DNA from: an uncultured virus (IMG/VR IMGVR_UViG_3300009161_000002)
Taxonomy: Duplodnaviria > Heunggongvirae > Uroviricota > Caudoviricetes
IMG/VR virus record: IMGVR_UViG_3300009161_000002
Strand: one strand, 5' to 3'
Length of the DNA stretch: 62,355 nucleotides
Of this stretch, positions 1-62,355 are shown one piece after another. The notes beneath the pieces were generated by a model. It was not told the DNA's origin. It saw only the letters and a list, made by a program, of their open reading frames with translations, and searched no databases. Positions within the stretch are counted from its first letter, which is position 1, and each line of letters begins with the position of its first letter. The position numbers were made by a program, and so were the translations under genes.

Positions 1-3000
1 ACTTTCCACCCACCTTGTGATTGATAAACTTTTCTTTTAAAAGCTTCCATAAATAATCTTACTCTATCTTCAAGTAAAATTTCTGGATCATTAAAGAATT
101 GATTAAATAAATTCTCAAGTGGAGCAGCAGTAGCATTACCGTCAGCATCAACTCCAGGTTTTAATGGATTGTATATAAACGGATCTTTACCTAACATGTT
201 AGTCTCAACTTCTTCAGCAACTTGAGTAGATCGTGCTGGCATAGGATCATTAGGACCTCTATCTCTAAAAGTTCTACCTATGACATTACCATCTTCATCA
301 GTTACATCAACAAGTTCGTCTTGTTTGTTAATAATATATTCCTGTATGATATTAGTAGTTTGTTCTGCAATATTTCTGGGCTCAGATGCAGTTACTCTTG
401 CATTAAGATATCCAGTTAAACCTTCTATATCATCTTTTATGTTTGAAATGTCTTCTGGAGTCAGCTGTATAAACTCACCTTTCTTTTTAGTATTAGGATA
501 CTGGCCATCTTCTAAAAACTTTTGAAATCTTTTTACTATACTAGATATAGTATATGTAGTTGTTTGACCATTAATTTTTGTAGGAATAAATTTAAGAACA
601 GGAGGTTGAGCCAATCTTTGAGCTTTATCTAAAGCATTTTGTTTAGACTGCTCATTAAATGATTCAATTAAAGAACCTTGTGTTTCTAACCAGTTACTTC
701 TAAGTCTATCATATTCAATTGGATTATTCACTTTAATGTCTAATGTTTCCACTAAAACATTAACTAAATAATCATCAAATGCTTTTGTTATCTCATCTTG
801 AAATTCTAAATCAAAATCCTCAAACTCAGTTTTAGTTGAGTAGGTATCAGGAGTATTTTCATCTACACCTTTCTTTCTGAAATCATTTTTTACTTCAGCA
901 ATAAGATTGTCATACTTATCATTAATAGCATCTATTGCTTCTTGATAAGCTAAAAATTCTCTTGTTTTTGGTACATCAATTGTTGGAGCTGCAGGTTTTT
1001 TAGTTAACTCAGCATCAATTTGAGCAAGTCTTGTAGCAGCATATTCACCATAGATAACAGATTTAAGAGCAGCATCAATTCTTGTATTAAATGCTTCTTG
1101 TTGATCATCTATATCAGAAGTGTCATACTTTTGAGATAAATCAAAAATGTTTTTATTTTTTTGTTTATCATTCTTTTGTATCTCTTCCTGCTCACTAAAA
1201 AATTCTTGAGCATTAAGACCTTGTTTTTCTAAAACTTCTGTAGCAAGAACTTCAGAAGCAGCTTGAACATCTACATAATTATCAGAAGCTAATTTATCAA
1301 TAGCTTTTGTAACTAATTCTTTTTCCTGCTCAAGTGCTTTTCTTTCTTCATCTGTAAGTTCTTCACCAGCAAGACGTTCTGATTCTTGTTGTAAGTATTC
1401 TTCTTCAGTCAGACCGTATTTTTCTTTGAACCTATTATCATATTTAGATCTTTCAGCATTTAATAAATCACCTCTTTCATCCTCAAGTGTTTGAATTCTT
1501 TTATCAAGTACTTGCTTTTGTGTAAGTGGATCACCAGCTGGTTTTTTCTCAGAAAGTTCAGCAGCTTTTATAAATAATTCAATGTAATCTTCATAAACAA
1601 TAGAACCTTTATTAATCATTCTGTTATTTGTAACATCAATGAAGAACTCAGGTAAATATCTTGGATCTTTTGACCATTTAGAAAACTCCTCTAAATCAAC
1701 AAATATTCCTTGATCAGCTAATGTGTTTAATAAAGTATTTTTCTCAATAGCTGATATCTCTTGGTTTACAATATCTTTAACAATTTCTTCTCTATTATTA
1801 TAAAGATCCTTCATAAATTTGAAGTTTCTCATAATGTGCTCATAGAACTCTCTTGGATTAGATAGTAAATTTACATGTTCAGCAAGTCTTGCTGACTCAT
1901 TTCTTAATACATGTGTATCAAGCAAGCTATCAAATAATTCATCAATACCACCTAACTCTTGCAATTCTTGTTCTAATTGCATTCTTTTATCAAAACCACC
2001 AGCTAAACCAGTTAATAAATTAGAAAATGATTCTTTGTAATCTAAGAACTCATTACTTTCTCCATTGTCATACTGTTGTACAATTTGATCAATACTTGCT
2101 AAAGAAGCATCTTGATCTGACATACCTGGATTTTCTCTTAGTATTTCATTTTTAATATTATCAAGTAATGTTTTATTGACAAATAAATCCACAAGACTTT
2201 CCTGTCTTTCTTGGAAATTAGAATACAATTCAAGAAGTTCTCTTTTTCTTGATGCTTCACTAATTGATTCTGAAGTATTAAAAGATTCTAAGTTCTCTAC
2301 CTCAGTCTTTAACATTTCAACCTCTCTCTGTAATTTATTAGGATCAGTTAATGATGTAAAGTCAGAGAAGTTAGACTCTCTAATTGATGATAAGGAAGAT
2401 AAAGTTTCGTATAACTTCTTCTCTCTTTTTACATTGTTATCAAATGACTCATGTAAGAAAACATAATTATATAAAGCTTGATTGTATGCTTTATTATAAA
2501 TCTGAGCCATTCTATATTCTTCAGTATCTTTTTCATAGTCATCTAAGTTGGCCATGAATTTCATTTTAGATTTAGCAGTATCCCATCTGGTAGCAATCTT
2601 TTTTGCATTGTCTAATGACTGATCAAATCTTTCTAATGCCTTAGTACCTTGACCAGGAGCTAGACCCCATGCTTCCTCTAAGTCAGTTGCTGAAGCTTGT
2701 TTGTAATTTTCATAATGGTTTAAGAAAGAATTAAAGGTTCCGTTTTGTAATGAACCTAATACTGCAGATTGAAAAGCAGCAAACTCAGTATCTCTAATTT
2801 CTTTTGTAGTTTGATTTTCTGGATCATCTATTACTTTACCTAACAGAGATTGATTAACATAATTATTGATTCTATCGTCAAAGAAATACTGTGGATTTTT
2901 ATACATAGTATTTAATTGATCTACTACAGTATCAGCTAGTTCTTCTCTACCATCTAAGTACTCTTTATATGAAGAATCTTTTTTAAGATAATCATTGTAC

Positions 3001-4712
3001 CCAACAGTTGCATATTTTTTTATATGGCCAGGAGCTTGTAAAATAGAACCCATTAAGAATCCAGACAAAAATGTTTCAAGTCCTTGAGAACTGAATTGTT
3101 TTTTTACTGAGTCACCTAGTAAAGCAGTACTATATCTATAAGTTCTTGCATCAGGATTATTATATGTATCTACATAATAGTTTTGTGTAGCTTCCTGTAA
3201 TACATCTTGAGCTAACTCTTGACCACCTTCTACAACGTTTGCTTTAAAATAATTTAAACCAACTTTACCATATGTACCAGGTTTAGCCAAAGACTTAATA
3301 GCATTAACTAAGTTTATTCTCTGCTTAACAAAAGTACCTTCTAGTGCAGTCTTACCCGGTTGAAAAAGAATTTGGAAATCTTTCCCTACATTAGTAACCA
3401 CTTTACCAAAACTAAACTTTGGTGCTCCCTTTAAGAAACTAGCATTAGTAATTGAAGGAAACACATGTTTGTTAGAAAGAAATATAAGAGCTGTATTAGT
3501 AGCTGTATTTAAAAAGGCACCTTCAGATGATTGTCTCATCATACTCTCTTGTTCTTCTAAACTAGGCCCTTTACCATTATGGTCTTGTACAAATTTATTG
3601 TACAGTCTATCATATGTCTGAGCTCTTGTAAAACCTCCTTCAAGTTTACCTTCAGAAAGAGCCATGTTCAAGTTCATCATGTCATGCCACAATGCACCTG
3701 CAGTTGTTGCACTTCTTGCTAAGTTTGTAATGTTGTCAGTATTCTTTAACTGTTTGTATGCTTGTAATGTATTACCTAAAGGATTTATAAAGTTACCAAA
3801 GTTCTTAGCTGAAGAACCAAATAATTCTTTTGCTTTACTCAGGTTAGAAAAGTTCTTTACACTTGACAATAATTCTTTTGTACCTTTAGCAGCTTCTATT
3901 AATGATTTAGGAAGACTTCCTAGTTTGTTTAGGAAAGTAGTTCCTCCCTCAATAGCTCCAGTAGCAGCATTTCCACCACTAAATAAACCACCTATCAAAG
4001 CTCCTTCTACAGCACCTTCCATTAAGATACCCATTGAATAAGCTGCTGAGTTAAATAAGTTTACTGTAAAACCACCAGCACCACCTTTTGATGATGCTCC
4101 AATAGCATTAAAGTATTCATAATCTCTTGCACTTTCAGCACTGGCATCAAATAAACCATTACCATTTATTATACTTTTATAAGAATCAATAGGATCCAAA
4201 AATCCTTTAGTCAACATAGGCCATGCAGAATGTGTTGCCCATCTTGTTAGATCATCTCCAAATGTTGTATTCTGATTAAATAAAGCTTCATTATCAATAA
4301 GTGGATGAAATCCAATCTTATTGTATGTATCCTGACCGTAAGCTTTATACCTTGCTCTAAATGTTCCTTTAGGAGATGCATCAAAAGCATAAGGTTCAGC
4401 ATAGTTTCCTACATCTGATTTACTGTTTATGTCAGCCATACCTTTATCAAGCATAGCACCAAAACCACCTTGACTAACACCATTTACTCTAGCTGCTTTT
4501 ACAGATGAAGGATAATAGTCTGAAGATACACCTGCTGTATTATCCTTAATATAATTAGTAGGATTTACAAAATTGTCTTTCCAATTAATCTTTGGAGCAA
4601 GGGGTTGATCTACAGTTGCAGGATTTAAGAAATCACTTTTAGCCATCAACTCATTAAAAGCAGATGGTTGATTGTTTAAATTCTCTACAGTACTTAATGT
4701 TTCTTCAGCCAT
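1..4712 (-). CDS. Very large virion cargo/ejection protein (N-terminal 1570 aa; runs off the left edge)
   Basis: Not in the ORF track. ATG at 4712 (MAEETLSTVENLNNQ...) and frame open to position 3 (...KVYQSQGGWK). Gly/Ala-rich hydrophobic segments (MGILMEGAVEGALIGGLFSGG; FLSGFLMGSIL), an EGGQELAQDVLQ motif and long acidic helical regions. It follows the muzzle/cargo genes, as the giant ejected proteins do in crAss-like phages. Confidence 0.8.
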   Translation of the reverse strand, partial: MAEETLSTVENLNNQPSAFNELMAKSDFLNPATVDQPLAPKINWKDNFVNPTNYIKDNTAGVSSDYYPSSVKAARVNGVSQGGFGAMLDKGMADINSKSDVGNYAEPYAFDASPKGTFRARYKAYGQDTYNKIGFHPLIDNEALFNQNTTFGDDLTRWATHSAWPMLTKGFLDPIDSYKSIINGNGLFDASAESARDYEYFNAIGASSKGGAGGFTVNLFNSAAYSMGILMEGAVEGALIGGLFSGGNAATGAIEGGTTFLNKLGSLPKSLIEAAKGTKELLSSVKNFSNLSKAKELFGSSAKNFGNFINPLGNTLQAYKQLKNTDNITNLARSATTAGALWHDMMNLNMALSEGKLEGGFTRAQTYDRLYNKFVQDHNGKGPSLEEQESMMRQSSEGAFLNTATNTALIFLSNKHVFPSITNASFLKGAPKFSFGKVVTNVGKDFQILFQPGKTALEGTFVKQRINLVNAIKSLAKPGTYGKVGLNYFKANVVEGGQELAQDVLQEATQNYYVDTYNNPDARTYRYSTALLGDSVKKQFSSQGLETFLSGFLMGSILQAPGHIKKYATVGYNDYLKKDSSYKEYLDGREELADTVVDQLNTMYKNPQYFFDDRINNYVNQSLLGKVIDDPENQTTKEIRDTEFAAFQSAVLGSLQNGTFNSFLNHYENYKQASATDLEEAWGLAPGQGTKALERFDQSLDNAKKIATRWDTAKSKMKFMANLDDYEKDTEEYRMAQIYNKAYNQALYNYVFLHESFDNNVKREKKLYETLSSLSSIRESNFSDFTSLTDPNKLQREVEMLKTEVENLESFNTSESISEASRKRELLELYSNFQERQESLVDLFVNKTLLDNIKNEILRENPGMSDQDASLASIDQIVQQYDNGESNEFLDYKESFSNLLTGLAGGFDKRMQLEQELQELGGIDELFDSLLDTHVLRNESARLAEHVNLLSNPREFYEHIMRNFKFMKDLYNNREEIVKDIVNQEISAIEKNTLLNTLADQGIFVDLEEFSKWSKDPRYLPEFFIDVTNNRMINKGSIVYEDYIELFIKAAELSEKKPAGDPLTQKQVLDKRIQTLEDERGDLLNAERSKYDNRFKEKYGLTEEEYLQQESERLAGEELTDEERKALEQEKELVTKAIDKLASDNYVDVQAASEVLATEVLEKQGLNAQEFFSEQEEIQKNDKQKNKNIFDLSQKYDTSDIDDQQEAFNTRIDAALKSVIYGEYAATRLAQIDAELTKKPAAPTIDVPKTREFLAYQEAIDAINDKYDNLIAEVKNDFRKKGVDENTPDTYSTKTEFEDFDLEFQDEITKAFDDYLVNVLVETLDIKVNNPIEYDRLRSNWLETQGSLIESFNEQSKQNALDKAQRLAQPPVLKFIPTKINGQTTTYTISSIVKRFQKFLEDGQYPNTKKKGEFIQLTPEDISNIKDDIEGLTGYLNARVTASEPRNIAEQTTNIIQEYIINKQDELVDVTDEDGNVIGRTFRDRGPNDPMPARSTQVAEEVETNMLGKDPFIYNPLKPGVDADGNATAAPLENLFNQFFNDPEILLEDRVRLFMEAFKRKVYQSQGGWK

Positions 4713-4717
4713 TTTAA

Positions 4718-7700
4718 TTATTTGTTATATTGCCAAAAAGGGTTATTAGTTATAGCACTGAAATTTTGTTGTGCATTTGAAATAGCTTTTTGGTCTCCAG
4801 TTTGATGGATTCTTCTAAACATTTCAAAGTTCATAGCAGCTGCTTGATTTAAAATTGAATTCATATTTTGTTCTTTTCCTTCAATTTCTCTACCACTTTT
4901 AACATCTACTGCAAAGTATTTATAATGTGTATTTTTAGAACCATCTGGCATCATCTCATAGAATTCTCCAACACCTGAGTAATCTCCAACACCTGGTGTT
5001 TTCTCAATAGTATATTTACCATTACCAGCAGGATCACTATATTTAATTGGTCCCTGTCTTAGGAGGACTTCTGTAGGAGTTGGGAACTGTTTTGAAAATA
5101 ATGGATTGCTGTCCCAAATATTTTTAGGTGCAATAAATGTAATACCATTTTGGTAAATTTTATCAATTTTAGCTTTAAGGTCTTCTGGTTTACCACCATC
5201 TGACATACTTTCAATTACTTTTTCAATTACATCTCTCGGAGCTGTAAGTTTCATAGACCCAAGCTTAGTACTTTCCATTGACATATTTGTAGCATGAACC
5301 ATAAAAGGTTTTAATTCAGGATCTGAATTTAATCTTCCTTGAAGTTCTCTTACAATAGCAGTTGCTTCATTTTGTGTAACACCTGTATTTTCCCAGTCAT
5401 CATCTGAACCAGGCAAGTTATTTCCGTTAGTAGAAATTCTAAATTTATTTTTATCCTGATTCCAGTTTGTACTTAAAATAGTACTAAACATTTGAGAAGC
5501 TGCTTGATTTCCTGGATCCCAAGCAATACCTGGAGCAACCAATGTAGTACCAGTTTCTGCAGCTAAAGCTACTTTATTACCAGATCTTTGAGTTCCACTA
5601 ATAGGATATGTTTGTAAACCTGATTCAGGATTCATATCTTTTGCAAGTTCTTCAAATGAATTATCAAATACATCGGCTACCCAAGAAGCTTTATCTTTTA
5701 CATTTTCTCTACCATCACCAAGAATTCTTGGAAGTGTTGTTAATGGAACAACATAGTTATACCATTTTGATTCAGCTTTTTGATTTGTAGATTTTCCAAT
5801 ACTAAAACCTAGAATATGTGATATTTGTGCATCTACTTCAGGAGCCATTGCTTTAAATTCATCTGTATTACCATGACTATCTAAAGCATATTTAGACATC
5901 ATTAAGTTTACAGCTTGTTGAATTTTAGCATCATTAATATTTTTGTATGCTTCTGGATCTTTGGTTTTTACATTATTTATAATGTAATTTAAATCCTGTG
6001 TAAATTTAGTTTTGATTTTATCATAATTGTTATTTCTAACAACATTCATAGCATCATCAACTCTAGCAAGTTGATCTAACTTAATCATAGACTGATCTTT
6101 AAAATACTCTTGTGCTAATCCACTTCCAGAATGTTGAGCAGTCCAACTTTGCATCAAATTATTTACATTGTATATTTGACCTGAGTTAACCTTTTCAGAT
6201 GTAAACTTATTAGGATCAGCTTTATAACCACTCCAAATTTGATTCCATACTTTAACAATGTCTGGTTTGTAATTTTTACTTCCCTCTTTTAAAATTCTTT
6301 TTGCAGTTGGCTCACTTGGATTTAATTTTAAAACAAATTGAGCTAACTGAGCAGCACTAAATGAATCACTAGTTACACCGTTATTAATAAACTTCATTAA
6401 GTTATTTACTGGTTCAGTAGCATTTTGACTAATCATTTGATCTCTCATGTATTTATTTGCTGCATCAAGAGACATTTCTTCAGCTGTTGTTCCATCAGGT
6501 GTAACAAGATTAATATTAAAACCTTGACTTTGAGGGTTTGTATTTAATTGACCATCTTTAGTAAAGCCCCAGTATCCTTTTTTAACATTATAGTCTACAG
6601 CTTTTTGATACATTTTTGCTTGATTTGCTCTGTCTATTTCAGACTCTCTATCACTGTGAGCTTGTTTTTGTCTAGATCTAGCATGTTTATCTCTTAAAAA
6701 TTCTAAACCTACAGGGTTAGCTTTGTATTCAATTTCTTGATTAAGTGTTGCATAATTACCAGATGCTTTCATAATATCTTGTTCTGCTCTAACTGAAGCA
6801 AAACCAGCATCAACTTTTAATCTAGCTAATTCTATATCACCTAAGATATCTTCATCATAACCTTGTGCTGCAGCTGTAGATTGTTTATCATTAATCTGAT
6901 TATTTAACTTTTGTGCATTATCAGCTACAGTAGTATTAACAGCAAACAAATCTTCTAATGATTTACCATAGTTATTTTGTTGTGGATTTACATTACCATT
7001 ATTCACATCTTTTTCAAGATTACCTTGCAAACTTTTAGTAGTACTTAAATCATCTTGAGCTTTAACATTTTTATCAGAAGCATAATTTTTTAACCAATCA
7101 TATTTTTCTTTAATGTATTGTTTCTCAGCTTCTAATTTATTACCACCATACTTTTCTGCATTTTGATTTGCATAGTTCATTCTTTCTACAAATGCACTTT
7201 CTCTATACATGTCTTGTATGTCTGGTCTATTTGCATATTCTGCTAAGAACATATTCTGAAGTGTAGGTAATATCAACTCTCCATTTTTTTTTCTTACTAA
7301 ATATAAGCCAGATTGATCTGGTAATGTTTGAACAGATCCTACATTCATCTTTTTAGCTAAGTCCATATATTCTTGCACAGCATTTACAAAAGGTGTGTAC
7401 TGAGCATTACTCATATTTAAAGTTCCCTCTAAATCAGAATCTTTAAACATTTGTCTTCTCAACTCTAAACCTTGAATACCTGTACCCCACCATTGTTTTC
7501 TTTGTTTCTCATCTTGAGAATTCTTTAAAGCATTTGCTGAATTATATGTATTCTTCCAATTCTTTGTGTATGCCATATCTTTCATAAGATACTTATCTTC
7601 ATAGAAAGGTTTGAATACTTGCATAGCTTGAGTAACATTCTGCTCTAGAGAAAGGTCAAGTCCAGATACTCTTTTTAAATTAAAATCAATTTGTTTTAAA

Positions 7701-7900
7701 AGTTCATCTTTTTTCTTGATATTTAAATCATGTGTTAAGTCAGCACCATAAAGTTGACCATATAGATTATTTAGTGATTGCCAGTTTGTATCATACTGAG
7801 TTTGTTTAGTCTGCATCACATTTCCATAGAAATTTAAGTCAGGCTGAAACGGCTGATAATCTGGTATATAATCTGTGACTCCTTGTAAATACGTTGCCAT
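4718..7900 (-). CDS. Large putative virion cargo/ejection protein (1060 aa)
   Basis: Long ORF with N-terminal YQPFQPDLNF then helical/coiled-coil regions; lies in the cargo gene block; no catalytic motif recognised. Confidence 0.65.
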   Translation of the reverse strand: MATYLQGVTDYIPDYQPFQPDLNFYGNVMQTKQTQYDTNWQSLNNLYGQLYGADLTHDLNIKKKDELLKQIDFNLKRVSGLDLSLEQNVTQAMQVFKPFYEDKYLMKDMAYTKNWKNTYNSANALKNSQDEKQRKQWWGTGIQGLELRRQMFKDSDLEGTLNMSNAQYTPFVNAVQEYMDLAKKMNVGSVQTLPDQSGLYLVRKKNGELILPTLQNMFLAEYANRPDIQDMYRESAFVERMNYANQNAEKYGGNKLEAEKQYIKEKYDWLKNYASDKNVKAQDDLSTTKSLQGNLEKDVNNGNVNPQQNNYGKSLEDLFAVNTTVADNAQKLNNQINDKQSTAAAQGYDEDILGDIELARLKVDAGFASVRAEQDIMKASGNYATLNQEIEYKANPVGLEFLRDKHARSRQKQAHSDRESEIDRANQAKMYQKAVDYNVKKGYWGFTKDGQLNTNPQSQGFNINLVTPDGTTAEEMSLDAANKYMRDQMISQNATEPVNNLMKFINNGVTSDSFSAAQLAQFVLKLNPSEPTAKRILKEGSKNYKPDIVKVWNQIWSGYKADPNKFTSEKVNSGQIYNVNNLMQSWTAQHSGSGLAQEYFKDQSMIKLDQLARVDDAMNVVRNNNYDKIKTKFTQDLNYIINNVKTKDPEAYKNINDAKIQQAVNLMMSKYALDSHGNTDEFKAMAPEVDAQISHILGFSIGKSTNQKAESKWYNYVVPLTTLPRILGDGRENVKDKASWVADVFDNSFEELAKDMNPESGLQTYPISGTQRSGNKVALAAETGTTLVAPGIAWDPGNQAASQMFSTILSTNWNQDKNKFRISTNGNNLPGSDDDWENTGVTQNEATAIVRELQGRLNSDPELKPFMVHATNMSMESTKLGSMKLTAPRDVIEKVIESMSDGGKPEDLKAKIDKIYQNGITFIAPKNIWDSNPLFSKQFPTPTEVLLRQGPIKYSDPAGNGKYTIEKTPGVGDYSGVGEFYEMMPDGSKNTHYKYFAVDVKSGREIEGKEQNMNSILNQAAAMNFEMFRRIHQTGDQKAISNAQQNFSAITNNPFWQYNK

Positions 7901-7956
7901 AATTTATGTTTGTGTAAATCTATTAAAATTTTTTAAGTTTACTAAACCTTTAAAGT

Positions 7957-10900
7957 TTATAGTAAAAATGGTAGCCATGAACTAATATCAATATAACCAC
8001 TGTTGTCACGTACTGAACCACCTTTTTTTGTCTGTTGTTGTGATCCATATACACTGTTTATTATATTTGGATCTGGTACACCACTTCTACCTGGCTTACT
8101 TTGTGAATTCATAACTCTTGACATACATGCTGAATGATCTGTTGCATTAGGATTGTTTTGTTTACACCAATCCATTGCTTCTTGCATTGTCATAGCACTA
8201 CTAGCACCTCTACCATCAACTGTTTTAGGAGTAGGTTTAAAATCCATACGTCCACCAGAAGGTGCATTAACTGCATAGTTAGGATACATTTGATTTAATG
8301 CATCTGTTTTCCACTTATTAGTAATACCTTGAGTATAATAGTTTCTAACATTGTTTCTCATTGCTAATTTAGCATTATCAAACTGTTGATTAGCAATAGT
8401 ATTTTGATCATACAATCTTTGATTAGTTGCTTGTCTTAACATACTATTTTGATTTATAATATCATTTGCTTTTAATTCAAATTGATTAGCAATATTAACA
8501 TTAGAATTATTATACTTAGCTAATATGTCAGCAGCATTTTTAGCAGCAGAACCCTGAACACCTGATGATCTTAAACCTTGAGGTCCAGCAAACTGTGCTA
8601 AAGCATTTGTCTGAATAGCTGCTTGTTCACCATTAGCACCAAGTTCTCTTGTAGGATCTACAAATGTAGGTCTTGGTACACCCAATGATACATTAAAAGC
8701 AGCTGGCATTCTTTTCTTAAGACCCATTAGATCTCCAAATGCTCCTGTAGTTTTGATAGTATCTTGTAACCACATTCCAGGAGGTTCACCTGGTACAGGA
8801 ATATCTTGATCTTCTGTACAAGGAGGACAATTACCATTTACATCAACAGTCATCTCTATTACAGTACCATCAGCTTTTTGACATGGACATTTTTTTGGAA
8901 CTGGATTACATGTACAATTTCCTTGAGCATCATTTGGTTTATAATTAGGTTTATTTGGATCAAGACATTGACAAGGTTCTTCTCCAGGTATATCTTCAAA
9001 TTTTAATCCATGAATAGCTTGTTTTTGATCTTGTGTAGTGTTTGTATAATAGGCATCAATAGGAGATATGTTAGTAACAGCTTGACCTGTTTCATCATTA
9101 TATCCTGTTTGTTTTCCATAAGGAGTAAATCCAGCAAAGCTTGTAATACCTAACAATGACATTTGTGTGTCTTCATCATAGTTACCAGGATTTGCATCAA
9201 GATCTTTCATTAATCTATCTGCTGCAATAAAACCTGCTTGTTGTATGTATGCTTCCTCATCATAAGGTGAATCTGCAGAACCACTTCCAGTTTTTCTATT
9301 CATAGGTAAACCCATGTCTTGAGAAACTGATTGAAGAGATGTAAAACCTGCAGTTTTAATTTTATTATACATGTCTTGAACTTCACTATCTGTTAAATTG
9401 GGATTAGCTTCTTTCACAACATCTTTAAAACCTCTTCTATCTCCTTTTGCATCACCAGAACTTTCAAAGCCTCTTAAGTCACCATTATTATCCTTATACA
9501 TCCAAGAACCATAAAGAGGAATACCTAACTTATCTTTATAAGTTGTAGTTTTCAAGTTACGTTCTTGCATCCTAAGATACTTATTTACAATTTCATCATC
9601 ACTTAATTGACTTGGATCTTTACCAAATCTTTGTTGATAAGTTTTAGAAAAAGCACCACTTTTACCTTTGTATGCTTGTTGGTCTGTTAAAGTATTTCTT
9701 ACTTGTTTTGCAAATGTAGCTTTAGCTTTTGGATCATTAAATGTTTGTGTTAGTGCTTCATATGTAGCAGCAGCAACTTGATTACCATTCCACTTATCTA
9801 AATCAGAACCTGAGTATTTATCATAACCTGTTGCAGAAACTTTTTGTTCTACTTTTTTACCATCAGGTTGTATAACATAAATTTTTTCTTTACCTCTTCC
9901 TGATTGAACATAAGCTCTTCTTAATGCTTGTTGAAATTCAGCATCAGTTTTATAATCAGCACGTTTAACTTCAATACCATCTCTAGCTTTAACCATACGT
10001 GTTATAGGACCAGATGCAGGAATTCTTTTAGGTCTTCCTTGATAGTTTTGAGATATACCTGTACCCATTGACATACCATACTCTGCTTCTGGCATATCAT
10101 AGAAAGGCATATCATAACCACCCATAGACATTCCATAAGCAGCCATTGGTGGTGCCATTTGTTCTTCTTCCATAGGAGGTTGTTGACTCATTGCTTGTTC
10201 TTGTCCACCTTGAGCTTGGGACATAACTTCTTGAATAAGACCTACTGCCTCTTCTTGAGCTACACCCATTTGTGTAAATACTTGTACTATAGCTTCAGGT
10301 GGAAGACCATTTTGTAATAGACTCATAACAACTTGAGCAGGTTCAGCACCTCTTTGTAAAGCACCTTGAACTTCTTGTATAATCTGCATCATCTCATCTT
10401 GACCACCACCTTGAGGACCTTGTTGACCTTGTTGAGCTTGTGCTTGTTGTTCCATCATTGCCATTTCTTCAGGAGATGGTTGTTGCATACCTTCTGCAGC
10501 CCTTCTTAATCTTCTCATACCACCACCATACATCATCATCATTTCTTGTTGAGACATTGGTTGTTCTTGAGCTTGTGCAACTGGTTGACCTTGATTCATT
10601 TCTTGAGCTTGCATCATTTGATTTTGCTCATTCTCTGATTCCATAGTCTGATCTGAATTTTCCTGTTGTTTCATTTGTTTCTTCAACTGGTCATTCAATA
10701 CACTAATCTCTTTAGATGGTAAGATCTGTTCTTCTGTAAGACCTCTAGCATCCATACAAGGTTTAGCAACAGCAGGAATTCCTTGAGGGAAACCTTTCAT
10801 TGATTCTTGTGCTAAAGCTAAACATCCTAACTTAATAACATATTTTTTCATCATTAATTCAGCAGACTTTCTTTCTATAGCATCAGTATCAGGATCTTCT

Positions 10901-11340
10901 AAGATTTTTCTGTATTTCTGAATATCATATTGTTTAGCAAGTTCTGCAGGAGTAAAAGATTTACCCTTACCTGTTTTACCAAACATAGCAAGTACATTAG
11001 GATCTTTTATCATCATACCTCTCGTATCACTGAAAATAAAAGTATCTTCTGGTAAACTTAATGGTACACCACCAGCACTATGTCTTGGTCCTTTTATGAA
11101 TTGATGTTCTGCTAATCCATCACCGTTGATGTCCCCGTATACAGTTTCACCACCTTCTGCTTCTAAGTTAGCTTCATCTCTTGGTACAGCAGTAATATAC
11201 TTACTAGCTATAAGTTTAGGCTTTCCTATATAAGCATTATAGTCTGCTCCACCCATTGCTGGAACATCATTTACTAAAGCACCTTGGACTTGATATCCTG
11301 TTTTTGCTTGAGGTAATTTCTTAATTCTAACTTTTATCAT
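7957..11340 (-). CDS. Virion cargo protein, crAss cargo protein 1-like (1127 aa)
   Basis: ANLEAEGGETV...KGPRHSAGGVP...FIFSD motif of crAss-like cargo proteins; Q/M/E-rich low-complexity tract; Cys cluster; Asn/Gln/Ala-rich helical C-terminus. Confidence 0.65.
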   Translation of the reverse strand: MIKVRIKKLPQAKTGYQVQGALVNDVPAMGGADYNAYIGKPKLIASKYITAVPRDEANLEAEGGETVYGDINGDGLAEHQFIKGPRHSAGGVPLSLPEDTFIFSDTRGMMIKDPNVLAMFGKTGKGKSFTPAELAKQYDIQKYRKILEDPDTDAIERKSAELMMKKYVIKLGCLALAQESMKGFPQGIPAVAKPCMDARGLTEEQILPSKEISVLNDQLKKQMKQQENSDQTMESENEQNQMMQAQEMNQGQPVAQAQEQPMSQQEMMMMYGGGMRRLRRAAEGMQQPSPEEMAMMEQQAQAQQGQQGPQGGGQDEMMQIIQEVQGALQRGAEPAQVVMSLLQNGLPPEAIVQVFTQMGVAQEEAVGLIQEVMSQAQGGQEQAMSQQPPMEEEQMAPPMAAYGMSMGGYDMPFYDMPEAEYGMSMGTGISQNYQGRPKRIPASGPITRMVKARDGIEVKRADYKTDAEFQQALRRAYVQSGRGKEKIYVIQPDGKKVEQKVSATGYDKYSGSDLDKWNGNQVAAATYEALTQTFNDPKAKATFAKQVRNTLTDQQAYKGKSGAFSKTYQQRFGKDPSQLSDDEIVNKYLRMQERNLKTTTYKDKLGIPLYGSWMYKDNNGDLRGFESSGDAKGDRRGFKDVVKEANPNLTDSEVQDMYNKIKTAGFTSLQSVSQDMGLPMNRKTGSGSADSPYDEEAYIQQAGFIAADRLMKDLDANPGNYDEDTQMSLLGITSFAGFTPYGKQTGYNDETGQAVTNISPIDAYYTNTTQDQKQAIHGLKFEDIPGEEPCQCLDPNKPNYKPNDAQGNCTCNPVPKKCPCQKADGTVIEMTVDVNGNCPPCTEDQDIPVPGEPPGMWLQDTIKTTGAFGDLMGLKKRMPAAFNVSLGVPRPTFVDPTRELGANGEQAAIQTNALAQFAGPQGLRSSGVQGSAAKNAADILAKYNNSNVNIANQFELKANDIINQNSMLRQATNQRLYDQNTIANQQFDNAKLAMRNNVRNYYTQGITNKWKTDALNQMYPNYAVNAPSGGRMDFKPTPKTVDGRGASSAMTMQEAMDWCKQNNPNATDHSACMSRVMNSQSKPGRSGVPDPNIINSVYGSQQQTKKGGSVRDNSGYIDISSWLPFLL

Positions 11341-11348
11341 CGGGTTAT

Positions 11349-14300
11349 TTATAAATATTCAACTTGTCCTCCTGCTGCTAAGAATTGTTCTAATTCTTCT
11401 GGAGTCATATATACTTCTTCATCATCCATGTAACCACCATCTTGCATGTAACCACCATATTGAGCAGCATTGCTATTTGCAAAATTACCAAATGTTGCTC
11501 TACTGTTTCTGTCTGATCCCATTTGATCATATCTATACATACCTGTCTTGGAACCAAAATCCACATGATCTCCCGTGTCTGTTAGATTAGAAGCCACTAC
11601 ATTATTCATAGGATCAAACGTGTCTAATAACATGTTATTCTCTATAGGTGCATTCTTTGCTCTTTCAAACATTCCTAATGCACCATTAGCTAAAGCATTA
11701 AAAGCATTAACCCCTGCTTCACCATCAAAATTTCTAGCAGTTTTACGTTGTCTTTCTACACCAACATACTGGTTTTGATTAGGTTCAGGTGCAGGTGTAG
11801 GTGCTTGTGGAATAATTTCTTGTCCTTGATTACCTACTGTGTTACCTGTATTTGCAGTTTCAGCATAAGAACCTGTTCCAGTAGGAGTTATAAAATTAAA
11901 TGGGTTTTGTTGTTGAGGCATGTTATTTGGTGCTCCTGTACCAAACATATTATTTTCAAATTGTGATTGTTGTGAATAAGGATTATAACCAGATTGATTC
12001 TGACCAGCTCCTATACCAAAACCTGTACCAACTTCAAAAGCACCACCCATTCTTTTAAAAGAAGGATTTTTAATTTTATCAACTAAACTTTTAACTTTAC
12101 CATATGAATCCTTTACATTGTCAACTGCATTTTTAGCACCATAGTAAGCTTGATCAATGTTATATCTAGCACCACGTCCTTGTTCATATCTCTCAGCTTG
12201 TCTTAGATTTCTTTGACCACGTTTAGTTTGTTCATCCCATTCTTGATCACTAAATTGAAATCTTTCTTTTGCTTGATCTTCTAAACGATCTCTTCTACTT
12301 TCTTTGTTAGGACTTTCTTTTGGAGTATTACTTTTTACTGAAGGCATTTTCATATTTTTTCTACCACGGTTATCTAACATACCTTCAAGTTGTGTTAAAT
12401 CACCCATAGGAACTCCAGTAGCATTACCATTACCATCAACCTGATAGATATCAATCCATTTTTTTCTACCACCTAATAAACCTTTTTTAGTAGTATAACT
12501 AGCAACAGGTTTATCTGGAATAAGACCGTTATAAGATCTACCATCATTTAAATAATATGGAGATTTTTTTTGTTTAACCCAAGAGCCAGCTGACTGAAAT
12601 ATAGGATTCCATGGTATTAAGTTACGTCCATAACCACCTGGATTTCTAACTTGAGTATAATTATAATTCATTTTTGCTATAGGAATGCACATTTTATATT
12701 GTTCATTCCAAACAGTACCAGGACCACACTGAGTTTTCTTTGGTTGCAAGCTTGCACTTGAGTTTAATACACAAGCAGATCCATTCCATGTATATCCTGC
12801 TGGACAATTACCATTAGTTACTTTTTCCTCTGCACCTTCATTAGTATAATCATTTAATGCGTCATCATAAAAATTCTGATAATCATCATATGTTCTACTA
12901 TCTAAATTAACATCAGCGTCATAGTCTCCATCTGGATTAGCAGCTTCCCAATCTTCTCTTTCACTTTTTCTATTTAATATTTCACTATCTGCCCATTCTT
13001 GATAATTCATTTTATCTTGCATACCTCTTGACTCTCCAGCTCTGTTGGTAATAGTAATACCATCTCTTGCTTGTTCTAGACCGTATGGTTCATAATATTC
13101 TTCTTCATCTCCACCGTAAATAAATTTAGTTAGTGGTTCTTCAGCATCCATATCTACAAACCCTCCAAAAGCTGCTGTAAAATCTGTATTCATAGGTTCC
13201 TCTTCTGCAAGATTTTCTTTGAATCCATCTTTCATTAACATGTTTAATATCTTTGGATTATTCTGTGCATTCTCATAAATATCTTTTGATATTGCTTTAT
13301 TAGAATTATTTTTTAATGTACTTATAAAAGAAGATTTCATGTTAGCAACATCATTTGTCAAAGTGTCTTTTCTTTTACCTTGACCAAAAGCTGCATCTCC
13401 ACCTTCAGCATACATTGAAACCATTCTATCAATAAATCTATTTTTAGAAACACCACCTTTTGCAAAATCATCAGGCAACACTTGATTTTGTGTATTTGGA
13501 TTTACAACATTTGGATCTTGATACCTATAGTAATTATAATCACTTGGAGTTTTTCCTTTTAAAAACTTCATACTATCAGGTATCTGTAATGAATTTGGAT
13601 ACATTAGTGTATCTTCTTGAATAGGTGTAGGATCTAAAACTCTACTTGGCCCTACATCAGTTCCACATGTACATTTACCAAGAGCATTTTTAGGTTGGAA
13701 GTTTGGTAAATTAGGATCCTCACATTGACATGGATTTGCTAATGCATCATATGTTTGATACCCTAGATAACCTAAACCACCACCAATAAGTGTAGTCTTT
13801 AAACCTAATCTATACTTATAGTTAATAGCATTCTTAATATCAGATGCTGTTTGTGAATAAGGTATAGCAGCAGGATCTTGCATATTTGGTCCAAGAGCCA
13901 TGTTTGAATAACCATATACAGGATAATCAACAGATTCAACTCCTTTTGCACCAGTTCTAAATAATTGGTTTAATCCTGTAGTACCATATGTTTCTAAAGT
14001 TCTACCAAGTTTTCCTCTATTACTTAAAGTATCCCATGTATTTGGAGGTAAACCTGTTAGTTCTTCAAGTTTAAAACCTTTTGCACCATCAAAAACATTT
14101 GGAAATGGAGTACGTTCATTATCTCTCAATACCATATCTCCCCAAGCACGTGCTATTGACGTTCCTATTGGTCTATTTACTCTTGATTTTGTTTGAGTAC
14201 CCATTGTTAATGGATTACCTAACGGATCAAATACACTTAAATCACCTGTCTGAGGATCTTGATTGTAATAAAATCTATTTTTAAATGTAACCTCTTTAGC

Positions 14301-15629
14301 TTTTGGAGGAGTTGTACCAAAAGGTAAACTTTGATTAGGACCAAAAGTATGTTTAAATTCAAAAAATTTATTACCTGCATCATCCACACCACCAATAACT
14401 TTTGTTTGCGGTGGATATACACCACTAATTAAACCTTCTTGGTTAGACATATTACCGTAATGTTCTAATGTAAAAGGTTCATTAGTACCGTATTCTAATT
14501 TTCCAATTATACGTTTAACATCTTCTTGGTCTAATACTAATCTATCTGCTTGTAAACTACCATCAGTTCCACCAGCATATGTTCCGTTCTGACTAAACAC
14601 TCCTGTTTTTGGAGCAGCTCCATTAATAACATTCCAAAGTTCAGTTCTATTCTGTGTAAATGGAGTAGCTAATTTTGGAGCAAACTTTCCTCCTACATAA
14701 GGTAACCTAGTCATTGCATCACCAATACCAGTAAATACAGGTAAAGCTTTACGTAGAGTAGATATATTAGATAAAGGATTAGCTTTATTAGCATATCCTA
14801 TAGTTGGGATATACTCAGCTAATTTTTGAAGTGCTGATTTAGGAACTTGCAAACCAGTTCGTGCTCGTGGTAAATAATCTTGAGGTTGATAAGAATCAGA
14901 TGCACTTCTGTAGTCACCTAAATAAGATGCTAAATCTGGAAATTCTTGTATCTCTTGTGCACCTGGTGTCATAGCAATTAAGTCTTCCATAGAGAAAGGT
15001 TTTTCTTCAGATGTTCTTCCCGGTGTACCATACTGATTTATTACAGCTTGTTCTTCACTTATCTGTTTATTAGGATTCATATCATCAAATTCAGGATACT
15101 CACCACCATCATCAAAGTAACCACCATATTTAAAAGCACTTTCCTCTTCATCCTGTGTCATTTCTAAAGCAGAATTCTGATTCATCTGTGCATCTTCCTC
15201 ATCATATAGACCACCATCAGAAATTGCTAGTTCTTCTTGCTCTGCATCTGAAGCTGCTCTTTCATTATCCTCATCTATTTGTTGTTGTGGATCAACTCCT
15301 TGTTCTGGTTCAGTTTTATCTTTAACTACTTCAGGATCTACATAACCTTCCTCAGCAAGTTTAGACATAGCAGATTTAATAAGCATCACTGATGTATTCT
15401 CATCTAATGCATACTCATTAATAAGTTGATTATATAAAATATCAGGTGTTGCATCATTTTTTAATGATATATAAACCTGATCATATATTTGATTTAGTTT
15501 AGCCGAATCCATACTTGGAGCTCCAACTTCCATACCCATAGCTGCTTTCTCTAAAAACTTAGCAGTTTTGTTATAGTACCCTGGAGTTTCTCCTGGAAGT
15601 GCTTTTCTAATTCTTACTTGCTTCTTCAT
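11349..15629 (-). CDS. Modular putative cargo protein (1426 aa)
   Basis: Many xxxGG motifs, a hydrophobic segment (TTLIGGGLGYLGY), small Cys modules (CPAGYTWNGSAC, CGPGTVWNEQYKMC), shared N- and C-terminal tags. Confidence 0.6.
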   Translation of the reverse strand: MKKQVRIRKALPGETPGYYNKTAKFLEKAAMGMEVGAPSMDSAKLNQIYDQVYISLKNDATPDILYNQLINEYALDENTSVMLIKSAMSKLAEEGYVDPEVVKDKTEPEQGVDPQQQIDEDNERAASDAEQEELAISDGGLYDEEDAQMNQNSALEMTQDEEESAFKYGGYFDDGGEYPEFDDMNPNKQISEEQAVINQYGTPGRTSEEKPFSMEDLIAMTPGAQEIQEFPDLASYLGDYRSASDSYQPQDYLPRARTGLQVPKSALQKLAEYIPTIGYANKANPLSNISTLRKALPVFTGIGDAMTRLPYVGGKFAPKLATPFTQNRTELWNVINGAAPKTGVFSQNGTYAGGTDGSLQADRLVLDQEDVKRIIGKLEYGTNEPFTLEHYGNMSNQEGLISGVYPPQTKVIGGVDDAGNKFFEFKHTFGPNQSLPFGTTPPKAKEVTFKNRFYYNQDPQTGDLSVFDPLGNPLTMGTQTKSRVNRPIGTSIARAWGDMVLRDNERTPFPNVFDGAKGFKLEELTGLPPNTWDTLSNRGKLGRTLETYGTTGLNQLFRTGAKGVESVDYPVYGYSNMALGPNMQDPAAIPYSQTASDIKNAINYKYRLGLKTTLIGGGLGYLGYQTYDALANPCQCEDPNLPNFQPKNALGKCTCGTDVGPSRVLDPTPIQEDTLMYPNSLQIPDSMKFLKGKTPSDYNYYRYQDPNVVNPNTQNQVLPDDFAKGGVSKNRFIDRMVSMYAEGGDAAFGQGKRKDTLTNDVANMKSSFISTLKNNSNKAISKDIYENAQNNPKILNMLMKDGFKENLAEEEPMNTDFTAAFGGFVDMDAEEPLTKFIYGGDEEEYYEPYGLEQARDGITITNRAGESRGMQDKMNYQEWADSEILNRKSEREDWEAANPDGDYDADVNLDSRTYDDYQNFYDDALNDYTNEGAEEKVTNGNCPAGYTWNGSACVLNSSASLQPKKTQCGPGTVWNEQYKMCIPIAKMNYNYTQVRNPGGYGRNLIPWNPIFQSAGSWVKQKKSPYYLNDGRSYNGLIPDKPVASYTTKKGLLGGRKKWIDIYQVDGNGNATGVPMGDLTQLEGMLDNRGRKNMKMPSVKSNTPKESPNKESRRDRLEDQAKERFQFSDQEWDEQTKRGQRNLRQAERYEQGRGARYNIDQAYYGAKNAVDNVKDSYGKVKSLVDKIKNPSFKRMGGAFEVGTGFGIGAGQNQSGYNPYSQQSQFENNMFGTGAPNNMPQQQNPFNFITPTGTGSYAETANTGNTVGNQGQEIIPQAPTPAPEPNQNQYVGVERQRKTARNFDGEAGVNAFNALANGALGMFERAKNAPIENNMLLDTFDPMNNVVASNLTDTGDHVDFGSKTGMYRYDQMGSDRNSRATFGNFANSNAAQYGGYMQDGGYMDDEEVYMTPEELEQFLAAGGQVEYL

Positions 15630-15646
15630 AACGTGTTATATATATA

Positions 15647-15657
15647 AATATACTAAA
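15647..15657 (-). promoter_or_regulatory. Conserved promoter-like motif TTTAGTATATT
   Basis: One of seven intergenic TTWGTATATT copies upstream of minus-strand starts. Confidence 0.65.
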
Positions 15658-15686
15658 TTTTAATTTAATGAATACACTTTAAAAGT

Positions 15687-18600
15687 TTACTCATCTTCAA
15701 TGATATAACCATCTTTAATATACTGATCAATTTCTTTTCTAGATAGACTAGTTACAACCCCACCTTTTTTATTTTTCCAACCAGGTACATCACTAATTTG
15801 TTTAAAGGCATTACCTCCTGTAAATGGGTTTGCTGTCTCTTTATCCCATCTATCACGGGCCTGTGTATTCATTTTCTTAACAATTTGTTTTCTCCATTTT
15901 TCAAGTTGTTCTGGTGTAGCATTTTGTATATCTTCCATTTTTAAACCAAGACCACCTCTCATTTCCATAACAACATCTTTAGCAGGAGCTGTAGTTAAAT
16001 AATTATCTTTTTGTGCTTTTAACAAATCCTGATAAGTACGTGGTAATGTATCTCCTATTCCATTTACATTTTTTAAACTATTAGGGTTTAACATTCCTTG
16101 ATTTCTTACTGAATCTTGCCAAGGTAAATGTTGTTGTAACAAAGCTTCTTGACTTGGTGTTGTAAACTTACTTCTAAAATTTGGCATAGATGCATTAGGA
16201 AATAAGGTAGAAAATAATTCTTCTCTACTGTTATCACCACTAAATGCATTAAACATAGCCATAGCTGGATTTTCAGGTTCTATATCATCAAATGCATTTC
16301 TTGCTGCTTGCCAATCACTTTGTTGATTTACAAGATCCGTTAATTCATTTTCTGTATAGAAGTCATTTTTACCTGGTACCCATTGAGGATCTGTACCCAT
16401 GTTCATCATAGCTTGACGTGCTGCCCAACCATCTGAGAAATCTTTAAAATCAAAATCACCTACTCCATTAAATAAATCTTTTCCATATTGAGGAAGACCT
16501 GACATGTATTTATTAAGAGAATCATTAGCATTTTTTAAACCTTCTTTTTTCCAATCCAAACCTTGATAATCTGCAGGATCAATATTGTACCATTCATCAC
16601 CAGGATGAGGTTCATCACCAAATTTTATTAAAGAAGTACCCCCTAAGTCAGTAGGTGAATGTGTTAAATCAATAGTATGAGAATCCATAAGTGGTAACTT
16701 ATGTATAGATTGTTGAACGCTATTCATCAAAGGTTTTGAAACGTTTCTCATATTTGGTATATGACTAGGAAGATTTCCTAAGTCATCTAAACCAGATAGT
16801 GTACTTCTAAATTCAGGAGTTGATTTTAATAACTTACTGAGATCACTTCCTGTTTTAACTATTCTTCCTAAGTTAGCTTTTACAAGACCACCATCTTTTC
16901 TTTCTTCTGAAGTTAAATCTAATTCTACATAATTATTAGTTGTTCCACCACTAATATATTGTTTAGGAACTTCTTGATATCCTTTTAACCAATGTGGTTT
17001 ATCTCCAAATACTCTTATGTCAGATGCAGGAATTTCACGTAATGCATTACCAGTTTCAGGATCTATAACTCTATGTGCATAATGTCTTCCTTTAATAGGA
17101 AATCCTGTTACTGGATTTATTTCACCTCTTTTAAATGTAGGCAATGCTGTTTCAAAAACAACAGATCCTTCTGGTTTTGCATATGACATATCAGCATATC
17201 CTTTTTGAAATGATGGAAATGATGTAGGTCTTGGAGGTAACATAAAATTTGTACCTTTAACTAATTGTGCAGGTGCTGTATTATTACTTCTTAATATTCC
17301 TGTATTAATAAAATCTTTATAAGCATCCATTCCTGCTACTCTATAGGATTTATTTAAATTATTTAATTTTTCTGCCCAAGGATTAATTTTATATGTATTA
17401 TTAAAAAAAGGAATAGCATTTAAAGGGTTTTTACCTAAAGCTTGTAATCCTTTAACAATTAAACCGGTTCTACCTTTAACTAAACCACCATCTGAATAAC
17501 CAAGTAATGGGTAATTACCTGTTCCAAGATAACCTTTTGGATTTTGCTCTAATACAGAAAATTCTCCTAAACCTAATCTTTTACTTGCTTTGTTTAAAGG
17601 ATTAGTTATAGATTCATATATAGGCTTTGCTCCAGTAATATTTGGATTACCAAGAACAAGACCTGAACCTGGAGTAGCTGCATTGTACATACCTGTAAAT
17701 CTAGAAGGTAAACTATTAACTGCTACAGTACCAGGAGTACGTAATGAGTTTAATGTTTGTAATGTACCTACGGCAGGTTTTATACCCCTTATAAGAGGAG
17801 CTGCTCCCCAGTAACCTTCAAGTGCATCTAAAGCAGCACTTCCATAGTTACCTTGTTGGAAATTATCATATGCACCAGATATATTTTCTGGTAACTTTGC
17901 CATAAATCCAGCATTAAAAAAAGGACTATTAAATGCTTGTAATCCTTGTTTGAATCCTTGTCCTGAAAGTAATGCATTTGTGCCTTTCATGATACCTCTT
18001 TTTGTACCTATGTCAATTAATTCATCTCCTGCAGCACTTAAAAATTCTCCTTTATCATAACCCTTTCTTAAATTACTTCCAATCTTAAAAGGATTTGCAG
18101 CCTGAAGCATAGTATAATCTCTAACTATAGAAAGAGGATTATCATTTGGCATAAGCCCCATATCAACACCAGTTTCATTTTGAATATCTTTTCTTGTATC
18201 ATAAGATAAATTACTATTTCCCCACATTTCTTCACGAGGATTCATTGCAAAATATGCTGCATCAAAAGGATTAGTTAGTACATCTTTTATTTTAGAACCT
18301 GTAGTATTTTCATTAATACCAGTTCCTTGCTTCATTGTATCACGATTCTGATTAAGTGTAAATAAAGTATTTACCCTCTCATTTAATACGTCATTATATG
18401 TTTGCTTTTTATTACCAGTTTTTTGTCCTAATAATTTTTGCATTGCATCATTAGGATTCTCTTGAAATGATTTTAATATTTCTAGTTTAGCTTTAGAATT
18501 AGAACCAGCTGCATCTAATGCTTGTTTAAGAACTTGTTTTGTTGTATCCATTCCTAAATTAGAAGCATATTCTCCAAAAGCATTGTTAAAGTCTTCAGCT

Positions 18601-19724
18601 TTAGCAGTGTTTGCAGCAGCTGATGCATTCTTTTGATTAAGATTTTGATTCCTTAACATGTTAGTATTTCTAACATTAGCCATAGCATCATCTTTTGCAA
18701 AAGTAAGTCCATCATACTGACCTGATTTTCCATACTTATCCATCCAATCTGAATAAGCTTTATTACCTCTATCAATTTTTTTAGATTGATAAGTAAGAAA
18801 GTCTCCTAAATTATTTGGACCACTGTGATATTTTCTTTCCCAAGCATCCATTGGATCACTTGATTCTAAGAAAATTTTACGATCCTGCTCAACTTTAGAT
18901 GCATCTGAACCAGGTATAGAATCTATATTATTATAAAGTTCAGAAAAAGCATCATCTATTATTTTATTTGTAGGTTTTTCAAATGTGGCTTTTAAATTAG
19001 ATTGTTCCCCTAATTTAGGAGAGAGTCCTTTAATAACTTGATCTACAGGTTTACCTTGCTGAATAGCTTTTGTAAGTATGTTCTGAGTTACCTCTGCTTC
19101 ATAGTTAGCTTTAGCTGCTGCCATTAAATCCCCAAGTTGTTCTTTTACTTGTTCAGGATCTAATCCCCAGTAGTTTTTAAATTGATCTGCTTGAAAACCA
19201 TTTTTAATAATCCTATCTTGAACTAAGTTTAAAGGATACACTTCTACAAATCCATCTTTCTTATGAACAAGAAAATTATTTTTTAATTCAGCTTCTAGTT
19301 CTGGTGTAACTTCAGATTCAGGAAATTTTTTATAAGGCTCTATTTTATCTTGTTTCTTAGATTTAGCAAATGTTTCAAGATATCTATTAGTATGATCAGC
19401 TTGCCATTGAGCACGTTCATCATTTGTTTTACTACGTATATCATTTATGTCTTTAACTAAAGCTATTTTTCTAGCATCCAGTTTAACTTTCCAGGCTTCT
19501 TGTTCTGCATTAGAAGCAGCAATATATTCTGATTCAGTTAAACATTCTCCATTAAAATCATATTTACCTGGAGGACATCCTTGACCCTTCATATAACCTG
19601 GCAATGATTCATTCCAATATGATGGTTGTTGTACACCTTGTACTTCTACCATAGGAGTATTGTCTGATTCAACAATCTTACCTTTTTTAGCTTGTGGAAT
19701 ACTTGTTATTCTGTACTTTGCCAT
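15687..19724 (-). CDS. Modular putative cargo protein with candidate ADP-ribosyltransferase-like module (1345 aa)
   Basis: N-terminal KYRITSIPQAKKG tag, CPPGKYDFNGEC module, internal YR...TG..R...PSF.KG...Y...VFE module, C-terminal LSRKEIDQYIKDGYIIEDE tag. Confidence 0.6.
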   Translation of the reverse strand: MAKYRITSIPQAKKGKIVESDNTPMVEVQGVQQPSYWNESLPGYMKGQGCPPGKYDFNGECLTESEYIAASNAEQEAWKVKLDARKIALVKDINDIRSKTNDERAQWQADHTNRYLETFAKSKKQDKIEPYKKFPESEVTPELEAELKNNFLVHKKDGFVEVYPLNLVQDRIIKNGFQADQFKNYWGLDPEQVKEQLGDLMAAAKANYEAEVTQNILTKAIQQGKPVDQVIKGLSPKLGEQSNLKATFEKPTNKIIDDAFSELYNNIDSIPGSDASKVEQDRKIFLESSDPMDAWERKYHSGPNNLGDFLTYQSKKIDRGNKAYSDWMDKYGKSGQYDGLTFAKDDAMANVRNTNMLRNQNLNQKNASAAANTAKAEDFNNAFGEYASNLGMDTTKQVLKQALDAAGSNSKAKLEILKSFQENPNDAMQKLLGQKTGNKKQTYNDVLNERVNTLFTLNQNRDTMKQGTGINENTTGSKIKDVLTNPFDAAYFAMNPREEMWGNSNLSYDTRKDIQNETGVDMGLMPNDNPLSIVRDYTMLQAANPFKIGSNLRKGYDKGEFLSAAGDELIDIGTKRGIMKGTNALLSGQGFKQGLQAFNSPFFNAGFMAKLPENISGAYDNFQQGNYGSAALDALEGYWGAAPLIRGIKPAVGTLQTLNSLRTPGTVAVNSLPSRFTGMYNAATPGSGLVLGNPNITGAKPIYESITNPLNKASKRLGLGEFSVLEQNPKGYLGTGNYPLLGYSDGGLVKGRTGLIVKGLQALGKNPLNAIPFFNNTYKINPWAEKLNNLNKSYRVAGMDAYKDFINTGILRSNNTAPAQLVKGTNFMLPPRPTSFPSFQKGYADMSYAKPEGSVVFETALPTFKRGEINPVTGFPIKGRHYAHRVIDPETGNALREIPASDIRVFGDKPHWLKGYQEVPKQYISGGTTNNYVELDLTSEERKDGGLVKANLGRIVKTGSDLSKLLKSTPEFRSTLSGLDDLGNLPSHIPNMRNVSKPLMNSVQQSIHKLPLMDSHTIDLTHSPTDLGGTSLIKFGDEPHPGDEWYNIDPADYQGLDWKKEGLKNANDSLNKYMSGLPQYGKDLFNGVGDFDFKDFSDGWAARQAMMNMGTDPQWVPGKNDFYTENELTDLVNQQSDWQAARNAFDDIEPENPAMAMFNAFSGDNSREELFSTLFPNASMPNFRSKFTTPSQEALLQQHLPWQDSVRNQGMLNPNSLKNVNGIGDTLPRTYQDLLKAQKDNYLTTAPAKDVVMEMRGGLGLKMEDIQNATPEQLEKWRKQIVKKMNTQARDRWDKETANPFTGGNAFKQISDVPGWKNKKGGVVTSLSRKEIDQYIKDGYIIEDE

Positions 19725-19726
19725 TA

Positions 19727-22700
19727 CTATATTTTTTCAAACGTATAACCTAATTTTTCTAACTTCTTCATAGTAGCTTCATCTATCTCATCTCCAAGTG
19801 TATAATCAATAGAACCTCCGTCTTCCCATTGTTTAACTGTTTTAAAAGTTTTAGGATCAACTAAAAAATTATTTTCAATATTAAATGGTTTACCACCTAC
19901 TAAACTTAATGCTTCTACATTTTGTAATGGTTTAAAATAAGTAGAACTTAAATATTTTTTTGCAAGTGAACTAGGTTTTATAAATGCAGAACCTCTTTTT
20001 TCAAAAGGATTTAAATCCCATTTATCATAAGCTTTCCATTGCATACCTTCTGGAGTATCACGGACATCCCATCTATAACCACCTCTTACACCATATGAAT
20101 CATTATCATATATAGCATCTGTAAATTCTGGATCAGGACTTTTTGCAACTTTATATGTTTGAATCCATGGATGATGATAAACAGGTTGACCCAAGAATTC
20201 ATCAATCTGACTTCTTCTTAAATCAGCCCAACGATTATCTCCAGAGTTAATTTTTTGCAAAGGGTGTGGATTTAAATCATAAAAGTCTTTTGTTAATCCA
20301 ACTAACATGTCTCTTTTACCATCCCATGCTTGACCTTTAAAACTATTAGCTATTATATCATTTTTTCTCTCAGCAAAAAATTGAGGAGTATGTTGAAGAC
20401 CTAACATCTTGTAAGTGTTATCACCTATTTGTTCAAGAGTATTATATTCTTGTGGTAGCTTTAATCCAACTGCCCATGCATCTAATCTTCTTTTACCTAT
20501 ATCCTCAAGTTGCATCATAATTTCTGGATCATAATCTTTGATAGCCATTATTTTATCAGCTTCAGAAAATTTATCCCACTGTGATTTTGATACATCTAAG
20601 TTATTAAGTAATTTAGATAGATATTCAGGTGCCCCATATTTTAAAGACATACCTGTTCTAAAAGCTCTATTATCATTACTAAAAGTATTCTTATATAACT
20701 CAGACGGCATTCCTGTAAATTTTTCTATTATGCGATAATTAGCAGGATTAACTCCTTTGTATAAAAAAGCTCTTAATGCATTACCAGGAGTTAATTTAGA
20801 AGCAACTTTTGCAATACCACCTAGATTATATTTTCTAGTAAGTTTATAATTTGGTATTCTTATTTCTCCCCAATCTCCTCCAGTAACATTTTCAAAATAT
20901 GCTTTTTCCATTAAACCTCTACCCAGCAAATCTGCATTTATTCTGTCAATCATTTCTGCAGACATCTTTGGATTAAAGACTCTTCCTGTACGAAAACCTG
21001 TTGGCACACCTTCTATACCATCAAATAACTTACTCTTTTCAGATACAAAATTTAAAGGAATATGATTTTCAAAATTCATATCCCAGTCTTTTCTTTTTGC
21101 CATGTTTAACAATAGATTATAAGAATCTAAACTTAAACTATGTGGTTCTAATATAGAAGGAAAAGCTTGAGGAAAAGAATCATTAATTAATTTCATTGCT
21201 CTACCTGCTTCCATAGGATTAGTCATTTTAGTTGCAAAATGAAAAATATTATCTTCTACTTTATTATTAGGATAAACTGAAAAGTAACCACTATCACCAG
21301 CTATTGTCAAAGGAAATTTTAATTGTTTTACATCCAAATCAATTGGTATATTTCTTAAATCTACTACACTATTTTCATTAGGTGGCAGATAAGTAGTAAC
21401 ACCACGCTGAGTAAGCGGTGTTATAAGAGTTCTAGAAGCAGGTCTTCTTGCTGTTTTACCAACAGATATTAAACTTTTTAAAAGAACTGGTAAACCTTCT
21501 CTAGCTTTAGTCAGTTCTGGAACAGATATATCTTCTATAATAAAACCACCTTTAGCATATTCTTGAATTTCTTCTGGTGTAAGATCTGCTTCGATGTAAT
21601 CTCCACCATCTTGTTTTTTAGGAAACATAGATTTACCATCTTTTTCAAATTGTTCTTCACGAACTCTTGCTTCTCCTTCTTCTGTAGTTGGATCTTGATA
21701 CATTAAAGCATTTGCACCTGGAAAACCTTCTGTAAATTCTTGTAATTTATTTCTTGGTATAAATTGTAAATTAGGATTAGCTTTGATCATTGCATCTGTT
21801 TGGGCTTCTAATTCAGTATTTCTTCTGTCATAGTAATTACCTATTGCTTGATCTGATGCTACAGTATTATTAGGTCTTTGACCTAAAAAACCAGCAGTAC
21901 TTGCACCACCTCCTAAGTTTTGCAAATGGTGATACTTTTCATGTTCTGTCCACCAACCATTATTTTCTATTGATCCAGGTCTTGTATCTTGACTTATTTC
22001 ACCTGTTGCTGCATTATATCCTGTATTCTCATCAGTTTCAATTACTTCTGGTTCTTGCCATTCTACACATTGACCATTATAAATAACGTATCCTTCTGGA
22101 CATTCTGATTCTCCACCATCTTGTGCATGTACTAATCCTTGACCACCACATTTATGACATGTAGTAATATCCTTACCACCATCTGCAGCATCCCATTCCC
22201 AACTACACTTTTTACATGTTACTTCTTTAGTAAGTAAAGCACCACCCTCTTCATAGTACTTAGCATTAGGATCATACACTTTATTCTTTCTAGACGTAGG
22301 TTTAGCAAAGAATGAATTTTCAGTAAAGAACTTATTTGTAGCCTCTAAACTTCTAGAGTATCCTCTAGAGTTTTTCTTTCTAGGCATCTTTGGTAAAGAA
22401 CCACCTTTTTTAAAATCATCTGGAGTTTCTAAAGTAGGGTCGTTATCTTCGTAATAGTTACCTGCTATTTCTTCTCCCGGTTGAATGTTCTTAAGAGCTC
22501 TTAAATATCTTTTGTTACCTTGAATTATAGAACCAGCATTGTATGCATCATCAGAATGATTGTAATATTTCCCTATTACAGGAGTCTCTTTACTTTTTAA
22601 ATAAGTCTCACCATCTTTTTGGAAAGATGATTTAATATGTGAAAGACCAATTATCTCACCAGCTCTGATTGGTTCATCAGCAAACAAACCTTTACCTTGT

Positions 22701-22867
22701 ATATTAGATTTTTGTATACTAACTTTTTTGTAAGGTTTCTCATTTAAACCACCTTTACTCATCAAAGGATTTCCACTAGGGTCTACCAACACATCTTGTT
22801 TTTTAGCAGGTGCTTTAGCACTGCCAAGATTTTTGAGTGAATCTATAAGAACTTTTTTATTATACAT
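19727..22867 (-). CDS. Polyvalent cargo protein: SET domain + Zn ribbon + HExxH zincin + further modules (1046 aa)
   Basis: SET motifs SNIQGKGLFA..I..GE.I, YNHS...N, ALKNIQPGEEI..NY; CKKC...CHKC; HEKYH with downstream EGEAR; start overlaps muzzle stop (TAATG). Confidence 0.75.
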   Translation of the reverse strand: MYNKKVLIDSLKNLGSAKAPAKKQDVLVDPSGNPLMSKGGLNEKPYKKVSIQKSNIQGKGLFADEPIRAGEIIGLSHIKSSFQKDGETYLKSKETPVIGKYYNHSDDAYNAGSIIQGNKRYLRALKNIQPGEEIAGNYYEDNDPTLETPDDFKKGGSLPKMPRKKNSRGYSRSLEATNKFFTENSFFAKPTSRKNKVYDPNAKYYEEGGALLTKEVTCKKCSWEWDAADGGKDITTCHKCGGQGLVHAQDGGESECPEGYVIYNGQCVEWQEPEVIETDENTGYNAATGEISQDTRPGSIENNGWWTEHEKYHHLQNLGGGASTAGFLGQRPNNTVASDQAIGNYYDRRNTELEAQTDAMIKANPNLQFIPRNKLQEFTEGFPGANALMYQDPTTEEGEARVREEQFEKDGKSMFPKKQDGGDYIEADLTPEEIQEYAKGGFIIEDISVPELTKAREGLPVLLKSLISVGKTARRPASRTLITPLTQRGVTTYLPPNENSVVDLRNIPIDLDVKQLKFPLTIAGDSGYFSVYPNNKVEDNIFHFATKMTNPMEAGRAMKLINDSFPQAFPSILEPHSLSLDSYNLLLNMAKRKDWDMNFENHIPLNFVSEKSKLFDGIEGVPTGFRTGRVFNPKMSAEMIDRINADLLGRGLMEKAYFENVTGGDWGEIRIPNYKLTRKYNLGGIAKVASKLTPGNALRAFLYKGVNPANYRIIEKFTGMPSELYKNTFSNDNRAFRTGMSLKYGAPEYLSKLLNNLDVSKSQWDKFSEADKIMAIKDYDPEIMMQLEDIGKRRLDAWAVGLKLPQEYNTLEQIGDNTYKMLGLQHTPQFFAERKNDIIANSFKGQAWDGKRDMLVGLTKDFYDLNPHPLQKINSGDNRWADLRRSQIDEFLGQPVYHHPWIQTYKVAKSPDPEFTDAIYDNDSYGVRGGYRWDVRDTPEGMQWKAYDKWDLNPFEKRGSAFIKPSSLAKKYLSSTYFKPLQNVEALSLVGGKPFNIENNFLVDPKTFKTVKQWEDGGSIDYTLGDEIDEATMKKLEKLGYTFEKI

Positions 22868-25800
22868 TACCTAGGAGAAAATTGATTTTTACTATTAGAC
22901 ATTTTAAATATTACATTGACATCATCAGCTTGATGTTTTTTTAAATTGATAAAATTCAAATAATGTCTAAACTTCTTTCTTTGCATTTGTGGTTTAATAT
23001 AATCCAAGTTATTTGGATTTAATACTCTAGTAAATCCATCTGGCCCAGTTATCCATGTATTCTGTGAAGAATATGATCCTTGAAGAACAGTTGTTCCTGG
23101 AACAACAGGTCCTGTTGGTGGATAATTAGATCCTATTGGAAACTCTGCTCTTTGTTTTGTTACATCCCAGAACTGATTAAACCTGTACTTGTTCTCCTCT
23201 TTAGAGAAAAGAATATCATAAGAGGATAAGTTTGCATTTAATTTTGGATACTGCAAAGATTGATTAACATTATTTTTAGGATAGATGTTAAGATTAAGAT
23301 ATCCGGAAACTTGCTCTGTATTATATACTACAGCTCTATCAAAGTTATAATCTAGTACATGATGTTGATCAACACAACTATCACCACGTCTTCTGTATGC
23401 TTCTAGTATATATTCAATAGACCTAGTTGTCATTACAGATTGACCAGTTATAACAGGAAATTCAATTTCAAATCCATACTGTGTACCATAATAATTGCAG
23501 TAACCATCACAGATGTAATTATGTTTCCATAAAGTATTCTTTTTACTACTGATAAAAATATCTTTTGTAGGAATTAATAAATCTGGATGCCATTCATGAA
23601 ATGATATAAAGAATTGATTCTTAGGGTCATAGCTTAATGTCCATGAAGCATCATCAAATAAATAAGGATCACCTAAATTAAATCTTAAATTTTGTTGACC
23701 ATCTACTATAAAATCATCACCTGTACCATCTGGATTAAGACCTCTATACTCTACTCTGCCTTTAAATATAGGTTTTAACTGATAATCTTTTTTACTAAAG
23801 TATAAGATAGTGCTTGAACTATCATAAGTAGATTGACAACCAATACCGGCTACTGGATTATCTTGCCATGGGTAGTCAGGAAAATCATCTGTTAATTTAT
23901 ATGGCATGTACAATACAAACCACCATTTCAAACCAGATTGAGAAATTTCCTGTAGACCTTGACCATAAGTAAAAATTCTTCCTTGATTCTGAGACATATA
24001 AAATAACCCTACAGGAGTATTAATTACTGATAATCTATTTTGAGAAGAACCAAATTCATATGCATTATCTGCATTAGTTACAGACTGCTGTGGTTGACTA
24101 AACAAAAGACCATCACCAATAGTAAGCTTAGTACCTAAATCAGTTTCTAATGTATCAGTACCTTGATACATTAATGGGCTTTCATTTTTGAATGTAATGA
24201 AGATACCACTTTTGTTTACTGATTTAACACCTGAGATCTGACCTGTAAATTCTTTATAATTATTTATTAAATATATAAACCAACTATCTTTAATTGCCTC
24301 TATTTGTTGAGGCAACGAATAAATAATTCTATCTGGATAATAAGTATAACATAACTTAGCTACATTTGGATCATAGTATCTACTTTGTACACTTCCTGCA
24401 GAAAAATACTGATTATAAAGTTTGGATACACTTAATGAGTAATCATAAATGTACTCACTAAGCATTCCCATAACATTAGGATTCATATTAAACATTGCTC
24501 TGTAATCTGTATATCTATACGGATCATAGTGTTTACCTCCTTCTATTGGACTTTGTTTTCTAAAGTCAATAAGTACTTCAGACTCTACAAAGAAATCTCT
24601 AATACCTGAATTAGCTAAATAAAAATATGCTTGATTCACAGTCCATAGACCTATATATCTATCACTGAATACTCCACCTGGTTGTGAAGTACCAGTTGCA
24701 TAGTTATATTTTCTAATAGCATCTACATAATAATCAAGAACATAAAAAGAACCCGGATATGCACCAGTACCTGGTATAACTGCACCATTAAAATCAAATA
24801 TTTCTGATAAATAACTAACATCATATCTTATACTATTCACTTTAAATCTTGTTAAAGGAATCATACTGTGCAAATAGTAGTTGTATTCAAATCCATCTGG
24901 TTGACCATATAACCAATCATAAAAAAACATCATATTGTTTTTCTCAGTGTATCTATTTATATATGTATCACCACCAAATAGTATAGGTGTTCTTGCTATA
25001 ACTTTAAAAGTGTAAAAAACATTATCAATAGGACATGTCCATGTTGGTTCAGCTATAGTATAATTTTGTAACTTCTGTTCACATGGTGTAATTGTAATTT
25101 GACTTTCACTACCTATTTGTCCATATTGATTTCTTACTCTTCCTTTTAATCCACCATAATGACTAGCAATAGTTAAACTAAAAGGTTTTGTTTTTGAATC
25201 CTCTTCAAAATTAGGTAGGTTTGTGCTTATAAAAGCAGGGTCACTACTATTTTGAACTATTGTTCCTAATGTAACTAATGACTTATCTGTTACACCTGTT
25301 GTAATTAAGTTTGGACCAATAGTTACACCGTTTGGATAAGCCCCATTATAGTAAGGACCTGATTTAGTTCTTACTACAACAGCATCAGATCTCTTTAAGT
25401 TATTTATATTATAACTAATAAATGCACCTGTATTAGTTTGATACTTAGGAACTTCTTGTACATTATCTCTAATGTAAAAACTATCTTCTATTCTAAATCT
25501 ACTTAATGCTGTAGTAGATAAACTTGTCATGTTACCATAAAAACCATGACTTACTTGTTGTAATGCAAATTGTTGATATTGAATAAAAGCATAAAATGTT
25601 TTTAATACTAATTCAGCACCTTCTGCAAAATAAAATGCCAATGCATTTAATGCACCTAAACCTCTTGAAATAGGATCTAGATATGCATACCTAGGTAATT
25701 CAATTGAACCAGCAACAGCTAATGATACTATACCAGCGTCATTACCTGCAAGATCAACTGCTCCCAAAAGAGCACTTTGTGCATTAGCAGCAAAAGTATT

Positions 25801-28410
25801 TTCATAACCAGCAGCTAAACCTATAAATACATCTGCTAATGCTTGACCTGATTGGTAGTAATTATTTACAAAAGCATTATAAGTATTTACAGCAGGTCTT
25901 ATTATAGTACCTAAAGCAGTATTTTGTGCAACAGAGTCATCTATTCTACCACCAGATCCAGGTGTACTTGTTCCTGAAATAAATGTTCCTGACCCTGTTG
26001 CACTTGCTCCAAGATTAATTGCACCAACTCCACCTGTTCCTCTATATTGTTCAGTATAGGGTGCAAGTTGTGGCATATTATAAGTTCTCTTACCAGTCAT
26101 AGCAATAACAGTCTCTATAACCCCTCCTACCATCATAGCAGCTACAACAGCATTAGATAGTAGTTTCCATTTTGGATGTCCATTAGGTTCTTGGAATGCC
26201 ATGTTAGCATAACCATTTAATGTTCCATATACTTTAAATTCTGTAGTAGAGAGAAACGGTGTTCTAAACATTGTATCCGGAGAATGGAATGTAAATATGT
26301 CTGTAGGTATATTTTGATTAACCACAGTACCATTTACAGGTTCATTCTTAATGTATGGATCATTATAAAGATAATTATTATTTGAAGCACTGTTTGTACT
26401 ACCTATTGGTATAATAGTATTATACGGATAGTTAGCATATAATCCTGTAAAGTTTTGTGCCAATGCTCCTCTTGGTTTAAAAGTACGGAAGTTATTTACC
26501 ATTCCTTTTGCAATGATAGTTTTGTTTCCTTCTCTAGAACCTCTTAATATCTCATAACCAGCAATACCAGGAATATCAATTCCATCTTGATCTTTAGGTA
26601 GAGTTATATTTTCAAATACAACACCCATTAATCTTATATTATAATTTTGACCAGATGTTGTAATATTTGAATTTGGTCTAAAGTGTAATGCATCAGTTGT
26701 TGTACTGTTATTTATAAAATTTTCAGGAAACTTATGTTGTCTAATATGTTGACCACATAAATCAAATGGACCTACTGTACTATTAGGAGGAACTTGTGCT
26801 GCTGAACCTGTCCAACAGTATTCACTAGCGTTCCATATATCAGGTCTATTATCAGGATATATTTCTGAAGATTCCCAATAACCCATCTCCCCTATAGCAA
26901 GTAGTACACCACCATCATCCATTACCCATTGACCAGATGCATTTAAAGTTGCATTTTGTACTGTTGCAGGATATGGTAATTGAGTTGCAGTATTATATAC
27001 CTCAAATACTTTGTCATCTGTTGCTAAAGAATTTGCTACATCAAGATCAGCTGTTTCAAATATAGAACCTACACCAGGTACATTAAAATTTCTTGGTGCT
27101 CTACCTGGAATATGATATGAAGCAGATTTATCTCCTGTAGTGTATACCCATCTAATATAAAAAGTATAAACCTCGTCTCTTAAATAGTTTGTTTTATTAC
27201 CACCTTTCATATAATAATCAGCTGGGTATTCAACACTAGCCCATCTTGCACTAATCATATTAGCAAGTGGTTGATAGTTGAAATCAAATTTAGATCTTGG
27301 ACCTACTTTTAACAAGTAATTGTTAACATCTGTAATTTGATCTGATGTTTCAAATACAGGTGTTTGTATTGGTAACATCTCAAGTGGAATTTTTTCTAAA
27401 CTAGGATTAATTTGATCAATTGCAATTCTAGTAGTAGTAGTCGAATATAATCCTATTCTACTTGCAACAGTTTGTTGATTAGTAGCTTCTACAATTACTA
27501 ATTCAAACTCATCAAAATTCTTGTAATCCGCACTTACATCAAGAGTTAATGAACCCTCTAAATCATTTACTGAATATACAAATTGAAAATTACTTTGAGA
27601 AAAGTAATCAGTTACTTTTTGACCTTTTATTGTATATGCAATTAAAGCAAAGTATGTACCATTAGCTATAGTTCCTCCTTGTTGACCTATTGATAAATTA
27701 AGACAAGGTGTCTTCATCAGTCTAGCTAATCTAATATGAGGACAATCTAAAGTATTAATTAAAGTTACATAATCACAATTATTAACTACAGCTACTTTTT
27801 CAGTCCAAGCTACACCTGGCCATAAAAAACTTATATTGACACCGTTTGAGTAGTAGTTCATAGATGATGCACCACCACCTAACCAAGCATAATCTGGTGT
27901 AGGCCAAGTTTGTGGATCACCAACATTTAAAAATCTATCTGGATTAAAACCATCTGCCCAATATACTTGCCATGAACAGTCTTCTTTTTGTCTAGAAGAT
28001 CCAGATATAAGATATCTTTTATCAAAATTTAAACAAGAATCTTGTACAATTTCTCTATACTTACATACATCTTCTTCAAACAATCCTATTTCAGACATTA
28101 ATCTTTTTCCAGTACTTCCGTGTCCAGCTGTAAAAACTATCCACTTATCTGAATAAAGATATATTGCACCAATTATATATTTATCTGTAACTGTAGCAGG
28201 CATAGTTCTACCTGTAGTGCCACAAAGTATATTTGATATTTCATTAGATAATGTACCTATGTCACCTTCAATACTATTATTAACCATATTAATAGCATGG
28301 GTCCACATACCTTCAGTAACAAATGAAGGGTCAGAATCTTTATTTAACCCTTTTACAAAAGAGTTAGTAGTGATCTTACCAGTATCCTGTAAACCTTGAT
28401 TTTTTGCCAT
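22867..28410 (-). CDS. Tail stabilization / muzzle protein (1847 aa)
   Basis: N-terminal NSFVKGLNKD, YLRDEVY.F, FGGDTYINRY, WTLSYDP...FISFHEW motifs typical of crAss-like muzzle proteins; follows a ring protein gene. Confidence 0.8.
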   Translation of the reverse strand: MAKNQGLQDTGKITTNSFVKGLNKDSDPSFVTEGMWTHAINMVNNSIEGDIGTLSNEISNILCGTTGRTMPATVTDKYIIGAIYLYSDKWIVFTAGHGSTGKRLMSEIGLFEEDVCKYREIVQDSCLNFDKRYLISGSSRQKEDCSWQVYWADGFNPDRFLNVGDPQTWPTPDYAWLGGGASSMNYYSNGVNISFLWPGVAWTEKVAVVNNCDYVTLINTLDCPHIRLARLMKTPCLNLSIGQQGGTIANGTYFALIAYTIKGQKVTDYFSQSNFQFVYSVNDLEGSLTLDVSADYKNFDEFELVIVEATNQQTVASRIGLYSTTTTRIAIDQINPSLEKIPLEMLPIQTPVFETSDQITDVNNYLLKVGPRSKFDFNYQPLANMISARWASVEYPADYYMKGGNKTNYLRDEVYTFYIRWVYTTGDKSASYHIPGRAPRNFNVPGVGSIFETADLDVANSLATDDKVFEVYNTATQLPYPATVQNATLNASGQWVMDDGGVLLAIGEMGYWESSEIYPDNRPDIWNASEYCWTGSAAQVPPNSTVGPFDLCGQHIRQHKFPENFINNSTTTDALHFRPNSNITTSGQNYNIRLMGVVFENITLPKDQDGIDIPGIAGYEILRGSREGNKTIIAKGMVNNFRTFKPRGALAQNFTGLYANYPYNTIIPIGSTNSASNNNYLYNDPYIKNEPVNGTVVNQNIPTDIFTFHSPDTMFRTPFLSTTEFKVYGTLNGYANMAFQEPNGHPKWKLLSNAVVAAMMVGGVIETVIAMTGKRTYNMPQLAPYTEQYRGTGGVGAINLGASATGSGTFISGTSTPGSGGRIDDSVAQNTALGTIIRPAVNTYNAFVNNYYQSGQALADVFIGLAAGYENTFAANAQSALLGAVDLAGNDAGIVSLAVAGSIELPRYAYLDPISRGLGALNALAFYFAEGAELVLKTFYAFIQYQQFALQQVSHGFYGNMTSLSTTALSRFRIEDSFYIRDNVQEVPKYQTNTGAFISYNINNLKRSDAVVVRTKSGPYYNGAYPNGVTIGPNLITTGVTDKSLVTLGTIVQNSSDPAFISTNLPNFEEDSKTKPFSLTIASHYGGLKGRVRNQYGQIGSESQITITPCEQKLQNYTIAEPTWTCPIDNVFYTFKVIARTPILFGGDTYINRYTEKNNMMFFYDWLYGQPDGFEYNYYLHSMIPLTRFKVNSIRYDVSYLSEIFDFNGAVIPGTGAYPGSFYVLDYYVDAIRKYNYATGTSQPGGVFSDRYIGLWTVNQAYFYLANSGIRDFFVESEVLIDFRKQSPIEGGKHYDPYRYTDYRAMFNMNPNVMGMLSEYIYDYSLSVSKLYNQYFSAGSVQSRYYDPNVAKLCYTYYPDRIIYSLPQQIEAIKDSWFIYLINNYKEFTGQISGVKSVNKSGIFITFKNESPLMYQGTDTLETDLGTKLTIGDGLLFSQPQQSVTNADNAYEFGSSQNRLSVINTPVGLFYMSQNQGRIFTYGQGLQEISQSGLKWWFVLYMPYKLTDDFPDYPWQDNPVAGIGCQSTYDSSSTILYFSKKDYQLKPIFKGRVEYRGLNPDGTGDDFIVDGQQNLRFNLGDPYLFDDASWTLSYDPKNQFFISFHEWHPDLLIPTKDIFISSKKNTLWKHNYICDGYCNYYGTQYGFEIEFPVITGQSVMTTRSIEYILEAYRRRGDSCVDQHHVLDYNFDRAVVYNTEQVSGYLNLNIYPKNNVNQSLQYPKLNANLSSYDILFSKEENKYRFNQFWDVTKQRAEFPIGSNYPPTGPVVPGTTVLQGSYSSQNTWITGPDGFTRVLNPNNLDYIKPQMQRKKFRHYLNFINLKKHQADDVNVIFKMSNSKNQFSPR

Positions 28411-28412
28411 AA

Positions 28413-29450
28413 CTAAAGAACTCTATTATTGACATTTCTATATGGACCATTTGGTGAATGACTCATAAACATATAGTAATATTTACCATACATTGCTTTT
28501 CTATTAGTCCACCACATTTCTTTCATCTCTCTAAAGTTTGGAGTATTAACAAGACTAAGTGCATTATTTCTTGCAGGTTTTAATCTTGATTCTACAAGCT
28601 GTAATCTTTGAGATACATCTTCTCCATTTAAAAATAGATTTTCAAGTATTCTAGACTTCAATGCATACTCATAATATTCATTCAATAAATCATGATCAGG
28701 AACCATTAAGTTACCATTGTCATCAGTAAGATCTCCTTGATAATTTAAATATACTTTACCAGATTCAAAAGTTGTATTTAAAAATCCATATTTAATCCAA
28801 CCTTCATTAGGTGTATTAAAATATAAGTTAGGACAATCACACTCAATCTCCTGACTTGTTTTCATTCTTAAAGGAGTTAAAGCCGTATACTGTCTTGTAG
28901 TAGTTGAATTAATAACTTGAATAAGTTCCCATTTCTCTCCTTTACAGTTCATGAATACTCTTGGAGCAATACATGTATTACCATAAGGATTTAATGGATC
29001 ATATTCTGTAGGAATTGGATCTACTATAGGGTGGTTTAGGTCACAGGCAGCTGTATGATTACATGGGTTTGAATTACATGTTCTACAGTTTACAGTTTCA
29101 ATAGCACATACATCTACATTTCCTGGTACTTCTTGATAACGTACTTCTTGCATGTTAGTACCACCGGCCATACCATCATAGCCAACAATCTCCTTAAAGT
29201 TCCCACATATCATGGCAAAGTTAAAAGTGTAAAAATCATCAGGTAGTTTTACCTTATGATGACACACATCTAGAATAACTTCCTTAGTCTGATTAATTCT
29301 AAGACCTAAATCATAATTAATCTTCTTAGCTAATTTGATAAGCTGTTGTGGCTCAATCATATTCTCAAGAGCAAATGTATTTAAGTCAATAGTAACATCT
29401 TCCAGCAACTGGTCAAATGTTCTATATTTTAAAGTGTAGTTAAAGTCCAT
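28413..29450 (-). CDS. Tail tubular / ring protein with Cys-rich insertion
   Basis: VKLPDDF, FESGKVYLNYQG...DNG..MVPD and helical C-terminus; directly upstream of the muzzle gene as in crAss-like phages. Confidence 0.65.
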   Translation of the reverse strand: MDFNYTLKYRTFDQLLEDVTIDLNTFALENMIEPQQLIKLAKKINYDLGLRINQTKEVILDVCHHKVKLPDDFYTFNFAMICGNFKEIVGYDGMAGGTNMQEVRYQEVPGNVDVCAIETVNCRTCNSNPCNHTAACDLNHPIVDPIPTEYDPLNPYGNTCIAPRVFMNCKGEKWELIQVINSTTTRQYTALTPLRMKTSQEIECDCPNLYFNTPNEGWIKYGFLNTTFESGKVYLNYQGDLTDDNGNLMVPDHDLLNEYYEYALKSRILENLFLNGEDVSQRLQLVESRLKPARNNALSLVNTPNFREMKEMWWTNRKAMYGKYYYMFMSHSPNGPYRNVNNRVL

Positions 29451-30112
29451 TATCTTAATGCATTTTGACTATCGTCCGGTCCATCTGTTGGAACTTGTAT
29501 AGCCATAGTTAATTCTTTTACAACAAATTGCTCTATCTCAGAAAATAAGTATTCAGGAAAAGGTAATGGATTGTCTTGTCTAATTAAACAAGCATCACTT
29601 TCACATGTGTCAACAGCTCCTTCAAAAATAGCTTCCATTCTAATAGCATCCCAATCTACATTAGGACAATAGATATATCCATTAAGAAACCAGAAGTATT
29701 GTTTTCTATTATATTTAAATGTTGTTGATTTTGTAATTGATACCCATGTACCCGGATCTGTACGGAACATTTCTATAGATCCATCTATAGAAGATACTGT
29801 ACGTATAATAGGACCCATTGCACCATCAAAAATTGTAGGAAGTTTATCTTTAGATCTTTTAAAATAACATTCAGAGTATACACCAATACAACTAGCTTCT
29901 ACTTTATCTACGTCAATTAACTCAATATAAGGAAGCACATTAAAGATAGAACTTATCTTCATCAATCTAAATTGATTATCTTCCCTCTTCAAAAGAGTTT
30001 GTCCATATTTTATCATGGAATAATAAATGGTTCTATCAGTTAGAAATGCATCTTCCTTTACGGCTTTTAATGTATTTCTAACTCTTGATATAGCTTCTCC
30101 AATTGTTGTCAT
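29450..30112 (-). CDS. Ring / head-tail connector protein
   Basis: LTDR.IY, KYNRKQYFWFLNGYIY, IRMEAIFE, C-terminal PTDGPDD; crAss-like ring protein pattern; coupled by TAATG/ATGA overlaps. Confidence 0.6.
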   Translation of the reverse strand: MTTIGEAISRVRNTLKAVKEDAFLTDRTIYYSMIKYGQTLLKREDNQFRLMKISSIFNVLPYIELIDVDKVEASCIGVYSECYFKRSKDKLPTIFDGAMGPIIRTVSSIDGSIEMFRTDPGTWVSITKSTTFKYNRKQYFWFLNGYIYCPNVDWDAIRMEAIFEGAVDTCESDACLIRQDNPLPFPEYLFSEIEQFVVKELTMAIQVPTDGPDDSQNALR

Positions 30113-30690
30113 ATCTCAAATTCATTATAATTTTCTAAAGCTTTTTTATTTACTTTATTTAAATGATCTCTATAAATTACACTATTATAAACTTTATCTA
30201 TTTTTGCTTTTGGTAATACTTGTAAATACATATTCCAATTATCAGGATATGACTTAGCTACAGCTCTTTTAAATTCTCTGCATGCAGTAAAACTCCAAAA
30301 TTCTCTATTCTTCATTTTGTGTTTAGGTGCATAGTTTGTAAAAAAGATTTTGGCTAGTTTACCATCTGTGTCCCAGTTTTTATTGCTTACTTGTATTCCA
30401 TATTTATTTGATTTAGCAAAATCAATATTATCTTTTTTACTTCTTTGACAAGTACCAATAAATAACCAACCTATCTGTTCAGGTAATTGGACACCATCCC
30501 TTGTATCAATCACTGTTTGATATAATACTTGGTTAAATCTTTTAATGATTTTTCTAAGTATTTTACTATCCAGATCCTTATATTTAGGATATGTTTTTTT
30601 AAAGTTATCAAAGAACTCTTTGTTCAAAATAGTGCATACTTCAGGTCTATACCTAGAAGCATTTAAGTTAGGTTTGTTAAATTCCCTCAT
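30109..30690 (-). CDS. Divergent IHF/HU-like DNA-binding protein (crAss-like)
   Basis: Helix pair (LRKIIKRFNQVLYQTV) then GVQLPEQIGWLFI beta segment and WSFTACREFKR; basic; conserved position among ring genes. Confidence 0.55.
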   Translation of the reverse strand: MREFNKPNLNASRYRPEVCTILNKEFFDNFKKTYPKYKDLDSKILRKIIKRFNQVLYQTVIDTRDGVQLPEQIGWLFIGTCQRSKKDNIDFAKSNKYGIQVSNKNWDTDGKLAKIFFTNYAPKHKMKNREFWSFTACREFKRAVAKSYPDNWNMYLQVLPKAKIDKVYNSVIYRDHLNKVNKKALENYNEFEI

Positions 30691-30693
30691 AAT

Positions 30694-30704
30694 AATATAC
30701 TAAA
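30694..30704 (-). promoter_or_regulatory. Conserved promoter-like motif TTTAGTATATT
   Basis: Follows a terminator; 3 nt before the ATG at 30690. Confidence 0.6.
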
Positions 30705-30730
30705 AATAATTGACATTAGCAAATGTAACT

Positions 30731-30760
30731 AAAAAACAAAGCCCCTGCAAGTGCAGAGGC
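30731..30760 (-). terminator. Rho-independent terminator
   Basis: Minus strand GCCTCTGC-ACTT-GCAGGGGC followed by TTTGTTTTTT. Confidence 0.8.
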
Positions 30761-30800
30761 AATGTCTTTGTTGTTACAGGTAACCAACAAACCGTAACTT
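30731..30800 (-). ncRNA. Candidate 3'-UTR small RNA (hairpin with UUGUUGGUU loop plus terminator)
   Basis: Stem GTTAC-GGT / ACC-T-GTAAC (30773-30798) with a 9-nt loop complementary to AACCAACAA at four gene starts; inferred only. Confidence 0.4.
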
Positions 30801-30814
30801 CTTATAAAATTTTT

Positions 30815-32608
30815 TTAACCTACTCTTCTAATAGCCCAATCTATATTATCACCAAGAGTACGTTGTTCAGTATAAGCCACACCTGTTAAATTTTGTATTT
30901 TTAATACTATTTGAGTTCCTACAGATATAGGTACACCTTGCATACCACCTGTCATATAAATTTTATCATAATAAAAACTTTGTACAGCAGTAAAAGTATC
31001 TGCACAATAAATAATTGCTGCACCTGTTGGATCTGTTATACCAATAGTAAAAGTTCCTCCTACTTCACCCCATCCATATGTATTTGCAGGTGAACTTAAA
31101 TATACATTATAACTTAAATCATATTTGCCTGTTTGAGGACATGTCCAAACTCCAGTAATTTGATTATATTGTGAAGTAACATTTACTCCATTTTCTATTT
31201 CATATTGTATAACACCATTAGTAGTATCAAATACTACAGTAGTACCTAAAGAAATATTTGAATTAAATTTATTAAAAGTTAAACTAGGAAAACTATCAGG
31301 GCTAATATAACCTCTAAAAGCTGTACCAAATAAACCTGCAGTAGTTTCAATAACATTTCCTAAAGCAGTTGTAGATAAATTATATGCAGGGATACCTGTA
31401 AAAGTTCCTGTACCATAATTATTTAAAAGCAATTGTCCAGTACTTTGTAAAGTTAGTTGATCTTCAGGATCTACAATTCCAGTTGGTTTACCTTGAATTA
31501 TAAATGTAGAAGACATTGAACTTTCACTTGTATTATTAGTTTTTCTAGATATTATTCTATTTGTAATATATGCATTACTATTTCCAGCTGAAATAGTATT
31601 TCCAAACTCTATTGATACTCCTGATCTAGAAGAACCATTATCTGTACTTCCTAATCTTAAAGCAATTGAATTTGTTGGTCCAGCTGCAGAACTTGTTGAA
31701 GTTTCAATATATACAGCAGGAACAGCACTTATTGGAGATACTGAATTTTCTAAATTATTACGTCCTTTAGCTCCTATAGCTTGAGATCCTATTAATCCTC
31801 CTGACTGACACACAACATCTACTACAGGTGATAAAAAACCAGTTGTAGTAGATTTTGCAGAAATAGCTTGAGCAGTAGTTGCTGCAGGATTTACATCTAA
31901 TGTAAAACCAGAAGCAGAAGTTCTTTGTAATGCTAATGCAGGTACTGTAGTACTATTTATATTTAAAGCAAATGTAGAATTAGTAATAGTTGTATTTTGA
32001 ATTAAAGGTCCACCTAATTGTACATTATTTGAAGTGGGACTCATTGTAAGTCCGTTATTTGCTGTTGTATTTGTAATATGATCACAAAAATAATTTACTA
32101 TATCTTCTAAAGCTTGATTAATACTAGAATCTTGTTGCACAACAGTATCTGCTCCACATAATAGAAGTGGAATTGGTGTTGAACAAAAGTAAGAAACTAT
32201 ATCTTCAAGTGCTTCATTAATACTTGAATCTTCAGTAACAACAATATCTTCTCCACATAAAATTTCTGGTATAGGAGGTAAACAAAAATAAGAAACAATA
32301 TCTTCTAAAGCTTCATTTATACTAGAGTCTTCTGCAACTACTATATCATCATTACAAGTAATTTCTGGTATAGGCGGCAAACAAAAGTAATCTACAATAT
32401 TAGTAATTGCAGCTTCCATGTTTGTATCTGTAGGAACTACTAAATCCTCATTACATAAAATATCACCTCCGGTATACATAATACATTGTGCATACTGAAT
32501 CTCAGCACACTCTTCAAAAGGACATCCTATTGCAGTAGGACATGGAGGAGGGGTAGTTAAATAACTATCCTCACATCCACACTTTGCACACTTGTTATTA
32601 ATGCTCAT
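30815..32608 (-). CDS. Tail fibre-like protein with 33-aa Cys repeats and C-terminal C1q/TNF-like head
   Basis: Four tandem C..D.VV..DSSINEALEDIV.YFC repeats, Ser/Thr-rich beta region, YNQITGVWTCPQTGKYDLSYNV C1q-like motif. Confidence 0.7.
   Translation of the reverse strand: MSINNKCAKCGCEDSYLTTPPPCPTAIGCPFEECAEIQYAQCIMYTGGDILCNEDLVVPTDTNMEAAITNIVDYFCLPPIPEITCNDDIVVAEDSSINEALEDIVSYFCLPPIPEILCGEDIVVTEDSSINEALEDIVSYFCSTPIPLLLCGADTVVQQDSSINQALEDIVNYFCDHITNTTANNGLTMSPTSNNVQLGGPLIQNTTITNSTFALNINSTTVPALALQRTSASGFTLDVNPAATTAQAISAKSTTTGFLSPVVDVVCQSGGLIGSQAIGAKGRNNLENSVSPISAVPAVYIETSTSSAAGPTNSIALRLGSTDNGSSRSGVSIEFGNTISAGNSNAYITNRIISRKTNNTSESSMSSTFIIQGKPTGIVDPEDQLTLQSTGQLLLNNYGTGTFTGIPAYNLSTTALGNVIETTAGLFGTAFRGYISPDSFPSLTFNKFNSNISLGTTVVFDTTNGVIQYEIENGVNVTSQYNQITGVWTCPQTGKYDLSYNVYLSSPANTYGWGEVGGTFTIGITDPTGAAIIYCADTFTAVQSFYYDKIYMTGGMQGVPISVGTQIVLKIQNLTGVAYTEQRTLGDNIDWAIRRVG
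32084..32464 (-). repeat. Four tandem 99-bp (33-aa) intragenic repeats
   Basis: EITCNDDIVVAEDSSINEALEDIVSYFCLPPIP-type unit, aa 49-175 of 30815..32608. Confidence 0.9.
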
Positions 32609-32619
32609 TATATTTTATA

Positions 32620-34332
32620 TTAGGATGGTACACATGGTGTTGGTGTTGGTATAGGATCAGCACAAGGACTTATATATGTTGAATATGGATCTAATTTAAT
32701 CCAGCCAAAACCACCAACTTGTTCTTTATCAGATGCTTGACAAGTAAATGGAAAAGTATATGTATCACCTGATACGAGCTCTACTCCATATTGTAACTGT
32801 AGAGATTGTAAGCCAGATGCTGGTGAACTATTCATTACACTAGTTGCATCTCTATAAAAAGGAACATACTCACCTGTTTGTACATTTGAAATAAGATTAT
32901 TTGCTAATGATGTTCCATAAATATTACCTGTAATACTAGATGCTGACTGTTCAATATCTTCTACTAATTGAAAAGCTAATTTTTTATCTATTGTAATTAT
33001 TGGTCTAAAAAGAGTAGTTAACATACTAGTTGTTATTGATGCAGTAGCTGATACCATTTGAATATTTCTCCAAGCCATTTCCCAATTAAATGAATAATTA
33101 TCATCAAGATTTATAGCTAATGGTAATACAGCTGCTGGAATAACAGAATTACCTTGATTAAAAACAAGTGAACCACCTGAATTAAGAACTACAGAACCTG
33201 CCCCAGTTTCTGCAGGTTTTATAGTTGTTAATGGTGCATATGTATTTATACTTGGAGCTTGATAGTCCCATACAATTGGTGCATCTGATATTGGATTTGC
33301 TAAAGGAACCATAACTATTCCTTTAAAATAAATTACATTTCCAATTCTTCTAGCTCTAGGACGTTGAGAAATAATATTTGGACCATACCACTCAAATCCA
33401 TTTAAAGGATGCCATCCAGTATCCTGTACTAAAGCAGTAAGAACATTTGAAGGAGACAATGTTAAACTAACAGTGTTTGTATCTTCTACAGTAATTGTAT
33501 TAAGGTTATCTAAAGCTTCATACATATCACATACTACTATCCAAAGATTAGTTATAGCATCTGCTACTGTTGTAGGAGTATCTACCCAAGTACCTAAATA
33601 TTCAGTTCCAAAAGGTACTGGAGGATTACTTAAAGTAGGTGTTGTAGAAGTTATACATTGCGAGGATACTGCAGAAAATAAATCGGCACCAATCCCTGTT
33701 GCATCAATTAATGAACAATATCCATTTGTAGGATCATTCACCAATGCATTTAATATTGTATCAATTGGGTATGCTGATCCACCAAGAACAGTCGGTGACA
33801 ATGTACAGGCTACAGTAATACTTGGTAATGTAAATGTTTCTTTTGGTGCATTCTCTAATACAGTTACCCTAGCATCTATATTATTAATCTGAGTCTGTAA
33901 ACCATCTATAGTTGTAATTAAGTCACAAACTCTTTCTCCAATCATTTGAACATAGTCTACTAATTGCATAGTAGTTTGTGTACCAATAATAAAACATGGT
34001 GCTATAGATACTACACAATCAGGACATGTTGATGTACTTGGATTTGTATTAGGACTAACTCCTTCTAATGCACAAATATGATTAATCAAGAATTGAATCA
34101 ATGCTTGAAAATCTACTGGTGGACATGCACTTGAATTAAAACATGTTAGATCATAATTATTTACATTAAGTTGATCTAAGATAGTACATAATTCTGCAGC
34201 CAATTTAGCAACAACATCAGATACTGTATCTCCCTTACATAATTTAATACAAGCCAAGTCTGGTCCTTGCCAAATAACACAATTACTTGACGTTGGACTA
34301 CATGGTGAGTTATCTAAATTTAACGGCTTCAT
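32620..34332 (-). CDS. Cys-rich tail fibre-like protein (570 aa)
   Basis: CVIWQGPDLAC...GDTVSDVV helical-Cys units, coiled coil (LQTQINNIDARVTVLE), DTGWH...RRIGNVIYFKG fibre-tip motif. Confidence 0.65.
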   Translation of the reverse strand: MKPLNLDNSPCSPTSSNCVIWQGPDLACIKLCKGDTVSDVVAKLAAELCTILDQLNVNNYDLTCFNSSACPPVDFQALIQFLINHICALEGVSPNTNPSTSTCPDCVVSIAPCFIIGTQTTMQLVDYVQMIGERVCDLITTIDGLQTQINNIDARVTVLENAPKETFTLPSITVACTLSPTVLGGSAYPIDTILNALVNDPTNGYCSLIDATGIGADLFSAVSSQCITSTTPTLSNPPVPFGTEYLGTWVDTPTTVADAITNLWIVVCDMYEALDNLNTITVEDTNTVSLTLSPSNVLTALVQDTGWHPLNGFEWYGPNIISQRPRARRIGNVIYFKGIVMVPLANPISDAPIVWDYQAPSINTYAPLTTIKPAETGAGSVVLNSGGSLVFNQGNSVIPAAVLPLAINLDDNYSFNWEMAWRNIQMVSATASITTSMLTTLFRPIITIDKKLAFQLVEDIEQSASSITGNIYGTSLANNLISNVQTGEYVPFYRDATSVMNSSPASGLQSLQLQYGVELVSGDTYTFPFTCQASDKEQVGGFGWIKLDPYSTYISPCADPIPTPTPCVPS

Positions 34333-34349
34333 ACTTTTTCTATTAATAT

Positions 34350-34359
34350 AATATACAAA
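34350..34359 (-). promoter_or_regulatory. Conserved promoter-like motif TTTGTATATT
   Basis: Intergenic, upstream of 34332. Confidence 0.65.
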
Positions 34360-34365
34360 TAATTA

Positions 34366-37323
34366 TTAAGAATTGCAAGTATTGCATCCACAATCATTAG
34401 GTTGACCACAACCACAACTATTTGCAGGGGCACATATGTAATCCGGATTATACAATGCTGCTAAATCTATTAATTCCTTTTTAACCAACCAATACTCATC
34501 TTCTTCAGGACAACAGTTTGATATTCCATATCTTAATTCAAGAACTTGTCTGTACAAAATTTGTGATGATCTACATGAAATCTCTTCATATTTCTCTGCA
34601 CTACAAGCCGGTGTATTATAACCAGGTTTGATTCCTCTTTTAGGATATATTGGAGCAGGACATACTCCATTGTTACAGTCTCCAAAGTATTGGTAAAAAC
34701 TTTGACATGATACTGTTGATATTACGGTAGGAGTTTCTTGAGGAATGCTTGAAAAAGGTTTCCAAATTCCTGAAGGACAATCAGATTTTGATGGAGGTAA
34801 ATAGTACTGTGGTTCTTCCGCAGAATTGTTCATAATCCATTGAGTACCATTATAATAAATATATAATGATCCCCCTGGAAATGCATCCCAAGAATTTTTA
34901 AAATTAATTAAAGTACCTGATGCATTTAATACAGTACTAGTTACACTAGATCCAATAGTTACTGTTCTAATTAAACAGTCACATCCTTCTGGTTCTAACC
35001 ATTTAATTAAACAAATCTTAGGACTTGTCTCTCCTGGTTGTACAGTGACTGCTACAGTATCCCCATAACAATTAATGTAGTCATATGTATAAGCAATTGT
35101 ATTATCATTTCTTACATTAGAACAAATACATGGTGCTGTTGTAGCACAAGTAACACAATTGTTATAAGAATTAGTTACTGTAACAATACTTGGATTAATA
35201 GGAATTATAACTAACTCAACCTCATAACAACCATCACAGTTAGCAAGATTTACAACCTGACCTATATATTGACTTATGTCAGTAAAAGTATCTATTGTTT
35301 CATCTGTATTACATTCAGTTAATCTATAGTAAGGTCTTTCACATGAAACACAATCAATAAAAGATGTAATAATAACTATTGTTTGTATAGATGGTGGTGC
35401 ATAGTTAATTAGTTCTACTATAAAACAACCACAATCTGTTAACAAAGTTTGATCTACATACTGTGATAAATCATCATAAGTATATTGAGTATTAAATGAT
35501 TCATTACAACTTGTTAGTTTATAAGCAATTATTTCCTTACATTCTTCACAAGTACTAGTATTAAATACTACACGTACATCAATTGCACAATCACAATCTT
35601 CTTCAGTAATTTCTACTAACCAACATTCTGTATAACCAGCAATTTTTATTACATCTTGATTTATAGCATGTGGTAGTAAAACAAATGAAGTGCTAAAAAG
35701 AATATTTAATGGATCCTCACAATCTATAAGCTTATAACATTTTGGAGGACAATCATTGTCAATACAATCTCCTTGTGGACTTATCGTGTAATCAGTTGAT
35801 GTATTTCCAACAATAGGATATATTTTAGAACATAGTGTTAACCATGGTTGTGTAGCAGCTGGTGTAATCTGTAATAACTGATCTTCATTATCAATATATT
35901 GAACATAAGTAATTCCTTGAGCTCCTTCAATAAAGTAACAAATTGTATCACAATCACATGTAATGTCACCGTCAATAATTACCTCAACACCATTTTCACA
36001 AGTTGTTTCATCTTCTTGTAGAACAACATAAACACAACCAGTAAATTCACCATAAGTAACAGATACAAATTCATTAACATAATTTTCTAAATTAGCTGTA
36101 ATGCTTATAAATGGAGGAGTTATACCATCACATGGAATTAATAAATAACATGCACATTCTAAAAGAAATCTAGTTTCAATTGTACATACAGGAACACCTA
36201 AACATTCATTTAAAGTATATCCTTCAGGACATTCCCAAACACCAGGAGTACTTGGATTAGGAACATTTAGTCCAATCATATCTTCAGTTGAAAATATAAT
36301 ATATGGTTCTAAATTTGCAATTGTATTACCACAGTTTCCTGCACCTAATGCAGGAAATGTAAGAGTAGATTGGAAAGTTGCAAGATCAATATCATATATT
36401 TCACCAGCAAAAGCACCAGGTGTGTTACCTACATTTATACCACCAAGTCTTATAACATGTGTACCTGCAGTTAATGTAATAGGAAATACATGCCACCAAT
36501 TAAAAGGTGCCGTACCACTAGCTCCCCCTACATTTAAAAATACATTTAATACACCATCAACATAAAGTTTAACTTTATTATCTCCAGCTATTCCAACAAG
36601 ATATTGTTTTGTTTCTGCAATTTCTATACAATACTCAAAACTTAATTCAGGACCATCTCCTGTAGTTACATTATAAGCAGTATTCCATAAACCTGTAATA
36701 TTTAATCGTCCCCCATAACTACTTGTGGGACCAGTAAATGTTGAACAAGCTGTAGGTGTTTCACATCCCCATAATGTGGACTGTACTCCTGATATAAGAG
36801 GAGTAATAGTAGCTCCGGCACCATTATTAGCTTTTACTAAATATGGATTTCCACTACCAAGAAGTGGTTTAACACTAGCTGTAATATCTGGATAAAGTCT
36901 TAAACCAAATTTATTAAATGATATCTGATTAGCTGCAGCATTAAGTTGTACTGTAGTACCAGTATAAGTAGCTTCTATAATAACTGTTTCAACACACTCC
37001 CCATCTATTTCTACATATCCTTCCGGACACTCACAAGTTATGACTGTACATGGTGCACACTTTGGATCATCACATGTGGTTACATATTGCAATTGAACAC
37101 TTGGTGGTGCAGCAGGATATAAAACAGGTGTTTGACTTATAAGTGATTCTATAACATAACAGAAGTCCGGTTCTAATGAACCACCACTTCCTACAAAAGG
37201 AGTAGTACCTGAAAAAGTATAAATATTACCAGATGTAATAGTAAGACTTCCTGTAAAATAAATTACAGAGTCATCACAACATTTTGTAAATTTATAATAA
37301 GGATATAATGTTGTTACACTCAT
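34366..37323 (-). CDS. Cys-rich structural protein (fibre/tail hub-associated, 985 aa)
   Basis: Repeated Y.L..C...C..V...C..C units, EGF-like CECPEGYVEIDGEC, a GIAGDNKVKLYVDG beta-sandwich (PA14/lectin-like) insert, helical C-terminus. Confidence 0.55.
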   Translation of the reverse strand: MSVTTLYPYYKFTKCCDDSVIYFTGSLTITSGNIYTFSGTTPFVGSGGSLEPDFCYVIESLISQTPVLYPAAPPSVQLQYVTTCDDPKCAPCTVITCECPEGYVEIDGECVETVIIEATYTGTTVQLNAAANQISFNKFGLRLYPDITASVKPLLGSGNPYLVKANNGAGATITPLISGVQSTLWGCETPTACSTFTGPTSSYGGRLNITGLWNTAYNVTTGDGPELSFEYCIEIAETKQYLVGIAGDNKVKLYVDGVLNVFLNVGGASGTAPFNWWHVFPITLTAGTHVIRLGGINVGNTPGAFAGEIYDIDLATFQSTLTFPALGAGNCGNTIANLEPYIIFSTEDMIGLNVPNPSTPGVWECPEGYTLNECLGVPVCTIETRFLLECACYLLIPCDGITPPFISITANLENYVNEFVSVTYGEFTGCVYVVLQEDETTCENGVEVIIDGDITCDCDTICYFIEGAQGITYVQYIDNEDQLLQITPAATQPWLTLCSKIYPIVGNTSTDYTISPQGDCIDNDCPPKCYKLIDCEDPLNILFSTSFVLLPHAINQDVIKIAGYTECWLVEITEEDCDCAIDVRVVFNTSTCEECKEIIAYKLTSCNESFNTQYTYDDLSQYVDQTLLTDCGCFIVELINYAPPSIQTIVIITSFIDCVSCERPYYRLTECNTDETIDTFTDISQYIGQVVNLANCDGCYEVELVIIPINPSIVTVTNSYNNCVTCATTAPCICSNVRNDNTIAYTYDYINCYGDTVAVTVQPGETSPKICLIKWLEPEGCDCLIRTVTIGSSVTSTVLNASGTLINFKNSWDAFPGGSLYIYYNGTQWIMNNSAEEPQYYLPPSKSDCPSGIWKPFSSIPQETPTVISTVSCQSFYQYFGDCNNGVCPAPIYPKRGIKPGYNTPACSAEKYEEISCRSSQILYRQVLELRYGISNCCPEEDEYWLVKKELIDLAALYNPDYICAPANSCGCGQPNDCGCNTCNS

Positions 37324-37325
37324 AA

Positions 37326-37511
37326 TTACTTTTTATTATATCTATTTAGACCCGATGTTTTTGGTTCTGCACTTTTAATTGTATCTGTTAATACCTTAAT
37401 AGAATTCTCATAACTTTGTATACAATTCTTACATACAAATACTCCGTTAGTAGCTTTTTTCTTTTGGCATCCACAAGACAACGTTGCTTTGCAATTTGGA
37501 CATGCACTCAT
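37326..37511 (-). CDS. Small Zn-finger protein (61 aa)
   Basis: CPNC...SCGC...CKNC; A-rich leader containing AACCAACAA. Confidence 0.7.
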   Translation of the reverse strand: MSACPNCKATLSCGCQKKKATNGVFVCKNCIQSYENSIKVLTDTIKSAEPKTSGLNRYNKK

Positions 37512-37532
37512 TTTTGTTGGTTTTTAAATTAT

Positions 37533-38075
37533 TTAACAATTTACACAACTCATTTTTTTCAAGAGTTTCATTGCATAGTTGTACAAGCTCATTCCTTTCT
37601 GAGGCTCGTGACATGTTTCTACTTTTGATATTGCAGCTTGAAGATACATGAAAATTAATCTCAATGCTTCTAACTTTTCTTTGATTACAAAAGGAGGATC
37701 ACATGCATTTACATCTACTTGACATAAAACTTTGTTGTATAGGTTTAATGCTTTTGATATTCTTAAATGATTGTACTCTACGTACACTTGATCATTTGGA
37801 GATACACTATATTTAATTATGTAAATTCCATCTGGAATATCTACATAACTTGTACCACAGTCTGCTGTTTGTAAGCCTAAGTCACAAGCAGTCAAGTTCT
37901 GAATAAAACCTGAACTAACAGGTAATTCAACAGAGTAATTGAAACCTGGCACTGTAATAGCCAATGTTTCACATACAACTGGAATTAGATCTGTGTAAAC
38001 ACTAGTATCCATAACAGTTAATATACATGTATTTAAAACTGTAGGTACTTCTAAACTTAAGACGTGATTTGCCAT
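37533..38075 (-). CDS. Structural protein, probable tail hub-type (180 aa)
   Basis: Ig-like N-half (DTSVY, ITVPGF, IPDGIYIIKYSV) plus helical C-half; follows the auxiliary capsid gene as in crAss-like phages. Confidence 0.5.
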   Translation of the reverse strand: MANHVLSLEVPTVLNTCILTVMDTSVYTDLIPVVCETLAITVPGFNYSVELPVSSGFIQNLTACDLGLQTADCGTSYVDIPDGIYIIKYSVSPNDQVYVEYNHLRISKALNLYNKVLCQVDVNACDPPFVIKEKLEALRLIFMYLQAAISKVETCHEPQKGMSLYNYAMKLLKKMSCVNC

Positions 38076-38085
38076 AGTGTATAAT

Positions 38086-38124
38086 AAAAAAAGGGGAAAG
38101 GAGTTTAGAACTCTTCTCCCCTTT
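38086..38124 (-). terminator. Rho-independent terminator after auxiliary capsid gene
   Basis: Minus strand GGGGAGAAGAGTT-CTA-AACTCCTTTCCCC followed by a T-tract. Confidence 0.8.
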
Positions 38125-38149
38125 ATGTTTTTAAATTTGAGTTACTTGA

Positions 38150-39832
38150 TTAGTTACAAGAAACTACATTGTACGGATTGTATACTGGAATTGCTGGGAA
38201 GTTAACTGGAACATTACATTCAGTTATACATGCAAATGCATCATCAATTTCACAAACTCCACACCCGTCTAACCAATTTGTTACATTAGTATCAAATGTA
38301 GTTAATGCACCAAGTGAATAAATTTGCAATAAGTATTGGTCATTATCAAATGTTCCAGATGGATTATTAAAACGAGGTACACTATGTAAAATATTATATC
38401 TGTAGTACAATCCATTTCTGTCAATTGAATTAACAATTTGATTTCCTTGAGTAATCTCACGGATACGTAAGTCTGTAGCCAAGAAGTTTTGTCTGTAAGA
38501 TTCTGACATAGTCAATTCTCTTAAAACTGTTTCTCCTAAACCTTGAACTTGTAAACCTTCACACTCAGTAACAACACATAAAGTTGTAAATGTACATGGA
38601 TCACCTGTTAAGTCAACTTCTGATGCATACAATCTAACTGGCTCAACTTCATAGAAGTCAGTCAATTGGAATGTACAATCACCAAATTTAGTATCAACAT
38701 AAGCTCCGTTTAAGATTAAACCAGCACATTCTCCATCTGTATGACCAGCAGATACATAGTTATTCCAAGTATCAGCACCATTAGCAGCTAAGAAAGTTGC
38801 AGATGTTCCTGGTGCATACCAAAGAGTACCATCTTCTGCTTGTACAACAACTTGTACAAAAGGAGATACAATTGGATTGTTAGTAATTCCATTTGCCCAT
38901 AAGATCATTACTTCAGTTGAGTCAACTGCAGTTGGAGCAATACTAGCTGGATCACAACATCCTGTGTAAGCATCAACAGTATTATATGCATTGTGATCTA
39001 AGAATCTTAGTGCAGGAGAACCTTTAATGTCTAAACGTAGACTGTATGTTTCACCACATAAATATTCTTTACAACAATCTGGAGAAATTCCACATCCTGT
39101 TTGAGCATGAGAATCAGTTACAGTAAGAATTGTAACAATTGCATTTCCAGCTGCACCAGATGCATAAGGAATAGTAACTGTATCACCTACAGCATATCCT
39201 TTTCCTGGATTAATAATAGTAACTGAACTATTACTTACTTTACCACCAGAAGTAGTATTATAAGAAATTACTAAACCTTGTCCTGTTCCTGTAGTAGTAA
39301 CTGGAGCAGCAACAACACCTGTTGCTGATGTAGCATATAATGTGTTAGTTCCTGTAACAGTAGTGTTTACTGTTAAAATACCACCACCTGCAGTCCAGTA
39401 AGTAGAACCTACGTGAATTACATTGTTCTGTGGTTCACATGGAGCTACTGTGTAGTATCTAGATACATACTTAGGGTTAATCATTTTAGACTTGTTAGTC
39501 TCAATGTAACCACCTGCTAAAGGACCAATTTTGTCATTTGCAAAAATTGCTGAACCAGCAAGATATACATTACAACATTCTGTTGGAGTAATAGTCAAGT
39601 TAGTTTTTGGATCAAAGATACCAATGTATCCTGTCTCTGAAGCAGGTTGAGTTAAAGCTGCATTAGCTTTTAACTGATTTAACCCATAAGTTGGAACACC
39701 ATTTGTAGTTACATAACCACCAGCAGTAGTTGTAGCAATAGTGCTCCCGTCAGGGAAAGTAACAGCATAAGCTGTTTGTGTGACCCCGGATGCTAGGAAT
39801 GCTTTTTGAAAAGCATGATTAAAATAAGCCAT
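38150..39832 (-). CDS. Auxiliary capsid / decoration protein (560 aa)
   Basis: Thr/Gly/Ala-rich, KSKMINPK and CGETYSLRLDIKG motifs, inserted beta module (INPGKGYAVGDTVTI); own promoter motif and terminator suggest high expression; synteny with crAss-like genes. Confidence 0.55.
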   Translation of the reverse strand: MAYFNHAFQKAFLASGVTQTAYAVTFPDGSTIATTTAGGYVTTNGVPTYGLNQLKANAALTQPASETGYIGIFDPKTNLTITPTECCNVYLAGSAIFANDKIGPLAGGYIETNKSKMINPKYVSRYYTVAPCEPQNNVIHVGSTYWTAGGGILTVNTTVTGTNTLYATSATGVVAAPVTTTGTGQGLVISYNTTSGGKVSNSSVTIINPGKGYAVGDTVTIPYASGAAGNAIVTILTVTDSHAQTGCGISPDCCKEYLCGETYSLRLDIKGSPALRFLDHNAYNTVDAYTGCCDPASIAPTAVDSTEVMILWANGITNNPIVSPFVQVVVQAEDGTLWYAPGTSATFLAANGADTWNNYVSAGHTDGECAGLILNGAYVDTKFGDCTFQLTDFYEVEPVRLYASEVDLTGDPCTFTTLCVVTECEGLQVQGLGETVLRELTMSESYRQNFLATDLRIREITQGNQIVNSIDRNGLYYRYNILHSVPRFNNPSGTFDNDQYLLQIYSLGALTTFDTNVTNWLDGCGVCEIDDAFACITECNVPVNFPAIPVYNPYNVVSCN

Positions 39833-39866
39833 TTTTTCTAAGTTTTAATTTATAAATATATACTAT

Positions 39867-39877
39867 AATATACAAAA
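39867..39877 (-). promoter_or_regulatory. Conserved promoter-like motif TTTTGTATATT
   Basis: Upstream of the auxiliary capsid gene. Confidence 0.65.
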
Positions 39878-39896
39878 AGTTTTTTAAATAACAAAA

Positions 39897-40415
39897 TTAT
39901 TTTAAGAAAAGAAGTTTATACTTAGTTGATGTAATAGACTCTTTAACTAAATCTAAATTATTAACAATCTCAGAGTAAGGCATCATGCCTTGTAGTTTGT
40001 TAATTATGTTATACATATCTCTTAGATATGCAACACCATCTGCTACAGTATCAAGAGTTCTAATAGGCATGTCAGAGTAAGTTAAAATCTTTTCTGTTAC
40101 ACCTTGGTATCCCTCTACTAAAGTATCTGCATGATCATGAAGACCTTGATAAAATGGATTAAGTGCTGTATGTGCTGCAAAGGATCCATCTCCCTTAACT
40201 TTTAAGTGAAGTCTATGAAAACTGATTGCAGCATTCATCATCTCTGTTGCACAAGCTGATGTCATAGTATCTAACGAACTACCACCAACTCCAGTACTTG
40301 GAGTAGGTTGTGGTTTAGCTGGTTCACTCTTAGGTTGTGTTACAGTAACTTCTGGTCTACTAACAGTTTTTGTAGGTTCATTAGTTCTTTTTAACAATCT
40401 AGGTTTTGCCTCCAT
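39897..40415 (-). CDS. Dps/ferritin-like protein
   Basis: HRLHL...SFAAHTALNPFY...HADTLVEGYQG and C-terminal TKYKLLFL; four-helix ferritin-like pattern after a Pro/Thr-rich N-terminus. Confidence 0.8.
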   Translation of the reverse strand: MEAKPRLLKRTNEPTKTVSRPEVTVTQPKSEPAKPQPTPSTGVGGSSLDTMTSACATEMMNAAISFHRLHLKVKGDGSFAAHTALNPFYQGLHDHADTLVEGYQGVTEKILTYSDMPIRTLDTVADGVAYLRDMYNIINKLQGMMPYSEIVNNLDLVKESITSTKYKLLFLK

Positions 40416-40422
40416 TTTTTAT

Positions 40423-41121
40423 TTAGTTATTTCGTTCTGCAGCTTCTTGACTTCTTGAAAATTGATTTCCTGATTCAATGTCTCCAGCCATTATACTTAC
40501 TGCTTCATCTATTATTACTTCTATGATATCATCTTTAAATTCAGATTGTACTTCTACTGTAGAGATAAGTCCGGTGTAGGGATCAGAACAATCTTTAATT
40601 TGAATTTTTCTTGGTTGTCTGTAGTATGTAAGATATGCATCTTCAACATCAAACTCATTGTTAGTGTAAATATTTAGATCATTGTTTATCAATGTAGCAA
40701 ATGTTTCACCCCACTCAAAGTTTGGTTGTTTAGATTTATCTCTTAATAGTTGACTTAAGTTTCCTTCTTCTCCTAAATAAACAGTCATCCTTCTACTATC
40801 ACAACAATCTTTTTTAGCAAAAGCATCTACTCTTTTCCACTGTAAATAGTTATCAGGAAGATCTGCAAAATAATAGTCTGTTTTTTTTGTAGTAACAATA
40901 GGTTCTTTAATCAGAAGTTTTTGTAAATCATCCTTTCTTCTATTGGATTGTTCATCACCTTCCTTAACCACATTAATACCATGAAGCTGTCTTCTTACCC
41001 ATTCTACCTGAGCTTTATTAAAAGACTCAACTACTTGCCAGCAGGTTATGTTGTCATAGTCCTGACTGTCCAGCTTGTTAAGCCTTTGCTTCATCTTTAT
41101 GGTTATCGTACTATTTAACAT
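40423..41121 (-). CDS. Ring / head-tail adaptor protein (crAss gene 74-like)
   Basis: LNKLDSQDY...FNKAQ, R.DDLQKL, LPDNYL, YLTYYRQP, EVIIDEAV. Confidence 0.65.
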   Translation of the reverse strand: MLNSTITIKMKQRLNKLDSQDYDNITCWQVVESFNKAQVEWVRRQLHGINVVKEGDEQSNRRKDDLQKLLIKEPIVTTKKTDYYFADLPDNYLQWKRVDAFAKKDCCDSRRMTVYLGEEGNLSQLLRDKSKQPNFEWGETFATLINNDLNIYTNNEFDVEDAYLTYYRQPRKIQIKDCSDPYTGLISTVEVQSEFKDDIIEVIIDEAVSIMAGDIESGNQFSRSQEAAERNN

Positions 41122-41124
41122 CTC

Positions 41125-41586
41125 TTATTTCTTTTTGGACTTTACAGAACCACCTTTTTTTTGTTTAATAATACTATCCATTATAGGTGTATTAGACTTT
41201 GGTTTATTAGTTATAGAATCCATTTGAGTTTTGTACATTTCCTGTGACATAGCTGATTTTTTTGCATTACTATATTTATCTCTAGCTTGTTGTACAATAG
41301 TTTGTTTATCTAAATAATCCATTCTAGGATTATTAGGAGCAGAAGATGTAGATTGAGTCTTATCAAGAATTGATTGGTTCACAGTATCTACATTACTTCT
41401 ATTATTTGTATTTAATATACCATCTTTATTAATAGAATAGTATCGAGCTTCACGAATAGCATCTGCTACAGCAGGTACAACAATACCATTTCTAGCTTTA
41501 GTTAAAGAGTTTTTTACAACCTTTTGTCTAGCCTCATTTGCTTTTCTAAAAAAAGTTAATGGGTTTTCCTTATTAGTCTTTTTCAT
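41125..41586 (-). CDS. Basic hypothetical virion protein (153 aa; start codon uncertain)
   Basis: Lys-rich termini, KARNG and KQKKGG motifs. Confidence 0.65.
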   Translation of the reverse strand: MKKTNKENPLTFFRKANEARQKVVKNSLTKARNGIVVPAVADAIREARYYSINKDGILNTNNRSNVDTVNQSILDKTQSTSSAPNNPRMDYLDKQTIVQQARDKYSNAKKSAMSQEMYKTQMDSITNKPKSNTPIMDSIIKQKKGGSVKSKKK

Positions 41587-41587
41587 T

Positions 41588-41743
41588 TTATTTGTTTTTT
41601 GCCATTGCTTTAAAAGTTCTTGCCAAAGCTTTTCTCTTTGGAGTACATGTAGGTTTTGACATAGGAGTACAATAACCTTTATGTTTAGGGTTGACTGCTT
41701 TTTGAATCCACTTCTTATCAGTTTTTTTCTTTGCAGTAGCCAT
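41588..41743 (-). CDS. Small basic protein (51 aa)
   Basis: Not in track: MATAKKKTDKKWIQKAVNPKHKGYCTPMSKPTCTPKRKALARTFKAMAKNK; fills the gap between neighbours with 1-2 nt spacers. Confidence 0.75.
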   Translation of the reverse strand: MATAKKKTDKKWIQKAVNPKHKGYCTPMSKPTCTPKRKALARTFKAMAKNK

Positions 41744-41745
41744 GA

Positions 41746-41988
41746 TTACTTTTTCTTTGCATTTCTTTTTGCACCAGTAATAATATCTGCTCTTGTAATT
41801 TTATTTTTTGGAGCAGCTAATGCAGCTAACTTAGCACGTTTTGAAACAGTACCACCTTTTTTCATCATTCCATTTTTACCATCTGTTTGACCAGCACCAG
41901 CAGCATAAGGAATACCAGCAGCTATTGAACCACCTTTTGCCATTTTCTTTTTTATAGTGGGTCCACCACAACTCATACAATTACCCAT
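41746..41988 (-). CDS. Small basic protein (80 aa)
   Basis: CMSC, MAKGG and MKKGG motifs, KLAALAAPKNKITRADII. Confidence 0.7.
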   Translation of the reverse strand: MGNCMSCGGPTIKKKMAKGGSIAAGIPYAAGAGQTDGKNGMMKKGGTVSKRAKLAALAAPKNKITRADIITGAKRNAKKK

Positions 41989-42007
41989 GATATTTTATTT
42001 TTAAAAG

Positions 42008-42280
42008 TTAACAATTCCATTTTCTTAAAGCAAGAGTCTTTCTTGTAGGCTCTCCATTTGGTTTTTTTGCAGGACCAGGCATACCAGACATTCTTGCACA
42101 AAAACTTTTTCTTCTCTTTGCTGCTTTGCCATTTGGATCCAACTTAGATGGCTTAGTAGTAACTGCCATCTTAAGTTTAGATCCCGGATTAGCTGCTCTA
42201 TAACTGGCTACTCCCTTTGCATTTAAACCTCCGGTTTTATTTTTACCTTCTTTTCTAGTCCAAGCTGCTGTCTTTGCCAT
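42008..42280 (-). CDS. Small basic protein, DUF6321-like (90 aa)
   Basis: WTRKEGK...GGLNAKG..SY...NPGSKLK...RRKSFCARM...LALRKWNC pattern known from aquatic phages. Confidence 0.7.
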   Translation of the reverse strand: MAKTAAWTRKEGKNKTGGLNAKGVASYRAANPGSKLKMAVTTKPSKLDPNGKAAKRRKSFCARMSGMPGPAKKPNGEPTRKTLALRKWNC

Positions 42281-42291
42281 AACTTTTTATT

Positions 42292-43239
42292 TTATAAACC
42301 AGCTAAAAATGATGTAGTTAAATCTACCCATCCTCCAACACTATTATATTTTTTAAATGATGTAACATCAATATAAGCATTATATCCATCATCTGTATTA
42401 ATAAATGTTCCTGAACAATAAAATACATCTATACCTGCTCCAACATTAGCAGCAATAATTCCTGATGCACCTGTTAAAAAAGTATCTGCAGATAATCTTA
42501 TTTTTTCAGTGGCATAAACCATTTGAGCACCATAAGTTGGTATAGCTGCAAGAGCTGCCTTAAATGGAAACAGTATAGCACATAGTGTATAATTTTGATA
42601 ATCATCTGGAAAGTTTGCTACAACTGGTGCAAGAGCATTTGCTGCAACCCATCCAATTGCTGTAGCAACTGCACCACAAGTATTATCTGTTAAAGATTGA
42701 GCTTGAGTCTTACCTCTTCTCCAAACTCTACCTACATTTCCTACTTGAGAGATTCCGATGTGGGGCATATTAATAAAAAATAAAGCACCATTTGTTGTAT
42801 TTGTAATATGTGATCCCCAAGCTTGAATACCTAATATTCCTGTGTGAGGATATCCAGATAAACCTCCTGACATAAAAGGACCTAAAAAATCATTTTGTGA
42901 TGCCGGAGTTTGACCAATATTTCTTATATCAGAGTAAACAGGACCATCAATATCATCTGAACAAATTGATTCAGATAATACTACATTGTCAGGAGTATAA
43001 CCTTTAGCTTGTATAAAAGCTTTTGCATAGTCTCCAAATCTTTGTGAATTTACACAAGAAGGATATGTTATTTTAACAGTATTATTATATGATACGGGAT
43101 TAACAACATTTCTTTCTATACCTTCAACAACAGGAAACCAATCTCCTGATACAGGTTTAATATTAGAAAGAATTAAAGCACCAGGTACAACAGTATTTGT
43201 TTTTGGATTTTTTAATGCATAAGGTCTTAGAGCAGCCAT
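42292..43239 (-). CDS. LCIB/LCIC-family (theta-class) carbonic anhydrase-like protein
   Basis: GYTPDN...SIC93SD, F.SGGLSGYP.TG..G..A..SH, PH160IGIS..G.VG...R.G, C188GA: full LCIB motif set with Cys/His/Cys Zn ligands. Confidence 0.85.
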   Translation of the reverse strand: MAALRPYALKNPKTNTVVPGALILSNIKPVSGDWFPVVEGIERNVVNPVSYNNTVKITYPSCVNSQRFGDYAKAFIQAKGYTPDNVVLSESICSDDIDGPVYSDIRNIGQTPASQNDFLGPFMSGGLSGYPHTGILGIQAWGSHITNTTNGALFFINMPHIGISQVGNVGRVWRRGKTQAQSLTDNTCGAVATAIGWVAANALAPVVANFPDDYQNYTLCAILFPFKAALAAIPTYGAQMVYATEKIRLSADTFLTGASGIIAANVGAGIDVFYCSGTFINTDDGYNAYIDVTSFKKYNSVGGWVDLTTSFLAGL

Positions 43240-43241
43240 AA

Positions 43242-43382
43242 CTATTTCTTTTTAGTAGAAGCTTTAATCTTCTTCTCTTGTTTTAACATTTCATTAGTAG
43301 GTTTCTTTCCAGAACCTTTAGCAGCACGGATGTTATCCCAGAGACCTCTCTGGGAATAACTACCGTCTTTTCTTTTAAGCAT
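43242..43382 (-). CDS. Small basic protein (46 aa)
   Basis: Not in track: MLKRKDGSYSQRGLWDNIRAAKGSGKKPTNEMLKQEKKIKASTKKK. Confidence 0.75.
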   Translation of the reverse strand: MLKRKDGSYSQRGLWDNIRAAKGSGKKPTNEMLKQEKKIKASTKKK

Positions 43383-43387
43383 TTTTT

Positions 43388-43561
43388 TTAACATGATGAT
43401 GGTTTAGCTTTTTTAGGAGCTTTAGAAATACCACCAACTTTACCTTTAGGAGAAGTTTGTTTCTGTACATTTTTGTTTGTACCTCCAACTTTTCCACCAG
43501 GAGTTTTATCTGCAGACATTAATTTTTTAGATTTAGTCTTAGTAACATTTGCATTTTTCAT
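43388..43561 (-). CDS. Small basic protein (57 aa)
   Basis: Not in track: MKNANVTKTKSKKLMSADKTPGGKVGGTNKNVQKQTSPKGKVGGISKAPKKAKPSSC, with an internal P.GKVGG duplication. Confidence 0.7.
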   Translation of the reverse strand: MKNANVTKTKSKKLMSADKTPGGKVGGTNKNVQKQTSPKGKVGGISKAPKKAKPSSC

Positions 43562-43573
43562 TTTATCTTTGTT

Positions 43574-44590
43574 TTAAGTGTTCCAATATTTTTCACATGA
43601 AGCAATCATGTCTTTTAAAATATCCTCATTTAAAGGATTTTTTAAGTGCTCAAGCACATCTGACACGTTTCTTCCAAGTAAACTATTTGTTTTAGCATGA
43701 TAAATATAACCATCAGGCTTACTTATAATATACTTAAAAAATGTGGAATCACGTACAATTGATTTAATTTTTAATGTTTCCATATCTAAATTAACTGCAT
43801 CAATAAATGTTTTTGCAGCTCTTTCCTTGTTAGATTCAGCACCATCACCAGAAATATATCTATCCATATTTTCATAGATAACATCTAATGGTGTTGACTT
43901 TCTATACTGAGAACTATTAGCATCAACTACTTTAGCAATGTAAAATAACTTAGTACTATTTTTGTCAAATAATTTCTGAAGTTCTGACAATGCTTTGTTA
44001 CGCATTTTCTTATATTCAGTTCTTACCATAACAGTTTCTTCTTCCTTATCTAGGTAGAATTTTGGTGGTGTTGGTTTTGATCTTGCATCATCATAACTTT
44101 TTGCAATCATTGCAAACCCTCCAGCTTCAATTGCATGAAGTTTAATTCTATCAAAAGGTTTCAGTGGATCTAAGTATACTGGTTCATTTCCACAAGCCAT
44201 ACTTATTTTATTCCAAAATTCTTTATTATCTGGTTTAAGTAATTTTACTTTATTCCAGAAATCTTTATCCTCAACTTCAAGAATATTAGCAGCAAGTTCT
44301 CTCTCTAATTCAGCAATAGAAAATCTTATCTCTTTTATTCTTGCATCTCTGGCTTCAATAGTAAGTAATTTAATTTCAGGTGCAAATTCATTTAATCCTG
44401 TAATGTATCTAATTACTCCGTTGTTTTCTAAACATGCTAATTGTTCATTATGAGTTACTCCGTCATAAAGACTCATCCCATAATCTTCAAGCCCCATGTT
44501 TCCGGCTTGTTTGTCAAAATAAGGTCTAACTGCAATAGATGTTTTTTTAATACTGCCGACACCTACTTCGACCATTGTGAAATTTTCCAT
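43574..44590 (-). CDS. Conserved protein downstream of MCP (crAss gene 75-like)
   Basis: YITGL...FW...LDP..P.D.I and LGRN......LKNP.N.DIL pattern; immediately follows MCP. Confidence 0.65.
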   Translation of the reverse strand: MENFTMVEVGVGSIKKTSIAVRPYFDKQAGNMGLEDYGMSLYDGVTHNEQLACLENNGVIRYITGLNEFAPEIKLLTIEARDARIKEIRFSIAELERELAANILEVEDKDFWNKVKLLKPDNKEFWNKISMACGNEPVYLDPLKPFDRIKLHAIEAGGFAMIAKSYDDARSKPTPPKFYLDKEEETVMVRTEYKKMRNKALSELQKLFDKNSTKLFYIAKVVDANSSQYRKSTPLDVIYENMDRYISGDGAESNKERAAKTFIDAVNLDMETLKIKSIVRDSTFFKYIISKPDGYIYHAKTNSLLGRNVSDVLEHLKNPLNEDILKDMIASCEKYWNT

Positions 44591-44634
44591 TTTGTTTGTT
44601 GGTTTTAAATTATTAAGTTTTGTATTCTAAAAGT

Positions 44635-44668
44635 AAAAATGGGGTAGGTATAAACCCACCCCATTTTT
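44635..44668 (-). terminator. Rho-independent (bidirectional-looking) terminator after MCP
   Basis: Plus strand AAAAATGGGGTAGGT-ATAA-ACCCACCCCATTTTT. Confidence 0.85.
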
Positions 44669-44680
44669 TATGTTGTCTGG

Positions 44681-46297
44681 TTAGAATGATCCACCAGTGA
44701 TAGGGTTTCTCATAACAATCTTTAAGACTTTAGTTGGATCTTTTACCCAAATAGCCGGCATTGTTTGAGACATCATTACACGGTAACCATTGAATTGACC
44801 AGAAGACTGGAATCCTTGTGTTCTACCCATGTAGTCCATTGTACCATTTTGATACCACCATTTTAATTGATTATCCCAAGACAATTTCAATAAGTAGATA
44901 TTGTCATTAGTATTATCAGTGATATCAAAGATAATGAACGAGTAAGATGATAATGGGAAACCATCAATGATTGGGTTTTCAATATCATTTGTATGTACGT
45001 TGTCAAATGCTGGGTTCAATACAAACTTAACATTTGCCAAGAAAGGAATTACATAAGAAGTGTATGCAAATCCAAAGTTCAAGTCCATACCTTTACCAGT
45101 GATTGCACCAATATCAGCAGCTTGAATCAATAAACCAGATGCAACAGCTTCTTTTTTAATTGCTTCATTTACCATTCTCATTCCACCCATACCAGTTTGA
45201 ACTACTAGAGATCTTTTTGGATCTGGACCTTGGAACTCAACCTTACCATTGAAGAAGTTGTAGATTTCTCCACGGAACAAATCAAGAGTAAAGTTATTTT
45301 TGTTGTAGATTCTTTTGAAAGAGTTATCCAACTGTCTCCAAAGACCGACAGATAATCTGATATCATCTGGACCATCTTGACGAACTCTACCACCTTGTCC
45401 CCACATTAAGTAAGTTTCAATGTCAGTAGCTACTTTTGTCAAGTGAGCAGATTCCATTTGTGTTAAGAATGTTCTAGATAAGTCACCGTTGTCAAATGCA
45501 CGTTTAACTTTGTCTTTACCCATTACTTTAACCATATCATCTAAAGATGAAATTGATGGATCAATTGATTTGTCAAATGTTCTCCAGATTTCAGTTACAG
45601 GAACTGTACCATCTGCATTCATTCCACCTTTGATCATCAAGTCTGCACGAGAAGAGATAGAGTAGTGAACGTGAGCTTCAGCACCACCAACAAAGTTATA
45701 GAATTCACGGAATCCAGTTCTTGTTGTGATGTCAGAAAATCTTTCACCATACTCTCCACGAGCAGAACCTTTACGGAATACTTTAGTACCGTTAGCTAAG
45801 TACTTGTTGTCAATGTATTTGTAGTTGTCATTGTTTACCAACTGTACAGTATAGATATATCCATCACCTAAAGGTAAGATATCTTCGTCTGTAATGTACA
45901 TCTCAACACCGTTGTATTTGTCATATGTGATGATATCACCATGTCCAAACTCACGTCTGTTTAACTTGATACGGAATGTTGTACCATCTACACCTTTGAA
46001 ATCATTGTTTGGTTCAATGTCTTCAATGATATAAGGAAGATCCACAGATACTGGGGTCTGCCATCTATACTCTCCACGAGCATTATCTACCATGATTACA
46101 TTTTTACCACCAAATGAGGACATTTGATAAAGTGGCATTTCAACTTTTTGAGCCATAGCCCATAGATCCACAGGACCTAAGTCCATTGGTTCTGCATCTT
46201 TTAGCATGTTCACCAGGTGGTAAGAATCCACATGGGAACTTGCATTGTAAGCGGTATCCCGGAGGAAAATACCATTATTCATTACTGGAGTTGCCAT
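44681..46297 (-). CDS. Major capsid protein (538 aa)
   Basis: Terminase-portal-scaffold-MCP order; EYRW, E..LMWG, GLWRQL, TGMGGM, WVKDPTK motifs of crAss-like HK97-fold MCPs; strong downstream terminator. Confidence 0.85.
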   Translation of the reverse strand: MATPVMNNGIFLRDTAYNASSHVDSYHLVNMLKDAEPMDLGPVDLWAMAQKVEMPLYQMSSFGGKNVIMVDNARGEYRWQTPVSVDLPYIIEDIEPNNDFKGVDGTTFRIKLNRREFGHGDIITYDKYNGVEMYITDEDILPLGDGYIYTVQLVNNDNYKYIDNKYLANGTKVFRKGSARGEYGERFSDITTRTGFREFYNFVGGAEAHVHYSISSRADLMIKGGMNADGTVPVTEIWRTFDKSIDPSISSLDDMVKVMGKDKVKRAFDNGDLSRTFLTQMESAHLTKVATDIETYLMWGQGGRVRQDGPDDIRLSVGLWRQLDNSFKRIYNKNNFTLDLFRGEIYNFFNGKVEFQGPDPKRSLVVQTGMGGMRMVNEAIKKEAVASGLLIQAADIGAITGKGMDLNFGFAYTSYVIPFLANVKFVLNPAFDNVHTNDIENPIIDGFPLSSYSFIIFDITDNTNDNIYLLKLSWDNQLKWWYQNGTMDYMGRTQGFQSSGQFNGYRVMMSQTMPAIWVKDPTKVLKIVMRNPITGGSF

Positions 46298-46325
46298 TTT
46301 TTATTTTGTTTTTATTTGTTACTAA

Positions 46326-47582
46326 TTAAAATCTTCTGAACATAGTCCCCTTAGAAAGCTTTCTAGGTTCAGATTTTGATGTTGGCCTTCTAGGCTCATC
46401 ATCATACTCGTTGTTAATAGAAGAAGTTATTTTTCTTGATTCTTCTGTTTTCAATTGTCTTACTACTTTTTCTGTAGCTTGTTTACTTCCTTGATCTCTT
46501 ACTTTACTTTTATAACCATTTGGATCAGCAAGTAACCAAAGTGCTTCTGCAATTAAGTCATGTCTTGGTTCTACAAATTGATACTTCTCTAATAGGTGAC
46601 CAAGTAAGTTAGTTGGTTTCCCTGATATAGAAGGGTAGTTTGGTTGAACTAGTCCGGAGAATAATAATCCTTGAACTTTTTTGTCAAGCTTCAAACCACC
46701 AATTGTACCACCAGCTAATGTACTATAAACATTTTCTTGATATGCTTTTGCTTGTTCTGCTTGCATACTCTTCTTTTGTTCTTGTTCTGCTAACTGTCTT
46801 GCAATTATTTCTTCTTGCATCATATCTAACTTAGGTTTAAATTGATTAGCTTTTTGTTCTAATCTATTTAAATCTTTCCAGTCTTGAATCTCAGCTTCAA
46901 TTTCTTCTGCTGTTCCAAATCCTGTAGTATGAAGATATGCTCTTGCAATTTCTGCTTGATCATATTCATCTGAAGGATCAAGTTGTCTCATTTCTTCTAC
47001 GTGAGCTAGTGTTCTAAATAAACCTTTAAGGTCTTGTCCACCATCTGCTACATATTTTGCTGCTACTTGAAGTTCTTCAGGAAGTGCATTAAAGAATTCT
47101 CTTGGAGTATTTTCTCTAATTGCATTTTCTCTTTCTTGGAAGTTTGCTTCAAAAAGTTCTCTAAAATCTTTTGTTGTATATTCTTCTAATGGTTTGTCAT
47201 CATCAAAACCAATTAAAGAACCTTCTTCAATCATTTTACTAGCTAACTCAGCAAGACCTGATTTATCAACCTTTGGTCTTCCTTTGTTACCTGCTTCTTC
47301 TTCTTGAGCAATAAGACTATCAAGTTCATTGATAGTTTCATCAACTTCAATCTTTTTTTCTGCAGCTTCCTTCTTATCTTCTAAAGTAGTGGAAGGATTG
47401 TCAAAGAACGTAGTATCTACATTTTCTTTATAAAACATTGATTTAGGTTTTTCATTATCAGAATCTGGTAGCATTATACTATCAGCTCCTGGTAATCCAA
47501 ACAATTCATCAATGTTTACATCTACTTGATCTACCGTTGTAGAATCAACAACCTCATTGAGGTCTTTTGTTTCATCAGTCAT
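46326..47582 (-). CDS. Scaffold-like acidic protein (crAss gene 77-like)
   Basis: Very acidic N-half, coiled coils, between portal and MCP. Confidence 0.65.
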   Translation of the reverse strand: MTDETKDLNEVVDSTTVDQVDVNIDELFGLPGADSIMLPDSDNEKPKSMFYKENVDTTFFDNPSTTLEDKKEAAEKKIEVDETINELDSLIAQEEEAGNKGRPKVDKSGLAELASKMIEEGSLIGFDDDKPLEEYTTKDFRELFEANFQERENAIRENTPREFFNALPEELQVAAKYVADGGQDLKGLFRTLAHVEEMRQLDPSDEYDQAEIARAYLHTTGFGTAEEIEAEIQDWKDLNRLEQKANQFKPKLDMMQEEIIARQLAEQEQKKSMQAEQAKAYQENVYSTLAGGTIGGLKLDKKVQGLLFSGLVQPNYPSISGKPTNLLGHLLEKYQFVEPRHDLIAEALWLLADPNGYKSKVRDQGSKQATEKVVRQLKTEESRKITSSINNEYDDEPRRPTSKSEPRKLSKGTMFRRF

Positions 47583-47607
47583 TCTTGTTGGTTTTATGTT
47601 ATACTTT

Positions 47608-47618
47608 AATATACAAAA
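47608..47618 (-). promoter_or_regulatory. Conserved promoter-like motif TTTTGTATATT
   Basis: Upstream of the scaffold-MCP operon. Confidence 0.65.
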
Positions 47619-47674
47619 ATAAACTTGAAAAATTTACAAGTCTGTAAAAAAAAATTGTAGTATATAGCTAAATA

Positions 47675-50419
47675 CTATTTTTGTTTTCCAGGTTTTACAT
47701 CAAATTTATTTTTATTTTCTTGTGCAACTTGTAATTGTTTATCAGCAATCTCTTTTTGAGCTTGAATTTTCTCTCTCTCCATTTGATTTTTCTGATTCTC
47801 AATTGTCATTCTGTTTACTTCTTTCTCTCTTTGTAAACCTGCTTGCTCTTGATATTGTTCTGTATCTCTAATATCTTTCATAGCATCTTGATAATCTGAC
47901 ATTTGATTTTGATCAACATCTGCAGTAGCACCATAACCAGCAGCTCTAATTTCAGCAACAAGGATATCTCTTTGTCTATCTTTTTCTTTTTCAGCCATTG
48001 TTGAATCAATTTTCATTTTCTCAATTTCTTGTTGAGATTGAATTTGTTGTTCCTGCATTTGTTGTTGCTGTTGCATTTCTTGTTGTTTCTGTTGTTGTTG
48101 TTTTTGTTCAGATTCTTTTAATGCTGAATTTAATTGAGCAATTGAATCTGACTGAACAACTTTACCAAGATCGTAGATAGAAGCACCAGTAGTATTATTC
48201 TGAAGAGCCATTTGTTTTAATTGCTCAAGAATAGATCTATGATTAGCAGTGGTACTTACTGCAATATTTAAATCTCTTAGTAATAAATCAGTACCATTAA
48301 TCTCAAAGTTAACTTTCTCATCTGCTGTAGTAATATAAGTTAATCTAGCTGATGGTTTGGTAGAATGATAGTATTGTGCCAAGTCAGTTCTCATTTGATG
48401 TACTCTTGGCATTAAATAATCACAGTGTTGAATAAAGAATATTTCTGTCTGTGCATAAGAAGCTGCAACAGCTTGTTCTACTCCGGTTGCAGTTTGTTGT
48501 GATAACTGTTGACCCATTCTTTGTGGATTAACTCCAATCACCTCATATGCTTGTTGTTTAAAATAGTTAGCAAGTTGGATTCTTGACAGCAAACGGTTAG
48601 TCTGTTCTAGATCTAATTTTTGGAAATGTTGAAAGTTAGTAGCATTCTCAGTGTTTGTAATTGATGTATCTAACGGAAGAATCTGAAAGTTCTTCATTGC
48701 AACAAAAGCTTTTGCATAATTACCTTTTCCCCAATCTTCTCCTAATGAGTGACGAGGTAATGCATTTTGATCAAGCATGATTACAGTACCAAGTTCATCT
48801 ACTAAGATATCTGCAATCTGATTATTAACAATGTTGTATCCAATCTGGTATGGTTTCATTAAGTCAAGCAATGCAGTAGACTTAGTATTTCTATCTGAAA
48901 ATACAGATCCTTCTACCGGAAGTTTACATCCATACAAAGAATTATCTCCTTTAAATTGAAACTTAAGTGGCCCAATATGATTTCTATTAACACCAATGTA
49001 TATTGGAGAGAATCCACCAGGATTATTCATACCCCAGTAACTAGGAATATTTGGTCCAATTTTTACACCACCCCATACTTCATTAATCCAGATCCAATCA
49101 ATATGTTCTCCAAACAATAAATTATCTTTTGTTTTGTTTTTGAAAACTCTTGTGTCATAAATAGGTTTATCTGTAATTACATAATCTTCAGATATTATGT
49201 CATTCGACACTTCCCCTTCTTCAGTAATCTTAACTAAGTGTCCAATTTTCTTTTGAGACTTCCAGTATCCAGTAGTTACTCTAAGTAAATAAGCAGTACC
49301 TTGATCATAATAGTCTTCTCCTTCAGCTAAGATTTGACTAATAACATCTGCACCATCTAGTATATTACCAGCCATAAAAGATGTATATTGTCTCATTCCT
49401 AATGATGGCATGTTCGTATTCCAGTCATGTGATTTAGTTCCATCATAGAATGAACCATCATTTTGAACACCTCCAATGTTATATCCTGCTGATCTAATTG
49501 GATATACATTCTCTAAGGCCTCATGTTGTTCTTCTGTAAGAACGTGACCATACTTATCAATAACATCTGATACAGTAAACATATCTGTTTTACCTACCCA
49601 ATTTGATTGAGAAATATATCTAATATCTGGAGACTTGTGATAGAAGGTAAGAACAGGATTCCATAATTCTACTTCATAATCATCTTCCATCATTTGAAAA
49701 TGCCAGAATTCTCTGTCTGTAATAAGCATATCACGGAAACCTCTTTCCTCTAGCTCATCCATTCTAAATCTTTCTACATCAACAGCATGTTGATGAGAAG
49801 CCCATTGTTCTACCATAGAGCGGTAATCTTTCTTAAAGAACTGTTCAATTTGTGGTAGTTGTTTTATAGCATCAGGTGCTAGTTGTTGTTTTGCTTCTTC
49901 AGATTCAGGATCAAGTCCTTGTTCTAACATTGCTGCAACTATTTTTGTTTGAGCATCTGTCATTAATGTTTCTTCTACTTGTGCTCTTTTTTGTTCAAGC
50001 ATTTCATTGTAAGAAAAATCATCAATAGCTCTATATGTTAATTTAGTAGATCTCTTAGCAAATTCAGCCACTAAAACATTAATAACATTTGGAATGATTG
50101 GATAAAATTTTAATTCTAATGCTGAGTAATCGTCTTGTACAAGAGTTTCTACTATATCTCTATACTCATTGTTTTCTTCAATAATATAATCTGTTCTATC
50201 AATAATACCTTTTGCTAATTTATAATTCTTCATTAGTCTTCTAGCATTTCTACGGATTTGTTTCAATCCTTGCCACTCCAACCAATCAAGATTCCAAGCT
50301 GCCCATTCCTCAGTTTTATCTTTTTTAGGAATAAACTGTAATGGTTGGGTAATACTACCCATCCTGTTTTGTTCAGTCTTAGCACCTTTCTTAGCCTGTA
50401 ATGCGTTTATTATTTGCAT
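47675..50419 (-). CDS. Portal protein (914 aa)
   Basis: K...W, NY.LA.G, YPIIP..IN.L..E, W.WINEVW.G.KIG, MKPYQ..YN, R.GQ...TATG..QA motifs; Gln-rich coiled-coil C-terminus; follows terminase. Confidence 0.9.
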   Translation of the reverse strand: MQIINALQAKKGAKTEQNRMGSITQPLQFIPKKDKTEEWAAWNLDWLEWQGLKQIRRNARRLMKNYKLAKGIIDRTDYIIEENNEYRDIVETLVQDDYSALELKFYPIIPNVINVLVAEFAKRSTKLTYRAIDDFSYNEMLEQKRAQVEETLMTDAQTKIVAAMLEQGLDPESEEAKQQLAPDAIKQLPQIEQFFKKDYRSMVEQWASHQHAVDVERFRMDELEERGFRDMLITDREFWHFQMMEDDYEVELWNPVLTFYHKSPDIRYISQSNWVGKTDMFTVSDVIDKYGHVLTEEQHEALENVYPIRSAGYNIGGVQNDGSFYDGTKSHDWNTNMPSLGMRQYTSFMAGNILDGADVISQILAEGEDYYDQGTAYLLRVTTGYWKSQKKIGHLVKITEEGEVSNDIISEDYVITDKPIYDTRVFKNKTKDNLLFGEHIDWIWINEVWGGVKIGPNIPSYWGMNNPGGFSPIYIGVNRNHIGPLKFQFKGDNSLYGCKLPVEGSVFSDRNTKSTALLDLMKPYQIGYNIVNNQIADILVDELGTVIMLDQNALPRHSLGEDWGKGNYAKAFVAMKNFQILPLDTSITNTENATNFQHFQKLDLEQTNRLLSRIQLANYFKQQAYEVIGVNPQRMGQQLSQQTATGVEQAVAASYAQTEIFFIQHCDYLMPRVHQMRTDLAQYYHSTKPSARLTYITTADEKVNFEINGTDLLLRDLNIAVSTTANHRSILEQLKQMALQNNTTGASIYDLGKVVQSDSIAQLNSALKESEQKQQQQKQQEMQQQQQMQEQQIQSQQEIEKMKIDSTMAEKEKDRQRDILVAEIRAAGYGATADVDQNQMSDYQDAMKDIRDTEQYQEQAGLQREKEVNRMTIENQKNQMEREKIQAQKEIADKQLQVAQENKNKFDVKPGKQK

Positions 50420-50425
50420 AACTTA

Positions 50426-52630
50426 TTATTTAATATTTTTAAATGCAGATTTTTTAAATCCACTATTGAGCATATTGGTTTTTCCACCACCCATGTGTCT
50501 AAACATACTCTTATTTAATTTAAACAAATTTTCTGACTTTTGCAAGTTTTTGGCAGTATCATCCATGATTACTTTTTTAGTATAACCTCTATTTGTTTGT
50601 TGTATCCTCATGAATGCAACCAATGCAGCAAAAGAAACTAACCTATCCACATTGACTCCTGGTGCATATTCTCTCATCTCTTGAAGTAACATTTGATCAG
50701 GGATTCTTTCAATGCCATATTTTGTACGTACAATTGTACCATCAGCTTTAGTTTCTACATCAAGTTCTTCTTTACAGTATTCAATAGCATAACTTAATAA
50801 GTGAGCTTTAAATAGTGTACCAGTATTTTTCCAACCATACTCCTGGAAGACGTTAGCATTTGCACCAAGATCTTTTAAGAACATAATTTGGCTTTTAGGT
50901 ACTAAGTATCTTTGTTTTTTTCTTGACATCATATACTGAATAAATAAGGAAATGTTATTCTCAATAACAGTCCAAGCATTGTACCATTCAATAATTAACT
51001 CAAGTTTTTGATGTGTTTTATTTATATCATCATATCTACCACACCAAGCTGCTACAATTTTATCTGGTTCTATATAAGTTTCTGTCTCTGTTCCGGTTAT
51101 TTTAGTTACCTCTATAGGAGCTTTCATAACATAGATAGAACATAATGATTCTGAGGTGGTTGTCTTACCTTCTGACACGGGGTCAATAGATGCATAGTAC
51201 TGACCAAATGATGGTTCAGCTACTGGTCTTTCCCATACTACAAGACATCCTGTTTTATCTTCAGTCTTTTTAGTCATTGGAAACTCCTTAATTGGTTGTT
51301 TATTAGATGCTTTTACAACTGGTTTTCCATTTTCATCTGTACTAATATCTAAGAACTCATAGCCATATTCTTTATCTTCAATTCTTCTTTGTTGTGCAGT
51401 AAGTAAATGTGTTGGGAATACAGATACAGTTCTGTGTGCAAATGCTTCTTCAATATTTCTTGGATGCTGAGAAATCCTTAATTGATAATCTTCTGGGGAT
51501 AACTCATTTTTCCATTTAGCAAACTGTTCATCTAAAGCTTGTAATGCTTCTTCTACAAGTGAATTACCATACTCATCAATATGTGGTGGCATAGACCACT
51601 GCTCAGGAATAAATAATCCTGACATACCTATAGTACCTTTTGCATCTATTAGATTTGTTTCAACAGCATAAATGTCTTTTGATATAGGGTTAAGAATCAT
51701 ATCCCTTAGAGGATTACATTGAGATAAGTCTCCCACAGATCCTGCGGCCATGAACATTCCTGTTGTAATCATACCTGATCTCATGGCTGGTCTCATGTAC
51801 TCATATGTCTGATCCATCTTAGGAGCAATCCCTGCTTCCTCATGAAAGAAGTATTTTACTGGACCTCCTACACCATTTGTAGGATCTTTTTCAAAAGACA
51901 TACCTTGCATAGTACCTTTTAAACCTACCTCATTCTTTCTATCTCCTTTTCTAACTTCAATCTTTTGTTGCCACATTAGTACTTTGTCTGGAGACATTGG
52001 TCTATACCATGCAGTATGTTCATTTAAGAATGCTGCATACTCAGACATAAATTTCCATGAACCTTTTTCATTGATATAATCTTTAAGACTAGCTCCCATT
52101 TTAAGAGTTACACCAGACTCAAACCAGAGTTGATTAAGTAACTTAGAAATATGAAAGTATGATGATGCTATCTGACGTTTCTTTAAGATAGCTACATGCT
52201 GATAGTTTAGTTCAGCTAATAGTTCATATATTGCCATATGATACTGTGCATCTCTGACTTTAGCAAAACCAAAGTTTTGTTCTTCTTTATCAAAGATAGG
52301 TAAGAAGTTTAACCACATGTAGTAATCTCTTGTTAGATACCAAGTCTTACCATTGTTTTTATAGAATACACCTTTTCTACATTTATGTTTTTCATTATCC
52401 CAGTAGTTAATAAAATCTTTAGATTTGAAAGGTGCTGTACAATATACATTGTTTTGTTTAAATTTTACAGACTGCTCATTAAATATGAAACTTGTTTCAT
52501 CAAATTCATATTGACCAGGTTCTTTAAAGAGTTCTTGAATGATATCGGCAAATTCTTGTCTAGAGTTATAACTAACTGTAGTCCAATCACCATTATCCCA
52601 ACAGGGTATATCTTCGTATATTTGACTCAT
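50426..52630 (-). CDS. terL: Terminase large subunit
   Basis: crAss-type ATPase motifs LKKRQIASSY and FFHEEAG; RNase H-like nuclease YASIDP, IENN, NVDRLVS. Confidence 0.9.
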   Translation of the reverse strand: MSQIYEDIPCWDNGDWTTVSYNSRQEFADIIQELFKEPGQYEFDETSFIFNEQSVKFKQNNVYCTAPFKSKDFINYWDNEKHKCRKGVFYKNNGKTWYLTRDYYMWLNFLPIFDKEEQNFGFAKVRDAQYHMAIYELLAELNYQHVAILKKRQIASSYFHISKLLNQLWFESGVTLKMGASLKDYINEKGSWKFMSEYAAFLNEHTAWYRPMSPDKVLMWQQKIEVRKGDRKNEVGLKGTMQGMSFEKDPTNGVGGPVKYFFHEEAGIAPKMDQTYEYMRPAMRSGMITTGMFMAAGSVGDLSQCNPLRDMILNPISKDIYAVETNLIDAKGTIGMSGLFIPEQWSMPPHIDEYGNSLVEEALQALDEQFAKWKNELSPEDYQLRISQHPRNIEEAFAHRTVSVFPTHLLTAQQRRIEDKEYGYEFLDISTDENGKPVVKASNKQPIKEFPMTKKTEDKTGCLVVWERPVAEPSFGQYYASIDPVSEGKTTTSESLCSIYVMKAPIEVTKITGTETETYIEPDKIVAAWCGRYDDINKTHQKLELIIEWYNAWTVIENNISLFIQYMMSRKKQRYLVPKSQIMFLKDLGANANVFQEYGWKNTGTLFKAHLLSYAIEYCKEELDVETKADGTIVRTKYGIERIPDQMLLQEMREYAPGVNVDRLVSFAALVAFMRIQQTNRGYTKKVIMDDTAKNLQKSENLFKLNKSMFRHMGGGKTNMLNSGFKKSAFKNIK

Positions 52631-52632
52631 AA

Positions 52633-53148
52633 TTAACTATCGTAAGCTAATCCCTGTCCACCTCTAACTTTACTTGATTGTTCATCTTGAAGATCTTTGT
52701 AAACTCCTTTAAATGATGCTCTAATTTGATCAAAGTTTTTAGCTGCAGCAACTAGTGAATTAATGTTACCATCTCTTCCTGCTGTAATTTGTGTAGTCTC
52801 CATGTATCTAGCCAATCTATCTAACATGGATGCCATACCTTTGTAGGCTCTTGATGTAGGAGTTTCATACATTTTTTGGCAAAACTGTAATGCAATAAAT
52901 ATATCATCTTCCTCTGGAGAAAACTCTGCTTGTATCTCTTGTAGGATAATTGGTTCTTTATCTATCTCAGGAGTATGAAAGAAAGGATTCATATCTGGAT
53001 TAGGACACGTCATATAAAACAAGTATAGATAAATCTTAAGATGATCTTCAGGATATTTATCCATTATATCTTTAAGAGCTTTTAGTGTATAGCAATGTTC
53101 TGTTGGAACTACTACTCCATTTTGTACATCAAATAGTCTTGTTATCAT
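52633..53148 (-). CDS. Conserved helical protein upstream of terminase (possible small subunit)
   Basis: YL.YM...NPF, YETPT, C-terminal KVRGG; adjacency to terL. Confidence 0.5.
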   Translation of the reverse strand: MITRLFDVQNGVVVPTEHCYTLKALKDIMDKYPEDHLKIYLYLFYMTCPNPDMNPFFHTPEIDKEPIILQEIQAEFSPEEDDIFIALQFCQKMYETPTSRAYKGMASMLDRLARYMETTQITAGRDGNINSLVAAAKNFDQIRASFKGVYKDLQDEQSSKVRGGQGLAYDS

Positions 53149-53981
53149 TTCTTTTTAATTTTGTGTTTGTTGTTTTGTAAAAAATGCATAATACTAATTA
53201 CCTCATCTACAAGATAAGGTACTGACATAGGAGTAACTTCTTTGACAATTGGATTACCATCATGATCTAACTTAGCAATAGGATAACCCCATTTGTCTTC
53301 TTTTTCTTGTTCAAATGTAATATGATGTATAAAAATTTTTCCTGGTTTTAATTTAGGATTATGCTTAAGTATAATATACATATAAATACTCAACTGTAAT
53401 GCATAGTGATTAAAATTACAATCATCTAAATGACTTATAGGATCAAGCATTTTTTCTGATACACCTTCCCAATTAGTAAATGCTTCAGTCTTAATTTCTT
53501 TATTAGTCTTATAGTCAATTATATTTACTTTACTATTGACTACTTCAACTAAATCTGATTGACCACATATACCTGCAGATCTTAAATAAACCATATGTTC
53601 TGGATATACACCAGAGTCAAGTTTTTGTAAAGGTGCATATCTAATACCATCCGTTTCACCAGATGGTGCAAATACAGGAATAGTAACTCCTTCTCTTTCC
53701 ATGGAAGCAAAAGAACATAAGTCATCTTCTCTTTGATTATGATAATATGTCCCTAAAGTAGTAGCTCTATCTGCTTCATTCTTCCAAATAGCTTCTATGT
53801 CTTTAGGTTCAACACCATACCATTTTGATCTTTTATTTTTAGAAACTTTTTCAGCTATAACTTTTGCATCAAATCCTTTTTTTAAACTTGATATGATTGT
53901 AGTTACACTTATCCAATCAATTCCTTCTTCACCATCAATACTTTTATAGCTATGATCTGATGCGTTAAATACTATACTCAT
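53145..53981 (-). CDS. PD-(D/E)XK (Cas4/RecB-like) nuclease
   Basis: SVTT, GTYYH...E, GQSDL...IIDYKTNK, HYALQLSIY. Confidence 0.85.
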   Translation of the reverse strand: MSIVFNASDHSYKSIDGEEGIDWISVTTIISSLKKGFDAKVIAEKVSKNKRSKWYGVEPKDIEAIWKNEADRATTLGTYYHNQREDDLCSFASMEREGVTIPVFAPSGETDGIRYAPLQKLDSGVYPEHMVYLRSAGICGQSDLVEVVNSKVNIIDYKTNKEIKTEAFTNWEGVSEKMLDPISHLDDCNFNHYALQLSIYMYIILKHNPKLKPGKIFIHHITFEQEKEDKWGYPIAKLDHDGNPIVKEVTPMSVPYLVDEVISIMHFLQNNKHKIKKK

Positions 53982-53983
53982 AA

Positions 53984-54283
53984 CTATACATTTTCTATAA
54001 TTGAATCAGCTAATGTTCTAGATGCTTCATCTTCTGACATAAGCATTTTTCTAATATTACTTACTTCTTCTTTTGTAAACTTACCTTCCAAGCCTAGTAC
54101 TTTTAATCTTAAACATTTATTATCAAGTTCTAATTTATTTAATCTATTTATAAGTTCTGATAGAGAAGTTGTTGGAATTGGATCATAAGGTATTGTACTG
54201 TTTATTTGACTCCATACACCAGAACCTGTACCTGAAACAGTTCCCTCTTTTAGAGGATCATAATTAATTAAATTTTCATACAT
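53984..54283 (-). CDS. Hypothetical protein (99 aa)
   Basis: Tightly packed co-oriented ORF with a short coiled coil. Confidence 0.65.
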   Translation of the reverse strand: MYENLINYDPLKEGTVSGTGSGVWSQINSTIPYDPIPTTSLSELINRLNKLELDNKCLRLKVLGLEGKFTKEEVSNIRKMLMSEDEASRTLADSIIENV

Positions 54284-54287
54284 AGCA

Positions 54288-54587
54288 TTAATCTTTAAGG
54301 TTATCTAATACATCTTCTTCTTCTACAGTAGCAAGAGCTTCCCATTTACCAAGTGGACAATCAGCTGCCAAAGATCTTGTTTTGAATGTTAATGAACATC
54401 CACACTCATTACAACAAGGAGCTGTTCCTTTAACAGCACACTTTTTTCCTTTACTAGGACAGTCATCACAAATAGAATATCTTAATCTAGCAATTTCTTC
54501 TACTGTTTCATCACGAATAACACTATTGGTTATCCCCTCCAGAATCTGTTTCCTGTTTTGCCAGATTAGTTTTAGAGTATTTTTCAT
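54288..54587 (-). CDS. Cys-rich Zn-binding protein
   Basis: R..IC..CP...C...CC..CGC...KTRS...CPLGKW. Confidence 0.7.
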   Translation of the reverse strand: MKNTLKLIWQNRKQILEGITNSVIRDETVEEIARLRYSICDDCPSKGKKCAVKGTAPCCNECGCSLTFKTRSLAADCPLGKWEALATVEEEDVLDNLKD

Positions 54588-54933
54588 CTTTAAAAGTTTG
54601 TTTTTTTGTTAGTTCTTTATCTATCTTCTCATTAATTTTATTCAAAAGTTCTAATTTCTCTTCCACACTTTTTTTATTATGATATGCACCAAAAGTTGAT
54701 GTGTCATGATTATTTAAAACCTTTTCATAATGAGGTATTGCTCTTTTTACTTTTTGTATTTTTACTACAAAATGTCCTAGACCATCTACATTTGTTCTCA
54801 ATTCACTGAGACTACTTAAGTTTTTTCTTAATGTTTTATAGTATAACTCTACCAAGTTTTCAACTAAATCCTCAGAAACATCAAATTCTTTTGTTATTTC
54901 TGTGTATAATTTATTTGCTTTCTTCGGTATCAT
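54523..54933 (-). CDS. HU/IHF-like DNA-binding protein
   Basis: Two helices (EITKEFDVSEDLVENLV) then NVDGLGHFVVK, the HU G[FL]G.F signature. Confidence 0.6.
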   Translation of the reverse strand: MIPKKANKLYTEITKEFDVSEDLVENLVELYYKTLRKNLSSLSELRTNVDGLGHFVVKIQKVKRAIPHYEKVLNNHDTSTFGAYHNKKSVEEKLELLNKINEKIDKELTKKQTFKDEKYSKTNLAKQETDSGGDNQ

Positions 54934-55291
54934 TTCCTAAAAATTTAAAGTCTAATAAAATAATACCTTCAGTTTGAATTTTTAAATTTGGATTCAACAT
55001 TATAATTTTTTTATTAGTTGAATCTTTTACTATCAATCCATTCTTCTCAGATTTATTTACACTATTTCTTACTGTTTGCGGAGATTTAAAAATCCAATCC
55101 TCTTCAGAAGATGCATCAAGACAAAAATTACTCAACTCAATAGGTTGATTAAAACTTAATAATGTAAGACAGTCTAAATCAGAATCACTCATTGTTACAC
55201 GATTAATATAACAATGAGTGAGAATCTGAAATTTAACAATATCCCATTTGGGCATTCTTACCCTTTTCTGTACTTGATTAACAAGAGCCAT
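54911..55291 (-). CDS. Putative winged-helix DNA-binding protein
   Basis: SPQTVRNSVNK.EKNGLIVK followed by a beta wing. Confidence 0.5.
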   Translation of the reverse strand: MALVNQVQKRVRMPKWDIVKFQILTHCYINRVTMSDSDLDCLTLLSFNQPIELSNFCLDASSEEDWIFKSPQTVRNSVNKSEKNGLIVKDSTNKKIIMLNPNLKIQTEGIILLDFKFLGNDTEESK

Positions 55292-55575
55292 TAGCCTCTT
55301 CTTAATTTTTTACCTGCTGCCGGTGCTTTCTTTTCAGTAGGTTCATTTTCTAATTCTTCTTGTTCCATCTCTTGTTGAGCAGCCATCATGTTAGCATATT
55401 GGAATTGCATAGTTGCTCTTTTGTATCTTGCCTCTTCTACATCAGTAAGTAATTTCTCATACTTAGCTTGTGATTCAAGATACGGAATAGATGACTCATA
55501 AAAATTCTTCATTTCTAATCTTCTAGCTTCTAACTGTTCTGCAGTTAATTGCTCTTCTTGTTGTTGGTTTTCCAT
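55291..55575 (-). CDS. Hypothetical coiled-coil protein (94 aa)
   Basis: First gene after a promoter motif; helical Q/E-rich. Confidence 0.7.
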   Translation of the reverse strand: MENQQQEEQLTAEQLEARRLEMKNFYESSIPYLESQAKYEKLLTDVEEARYKRATMQFQYANMMAAQQEMEQEELENEPTEKKAPAAGKKLRRG

Positions 55576-55597
55576 AATATAATATTTTAATATTTAG

Positions 55598-55611
55598 ACA
55601 AATATACTAAA
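55598..55611 (-). promoter_or_regulatory. Promoter-like motif TTTAGTATATTTG (contains Bacteroidota TAnnTTTG)
   Basis: Follows a terminator; heads the packaging operon. Confidence 0.7.
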
Positions 55612-55637
55612 AAAGTTTAAACCTAAATCATTTAAAC

Positions 55638-55670
55638 AAAAAAAATCCAAGTACAGAAAGTACCTGGATT
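55638..55670 (-). terminator. Rho-independent terminator
   Basis: Minus strand AATCCAGGTAC-TTTCT-GTACTTGGATT followed by a T-tract. Confidence 0.8.
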
Positions 55671-55691
55671 ATTATAGCTTAAATAAGAGTT

Positions 55692-55997
55692 TTATTTTTT
55701 AGTTTTAATAATGCCTCCTTTTTTTTGTTTTTTATTAAACATGTTACTTACAGTTTTATTTGTAAGTTCTGCAATACCTAAACCTACTGCTCCTGCTCCT
55801 GCTACTATTTTAGCACCAAGACCTAATTTTTCACCAGCACTTCTAACTCTAAATGTTTTAGTTTTTCCACATTTAGGTCTTCTTCTACGTTTTGGCCAAC
55901 CATCTACCATAACAGTCTCCATACAAGAGTCATCGGATGATCCTCCTGTTTCATAACTTTTCATAGATCTAATTATTTGATTTTTAGAATGTATCAT
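55692..55997 (-). CDS. Small basic protein with hydrophobic segment (101 aa)
   Basis: YETGG and QKKGG motifs flank a basic region and IVAGAGAVGLGI. Confidence 0.65.
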   Translation of the reverse strand: MIHSKNQIIRSMKSYETGGSSDDSCMETVMVDGWPKRRRRPKCGKTKTFRVRSAGEKLGLGAKIVAGAGAVGLGIAELTNKTVSNMFNKKQKKGGIIKTKK

Positions 55998-55999
55998 GA

Positions 56000-56158
56000 C
56001 TATCTGTTTTTAATTGTAAAATTAAATAATGTAAACATATAGAATTCTCTACATATGTCTACTTCAATTGTTAAGATATCTAATTTAGATATTCTTAATC
56101 TTATTGCAAATTTGTCCCATTGTTTGACAGGGGAATTCCAATTGTTTCTAAATTTCAT
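56000..56158 (-). CDS. Hypothetical protein (52 aa)
   Basis: Not in track: MKFRNNWNSPVKQWDKFAIRLRISKLDILTIEVDICREFYMFTLFNFTIKNR; fills the gap. Confidence 0.7.
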   Translation of the reverse strand: MKFRNNWNSPVKQWDKFAIRLRISKLDILTIEVDICREFYMFTLFNFTIKNR

Positions 56159-56172
56159 AATTGTTTGTTTAA

Positions 56173-56766
56173 TTATTTAATATCTTTACTCTCTAGTAAA
56201 GTATATGTAAAATGATTACCATGAAAATCTTTAGCTTTATTTATTATTTTCATAAACTCATCAAAATCTTTTGTTCTTTTAAATACCTGGCAACCTTCTG
56301 ACCAATTCTCTACAAAGTTTGAGACTGAACCTGCTTTGTGTATATTTATACCAAACATTCCAGTATCTGTTTCTACCTCATCAAAGGTCATGTTTTTATT
56401 TTTATCTCTCCATACAGTTACATCACCTAGTCTTTGGCACAATGCTTCATACTTTCCTTGGTGTTTAGATATAGTATACACACCTCTATACTGTCCTGGT
56501 ACTAATCTAGCAACACCATTTGCATTGTGAAATTGCATCACTCCCTTTTTACCTGGCTCAGTAGTATTGTCCCATTCATGATACTTCCATACCCCATCTA
56601 ACTTATAAGATAAAGTCATCTTATCATCAAATAAATTAGTTACTGTTTGACCGGTATCAGAATTTCTTACTCCTACTATATTAACATCATAGTTTCCAGG
56701 ACCTGCAAAATATACATATCCTTTAGCTTTTATTGCTTTTTCTATTTGTTCTCTAGTGTAACTCAT
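56173..56766 (-). CDS. Putative endolysin, L,D-transpeptidase (YkuD-like) fold
   Basis: GINIHKAG...WSEGCQV (H...S.GC catalytic motif); adjacent to holin and spanin. Confidence 0.7.
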   Translation of the reverse strand: MSYTREQIEKAIKAKGYVYFAGPGNYDVNIVGVRNSDTGQTVTNLFDDKMTLSYKLDGVWKYHEWDNTTEPGKKGVMQFHNANGVARLVPGQYRGVYTISKHQGKYEALCQRLGDVTVWRDKNKNMTFDEVETDTGMFGINIHKAGSVSNFVENWSEGCQVFKRTKDFDEFMKIINKAKDFHGNHFTYTLLESKDIK

Positions 56767-57263
56767 TAGTTTTTAATATTTTTATAAGTATCTGATGCTT
56801 TTTCTATACCACCTCTAATTTTCTTAACTGTATCTGATACCGACTTAAGCATATTATTACCTGTGATGTCAAACCAGTTCTCATTGATAGATGATAATTC
56901 TATTATAGAAAATATACATAATAAGAAGTTAGTATAGACCGCTGTTGTAGGAAGTGTAAATCCATAATTTAATCCTTTTATTACGTCATTAGTAAAAGGA
57001 GTAAGTGCATAGTAATCTAGAGGAAATAATGCTCCGGCAAAAATATAATATCCTGCAGCTTTAAATATATAACCTCTTCTAAGTATTTTTGATTTAAATA
57101 CTTCTCTGTATTTTTTACCTTCTTGACAGGCAATCTTTTTAAGAGATATTAGTTTAACTATTGTATCTATAAAGATAATTATCATTAATAGAATTGCACA
57201 TAGTTCTATTGGAGCAAAGAAAGAGAATATAGACAAAATAGCTAGTGTTATTTTTGTTTTCAT
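56766..57263 (-). CDS. Holin
   Basis: Several hydrophobic helices, IDT...S..LRR and IELSSINEN (phage holin 4-like); in lysis cassette. Confidence 0.75.
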   Translation of the reverse strand: MKTKITLAILSIFSFFAPIELCAILLMIIIFIDTIVKLISLKKIACQEGKKYREVFKSKILRRGYIFKAAGYYIFAGALFPLDYYALTPFTNDVIKGLNYGFTLPTTAVYTNFLLCIFSIIELSSINENWFDITGNNMLKSVSDTVKKIRGGIEKASDTYKNIKN

Positions 57264-57754
57264 GGTAAAGGAATCTGAGATTTAACAATCTTTATAATTA
57301 CATATATTAAAATTATAATCATCACAATACCACCTACAACAGCTAAAAAAGTTACCCACCAAGGAATATACTTAATTTTTTCCGGCTTTAATGTTTTAGT
57401 TACAACTTTAGTATGATAAACATCATTGCCCTTAATCGTCCTATATATTGTCTGGACTTTAGCCTTAGATGTGTATATGTTATTTTGTAGTTTTGTTTGT
57501 AGACTTATTAACTTACCATCCTTGTCTCTAAGGTCTCCGTTTAGTTGAGATATAACATTACCTAAAGAGTCACAATAAAGTGTGTCTAATAGGGTTATTG
57601 TTTCTCCAGGAATAGTTATGGTGGTATCTTTAAGTTGTATTACAGTTATTGTACTATCTTTTTGTACACACAACGGGCAATACTTAGCTAGTCTTTTTTC
57701 AAGAGAGCAAGAACTAACAAAAACTAAAAGTAATAGATATATAAAATACTTCAT
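57260..57754 (-). CDS. Unimolecular-spanin-like lipoprotein (164 aa)
   Basis: ATG at 57754 gives MKYFIYLLLLVFVSS-C lipobox, a beta-rich middle and a C-terminal TM helix (WWVTFLAVVGGIVMIIILIYVII). Confidence 0.65.
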   Translation of the reverse strand: MKYFIYLLLLVFVSSCSLEKRLAKYCPLCVQKDSTITVIQLKDTTITIPGETITLLDTLYCDSLGNVISQLNGDLRDKDGKLISLQTKLQNNIYTSKAKVQTIYRTIKGNDVYHTKVVTKTLKPEKIKYIPWWVTFLAVVGGIVMIIILIYVIIKIVKSQIPLP

Positions 57755-57760
57755 ATCTAT

Positions 57761-57771
57761 AATATACAAAA
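57761..57771 (-). promoter_or_regulatory. Conserved promoter-like motif TTTTGTATATT
   Basis: Upstream of the lysis cassette (ATG 57754). Confidence 0.65.
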
Positions 57772-57775
57772 AAAT

Positions 57776-60004
57776 TTACAACTTTCCAAACATATATTTT
57801 TCTGCATTTTTTGTAGTATCATCATCTGCCAACATTTTTTTAATTATATCTTTATCTATATGTTTTGGATGTACCCACCAGTCTTCATAAGGACAGTTAT
57901 CCCTTGAATGAGATATATTACTTACTATTAAAATATAACCTTTATTTAATAAAAATTCTCTAGACTTTTTTCTAAATGATTGTGTTATATCTGTGTAATG
58001 ATCATGTTCATATGTAATTACTCCAAAAGTACATTGATTCCAAGGTAACATTGTAAGGATATAATAGGTAGTTTCTGGTGGCTCACAATCAACTTGTAAG
58101 TAGTCAATGTGACCTTTAAGTACAGAGTAATCAAACTTTGTAGCATCACATAAAATAACATCATTTTTTCTTTGTTGTTTAAACTTAGTTACTTCATATT
58201 CTAATATTTCTAATGAAGTACCTGTCCATCCAATTTTTTCTAAAAGAGCTGTGTTATTTCCATGAAATGGATCTGCTGCACCAATTTCAAAGTATGTTCC
58301 ATTTTTTTTACCATTAACCATAGATAATGCAAACATATCTTGGTATGATTGAGAAAAGTTTTTTTCAATGGATTCTGATCCTGGGAACTTAAATTTTAAC
58401 TGATCATGTAAACCTTTATGATATCTTAAGAATGGATCTGGTCCAGAACCTAAAGATGTTATGTTAGATTGAACTAGTTTTTTATATTTATCAGATAATA
58501 TATGAGCATTAACTACTAAATCAAGAAATATTTCTCTAGCTTCACTTCCTCTACCAATCCAAAAAGCAGAAACTCCTTTTTGAAAAGTAAGTTGATAACT
58601 ATCTTCATATCCTAGATTAGCAGTCAGTGGTTTAGCATTTGCATAATATTTTAATCCTAATATAGCATAACTATACATTTGATTATATTTTTTTTGTTTT
58701 TCATAATACTCACTTATAAATAAATATGCTTCTGGTCTTTCTATATCAAAATTAAGAGCATTAAGCCATAACCCTAATTCAGTAACATCTCTTCTTTTAA
58801 GAGTAGATAAACATTTAGCAGTCATTAATAATGCTTCATAAGTTTTATTTGGATTTTTTGAGTATTCTGCTGTTCTTAAATAAAAAGACATTGCAGATGC
58901 ATAATGACCATTTAAAAAATAATATTCTGCTAATTCAAATGTAACATCTTCATTGTATGGTTGATAAATGTAGTTTTCTAATTTTTTTGGAGTAGCTGAT
59001 ATTAGTGCTTTTTTTATTGTAGGTTTTACAAGTTTAAAATCACATAATGTTTCTAAAAGATTAATAGGAAATTTAAGAATAAAAGCTGTAGAATCTTGAA
59101 ATCCAAATGGTATTATAATATCATTACCATCAAAAGCTAAACCACAAGTAAATTCAATTGCTCCTGTCATAAATTTTAATTCAGAAGAATGAGCAACAAT
59201 ATTCCATTTTTTATCCCATATAATAAATCTATGATAGTATTGAGCATCTTTTTTTCCTTGCTCATTATGCCAAAGGTCTACTTCATGTGTTATAGCAACA
59301 TAATAATTTCCAATTGTAATAACTTGTGAACCACCTCTAATATCTCTTGGAAATTTTATTTTTTGTTCTACTGAAAAAACTGTTTCAGAAATACCTTTAA
59401 TAGGATCTACTTTAACTACTTCAGTAGGATTAGTCCATTTAACATAATGATATGGTAAATCAAGAATAGGCATCCAGTTCTTTTCACAATAGGAACCTTT
59501 TGTAGGTGGTTCAATTCTAACTCTTTTAGTTTCTTTACCTTTATCTTCTATTGTAGAAAGTTCCATTCTACCTTCTCCATTAGTAGTTGTATCTCTTCTA
59601 ACTCCTGAAAGATATAAACTATTATCCCAATATATTACTCTTGCATCTTCAAGACCAATAAATTCCCAAAGAGGTTTAACATCTAATTTAGAAGTATCTA
59701 TTTTTTGATACTTATCAATAGTTAATGTATTAGGATCTAATTCACAAAAATAATTAGTTGTTTTTAAAGTAAGATCATCTTCTGGATTAAGATATGCTAA
59801 TGGTCCCCATGAAGATTGAAATTTTTGTTCTCCTTCACTATGATATAGTGCATATTGAACATGTCTAAGATTAAGAAAATAATGCCCATTATGTATAAGA
59901 ATAGAAGGATTAGTTAAACCAAAACCTTCTGTTATAGTAGCAGGTAACATTAAGTAGTTTAAAGACCCTCCTTTTTGAAGGGCAAGTTGACATAGATTAT
60001 TCAT
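57776..60004 (-). CDS. Glycosidase-like beta-propeller + TPR + FkbM-type methyltransferase fusion
   Basis: NPS, EDARV, EKNWMP, RGGS, IEFTCGL (GH130-like propeller); TPR helices; SQSYQD...FEIGAAD...NT..LE...W.G, IDYLQVDCE, TYEHD, EDWWV. Confidence 0.75.
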   Translation of the reverse strand: MNNLCQLALQKGGSLNYLMLPATITEGFGLTNPSILIHNGHYFLNLRHVQYALYHSEGEQKFQSSWGPLAYLNPEDDLTLKTTNYFCELDPNTLTIDKYQKIDTSKLDVKPLWEFIGLEDARVIYWDNSLYLSGVRRDTTTNGEGRMELSTIEDKGKETKRVRIEPPTKGSYCEKNWMPILDLPYHYVKWTNPTEVVKVDPIKGISETVFSVEQKIKFPRDIRGGSQVITIGNYYVAITHEVDLWHNEQGKKDAQYYHRFIIWDKKWNIVAHSSELKFMTGAIEFTCGLAFDGNDIIIPFGFQDSTAFILKFPINLLETLCDFKLVKPTIKKALISATPKKLENYIYQPYNEDVTFELAEYYFLNGHYASAMSFYLRTAEYSKNPNKTYEALLMTAKCLSTLKRRDVTELGLWLNALNFDIERPEAYLFISEYYEKQKKYNQMYSYAILGLKYYANAKPLTANLGYEDSYQLTFQKGVSAFWIGRGSEAREIFLDLVVNAHILSDKYKKLVQSNITSLGSGPDPFLRYHKGLHDQLKFKFPGSESIEKNFSQSYQDMFALSMVNGKKNGTYFEIGAADPFHGNNTALLEKIGWTGTSLEILEYEVTKFKQQRKNDVILCDATKFDYSVLKGHIDYLQVDCEPPETTYYILTMLPWNQCTFGVITYEHDHYTDITQSFRKKSREFLLNKGYILIVSNISHSRDNCPYEDWWVHPKHIDKDIIKKMLADDDTTKNAEKYMFGKL

Positions 60005-60022
60005 TTTCTGTATATTTTTTTA

Positions 60023-60035
60023 CAAATATAAACAA
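60023..60035 (-). promoter_or_regulatory. Promoter-like TTGTTTATATTTG (Bacteroidota -7 element TAnnTTTG)
   Basis: Intergenic, upstream of 60004. Confidence 0.5.
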
Positions 60036-60039
60036 TTAT

Positions 60040-62355
60040 TTATCCTGCACAATTATATTGTTGTGTACATTCTTCACAATGACCTGGATAATCAAAGTTG
60101 TATATAATAGTTGCTGTACCAGATACAGTAGATACAATTTCCCAACATCTATCTAAAGTGTCAACTATAACAAAACCAGGTCCAAGATAGTTTGGTGCAT
60201 ATACTGTCTGATTAGGTAAAAGACCACAACAGTCACTTACTTCAAATAATAAAGTTAGACATGGATTATCTTGAAGACATTGCTTACATTCTTTATAACT
60301 ACCAGATATATTACTAATTGTCATTGTAGCAGGACCTGTTAAAGACCAACTAATAACTTTCCAACATACTTTTGTATTCGGCTCTAAACTAGTATCTAAA
60401 ATTAAAACTTGTCCAACAAATAATCCAAATGGAAGTGCTGCAATTTCTATTTCACCTGTACAACACTTTTGTAATACATAGAATAAATCATCTGTAGGAC
60501 ATGGATCATTAGTTATACAAGTTTCACAACCACTAGGTGTACTTATAGATGCTGCTTGAATAAATGCTCCATTAACAAATTGAAAATCATCTGCATCAGA
60601 AATTGACCAACAGTATCCAAAGGTGTCAACAAAAGTATCACCTATTGCAACACCACCACCAATTAAATTCAATGTTGTTATTAAACCTACTTCCGCACAA
60701 CATGATTCAATTAAAACAACATCTGGACAAACATTATCATCTGTACATGTAGCATCACTACAATCAGTTTCTGTATAAACAGTATCAACATAAATTAAAT
60801 TTGTAATAGGTGATGGTGTAGTTCCTGTTACTTGCCAACAGAACCCGTATGTATCAACAAAGGTATCACCAACTACAACTCCTGGTAATGCTCCTGTAAA
60901 TATTTGTTCTGGTTGACCACAACATGCTTCAACAATTAGATTTTCAGGACATGGGTTTTCAGCAATACAAGTAGCACATGATACATAACTAGTAGTAACA
61001 GTTCTTGAACTTGTAATAGGAAGGTATGTATTAGTATAAGCTTGCCAACAGTTTCCTTCATTATCAACAAAGTAATCTCCTGGTGATATACTTGGGTTAT
61101 ACACAATCTCTGAAACTGATAGTTCACAACATAATCTTAGTATCATGTTTGGTGCAGTATCAACTCTAGAACAATCTCTTTGAACTGATAATGTGTAAGA
61201 AAACTTTAATATCCAAGATGAATCTCCATCAGTATTATCTAAACCTAATGCTACAAGAAATAATGTATCACAAGCAGGTAAAGTTTGAGATAAAACATGG
61301 GTTGTACTAAAACAATAATACGCTCTTGTTACTTCAAAACCTTCAGTAAAAAATATAGTATTTGTTGGAATAACATCTCTTGGACCAAATCCTAAATCAC
61401 TACAATTAAAATATGAAAGATTTGTTGTAAGTGTAGGAGGTGATCCAGGTATTCCTTCAAGATATGTCAGATATGCTGTTCCACATAATGTAATAATATC
61501 ATTAGGAAATAAATCAATTGCTAAAGGAACACCAGCATTATTTTGATCCCCTTTTATTCTAGTGATAAATGGTCCAGAGTCAGTCATCTGCCATGGTGCT
61601 GTATTCCAACCTCCTACCTCATGACTATAAAACAATTCATAAGTATTAGGAACTATATTATTAGTATATCCACTGTTAGATGCAATAAGCATGTAGTCAT
61701 AATCACATCCACATTCAACTGTGATGTTAGCTTGACCACCTCCAGCATCTGTTGCTGTTATACAAGAACCTAAGACGTTAATTGATGTAGCAGAAGATAC
61801 TACTGTAGTACCTTCATCTTTAATAATAAGTGATCCACCACCTATTGATACATTTCCTATACAAGCAATAGTACCAGGTGCTGGAGAAATATCAATATTA
61901 TTTGCTGATAAGAATGAAACACCAAATGTATGATATGTTCCGGAATCCGTATTAGAAGTTACAGTATAAGAATATGAAAATCCAGTTATAACAAATGATA
62001 TTATAGAACCTATAGAAATAGAATCCAAAAATGCATCAACATTATTGGAATTTATGTCAGTATCTGAAATATAAAACGTATTAACTAAGCTTCCTATAGA
62101 ACCCCCATTTGTAAAAATTTCACCACTTGATACTGATGTAGATGTTCCCCATTCCCAACATGCTATAGTAGAAGTTGAACCAGTTATACCTTGAATACCC
62201 TGTAATCCTTGAATACCCTGTACCCCTTGTGTTCCTGTTCCAGTTACTCCTTGGAATCCTAAGATACCTTGAATACCCTGAATGCCTCTTAACCCTTGAA
62301 CACCTTGTATCCCTTGTATTCCTTGAGCACCAATACCTCCAGTACTTCCTATAGA
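60040..62355 (-). CDS. Collagen-repeat tail fibre with C-terminal Cys-rich repeats (5' end outside window)
   Basis: Frame stays open past the called start 62028 to the edge ([27 protein letters not shown]...); five CC...G..FVD...CW...C..C...PC repeats at the C-terminus. Confidence 0.8.
62179..62355 (-). repeat. Collagen-like Gly-X-Gln repeat
   Basis: [30 protein letters not shown] ... [18 protein letters not shown]. Confidence 0.9.

Follow-up and report, generated by a model that had tools for sequence, protein, structure and literature searches.

Why should four adjacent giant ORFs of one virus carry the same short motif, ending in Gly-Gly, again and again? The question is raised by a window of 62,355 nucleotides (the whole stretch of DNA analysed here), for which an initial annotation had proposed that the motif acts as a packaging or cleavage signal, loading a cassette of effectors into the phage head and releasing them as separate enzymes.

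Genomic context of the four giant ORFs

The window comes from a divergent member of the crAss-like phages; the crAss major capsid protein (MCP), ring proteins, portal, and TerL are all encoded within it. The block under study begins at the stop codon of the muzzle gene, and the four giant ORFs follow directly:

22867..28410, (-): muzzle protein gene (Pfam crAss_MUZ, 3.8e-22; PHROG 37948, 8.6e-39)
19727..22867, (-): candidate cargo ORF 1, 1046 aa, mosaic polyvalent protein (homologues, AlphaFold model)
15687..19724, (-): candidate cargo ORF 2, 1345 aa, mosaic (sequence, homology, tail HMM)
11349..15629, (-): candidate cargo ORF 3, 1426 aa, conserved (orthologues; tail HMM, 1.1e-8)
7957..11340, (-): candidate cargo ORF 4, 1127 aa, conserved (sequence, orthologues)

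The position right downstream of the muzzle gene is that of Crassvirus cargo protein 1. In phage crAss001, gp45 (C1) and gp46 (C2) occupy this slot and, according to the accessible text, were detected in virions (Bayfield et al., 2023, PMC10172136). With the muzzle gene adjoining and the other virion genes in the window, the setting is also the late, virion-gene context of a polyvalent protein. By analogy, the four ORFs probably encode virion cargo (ejection) proteins, carried in the particle and injected; since no cultured member exists, their packaging and ejection are argued from synteny with crAss001. Giant ORFs also lie farther downstream, at the RNAP-block position, and have zero or one motif copy each.

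Modular architecture of ORF 1

ORF 1 has 265 mosaic homologues, covering 5-100% of its length, and the following parts were delimited in it:

22748..22867, (-): conserved N-terminal leader MYNKKVL...MSKGG, aa 1-40 (homologue N-termini; pLDDT below 50)
22418..22747, (-): SET domain module, aa 41-150, flanked by MSKGG and FKKGG (Pfam, structure matches)
22130..22228, (-): CxxC...CxxC Zn-ribbon module, aa 214-246, between YEEGG and AQDGG (sequence; model strands 214-246)
21608..22105, (-): zincin-like module with HExxH, aa 255-420 (invariant H309, E310, H313)
21482..21616, (-): complete internal junction, aa 418-462, with KQDGG cap, acidic tail, and basic head SVPELTKAREG (tail HMM, 5e-22)
20831..21373, (-): folded module A, aa 499-679, with no assigned function (pLDDT about 75-85), followed by YNLGG at 20816-20830
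19826..20680, (-): folded module B, aa 730-1014, with no assigned function (pLDDT about 77-92)
19730..19825, (-): C-terminal tail element EDGG...LGYTFEKI, aa 1015-1046 (tail HMM, 6.1e-13; G1017 invariant)

The leader opens 89 of the 269 Met-initiated proteins in a set of 279 proteins. The module after it belongs to the SET-domain lysine methyltransferases by both fold and profile: Pfam SET matched at 1.9e-6 (28.6 bits, cut-off 22.4), the profile of alignment A1 matched PBCV-1 vSET at 4e-6, VIA-align gave Z 12.8 and rmsd 3.0 over 100 aligned residues (model range 39-153), Foldseek matched vSET and 4rz0, and structural matches to SET domains cover model residues 36-156. The Zn ribbon is flanked by homology breakpoints at 200-219 and 250-269. 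In the zincin-like module, for which ESM gave weak leads to SprT-like and LPD23 (score 0.83), H309, E310, and H313 are invariant in 40 copies at 28-98% identity. The module is optional, occurring in two of five relatives and missing from the records of three that retain the motifs; these records are 62-82% complete, with the cargo block whole in relatives G001 and G002. A breakpoint peak falls at the internal junction. HSPs end at 688, after module A, and module B is swapped as one unit (q687-1020 against L009).

The motif had been placed at domain borders in this ORF, and the model bears this out. AlphaFold gave confident segments at 41-150, 499-679, and 730-1014 and a weaker one at the Zn ribbon (214-246), and the Gly-Gly pairs at 39, 155, 208, 251, 421, 440, 683, and 1017 lie at segment edges or where pLDDT is below 50. 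Six others coincide with no breakpoint cluster: four (241, 663, 929, and 991) are inside modelled domains, and two (230 and 319) fall where the Zn-ribbon and zincin-like modules are modelled with low confidence. ORF 1 combines several effector or enzymatic domains in one chain (SET, Zn ribbon, the invariant HExxH module, and the confident folds A and B), in line with the earlier view of these ORFs as modular, cargo-type (polyvalent) proteins.

Enrichment of the motif

All 20 xxxGG and four KAxxG strings quoted in the initial annotation were recovered in the ORFs to which they had been assigned, and the four ORFs hold 47 Gly-Gly runs (9+17+7+14). The bare dipeptide is weakly enriched: counted with overlaps it occurs 51 times, where glycine content predicts 39.3 (1.3-fold). 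A refined motif, [YFWMH]x[KDENQSY]GG or [KQ][KDENQ]GG, which was defined after the data had been seen, occurs 21 times against 3.96 expected, a number attained in 0 of 2,000 shuffles, and the other 32 ORFs (14,816 aa) have 8 copies against 5.4. The head-like xA[KR]xG appears seven times in the four ORFs (1.0 expected; 0/2,000 shuffles get to 7). Three small basic proteins had also been said to bear the motif, and all of them do (5 copies against 0.30 expected; none of 2,000 shuffles reached 5; assigned from sequence and motif test):

41125..41586, (-): small basic protein with LTKARNG head and C-terminal KKGGSVKSKKK
41746..41988, (-): small basic protein with MAKGGS and MKKGGT
55692..55997, (-): small basic protein with YETGG and C-terminal QKKGGIIKTKK

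The enrichment is restricted to these proteins. In a 98-kb relative the motif is likewise found in four cargo ORFs and in small basic proteins, besides two copies in the MCP and single copies in four other ORFs. The idea of a general packaging signal is not well supported either, given the near lack of the motif in the giant ORFs at the RNAP-block position.

Proteins rich in Gly-Gly and of low complexity could yield such strings by chance, as the small excess of the plain dipeptide and the low-complexity, acidic or Gln-rich parts of ORF 3 and ORF 4 would allow. The shuffles and the breakpoint test described below speak against chance, as do tail HMM E-values down to 5e-22, conservation among orthologues, and the 363 clusters obtained at E<=1e-10; a compositional artefact is extremely improbable and is regarded as refuted.

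A composite connector

The true unit is composite, with a cap, [Y/F]-[K/Q]-[K/D]-G-G, an acidic tail of ~28 residues, and a basic head. Every module ends in the cap, and a full joint has the tail and the head in addition. The tail, an acidic strand-helix-strand with the consensus GGYIEAELTEEEIEEYRKGGYIVED, has the pattern L-[TS]-x-x-E-I-x-x-Y-x-x-G-[GY]-[YF]-I-[IV]-E-[DE], and the head is a K/R-rich strand followed by [ILV]P-x-A-[KR]-x-G; the conserved unit comes to ~45 residues in all, with a predicted helix. Few columns of alignment A1 are nearly invariant, and the junction residues Y437, G440, G441, L452, and G458 of ORF 1 are among them. AlphaFold did not fold the fused joint (pLDDT 25-48), the alignment used being shallow and mosaic.

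A tail HMM gave 337 hits in 187 of the 279 proteins, 162 of them ending <=5 residues from the C-terminus; among 147 distinct internal tails, 133 have a head-like motif or a further Gly-Gly in the 25 aa after them, against 25% of random windows. This grammar of cap, tail, and head marks every joint as well as the gene borders. In the remaining ORFs its elements are as follows:

19665..19724, (-): ORF 2 head
17445..17501 and 16845..16961, (-): ORF 2 junctions
15690..15776, (-): ORF 2 C-terminal tail
15570..15629, (-): ORF 3 head
15102..15137, 13398..13469, and 13059..13178, (-): ORF 3 Gly-Gly clusters
14853..14873, (-): ORF 3 LPRARTG
11352..11468, (-): ORF 3 C-terminal tail
11248..11340, (-): ORF 4 head MIKVRIKKLPQAKTG
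10489..10530, (-): ORF 4 YGGGMRRLRRAAEG
9970..9999, (-): ORF 4 KARDG
7960..8034, (-): ORF 4 variant C-terminus KKGG...SWLPFLL

Of the 5 orthologues shown, whose identities go down to about 51-54%, 4-5 retain the listed Gly-Gly motifs of ORF 3 and ORF 4; some other Gly-Gly sites of these ORFs vary.

In public data the tail profile is found in 921 protein clusters (50% identity). Its best matches bear cell-wall hydrolases, SET, and ART-PolyVal domains and are therefore phage polyvalent proteins. Such proteins have been proposed to be delivered with the DNA and possibly processed (Iyer, Burroughs, Anand, de Souza, and Aravind, 2017, PMC5512222). The present family agrees with the polyvalent proteins of that paper, as far as its accessible text goes, in giant size, multidomain build, late or virion gene context, and shuffled enzymatic modules. 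Family members with the tail element carry ART-PolyVal (P0228, P0229), lysozyme, SLT, and Amidase_2, and SET and the zincin-like module occur as well; for the window protein itself, the leads to the described domain repertoire are the weak ESM ones to LPD23 and SprT-like. The family differs from the described proteins in the conserved inter-domain connector, which that text does not describe, and in the optional nature of its metallopeptidase-like module. No description of a Gly-Gly connector system was found in the literature, and the connector joining swappable modules is a real, previously undescribed pattern.

Module exchange and gene borders

The initial annotation had suggested asking whether related genomes exchange modules at the motif, and they do. 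An all-versus-all comparison of 121 family members gave 24,414 internal ends for HSPs of 80 aa or more, and 53.2% of these ends are no farther than 8 aa from a Gly-Gly, compared with 15.2% at random positions (maximum 15.7% in 200 simulations) and at most 22.7% for 13 other dipeptides of like abundance, these counts not being independent because related sequences have breakpoints in common. Since the joints are conserved, they would double as sites of cassette exchange. Gly-Gly is encoded mostly by GGT GGT, as for any glycine; the DNA thus offers recombination little homology, and it is the protein sequence that is conserved.

At each of the three borders among the four ORFs, a tail precedes and a head follows. 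A tail element closes the upstream protein at 3/3 borders in the window and 3/3 in G002, and in a second lineage at the first border in all seven loci; downstream proteins begin with K/R-rich head sequences. Consecutive gene products carry matched C- and N-terminal elements, and the identical type of joint is found either inside a protein or split by a gene border, the tail being one C-terminus and the head the next N-terminus. The first gene varies from 606 to 1713 aa in one lineage and from 1046 to at least 2200 aa here.

The joints might then be passive seams, structural caps and leftover gene termini recognised by no factor, conserved since domains end and start there and a recombinant fused at such a point keeps both its reading frame and its fold. 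The equivalence of gene borders and internal joints, the great differences in module length between close relatives, and the predicted disorder of the joints are consistent with this. A passive linker would not, however, retain ~28 specific residues across 921 clusters. Against it also stand the paralogous copies inside one protein, just 28-50% identical to the reference copy, the ordinary codon use with conservation at the protein level, and the presence of the motif in the non-modular small basic proteins. We consider purely passive seams improbable.

Are the connectors cut?

Under a processing code, a protease of the phage or of the host would cleave after Gly-Gly, either inside the head or once the polyproteins have been injected, freeing separate enzymes and removing tail and head peptides. 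Conservation is stronger N-terminal of the fixed Gly-Gly (positions -6, -3, -2, and -1) and the residue after it is variable, as would also fit a protease site, and the motif lies in linkers predicted to be disordered. The likely target compartments of the modules differ (cell-wall hydrolases versus SET and ART domains), ORF 1 has an invariant HExxH module, and G002 encodes elsewhere a putative DUF2201_N metallopeptidase with a VWA domain. Polyvalent proteins were predicted to be processed by their own metallopeptidase domains, and processing of P1 DarA and DdrB is noted in the accessible text (PMC5512222). The small basic proteins with MxKGG bring to mind the core proteins of adenovirus, which are cut by adenain.

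Against this stand the length of the conserved unit (~45 residues), far beyond a cleavage site, the many copies that are exact protein termini, and the HExxH module, absent from three of five relatives' records (62-82% complete, the cargo block being whole in G001 and G002) with joints kept. In crAss001 C1, an AFGG lies within the ordered segment 425-552, and the available text of that study makes no mention of cleavage, proteolysis, or protease (PMC10172136). Profile searches of the 39 window ORFs found no protease family, agreeing with the earlier remark that no dedicated protease is recognisable there apart from the HExxH module; nor was any found in 32 top tail-bearing proteins or, besides DUF2201_N, in 49 ORFs of G002. 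Peptidase_C5 (PF00770) had no match at E<=1 in either G001 or G002 (records 75-82% complete), so that searches of the window, G001, and G002 gave no virus-encoded cognate Gly-Gly protease of the adenain type. Like substrates of adenain or ASFV pS273R, the joints have a fixed Gly-Gly and an upstream hydrophobic residue, in polyproteins and small basic proteins, though this residue lies one position farther from the Gly-Gly than in the adenain consensus; unlike them, their conserved context is much longer. Cleavage is somewhat disfavoured and nothing shows that the connectors are cut; a processing code, the main rival to an uncut chain, is judged unlikely.

Comparison with other systems

crAss001 gp45 also has about ten x-x-x-GG motifs and a basic C-terminus. 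The motifs include SAYGG, FAEGG, KAFGG, AKDGG, NAFGG, INEGG, FAYGG, and KAKGG, and two of them, SAYGG209 and AFGG425-428, stand where the virion-ordered segments 214-245 and 425-552 (PMC10172136) begin or directly before that point. The likeness to the joints appears to be one of pattern only: BLAST gave E>0.2, hhalign of A2 against gp45 424-556 a probability of 0.7% (sole match 14 residues, FIFSD/YVFSD), and the tail HMM no significant match to gp45-47. Pfam crAss_CARG1 (PF25725), which matches gp45 at 2.3e-66, gave no match at E<=10 in ORFs 7957, 11349, and 15687 and none at E<=0.01 in ORF 19727; AlphaFold modelled the N-terminus of ORF 7957 too poorly (pLDDT 36.8) for comparison with the CARG1 domain. 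Unlike crAss001 cargo, the window proteins are much larger, mosaic, and enzyme-bearing.

For an uncut chain, N4 vRNAP was counted as precedent. This giant protein is ejected, has been likened to beads on a string, and has to unfold on its way through the tail (PMC13434306); it is reported as packaged unprocessed. It belongs to another phage family and has other domains, and a repeated connector motif is not described for it in the available text (PMC13434306). The arrangement at gene borders calls to mind the docking domains between subunits of modular PKS/NRPS assembly lines. There, short matched elements end one protein and open the protein encoded next to it, and a junction of the same type may be covalent within one protein. 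The comparison is one of working principle, with no homology; binding at the window joints is hypothetical, and its role would be to put ejected cargo in order rather than to channel substrates.

Proposed role of the connectors

We favour, with a probability of roughly 0.45, joints that act as uncut hinges and docking connectors. Each cargo ORF would be a chain of independently folding modules (SET, Zn ribbon, HExxH module, and undefined folds), in which intact hinges would let modules unfold and refold singly during threading through portal and tail. The joints may also be recognised handles by which the chain is loaded into the particle or kept there, and they possibly clip consecutive proteins head to tail; this hinge or handle function is inferred. 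More speculative, and on present evidence doubtful, is a further step, in which acidic tail and basic head would be the halves of a split clasp stringing separately translated cargo into an ordered, non-covalent chain, and each module with its Gly-Gly cap would be a plug-in cassette in a general grammar of loading and threading that hundreds of crAss-like lineages use. If so, the order of genes after the muzzle gene would set the order of ejection.

Gene neighbourhood of the putative cargo genes

The long ORFs of the window all lie on the minus strand and have about 31-33% G+C. The following genes were assigned with Pfam and PHROGs:

22867-28410, minus strand, crassvirus muzzle protein
28413-29450, minus strand, ring protein 1
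29450-30112, minus strand, ring protein 2
44681-46297, minus strand, crassvirus major capsid protein
47675-50419, minus strand, portal
50426-52630, minus strand, large terminase

The nearest portal among GenBank phages, that of Leptolyngbya phage Lbo-JY46, is just 34% identical, and the window thus belongs to a divergent, uncultured crAss-like phage. The muzzle gene directly precedes four cargo ORFs (in gene order 19727-22867, 15687-19724, 11349-15629 and 7957-11340, minus strand), the slot taken by gp45 and gp46 in crAss001, both detected in virions of that phage according to the sections available of its structural description (PMC10172136). From this synteny with crAss001 we infer that the four cargo proteins are packaged and ejected.

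Several neighbouring genes deserve mention. A 315-aa protein in the head and structural block (42292-43239, minus strand) matches LCIB_C_CA (PF18599, 5.7e-26), a beta-carbonic-anhydrase-like domain that is unexpected among phage virion genes, and the same block encodes a DUF5856 protein (39897-40415, minus strand). A 90-aa basic protein (42008-42280, minus strand) matches DUF6321 (1.8e-21) and aligns with the C-termini of eight PHROG families that differ greatly in length. It appears to be a C-terminal module used in common. A 418-aa acidic protein encoded between portal and capsid (46326-47582, minus strand) has no Pfam or PHROG match and is, by gene position, probably the scaffolding protein. 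Near the high end of the window, a holin-family match (56766-57263, minus strand; 2.1e-4) falls just under the cut-off.

A conserved 1060-aa ORF follows the four cargo genes (window 3-7900, minus strand), and the 98-kb IMG/VR relative G002 has giant ORFs of 2502, 3623 and 2113 aa at 58895-86813, with a LysM domain in the 2113-aa product. These ORFs received no Pfam or PHROG assignment and are almost without GG motifs. Their place in the gene order would make them the RNA-polymerase-associated block, but BLAST of this downstream block against crAss001 gp47 gave E 0.11 at best.

Enrichment of the GG motif

Every motif string quoted in the initial annotation was found in the cargo ORFs. Enrichment over background was strong for a refined motif in the cargo ORFs and the small basic proteins, and only modest for the bare GG dipeptide (51 observed against 39.3 expected in the cargo ORFs). 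The refined motif, [YFWMH]x[KDENQSY]GG or [KQ][KDENQ]GG, was written after inspection of the data, and the main conclusions therefore rest on the independent tests described below. That the motif is a mere artefact appears extremely improbable.

Table. Motif counts (observed; expected; shuffles reaching the observed count)
Refined motif, four cargo ORFs: 21; 3.96; 0/2000
Refined motif, other 32 ORFs: 8; 5.4; 89/500
Refined motif, three small basic proteins: 5; 0.30; 0/2000
Head-like xA[KR]xG, cargo ORFs: 7; 1.0; 0/2000

A reading of K-K-G-G as a Shine-Dalgarno or ribosome-pausing signal was rejected, GGT GGT encoding 29 of 47 GG pairs and GGA standing first in only 7, against 34% GGA among glycine codons overall. 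This scarcity may reflect avoidance of AGGAGG-like strings within genes.

Exchange of modules at the motif

Among IMG/VR relatives the first cargo gene encodes 1046, 1178, 1261, 1727 or at least 2200 aa and the second 1079 to 2083 aa, with the termini of both proteins conserved despite these length differences. Pairwise HSPs with the window protein end at residues 215, 423/424, 688 and 1000-1020, all beside a GG at a module border (junction GG). A large database yielded 265 homologues of the ORF 19727 protein, covering 5-100% of the query, some of which carry Amidase_2, lysozyme, VanY, YkuD or chitin-binding domains, and their HSP breakpoints on the window protein concentrate at the motifs. 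In an all-against-all comparison of 121 proteins (HSPs of at least 80 aa), 53.2% of 24,414 internal HSP ends lay within 8 residues of a GG, compared with 15.2% for random positions (maximum 15.7% in 200 simulations) and at most 22.7% for 13 other dipeptides of similar abundance; these ends are not independent events, though the effect is large. These results bear out the proposal that modules are exchanged at the motif in related genomes.

A logo of 598 junction contexts differed clearly from that of 319 non-junction GGs, with L/I at position -6 relative to the GG, Y/F at -3, K/Q/A/R at -2, K/D/E/N at -1 and L/I/T at +4. In the conserved ORFs 11349 and 7957, 4-5 of the 5 orthologues shown retain the named GG motifs, which persist down to about 51-54% identity, even in low-complexity acidic stretches; some other GG sites vary. 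A reading of the joints as passive seams is judged improbable.

Position of the motif relative to folded domains

In the AlphaFold model of ORF 19727-22867 (30 sequences, mean pLDDT 59), three segments are predicted with confidence (residues 41-150, 499-679 and 730-1014), and a Zn ribbon at 214-246 is weaker. The suggestion that the motifs mark domain borders was confirmed for this ORF: the GGs at 39, 155, 208, 251, 421, 440, 683 and 1017 lie at segment edges or in stretches of pLDDT below 50. Four others (241, 663, 929 and 991) fall within modelled domains, and two more (230 and 319) in poorly predicted parts of the Zn-ribbon and zincin-like modules; no breakpoint site coincides with any of these six. 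In the alignment of this ORF's family, the few nearly invariant columns include G155, G156, Y437, G440, G441, L452, G458, G1017 and G1018.

Structural matches to SET domains cover model residues 36-156, exactly from MSKGG to FKKGG; the best has Z 12.8 and rmsd 3.0 over 100 aligned residues (VIA-align), and Foldseek also matches SET. This cargo module, a SET-domain lysine methyltransferase (22418-22747, minus strand), has PBCV-1 vSET among its nearest solved relatives. With the 1046-aa model as query, the Foldseek and VIA-align lists held SET domains throughout, with no fold match for the two other confident segments or the HExxH module. A phmmer search of ORFs 15687, 7957 and 11349 against PDB sequences gave nothing at E<0.2.

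Anatomy of the joint

The listed GG contexts show a composite three-part unit: a cap (aromatic-x-x-GG), an acidic tail of about 28 residues, as in KQDGG-DYIEADLTPEEIQEYAKGGFIIEDI, and a basic head such as SVPELTKAREGLPV. The tail forms the C-terminus of three of the four cargo proteins, and heads begin the three downstream ones (MAKYRITSIPQAKKG, MKKQVRIRKALPGETPG and MIKVRIKKLPQAKTG). Four tails served as the seed of an iterated HMM (consensus YKDGGYIEAELTEEEIEEYRKGGYIVEDISVPQL). Searched against 279 proteins from the window, the loci and the database homologues, it gave 337 matches in 187 proteins, and 162 of these matches end within 5 residues of the C-terminus. Among 147 distinct internal tails, a head-like motif follows within 25 residues in 58 and another GG in 91; one or the other follows in 133, compared with 25% of random windows. 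A strict regular expression for the full N-terminal type of head matched inside none of 336 proteins, internal heads having the shorter form VPELTKAxxG.

The downstream N-terminal strand YRITSIP and the last acidic strand of the fused tail, FIIEDISVP, occupy the same place before S-[IV]-P, and a split joint would thus have two strands of opposite charge, a reading made from sequence. An uncontrolled complex prediction of tail (alignment A3, residues 21-60) with head (alignment A2, of the ORF 7957 N-terminus, residues 1-48) scored 0.21 against a mark of 0.32 and speaks neither for nor against binding. The AlphaFold model of the ORF 7957 N-terminus has a pLDDT of 36.8, too low for its fold to be compared with that of crAss001 C1.

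Several other known signals were rejected. Double-glycine bacteriocin leaders have a similar helix-GG appearance, but the second G is often Y here and the spacing differs by one position; the head, LPxAKxG, is two residues longer than the sortase motif LPXTG; GlyGly-CTERM does not fit for lack of a transmembrane helix, nor does SEA-type G|S autoproteolysis, given the variable residue after the GG.

Cargo protein C1 of crAss001 (gp45) has about ten x-x-x-GG motifs resembling the window joints. In the virion it is ordered at 214-245 and 425-552, as given in the accessible text of PMC10172136; the first comes just after SAYGG209, and the second begins AFGG, so that this GG is contiguous with the domain. 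Only the pattern connects C1 with the joints described here: with gp45-47 as queries, BLAST found nothing below E 0.02 among the window ORFs, and neither hhalign nor Pfam comparison with crAss_CARG1 lent support.

Distribution of the connector

Apart from two copies in the major capsid protein and one each in four other ORFs, all copies of the motif in G002 fall in the four cargo ORFs and in a few small basic proteins; the three downstream giant ORFs (2113-3623 aa) at the RNA-polymerase-block position have 0-1 copies. A 38-position tail profile run on 1.84 billion representatives recovered 921 clusters at E<=0.001, of which 363 reached E<=1e-10; most of the proteins have 2-5 copies. Pfam domains were found in 17 of the top 32 matches (Amidase_2, VanY, SLT, lysozymes, GH19, LysM, DUF2272, SET and ART-PolyVal), with no general protease among them.

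In a second lineage (7 loci), the muzzle gene is followed by a variable polyvalent gene of 606-1713 aa ending in the tail, and the next genes start MAKRKV(I/R)... and then M.KKL.KLPRARTG. The locus of homologue P0244 was left out because the contig end precedes the C-terminus, and no locus was found for homologue P0259. The short forms that lie on long contigs consist of little other than connector, as in a 195-aa example built from leader, QEGG, tail, YKQGG, Zn ribbon, AKKGG and tail. Against 50,697 GenBank phage records, tblastn with ORF 19727, ORF 11349 and a 48-aa junction gave no match.

Cleaved sites or uncut connectors

We favour, at a probability of roughly 0.45 for the reading as a whole, joints that are uncut connectors with a seam acting as a recognised handle. 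The cargo would be built as beads on a string whose joints stay uncut; the GG caps would isolate the modules, and the tail/head seam would be recognised for loading, holding or clasping and would tolerate splitting into two genes. An ejected multi-domain protein that unfolds and is left unprocessed has a precedent in the N4 vRNAP, as treated in the consulted parts of PMC13434306 and PMC5512222.

Alternatively, the cargo could be cleaved after the GG, the joints being protease sites, which we consider doubtful. The shape of the junction logo and the location of the joints in linkers predicted by AlphaFold to be disordered are consistent with cleavage, as is the invariance of the HExxH triad across 40 copies of the module spanning residues 255-420. 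Polyvalent proteins have also been predicted to be processed by their own metallopeptidase domains, DarA and DdrB of P1 being cases of such processed proteins (PMC5512222, in the parts available). However, the HExxH module occurs in only 2 of 5 relatives' records, whereas joints occur in all, and the conserved unit greatly exceeds a cut site in size and is often the very protein terminus. As already indicated in the initial annotation, no dedicated protease is recognisable apart from the zincin-like HExxH module: Pfam and PHROGs found no protease family in the window, and the lack of Peptidase_C5 (the adenain family, PF00770) in G002 and a further relative, G001, also counts against cleavage. 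G002 does encode, elsewhere, a 394-aa protein (L016:15186-16367, minus strand) with a DUF2201_N putative metallopeptidase, a VWA-like domain and a PhageMetallopep match, a point in favour of cleavage; this gene, the only peptidase-like one found in G002, lies in the replication-side region, outside the window-equivalent part. In the text available of PMC10172136, the strings cleav-, proteoly- and protease occur 0 times each.

Significance

The crAss-like phages rank with the most abundant viruses known, and the protein that they pack and inject amounts to megadaltons. Both polyvalent proteins and the cargo proteins of crassviruses have been described before; the connector grammar is absent from the literature searched on crAss-like phages (Gly-Gly, polyprotein cleavage, polyvalent protein), covered partly by title and abstract. 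If the joint delimits exchangeable effector cassettes, it would provide a parsing rule for hundreds of giant unannotated cargo proteins. It would also supply defined peptides for tests of cleavage or of binding to portal, ring and capsid proteins, and might offer a handle by which foreign proteins could be loaded into phage particles. The concept of polyvalent proteins is also refined by the addition of a connector grammar and of a rule for fission and fusion at gene borders.

What the first reader, a model, noticed from the sequence alone, without database searches (positions are those of the whole stretch)
30731..30800. Hairpin RNA whose loop is antisense to a motif at four translation starts
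Seen: downstream of the fibre gene the minus-strand RNA folds GUUAC-GGU[UUGUUGGUU]ACC-U-GUAAC and is followed by an intrinsic terminator. The complement AACCAACAA lies 2-4 nt before the ATG of the scaffold (47585-47593), gene-75-like (44594-44604, 11-nt match) and Zn-finger (37513-37522, 10-nt match) genes, and in the first codons of the gene starting at 55575 (55561-55569). I saw no other copies by eye (not exhaustive). Inference: a 3'-UTR-derived trans-acting sRNA controlling translation of assembly genes. Alternatively AACCAACAA is a protein-bound translational operator and the hairpin is related to it.
Basis: partly seen in the sequence, partly recalled or inferred. Interest (0 to 1): 0.75.

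Follow-up and report, generated by a model that had tools for sequence, protein, structure and literature searches.

The report
Phage RNA hairpin mirrors start-codon boxes
Behind its tail-fibre genes this uncultured crAss-like phage keeps a small RNA hairpin whose loop is the exact mirror of a short box placed just before the start codons of several virion genes, and relatives change loop and boxes together, so the two most likely pair to control how much of these proteins is made.

Summary
Minus-strand RNA 30798-30773 folds into a hairpin with loop UUGUUGGUU, followed by a strong intrinsic terminator (30760-30731). Its complement, as the 11-mer AAAACCAACAA, occurs four times on the coding strand, always at a start codon.

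In relatives (IMG/VR contigs, 25-86% protein identity) both features persist. There is one hairpin plus terminator per genome, with a covarying, G·U-rich stem. The box sits 1-4 nt before the ATG of the same three gene families.

Loop and boxes change together. L042 has loop G->U with C->A in all three boxes. GG-type loops go with AAACCAACC boxes. This favours RNA-RNA pairing over chance or a DNA operator.

The best reading is a 3'UTR-borne antisense RNA that occludes the translation start regions of a small virion-gene regulon.

Not shown: a discrete transcript, and the direction or size of any effect.

Caveats: the farthest clade pairs only weakly. A cultured cyanophage (Lbo-JY46) keeps the hairpin but has no boxes.

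There is no Rfam family, and my paper searches found no description. This scan noted the same element earlier on another genome (e1-6072892).

The parts
30773..30798 (-). Seed hairpin: 5' arm 30798-30791, loop UUGUUGGUU 30790-30782, 3' arm 30781-30773 with U30778 bulged
   Evidence: loop unpaired probability 0.93. Stem covariation in 44 homologues. R1 hit at 81.2 bits.
30767..30772 (-). Conserved AACAA(A) just after the hairpin, complementary to loop UUGUU; possible pseudoknot or self-mimic, role unknown
   Evidence: 5 pairs, 95.3% of cells paired in 44 sequences, no change on both sides. The loop side is almost invariant (2 of 44 sequences differ in these pairs).
30731..30760 (-). Intrinsic terminator: stem-loop 30760-30741 plus U-tract 30740-30731
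   Evidence: 8 pairs, 6 G-C, T tail. Covarying stem in relatives (helix 3: 3 pairs with changes on both sides).
30815..32608 (-). Upstream ORF (597 aa, fibre position) whose 3'UTR carries the element; this gene varies among relatives
   Evidence: upstream sequences differ while the element is kept. No family hit.
47585..47595 (-). Box 1, AAAACCAACAA, ending 2 nt before the ATG (47582) of the 418-aa gene between portal and major capsid protein
   Evidence: Duplex with the loop -11.9 kcal/mol. Orthologous boxes in relatives.
44594..44606 (-). Box 2, AAAACCAACAAAC, ending 3 nt before the ATG (44590) of the 338-aa gene after the major capsid protein; 11 nt pair with the loop
   Evidence: Duplex -15.8 kcal/mol, the best of 44 genes. 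Orthologous boxes.
37513..37524 (-). Box 3, AAAACCAACAAA, ending 1 nt before the ATG (37511) of a 61-aa Zn-ribbon-like protein
   Evidence: Duplex -12.2 kcal/mol. Weak Zn_ribbon_Elf1 hit, E 0.0014, below the cut-off.
55561..55571 (-). Box 4, AAAACCAACAA, inside codons 2-5 of the 94-aa ORF starting at 55575
   Evidence: Duplex -11.2 kcal/mol. A like box sits in a 101-aa ORF of G003.
30694..30704 (-). Promoter-like TTTAGTATATT before the next gene (ATG 30690); part of the conserved hairpin-terminator-promoter block
   Evidence: block conserved in relatives. (8 copies on the coding strand, 0 on the other, shuffles mean 0.6).

Best explanation
The roughly 65-nt 3' end of the tail-fibre operon transcript (seed hairpin, short spacer, terminator) is a regulatory RNA. 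Its exposed loop (family consensus UUUGUUGGUUU) base-pairs with an A/C-rich box (AAACCAACAAA). That box sits within about 15 nt of the start codon of a few virion-gene mRNAs.

The box-bearing genes are the 418-aa gene between portal and capsid, the 338-aa gene after the capsid gene, a 61-aa Zn-ribbon gene, and in this phage a 94-aa ORF.

These leaders carry no Shine-Dalgarno sequence and are short. An 8-12 bp duplex abutting the AUG should therefore block 30S loading, so that translation of these genes falls as the late fibre operon is transcribed.

Shown here: the conserved structure, the coding-strand origin, one copy per genome, the box position, and loop-box co-variation.

Inferred: that pairing occurs in vivo, that the RNA accumulates (as a processed 3'UTR fragment or within the full mRNA), and that the outcome is repression rather than stabilisation or activation.
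For: (1) Structure. In 44 aligned elements, 16 pairs are 94.5% paired against 87.7% in shuffles. Seven pairs change on both sides (53 cells against 7.0). 0 of 500 shuffles reach this, and slid controls give 39-54%. 53 of 308 hairpin-stem cells are G·U, which would be A·C on the other strand, so the RNA is read from the coding strand.

(2) One copy per genome. R1 scores 53-98 bits in 62 of 81 sources, once each. It gives 1 hit in each of 5 of 5 near-complete genomes. In 10 of 10 more distant records searched whole, a best hit turned up at 27-45 bits. The sequences were printed for all ten; I read nine as hairpin plus terminator and did not judge the tenth (L206).

(3) Box position. In 61 non-redundant sources (1.23 Mb), AACCAACAA occurs 160 times on the coding strand. 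Of these, 126 lie within -24..+12 of an ORF start, mostly 1-4 nt before the ATG. The 84 same-composition permutations have median 20 occurrences and 1.5 near starts.

(4) Co-variation. L042 has loop GUUUUUUGGUUUU and all 3 boxes AAAACCAAAA(AA). Its own loop gives -11.0 against -6.3 kcal/mol for the canonical loop, and the reverse comparison gives -7.5 against -10.8/-12.0. Genomes with GGUUGGUU loops have AACCAACC boxes 7 times against 14 AACCAACA. Genomes with UGUUGGUU loops have 6 against 157.

(5) Core substitutions. Substitutions in the box core are mostly wobble-compatible: C->T in 19 of 27, and 15 of 19 at the C opposite loop G4.

(6) Ranking in the window. The four box genes are the four best of 44 start regions (-15.8 to -11.2, median -5.75). 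6 of 300 shuffled loops match the count.

(7) Leaders. Only 1 of 44 genes has an SD-like motif. Box unpaired probability is 0.56-0.79 and loop 0.93.
Against: - No transcript ends, abundance or strand could be seen. RNA runs were available only as contigs.
- Over all 11 box positions, only 40 of 183 substitutions are wobble-compatible. Positions 1-2 and 9-11 vary freely, so the constrained duplex is about 8 bp.
- A position-wise permutation test was significant only at box position 8 (0 of 1000). It was not significant at 9-11 (anchoring imperfect).
- L127, L130, L138 and L142 have GG-type loops, but their boxes are still AAACCAACAA or AAACCAAUAA.
- In the farthest clade (L196 type) predicted pairing is weak: -6.5 kcal/mol, and the genome's own loop ranks last of 11.
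- Leptolyngbya phage Lbo-JY46 keeps the hairpin (37.4 bits, loop UUUGUUGGUUG) but shows no boxes at the orthologous starts and no enrichment (3 start regions at or below -9 against a shuffled mean of 5.0). The loop may therefore have an older or additional role.
- The co-variation rests on few independent lineages.
Confidence: 0.58

Rival explanations
1. The pairing is real, but its purpose is positive or neutral for expression. The duplex could protect the very short 5' leaders from 5'-end-dependent decay. Alternatively, it could tether or activate translation rather than repress it.
For: The boxes sit in short leaders just downstream of promoter-like motifs. Box genes are needed in quantity late, at the same time as the fibre operon. 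Nothing computed here fixes the sign of the effect.
Against: The leaders are predicted open, with unpaired probability 0.56-0.79 and no inhibitory structure to relieve. Boxes abut or overlap the first codons. From general knowledge of sRNA action, recalled here, pairing at that place blocks 30S binding.
Confidence: 0.2
2. The hairpin's primary job is something else at the operon junction. It could be a protein-binding or processing/stability element, or a modulator of the adjacent terminator, as with boxB or put. Box complementarity would then be a lineage-specific add-on or of minor effect.
For: The hairpin, terminator and promoter are conserved as one block while the upstream gene varies. 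Lbo-JY46 keeps the hairpin without boxes. The farthest clade pairs weakly. A conserved AACAA after the hairpin can pair with the loop.
Against: This does not explain why 3 of 3 boxes changed with the loop in L042, or why CAACC boxes go with GG loops. No protein partner is identified. The 13-nt spacer leaves terminator folding independent of the hairpin.
Confidence: 0.15
3. Box and loop are one double-stranded DNA site in two orientations. A phage DNA-binding protein (an operator or late-gene regulator) binds it, and RNA pairing is irrelevant.
For: A dsDNA site reads the same in either orientation, and co-evolution of all copies with one protein would also give joint changes (L042).
Against: The inverted copy alone is framed by a covarying stem rich in G·U (53 of 308 cells), which has meaning only in coding-strand RNA. 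Box position is tied to the ATG (1-4 nt) and boxes also occur inside the first codons, not at a fixed distance from promoter-like motifs. Boxes drift C->U (15 of 19 substitutions at that position). No loop type listed has A at the facing position, and apart from L042's compensated G->U it stays G. RNA wobble predicts this asymmetry.
Confidence: 0.05
4. Chance resemblance between an ordinary 3' hairpin and A/C-rich leaders typical of hosts without Shine-Dalgarno sequences.
For: The motif was chosen post hoc. Other leaders in the window are also A/C-rich, and two non-box genes reach -10 kcal/mol.
Against: The 11-mer occurs 4 times at starts and nowhere else in the window. Both features are conserved across dozens of diverged genomes, with co-variation.
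Confidence: 0.01

Closest known systems
3'UTR-derived base-pairing small RNAs of bacteria (CpxQ, SroC, DapZ, MicL type; recalled from my own knowledge). One recent case seen only in a search listing/abstract: CisR, PMC13250501.
   Same: The seed lies upstream of the mRNA's own intrinsic terminator. A short conserved seed is complementary to translation start regions of several mRNAs.
   Different: - It is encoded by a lytic-type phage and aimed at the phage's own virion genes.
- The targets carry a dedicated, near-identical box rather than assorted partial matches.
- The seed is presented in a hairpin loop.
- No transcript or chaperone is known.
Phage P1/P7 c4 and P4 CI antisense RNAs (recalled, not checked in a call)
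   Same: A phage RNA made from an operon transcript pairs through loops with repeated complementary boxes on phage mRNAs, including ribosome-binding regions.
   Different: Those control immunity or lysogeny genes in temperate phages and act on their own operon. Here the boxes are on head and tail assembly genes of a crAss-like phage. There is no sequence or Rfam relation.
Bacteroides sRNAs such as GibS (PMC7366714, abstract seen), and SD-less initiation in Bacteroidia (PMC6847099, PMC7797042, abstracts seen)
   Same: The setting is A-rich leaders without Shine-Dalgarno sequences (1 of 44 genes SD-like). In that setting an sRNA duplex at the start region is expected to decide 30S access.
   Different: The host of this phage is unknown; Bacteroidota is only inferred from the leaders and from TAnnTTTG-like boxes. 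There is no homology to those sRNAs.
T4 RegA-type translational repressors (recalled)
   Same: One phage factor recognises a short motif at the start codons of several phage mRNAs.
   Different: RegA is a protein. Here the recognising element is complementary RNA, as the co-variation indicates.

Membership tests
3'UTR-derived base-pairing sRNA | Lies in the 3'UTR and shares the mRNA's intrinsic terminator | tested here: met
   Stop codon at 30817-30815, hairpin 30798-30773, terminator 30760-30731. Relatives show the same layout.
3'UTR-derived base-pairing sRNA | Conserved single-stranded seed complementary to target mRNAs at their start regions | tested here: met
   The loop is nearly invariant with unpaired probability 0.93. 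126 of 160 boxes lie at ORF starts.
3'UTR-derived base-pairing sRNA | Pairing supported by compensatory changes | tested here: met
   Natural variants only: L042 (3 of 3 boxes), and GG loops with CAACC boxes at 7 of 21 against 6 of 163. Few independent lineages. Some loop changes are uncompensated (L127, L130, L138, L142).
3'UTR-derived base-pairing sRNA | A discrete stable small transcript (processed or with its own promoter) | tested here: inconclusive
   RNA-run contigs touch the region (an X1 contig covers 30809) but cannot show ends, strand or level.
3'UTR-derived base-pairing sRNA | Measurable effect on target translation or stability | not testable with these tools
   Needs reporters or an infection experiment.
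Intrinsic (Rho-independent) terminator | G+C-rich stem-loop followed by a U-tract | tested here: met
   (8 pairs, 6 G-C, T tail). The stem covaries.
Any Rfam family | Match to a curated covariance model | tested here: not met
   window 28000-58000, E up to 1: only 4 weak chance hits elsewhere (snoRNA and lncRNA models, E 0.11-0.85) and none at 30731-30800.
P1 c4 / P4 CI-type immunity RNA | Controls immunity or lysogeny genes of a temperate phage by pairing within its own operon | tested here: not met
   The targets are virion-gene leaders, and two of them lie upstream of a terminator after the capsid gene. I saw no lysogeny genes among the ORFs scanned (20 ORFs, 13; not the whole window).
Protein-bound translational operator (RegA-like) | A protein that binds the box RNA | not testable with these tools
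   No candidate identified. The box-bearing Zn-ribbon gene is only a speculation (below the cut-off).

The most novel reading that the evidence does not exclude
The A/C-rich box is a private translation signal of this phage lineage. It would stand in for a Shine-Dalgarno sequence in an SD-blind host and mark a small regulon of virion genes. The single hairpin RNA would be its dedicated antidote or adaptor. One 11-nt loop would then set the timing or stoichiometry of head and tail assembly across a whole family of abundant freshwater crAss-like phages. The self-complementary AACAA after the hairpin would act as a built-in gate on the seed.
Probability: 0.15. Interest if true: 0.85.

Novelty: new variant of a known kind. 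Interest (0 to 1): 0.7.

Why it matters
crAss-like phages are among the most abundant viruses known, yet how they regulate genes after transcription is almost unknown. Here one conserved loop and a set of near-identical leader boxes define a small RNA regulon on assembly genes. The setting is leaders that lack Shine-Dalgarno sequences.

If the pairing works as inferred, it is a compact, natural RNA switch. Evolution has already supplied orthogonal loop/box pairs (the L042 and GG variants), which make the hypothesis directly testable. These pairs could also serve as parts for controlling translation in Bacteroidota-type systems.

The finding also gives a searchable marker (model R1) for this phage lineage.

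Tried and rejected
- **RNA evidence.** The look-up of sequencing runs listed 12 metatranscriptome runs with small shares (0.05-0.19), all kept as contigs. I laid 4 of them on 29000-48000. Contigs cover many genes (deepest over 44.8-46.1 kb and 38.1-39.8 kb) and one reaches 30809. They cannot show ends, strand or level, so there is no verdict on a discrete RNA.
- **Rfam**: nothing at the element.
- **DNA search of the phage collection** with 30000-34000, and protein search with the 560-aa gene: no match.
- **Whole genome of the window:** none held.
- **Bacterial genomes.** The 17-mer CAGTTTGTTGGTTTCTG gave 86 places, about what I estimated for chance (my own arithmetic, no call). Of these, 80 were fetched and scanned with R1. 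The best scored 30.6 bits against at least 53 for true elements, so no host copy was found.
- **Automatic loop extraction** and a position-anchored permutation test were unreliable where boxes are tandem or overlapping. I rely instead.
- **Pseudoknot between loop and the downstream AACAA:** compatible (95.3% paired) but without covariation, so left open.
- **Labels for the box genes:** PHROGs, Pfam and the Atlas give no family. The 418-aa protein has only 0.81-0.82 leads to scaffold/capsid-assembly clusters.
- **16S rRNA mimicry** by the loop was considered but not tested. No host is known, and I did not type rRNA from memory.
- **Literature.** Searches 'crAss-like + small RNA + antisense', 'AACCAACAA', 'phage-encoded + sRNA + base-pairing + capsid', 'crAss-like + noncoding RNA' and 'Lbo-JY46' gave nothing on this element. 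One search failed on a term that was too long.

Full report
**What is in the window**

All long ORFs lie on the minus strand. PHROGs names a large terminase (50426-52630), a portal (47675-50419), a major head protein (44681-46297) and several virion proteins of crAss-like type. The window has no DNA match in the phage collection. The best protein relative of its capsid gene among deposited phages is Leptolyngbya phage Lbo-JY46, at 28.6% identity over 99% of the query. Gut crAss-like phages and Cellulophaga phages follow it.

The ORF 30815-32608 ends with TAA at 30817-30815. Then come these features:
- 16 nt later, the hairpin GUUACGGU / loop UUGUUGGUU / ACC-U-GUAAC (30798-30773).
- The sequence AACAAA.
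- A strong intrinsic terminator (stem 30760-30741, T-run to 30731).
- A promoter-like TTTAGTATATT.
- The ATG of the next gene at 30690.

The 91-nt stretch folds at -28.5 kcal/mol (z -4.2, 0 of 200 shuffles as good).

AACCAACAA occurs 5 times. Four copies are on the coding strand and one is on the plus strand, which is the loop. Shuffles give a mean of 1.15, and 0 of 100 reach 5. All four coding-strand copies are the 11-mer AAAACCAACAA, which is absent from the other strand.

They end 2, 5 and 2 nt before the ATGs at 47582, 44590 and 37511. The fourth fills codons 2-5 of the ORF starting at 55575.

Taking the 12-nt loop against the -30..+20 region of 44 genes:
- The four box genes are the four best duplexes (-15.8, -12.2, -11.9, -11.2 kcal/mol; median -5.75).
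- Two further A/C-rich leaders (53148, 54587) reach -10.
- 6 of 300 shuffled loops give as many genes at or below -9.

**Relatives**

The 560-aa gene 38150-39832 has 609 confirmed relatives in IMG/VR. The best 80 loci were kept, with 10-kb flanks. Two further scans from diverged members added loci down to about 25% identity.

In 61 non-redundant sources (1.23 Mb) AACCAACAA occurs 160 times on the coding strand. Of these, 126 lie within -24..+12 of an ORF start, most of them 1-4 nt before the ATG. The 84 permutations of the same letters have a median of 20 occurrences and 1.5 near starts. The only permutations that approach the motif are its own shifted versions.

The boxes sit at the same three gene families:
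- about 418 aa, between portal and capsid;
- about 338 aa, after the capsid gene;
- about 61 aa, Zn-ribbon-like.

They are often present as two tandem copies, and sometimes lie just inside the ORF (ATGGAAGAAACCAACAAAAA).

In three whole genomes, 4 of 5, 2 of 4 and 4 of 5 coding-strand copies lie at ORF starts. The hairpin accounts for one opposite-strand copy in each genome.

**The hairpin is a conserved RNA**

Forty-four elements align over hairpin, spacer and terminator. The named structure has 16 pairs.
- 94.5% of cells are paired, against 87.7% in shuffles.
- 7 pairs change on both sides, against a mean of 2.1.
- 53 cells change on both sides, against 7.0.
- 0 of 500 shuffles reach the observed values, and partners slid by 1-3 columns give 39-54% paired.

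In the hairpin stem, 53 of 308 cells are G·U, which would be A·C on the opposite strand. The selected structure is therefore in the coding-strand RNA. The loop is nearly invariant.

A covariance model (R1) finds exactly one element of 53-98 bits in 62 of 81 sources. Of the 19 sources without one:
- 14 are cut less than 5.3 kb downstream of the query gene (table);
- 5 have full flanks, and for two of these (L046, L069) the element lies just beyond the locus.

Each of 5 of 5 near-complete genomes of 114-122 kb has one copy. Ten further records searched whole each have a best hit of 27-45 bits. The sequences were printed for all ten. I read nine as a hairpin with a GGUU-containing loop followed by a terminator, and did not judge the tenth (L206).

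The gene upstream of the element differs among relatives, while the hairpin-terminator-promoter block and the downstream gene are kept. No Rfam family matches.

**Loop and boxes change together**

L042 has loop GUUUUUUGGUUUU, a G->U change in the core. All three of its boxes read AAAACCAAAA(AA), a C->A change at the facing position, and it has no canonical box.
- L042's own loop gives -11.0 kcal/mol on its start regions, against -6.3 for the canonical loop.
- The L042 loop gives -7.5 on canonical start regions, against -10.8 and -12.0 for their own loops.

A clade with GGUUGGUU loops (U->G) carries AACCAACC boxes 7 times against 14 AACCAACA. Genomes with UGUUGGUU loops show 6 against 157. L178 (both boxes AAACCAACC, loop AAGGUUGGUUUCA) was seen by eye and is not in that count.

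Within the box core (positions 4-8), 19 of 27 substitutions are C->T. At the C facing loop G4, 15 of 19 are C->T. That keeps a G·U pair. Among the loop types listed, that G becomes U only in L042, where it is compensated, and is never A. RNA pairing predicts this asymmetry; a DNA site does not.

**Results against, or limiting**

- Taken over all 11 positions, only 40 of 183 substitutions are wobble-compatible. The flanks (1-2, 9-11) vary freely, so the constrained duplex is about 8 bp (AAACCAAC with GUUGGUUU) plus variable extensions.
- My position-wise permutation test was significant only at box position 8 (0 of 1000) and not at 9-11. Anchoring problems at tandem boxes affected it.
- L127, L130, L138 and L142 have GG-type loops with boxes still reading AAACCAACAA or AAACCAAUAA.
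- In the farthest clade (L183-L200) the boxes shrink to AAACCAA and the loop reads GAUGGUUUAUUG. Predicted pairing is weak (-6.5 kcal/mol), and the clade's own loop ranks last of 11.
- The cultured cyanophage Lbo-JY46 has a positionally equivalent hairpin plus terminator (loop UUUGUUGGUUG, R1 37.4 bits). Its scaffold-position and post-capsid genes have no box, and its start regions are not enriched for complementarity (3 at or below -9 against a shuffled mean of 5.0). The hairpin may therefore be older than the box regulon, or it may have a second role.
- The independent switches are few, and I ran no phylogeny-aware test.

**Mechanism**

The leaders of this phage lack Shine-Dalgarno-like motifs (1 of 44 genes). 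Box leaders are short, with promoter-like motifs 27-44 nt upstream of several starts, and are predicted open (unpaired probability 0.56-0.79). The loop is exposed at 0.93.

An 8-12 bp duplex abutting or overlapping the first codons should hinder 30S binding. That this is how sRNAs repress is established knowledge, recalled here. That Bacteroidia initiate without SD pairing, and are tuned by leader structure, is from the abstracts of PMC6847099 and PMC7797042.

I therefore commit to a repressing antisense RNA carried at the 3' end of the fibre operon. It acts in trans on the two head-region leaders. It possibly acts in cis on the Zn-ribbon leader, which may lie on the same long transcript; I saw no strong terminator between 39876 and 30760.

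Repression rather than stabilisation, and a processed small RNA rather than the full mRNA, are inferences.

**Comparison with known systems**

It works like a 3'UTR-derived base-pairing sRNA and, in having dedicated boxes, like the P1 c4 / P4 CI RNAs (both recalled). It is not a member of any curated RNA family.

My five paper searches found no description of it. Supplements were not consulted. I tested the claim independently here and do not count that note as support.

**Verdict**

The element is real and conserved, and most likely a new phage regulatory RNA with a small virion-gene regulon. Direct RNA and functional evidence is missing.

Noticed in passing
window 57770, 55611, 47617, 39876, 34359, 30704, 27582, 15657 (minus strand, 5' ends): Promoter-like motif TTT(A)GTATATT occurs 8 times on the coding strand and 0 on the other (shuffles mean 0.6, max 3). 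Seven copies lie 1-44 nt upstream of gene starts. It may mark the phage's transcription units.
   Followed up: partly
window 30767-30772 and the same place in 44 relatives (A1 columns 43-47): A conserved AACAA right after the hairpin is complementary to loop UUGUU (95.3% paired, no covariation). In L042 it reads AGAAA opposite the changed loop. It could be a pseudoknot or a self-mimic that gates the seed.
   Followed up: partly
L201 33666-33738 = PP438436.1 91575-91647: The cultured Leptolyngbya phage Lbo-JY46 has a like hairpin (AU stem, loop UUUGUUGGUUG) plus terminator in a 400-nt non-coding gap after another terminator. It may be a free-standing sRNA gene there. It has no boxes at the orthologous gene starts.
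   Followed up: partly
window, all 44 gene starts: Only 1 of 44 genes has GGAG, GAGG or AGGA within -20..-4. TAnnTTTG boxes precede 7 starts. Together with the A-rich leaders this suggests a host that ignores Shine-Dalgarno sequences, such as Bacteroidota. The host is not identified.
   Followed up: partly
window 53148 and 54587 leaders: Two further A/C-rich leaders (acaaaacaacaaacacaaaa..., aactaacaaaaaaacaaac...) give -10.5 and -10.0 kcal/mol with the loop. They are possible weak extra targets, or simply the general leader style.
   Followed up: no
relatives, e.g. L004 5199-5223, L038 2826-2855, L040 4139-4172: Many relatives carry two or three tandem or overlapping boxes before the 338-aa gene, spaced 8-16 nt start to start. 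Some carry a box just inside the 418-aa ORF (ATGGAAGAAACCAACAAAAA).
   Followed up: no
window 44630-44670: A terminator-like hairpin (ggggtgggtttatacctaccccattttt) follows the capsid gene and precedes the box-2 leader. The post-capsid gene therefore probably has its own transcript.
   Followed up: no
L216, L246, L273 (Gastranaerophilales-type MAG contigs): Three bacterial loci found with the 17-mer share an identical 47-nt weak R1 hit (28.9 bits). They are not the phage element. What they are was not examined.
   Followed up: no
window 38115-39815 and 44850-46270: Contigs from freshwater and lake metatranscriptome runs of two studies cover this phage or close kin at 90-99% likeness. They are deepest over the 560-aa gene and the capsid gene. 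Contigs cannot rank expression.
   Followed up: no

What the first reader, a model, noticed from the sequence alone, without database searches (positions are those of the whole stretch)
42292..43239. Phage-encoded LCIB/theta-class carbonic anhydrase in the capsid gene cluster
Seen: C93-x-D95, GGLSGYP.TG..G..A..SH144, PH160IGIS..G.VG...R175-G and C188GA. Known: this is the LCIB/LCIC (theta-CA) signature of algal CO2-concentrating mechanisms, also found in some bacteria, with Zn bound by Cys/His/Cys; some members lack measurable activity. I know of no description in a crAss-like phage, though that needs a search. The first ~40 aa (VVPGALILSNIKPVSGDWFPV) lie outside the domain and may be a virion-attachment peptide. 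Inference: either a late auxiliary metabolic enzyme (bicarbonate or pH supply) or a capsid-displayed exapted domain.
Basis: partly seen in the sequence, partly recalled or inferred. Interest (0 to 1): 0.85.

Follow-up and report, generated by a model that had tools for sequence, protein, structure and literature searches.

The report
Phage carbonic-anhydrase-like protein with portable N-terminal module
A freshwater crAss-like phage encodes, among its head genes, a well-conserved relative of the algal/bacterial LCIB (theta) carbonic anhydrases joined to a short N-terminal module that related phages attach to adhesin-like domains, which suggests the enzyme may ride on the virus particle.

Summary
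ORF 42292-43239 (minus strand, 315 aa) matches Pfam LCIB_C_CA at 91.6 bits (cut-off 25). Its model matches solved LCIB structures (Foldseek E 1e-16). It keeps every residue invariant across 60 viral and cellular family members: C93, D95, H144, H160, R174, C188.

The window is a crAss-like structural module. The gene belongs to a distinct viral clan with 45 IMG/VR loci. It has no match in 50,697 GenBank phage records, PHROGs or BFVD. The enzyme domain is under purifying selection (omega 0.16-0.34).

New here: residues ~1-45 are a diverged copy of a portable ~44-aa module. That module is in no family library tried, and at least 711 proteins match it. Environmental crAss-like phages fuse it to Fib_succ_major, LRR, Laminin_G_3 and Lcl_C domains, often in tandem gene arrays after tail-fibre and lysis genes. 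In an unrelated myovirus-like lineage, LCIB carries a different leader shared with tail-fibre/spike-like proteins.

Best reading (about 0.4): a Zn-dependent dimeric CA tethered to the virion. Main rival (about 0.3): a soluble late enzyme, with the module acting as a dimer clamp. Neither activity nor virion location has been shown.

The parts
42292..43239 (-). Complete gene, 315 aa plus stop: N-terminal portable module followed by an LCIB/theta-CA domain
   Evidence: ORF list and translation. Two bases separate it from the upstream ORF's stop and 11 bases from the downstream ORF's start.
43105..43239 (-). N-terminal module, about residues 1-45; the core recognised by a profile built without LCIB proteins is residues 13-38 (43126-43203)
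   Evidence: A profile from 197 module instances in 117 non-LCIB proteins scores 17.3 bits, E 1.7e-7 (single comparison); the best of 200 shuffled controls scores 3.1 bits. Strands at 5-11, 23-25 and 33-36, pLDDT 72-89. omega 0.31-0.91.
42352..43029 (-). LCIB_C_CA domain (residues 71-296)
   Evidence: Pfam 91.6 bits. Foldseek: 6kfs E 1.5e-16 with target TM 0.80, PtLCIB4 E 6.5e-16. omega 0.16-0.34 for residues 53-315.
42676..42963 (-). Span holding the predicted Zn-ligand and catalytic codons: C93 (42961-42963), D95 (42955-42957), H144 (42808-42810), H160 (42760-42762), R174 (42718-42720), C188 (42676-42678)
   Evidence: Invariant in 22 of 22 (A1), 60 of 60 (A2) and 19 of 19 (A3) sequences. Mapped onto PtLCIB4 C46/D48/H88/H102/C126 through the alignment and the names of the S47R and H88A mutant entries.
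42886..42951 (-). Viral-clan-specific long loop after the Cys-x-Asp motif (residues 97-118, with N107-x-G109-Q110)
   Evidence: Median 22 residues in 31 viral-type sequences against 13 in 29 other sequences. pLDDT below 50 for 99-109 in the monomer model. Residues 99-109 lie in the modelled dimer interface.
44681..46297 (-). Major capsid protein (context)
   Evidence: Pfam Crass_capsid 1.6e-31; phrog_11589 major head protein. A homologue lies upstream of LCIB in 29 of 45 viral loci.
43574..44590 (-). 338-aa protein directly after the MCP gene (context; no family assigned)
   Evidence: No Pfam or PHROG match. A homologue lies upstream of LCIB in 29 of 45 loci. Only insignificant similarity to crAss001 gp33 and gp36.
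43242..43561 (-). Two small lysine-rich ORFs (50 and 57 aa) directly upstream of LCIB
   Evidence: ORF list; no family.
42008..42280 (-). DUF6321 protein (90 aa) directly downstream
   Evidence: Pfam DUF6321 1.8e-21; phrog_4689 7.6e-30. One RNA-library contig covers it together with LCIB.
40423..41121 (-). 232-aa virion structural protein (context)
   Evidence: phrog_29507 virion structural protein 4e-12. A homologue lies downstream of LCIB in 22 of 45 loci.

Best explanation
The gene encodes a two-part protein. Residues ~55-315 are a genuine LCIB-family (theta / beta-like) carbonic anhydrase domain. It most likely binds Zn through C93, H160 and C188, uses D95, H144 and R174 for catalysis, and works as a homodimer with the active sites at the subunit interface, interconverting CO2 and bicarbonate. 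Residues ~1-45 are a diverged copy of a portable ~44-aa beta module that environmental crAss-like phages put in front of adhesin or lectin-type domains. I infer that this module tethers its passenger domain to the virus particle. On that view the phage carries a carbonic anhydrase on the virion, made late together with the head proteins, and the enzyme acts outside the cytoplasm, at or near the host surface during adsorption. Shown: homology, fold, residue conservation, purifying selection, a separate viral clan, portability of the module, conserved position in the head module. Inferred: Zn binding, activity, dimer. Speculative: virion attachment and the extracellular site of action.
For: Family and fold. 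All family-invariant residues kept: 60 of 60 sequences. The residue after the first Cys is Ser, as in PtLCIB4, in 28 of 31 viral-type sequences. Purifying selection on the enzyme part: omega 0.16-0.34 in 10 of 10 comparisons. Homodimer model: score 0.92, best of 3 controls 0.00; that mark was reached by 20 of 30 proteins solved as pairs of one chain and 1 of 23 solved as single chains; runs agree in at least 96% of contacts; partner pLDDT at least 94; the interface contains 94-100, 119-127, 132-144, 174-177 and 185-190. Solved LCIB dimers exist, so the pass may reflect likeness, and the counts hold only roughly (own alignment, Zn riding along). Module portability: an HMM of LCIB N-termini hits non-LCIB ORFs at 4e-21 to 2e-11. 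711 proteins match at E<=0.01 among 8000 scored. Of the 120 listed, 27 carry Fib_succ_major, 4 Laminin_G_3 (one of them together with Fib_succ_major), 2 LRR_5, 1 other LRR, 1 PF07603, 3 LCIB and 83 no Pfam. These partners were confirmed on loci. In cells, Fib_succ_major/DUF1566 are surface-exposed, lectin-like ligand-binding domains that usually follow a lipoprotein signal (PMC5758913, passages). The phage versions have the module in its place. Module genes form tandem arrays after tail-fibre/spike and lysis genes. In L219 the array reads module-LRR_5, module-627 aa, module-LCIB. 4 of 4 records at least 96% complete that carry such arrays encode a Crass_capsid MCP. In 5 of 5 relatives of this phage the module occurs once, on LCIB. 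The window copy is recognised by a profile built without any LCIB protein. Independent second lineage: the myovirus-type LCIB shares its first 30-40 residues at 63-90% identity with 24 non-LCIB proteins rich in fibre-like repeats. Two of the seven tested match tail spike, tail fiber or virion-protein PHROGs, and the same leader sits on genes adjacent to LCIB. Position in the head module is conserved in 29 of 45 loci. No promoter or terminator excess around the gene.
Against: No proteomic, structural or biochemical datum places the protein in a virion or shows activity. The module shows no similarity to the known crAss001 head-fibre anchors gp29 and gp21 (hhalign probabilities 0.4% and 1.1%). 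In the dimer model, module residues 6-10, 16-24, 28 and 35-42 lie in the subunit interface, so the module may be a dimer clamp rather than a free anchor. Some viral-type LCIBs have no N-terminal extension (P0129, P0130, P0142). In a 203-kb phage a tandem LCIB pair sits among dCMP deaminase and RNA ligase genes, and in the myovirus-type loci the gene neighbours PhoH. These contexts fit a soluble enzyme. Chlamydomonas LCIB and LCIC keep the same residues yet lacked activity in vitro (review PMC5876011, passages), so residue conservation does not prove catalysis. The two-module model is only moderately confident (pLDDT 64.8). No physiological reason for an extracellular CA on a phage is established.
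Confidence: 0.4

Rival explanations
1. A soluble, intracellular, late-expressed auxiliary enzyme. The dimeric CA speeds bicarbonate/CO2 supply or buffers pH in the infected cell, for example for carboxylation steps of nucleotide and lipid synthesis. The N-terminal module is a clamp that stabilises the dimer or a general oligomerisation element. The gene sits behind the MCP gene only because that is a strongly transcribed insertion site.
For: Module residues lie in the modelled dimer interface. Viral-type LCIBs exist without any extension. LCIB lies next to PhoH in L033-L036 and among nucleotide-metabolism genes in L038/L039. Viral CAs of alpha, beta and gamma classes have been proposed as auxiliary genes (bioRxiv 10.64898/2026.01.21.700432, passages). 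There is strong purifying selection on the enzyme domain.
Against: It does not explain why the same module precedes lectin-like, LRR and Lcl_C domains that act outside cells. It does not explain why a second phage lineage gives LCIB a leader shared with fibre/spike-like proteins. It does not explain why LCIB is one cassette in an array with adhesin-like genes in L219.
Confidence: 0.3
2. A virion-displayed but catalytically silent LCIB fold, exapted as a binding or structural domain in the same slot that lectin-like domains occupy in related phages.
For: The domain shares the module with binding domains rather than enzymes. LCIB and LCIC of Chlamydomonas keep the active-site residues but were inactive in vitro (PMC5876011). 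The viral clan has its own long loop and second-shell changes beside the site: H132 for F, W141 for F, S143 for H, N157 for Y, T187 for C.
Against: All catalytic and metal-binding positions are invariant across a clan that has diverged to 37-44% identity. That would be unexpected if only the fold mattered, although part of it could be structural Zn.
Confidence: 0.15
3. An internal or ejected cargo protein. The module targets passengers into the capsid or tail, and the CA is delivered into the host at infection, as crAss001 delivers cargo proteins.
For: crAss001 stores about 5.5 MDa of cargo proteins in capsid and tail (PMC10172136, passages). The gene is flanked by small lysine-rich ORFs that could be DNA-associated internal proteins.
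Against: Lectin-like, LRR and Fib_succ_major passengers make little sense inside a cell. No similarity to known cargo proteins was found. The conserved Cys-Cys at the end of the consensus module fits an extracellular setting better.
Confidence: 0.08

Closest known systems
LCIB-family (theta / LCIB-type beta) carbonic anhydrases with solved structures: PtLCIB4 (5b5y), 6kfs, 9vzj, CrLCIB (5k5w), LCIC (5b5x)
   Same: Pfam LCIB_C_CA. Same fold (target TM 0.69-0.84, Foldseek E 1e-16 to 6e-07). Same Cys/His/Cys, Asp, His and Arg positions. A modelled dimer with the sites at the interface.
   Different: Only 14-23% identity in the structural alignments. A loop after Cys-x-Asp that is about 9 residues longer. 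An extra N-terminal module. Encoded by a phage, with no CO2-concentrating-mechanism partners nearby. The 'VxRP' arginine of the algal proteins is absent, but it is also absent in the closest cellular relatives.
Bacterial LCIB_C_CA proteins, mainly of Bacteroidota (Prolixibacteraceae, Balneolaceae, Chitinophagaceae, Bacteroidaceae) and Planctomycetota
   Same: Same domain and same invariant residues. These are the nearest neighbours of the viral clan in the tree.
   Different: At most 33% identity in 79 of 80 cellular loci. The single 71% hit is a 1.6-kb MAG contig and is probably phage. The viral clan is separated with 100% local support, but its sister group is poorly supported (15-78%). None of these carries the N-module.
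crAss001 head-fibre proteins gp21 and gp29 (PMC10172136)
   Same: Small proteins of a crassvirus that dock through their first 38 or 58 residues and expose the rest. gp29 is a dimer and its gene lies among lysis genes. The architecture proposed here is analogous.
   Different: No sequence or profile similarity. The docking site of the present module is unknown.
Viral carbonic anhydrases reported as auxiliary genes (alpha, beta, gamma classes) and giant-virus beta-CAs
   Same: Virus-encoded CA-fold proteins. BFVD lists Pandoravirus and Harvfovirus CAs as the nearest viral CA folds.
   Different: Other CA classes. The BFVD matches are weak (E 0.03-0.06). None is described with a virion-type leader.
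Vaccinia virus D8, an alpha-CA-like virion surface protein (recalled, not checked in any call)
   Same: A precedent for a CA fold on a virus particle.
   Different: Different CA class, an animal virus, and reported as non-catalytic. This is only an analogy.

Membership tests
LCIB / theta-type carbonic anhydrase (Pfam PF18599 LCIB_C_CA) | Profile match above the curated threshold | tested here: met
   91.6 bits against a cut-off of 25, E 5.7e-26, profile positions 10-220 of 223.
LCIB / theta-type carbonic anhydrase (Pfam PF18599 LCIB_C_CA) | Fold of the solved LCIB structures | tested here: met
   AF2 model with pLDDT 88.7 and pTM 0.82. The top 8 Foldseek PDB hits are all LCIB-family chains, E 1.5e-16 to 6.2e-07, followed by classical beta-CAs at about 1e-3.
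LCIB / theta-type carbonic anhydrase (Pfam PF18599 LCIB_C_CA) | Zn ligands Cys-His-Cys | tested here: met
   C93, H160 and C188 align with PtLCIB4 C46, H102 and C126 and are invariant in 60 of 60 sequences. The ligand identities in PtLCIB4 are recalled from Jin et al. 2016, which could not be read.
LCIB / theta-type carbonic anhydrase (Pfam PF18599 LCIB_C_CA) | Catalytic Asp plus the His and Arg reported as important (CrLCIB His162, Arg194) | tested here: met
   D95, H144 and R174 are invariant in 60 of 60 sequences. H144 corresponds to PtLCIB4 H88 through the H88A entry name. The Arg is assigned by spacing from the His, which is an inference. Their importance is taken from review PMC5876011.
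LCIB / theta-type carbonic anhydrase (Pfam PF18599 LCIB_C_CA) | Homo-oligomer with the active site at the subunit interface | tested here: inconclusive
   The model supports a dimer: score 0.92, best control 0.00; 20 of 30 solved pairs and 1 of 23 single chains reach the mark; at least 96% contact agreement; pLDDT at least 94. The pass may come from likeness to solved LCIB dimers.
LCIB / theta-type carbonic anhydrase (Pfam PF18599 LCIB_C_CA) | Zn content and CO2-hydration activity | not testable with these tools
   Needs recombinant protein. Some family members with intact residues are inactive in vitro.
Portable N-terminal module of environmental crAss-like phages (undescribed; alignments A5-A7) | Significant match to a profile built from non-LCIB members only | tested here: met
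   P0001 residues 13-38 score 17.3 bits, E 1.7e-7 (Z=1); the best of 200 shuffled controls scores 3.1 bits. The window copy lacks the terminal Cys-Cys of the consensus.
Crassvirus head-fibre proteins (crAss001 gp21/gp29 type) | Homology of the N-terminal capsid-docking segment | tested here: not met
   BLASTP found nothing; hhalign probabilities were 0.4% and 1.1%. I therefore do not file it as a gp21/gp29 homologue. Only the architecture is alike.
Crassvirus head-fibre proteins (crAss001 gp21/gp29 type) | Presence on the capsid | not testable with these tools
   Needs virion proteomics or cryo-EM.
Auxiliary metabolic gene of cellular origin | Nested within a cellular clade, showing recent capture from a host | tested here: inconclusive
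   The viral clan is one well-supported group (100). Its neighbours include Bacteroidota proteins, but the joining branches have 15-78% support.

The most novel reading that the evidence does not exclude
Freshwater phages of at least two unrelated lineages (crAss-like podoviruses and a myovirus-like group) display an active theta-type carbonic anhydrase on their particles. Each lineage uses its own fibre-type N-terminal anchor. The enzyme changes the CO2/bicarbonate/proton balance in the layer around the host cell at adsorption. The ~44-aa crAss-like module would then be a general plug that lets these phages swap surface-displayed passenger domains, whether lectins, LRRs or enzymes.
Probability: 0.25. 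Interest if true: 0.88.

Novelty: new variant of a known kind. Interest (0 to 1): 0.68.

Why it matters
LCIB-type carbonic anhydrases are known from algal CO2-concentrating mechanisms and from scattered bacteria. Here they form a sizeable, selected, virus-specific clan in lake phages, and catalogued phages and phage family libraries lack it. If the protein is active, phages carry one more class of inorganic-carbon enzyme. If it is on the particle, that would be an unusual case of a housekeeping-type metalloenzyme used as a virion accessory.

Independently of the enzyme, the N-terminal module defines a large, unannotated family with at least 711 matching proteins in environmental crAss-like phages. 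Its tandem arrays of exchangeable passenger domains look like a modular display or host-interaction system. That gives a concrete handle on accessory proteins of uncultured Crassvirales.

Tried and rejected
- **Missing "CSDEVxRP" arginine as an inactivating change:** rejected. The closest cellular relatives also lack it.
- **Homology of the module to crAss001 gp21/gp29, and of the 338-aa neighbour to gp33/gp36:** nothing significant.
- **Isolated phages with LCIB or with the module:** none in GenBank phages.
- **Family libraries for the module:** Pfam, PHROGs and NCBIfam gave no family.
- **ESM Atlas for a two-module protein:** scores of 0.83 or below, all viral clusters. This is a lead only.
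- **Folding a two-module protein:** pLDDT 64.8, too weak for a fold search, so none was run.
- **The search for related loci with P0285:** it returned mostly matches to the C-terminal Fib_succ_major domain, not the module. Scanning those loci added few module genes.
- **Crass_capsid in records of L018-L020, L033 and L038:** no match. Four of these are fragments (11-41% complete); G010 is 100% complete and lacks it.
- **Promoter and terminator scan:** no excess over shuffles, 30 against 32.6 and 4 against 3.2.
- **RNA libraries:** contigs of 4 metatranscriptome runs lie on the gene and on the MCP gene. The tool warns that DNA can be present in such libraries and that depth cannot rank genes, so I do not count this as proof of expression.
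- **Docking of the module on the MCP:** considered and not sent. The pocket known in crAss001 is built by several MCP and auxiliary subunits, which is beyond the size limit.
- **Unavailable resources:** Jin et al. 2016 could not be read. No whole genome is held for the window.
Full report
**The object**

Window 42292-43239 holds a 315-aa ORF on the minus strand with an ATG start. It is packed into a one-directional gene row. Its start lies two bases after the stop of a 50-aa ORF, and its stop lies 11 bases before a DUF6321 gene. There is no excess of promoter-like or terminator-like sites over shuffled sequence.

**What kind of genome**

The window is the structural half of a crAss-like phage, all on the minus strand:
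- terminase (phrog_6681)
- portal (phrog_6547, 4.7e-100)
- a 418-aa ORF
- the Crass_capsid MCP
- a 338-aa ORF
- small basic ORFs
- the LCIB gene
- DUF6321 and more small ORFs
- a 232-aa virion structural protein
- a Dps-like DUF5856 protein
- several 180-985-aa proteins
- ring proteins 2 and 1
- the crAss muzzle protein
- a run of 1046-1570-aa proteins

No tRNA genes were found. DNA runs holding the gene are labelled freshwater, lake water or simply metagenome. 14 runs hold at least half of the sampled words, and the 20 rows that hold any part come from 17 studies. One of them may be the window's own source.

**Family membership**

- Pfam LCIB_C_CA matches at 91.6 bits against a cut-off of 25.
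- A sequence search of PDB returns only LCIB-family entries.
- An AlphaFold2 model built on 60 sequences has pLDDT 88.7 and pTM 0.82.
- Its eight best Foldseek matches in PDB are all LCIB-family chains (6kfs, PtLCIB4 and its mutants, LCIC, LCIB), with classical beta-CAs following at E about 1e-3.

I mapped residues through the PtLCIB4 alignment and the names of the mutant entries (S47R, H88A):

| PtLCIB4 | Phage protein |
|---|---|
| C46 | C93 |
| S47 | S94 |
| D48 | D95 |
| H88 | H144 |
| H102 | H160 |
| C126 | C188 |

That the Cys-His-Cys triad binds Zn in PtLCIB4 is my recollection of Jin et al. 2016, which is not held. A review states that His162 and Arg194 of CrLCIB matter and are disordered in the inactive crystal forms (PMC5876011, passages). 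By spacing from the His, R174 is the matching Arg.

In an alignment of 31 viral-type and 29 other LCIB-domain proteins, the invariant columns are C93, D95, F122, G126, G129, P131, G134, H144, H160, G162, G170, R174, C188, G189 and N281. The phage protein therefore keeps every universally conserved residue. The algal "VxRP" arginine is missing, but the nearest cellular relatives lack it too, so this is not a defect.

The viral-type proteins differ in two ways: a longer loop after Cys-x-Asp (median 22 against 13 residues, with N-x-G-Q) and several second-shell substitutions.

**A viral clan**

- An IMG/VR scan found 45 loci at 96-44% identity.
- The 5.8-billion-protein search found 232 relatives, and all 120 listed carry PF18599.
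- The exhaustive representative search found 525 proteins at E<=1e-3. About 23 viral-type representatives score at least 137 bits, clearly above the rest.
- The long hits in that rest are tandem LCIB domains, one with a PAP_fibrillin domain, which looks algal.
- In 185,579 species genomes, a biased pattern scan kept 80 loci. One (L129, 71% identity) is a 1.6-kb MAG contig. The others are at most 33% identical and mostly from Bacteroidota, with some Planctomycetota and others.
- In a FastTree of 163 rows, the 23 viral-type rows plus L129 and one fragment form one group with 100% local support. Their neighbours include Chitinophagaceae and Bacteroidaceae proteins, but only at 15-78% support. A Bacteroidota origin is therefore plausible, not shown.
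- dN/dS against ten relatives is 0.19-0.40 for the whole gene, 0.16-0.34 for residues 53-315 and 0.31-0.91 for residues 1-52.

The clan is absent from 50,697 GenBank phage records, from PHROGs and from BFVD at E<=0.001.

Literature searches gave the following:
- "LCIB" with "phage": 5 papers, 3 listed, none relevant by title or abstract.
- "LCIB_C_CA": 1 paper, on diatoms.
- Carbonic anhydrase with auxiliary metabolic gene and phage: 17 papers. I read passages of one. It reports alpha, beta and gamma classes and has 0 occurrences of "LCIB" or "theta".
- Carbonic anhydrase with virion, bacteriophage and structural protein: 26 papers. In the one I checked, CA is only a size standard.

**Contexts**

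29 of 45 loci have MCP and 338-aa homologues upstream, and 22 have the 232-aa homologue downstream. The remaining loci show four other settings:

| Loci | Setting |
|---|---|
| L033-L036 | Between a different protease/MCP pair plus PhoH and a head-tail adaptor |
| L018-L020, L037 | After an endolysin |
| L038-L039 | In a 203-kb phage, as a tandem pair of 401 and 285 aa among dCMP deaminase, HNH and RNA ligase genes |
| L040-L043 | Next to large proteins, glycosyltransferases and methyltransferases |

The LCIB domain has therefore moved between phage lineages.

**The N-terminal module**

Residues 1-50 lie outside the family domain but are modelled as three short strands at pLDDT 72-89.

An HMM of the LCIB N-termini hit non-LCIB ORFs next to LCIB in L019 and L020, at 4e-21 to 2e-11. 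One of these has two tandem copies followed by a Fib_succ_major domain.

A profile search of the large database found 711 proteins at E<=0.01 among the 8000 candidates scored. Among the 120 listed:
- 27 carry Fib_succ_major
- 4 carry Laminin_G_3, one of them together with Fib_succ_major
- 2 carry LRR_5
- 1 carries other LRRs
- 1 carries PF07603
- 3 carry LCIB
- 83 have no Pfam domain

Contigs reach 113-130 kb.

The consensus is about 44 aa, with a KRAFVRY start, an IVPGSLI core, and W-x-E-V followed by L-C-C at the end. Some proteins are nothing but two copies. No Pfam, PHROG or NCBIfam model covers it.

A profile built only from 197 instances in 117 non-LCIB proteins recognises the window protein at residues 13-38 (17.3 bits, E 1.7e-7). 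Shuffled controls reach at most 3.1 bits. The same profile does not hit LCIBs that lack the extension. The window copy is diverged and lacks the Cys-Cys.

**Where module genes sit**

41 further loci show module genes in tandem arrays of two to five. In the five annotated loci the order is tail fibre, tail spike or virion protein; then endolysin, amidase or tail lysozyme; then the array. In L216, L227 and L238 a replication module follows on the other strand. L219 reads module-LRR_5 (400 aa), module-627 aa, module-LCIB.

Four of four records at least 96% complete that carry such arrays encode a Crass_capsid MCP. A fifth record, 69% complete, showed none. In five relatives of the window phage (three at least 98% complete), the module occurs once, on LCIB.

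80 of 117 non-LCIB members have two copies, whereas 10 of 10 LCIB members have one. Since the LCIB part is modelled as a dimer, the dimer would also present two copies. This is an inference.

**A second lineage with the same logic**

The myovirus-type LCIB (L035 = P0390) begins with a leader of the form MANLTLR...DGNFEYF. That leader is shared at 63-90% identity with 24 non-LCIB proteins of 209-623 aa on contigs up to 173 kb. Their remaining sequence is Ser/Thr/Ala-rich repeats.

Of seven tested, P0420 matches tail spike and virion structural PHROGs (1e-17) and P0413 matches a tail fiber PHROG (6e-07); five have no informative match. The same leader sits on ORFs directly beside LCIB in L033, L034 and L035. 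Other phage groups give LCIB still other long N-termini, and a few relatives have none.

**Reading**

The partner domains of the module are, in cells, surface-exposed ligand-binding domains that follow a lipoprotein signal (PMC5758913, passages). In the phage proteins the module stands where that signal would be. A phage protein without a signal peptide reaches the outside only on a particle or after lysis.

Several observations point the same way:
- the position of the arrays after tail-fibre and lysis genes
- the head-module position of the window gene
- the independent fibre-type leader in the myovirus lineage

Together they make me favour a virion-tethered, probably active, dimeric carbonic anhydrase (about 0.4).

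crAss001 gives an architectural precedent. Its head fibres gp21 and gp29 dock through their first 38 and 58 residues, and the gp29 gene lies among lysis genes (PMC10172136, passages). No homology to them was found.

**Against this reading**

- The homodimer model passes: score 0.92, best control 0.00; 20 of 30 solved pairs and 1 of 23 single chains reach the mark; at least 96% contact agreement; pLDDT at least 94; the pass may come from memory of solved LCIB dimers. That model places module residues 6-10, 16-24, 28 and 35-42 in the subunit interface, so the module may simply clamp the dimer.
- Extension-less relatives exist, and some contexts are metabolic.
- Some LCIB proteins with intact residues are inactive.
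- Nothing measures location or activity.

A soluble late enzyme (about 0.3), a silent displayed fold (about 0.15) and an ejected cargo protein (about 0.08) therefore remain open.

Contigs of four metatranscriptome libraries lie on the gene. One of 1201 nt covers 42008-43205 with 89 differing letters. DNA carry-over is not excluded.

**Verdict**

As an enzyme, it is a new member of a known family. As an architecture, it is a new variant: a viral clan fused to lineage-specific leaders, one of which is a large, undescribed portable module of environmental crAss-like phages.

Noticed in passing
window 19727-22867 (-): The 1046-aa protein directly downstream of the muzzle gene carries a SET (lysine methyltransferase-type) domain at residues 58-138 (Pfam 1.9e-06, 28.6 bits against a cut-off of 22.4). 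It sits in the row of very large proteins where crassviruses encode ejected cargo proteins.
   Followed up: no
window 41588-42280 and 43242-43561 (-): Five small lysine-rich ORFs of 50-90 aa flank the LCIB gene. One is DUF6321, whose PHROG matches lie at the C-terminal ends of much longer profiles (phrog_3477, phrog_727 and others). They could be DNA-associated internal proteins.
   Followed up: no
window 39897-40415 (-); also L249 13872-14276: A Dps/ferritin-like DUF5856 protein (phrog_858 'starvation-inducible transcriptional regulator', 1e-15), with a Pro/Thr-rich N-terminus, is a conserved member of the structural gene row. In L249 a homologue directly follows a 1292-aa module-LRR_5 protein.
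   Followed up: partly
L038 5602-6807 and 6811-7668 (203-kb phage with terminal repeats, G010): Two adjacent LCIB_C_CA genes of 401 and 285 aa, recalling the LCIB/LCIC pair of Chlamydomonas, lie among dCMP deaminase, HNH endonuclease and RNA ligase genes.
   Followed up: partly
L209-L249, e.g. L227 6940-10687 and L216 5728-11725: Tandem arrays of 2-5 genes each start with the same ~44-aa module and end in different domains. 4 of 4 near-complete genomes that carry them are crAss-like. The module is in none of Pfam, PHROGs or NCBIfam.
   Followed up: yes
L033 6895-10183, L034 652-873, L035 5650-5853; P0412-P0435: A conserved ~30-aa leader (MANLTLR...DGNFEYF) is shared by fibre-like proteins and LCIB in a myovirus-like lineage with 87-173-kb contigs.
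   Followed up: partly
window 44938-44942 (MCP gene): Contigs of all four RNA-library runs carry a G inserted behind 44938 and one base left out at 44942. This compensating pair changes one or two codons of the MCP in related strains.
   Followed up: no
L080 (same 128,825-bp contig as L010): A close relative of the window phage encodes a protein with a Fib_succ_major-type C-terminus within about 10 kb of its LCIB gene. No Pfam match of that kind was seen in the window's own large proteins.
   Followed up: no
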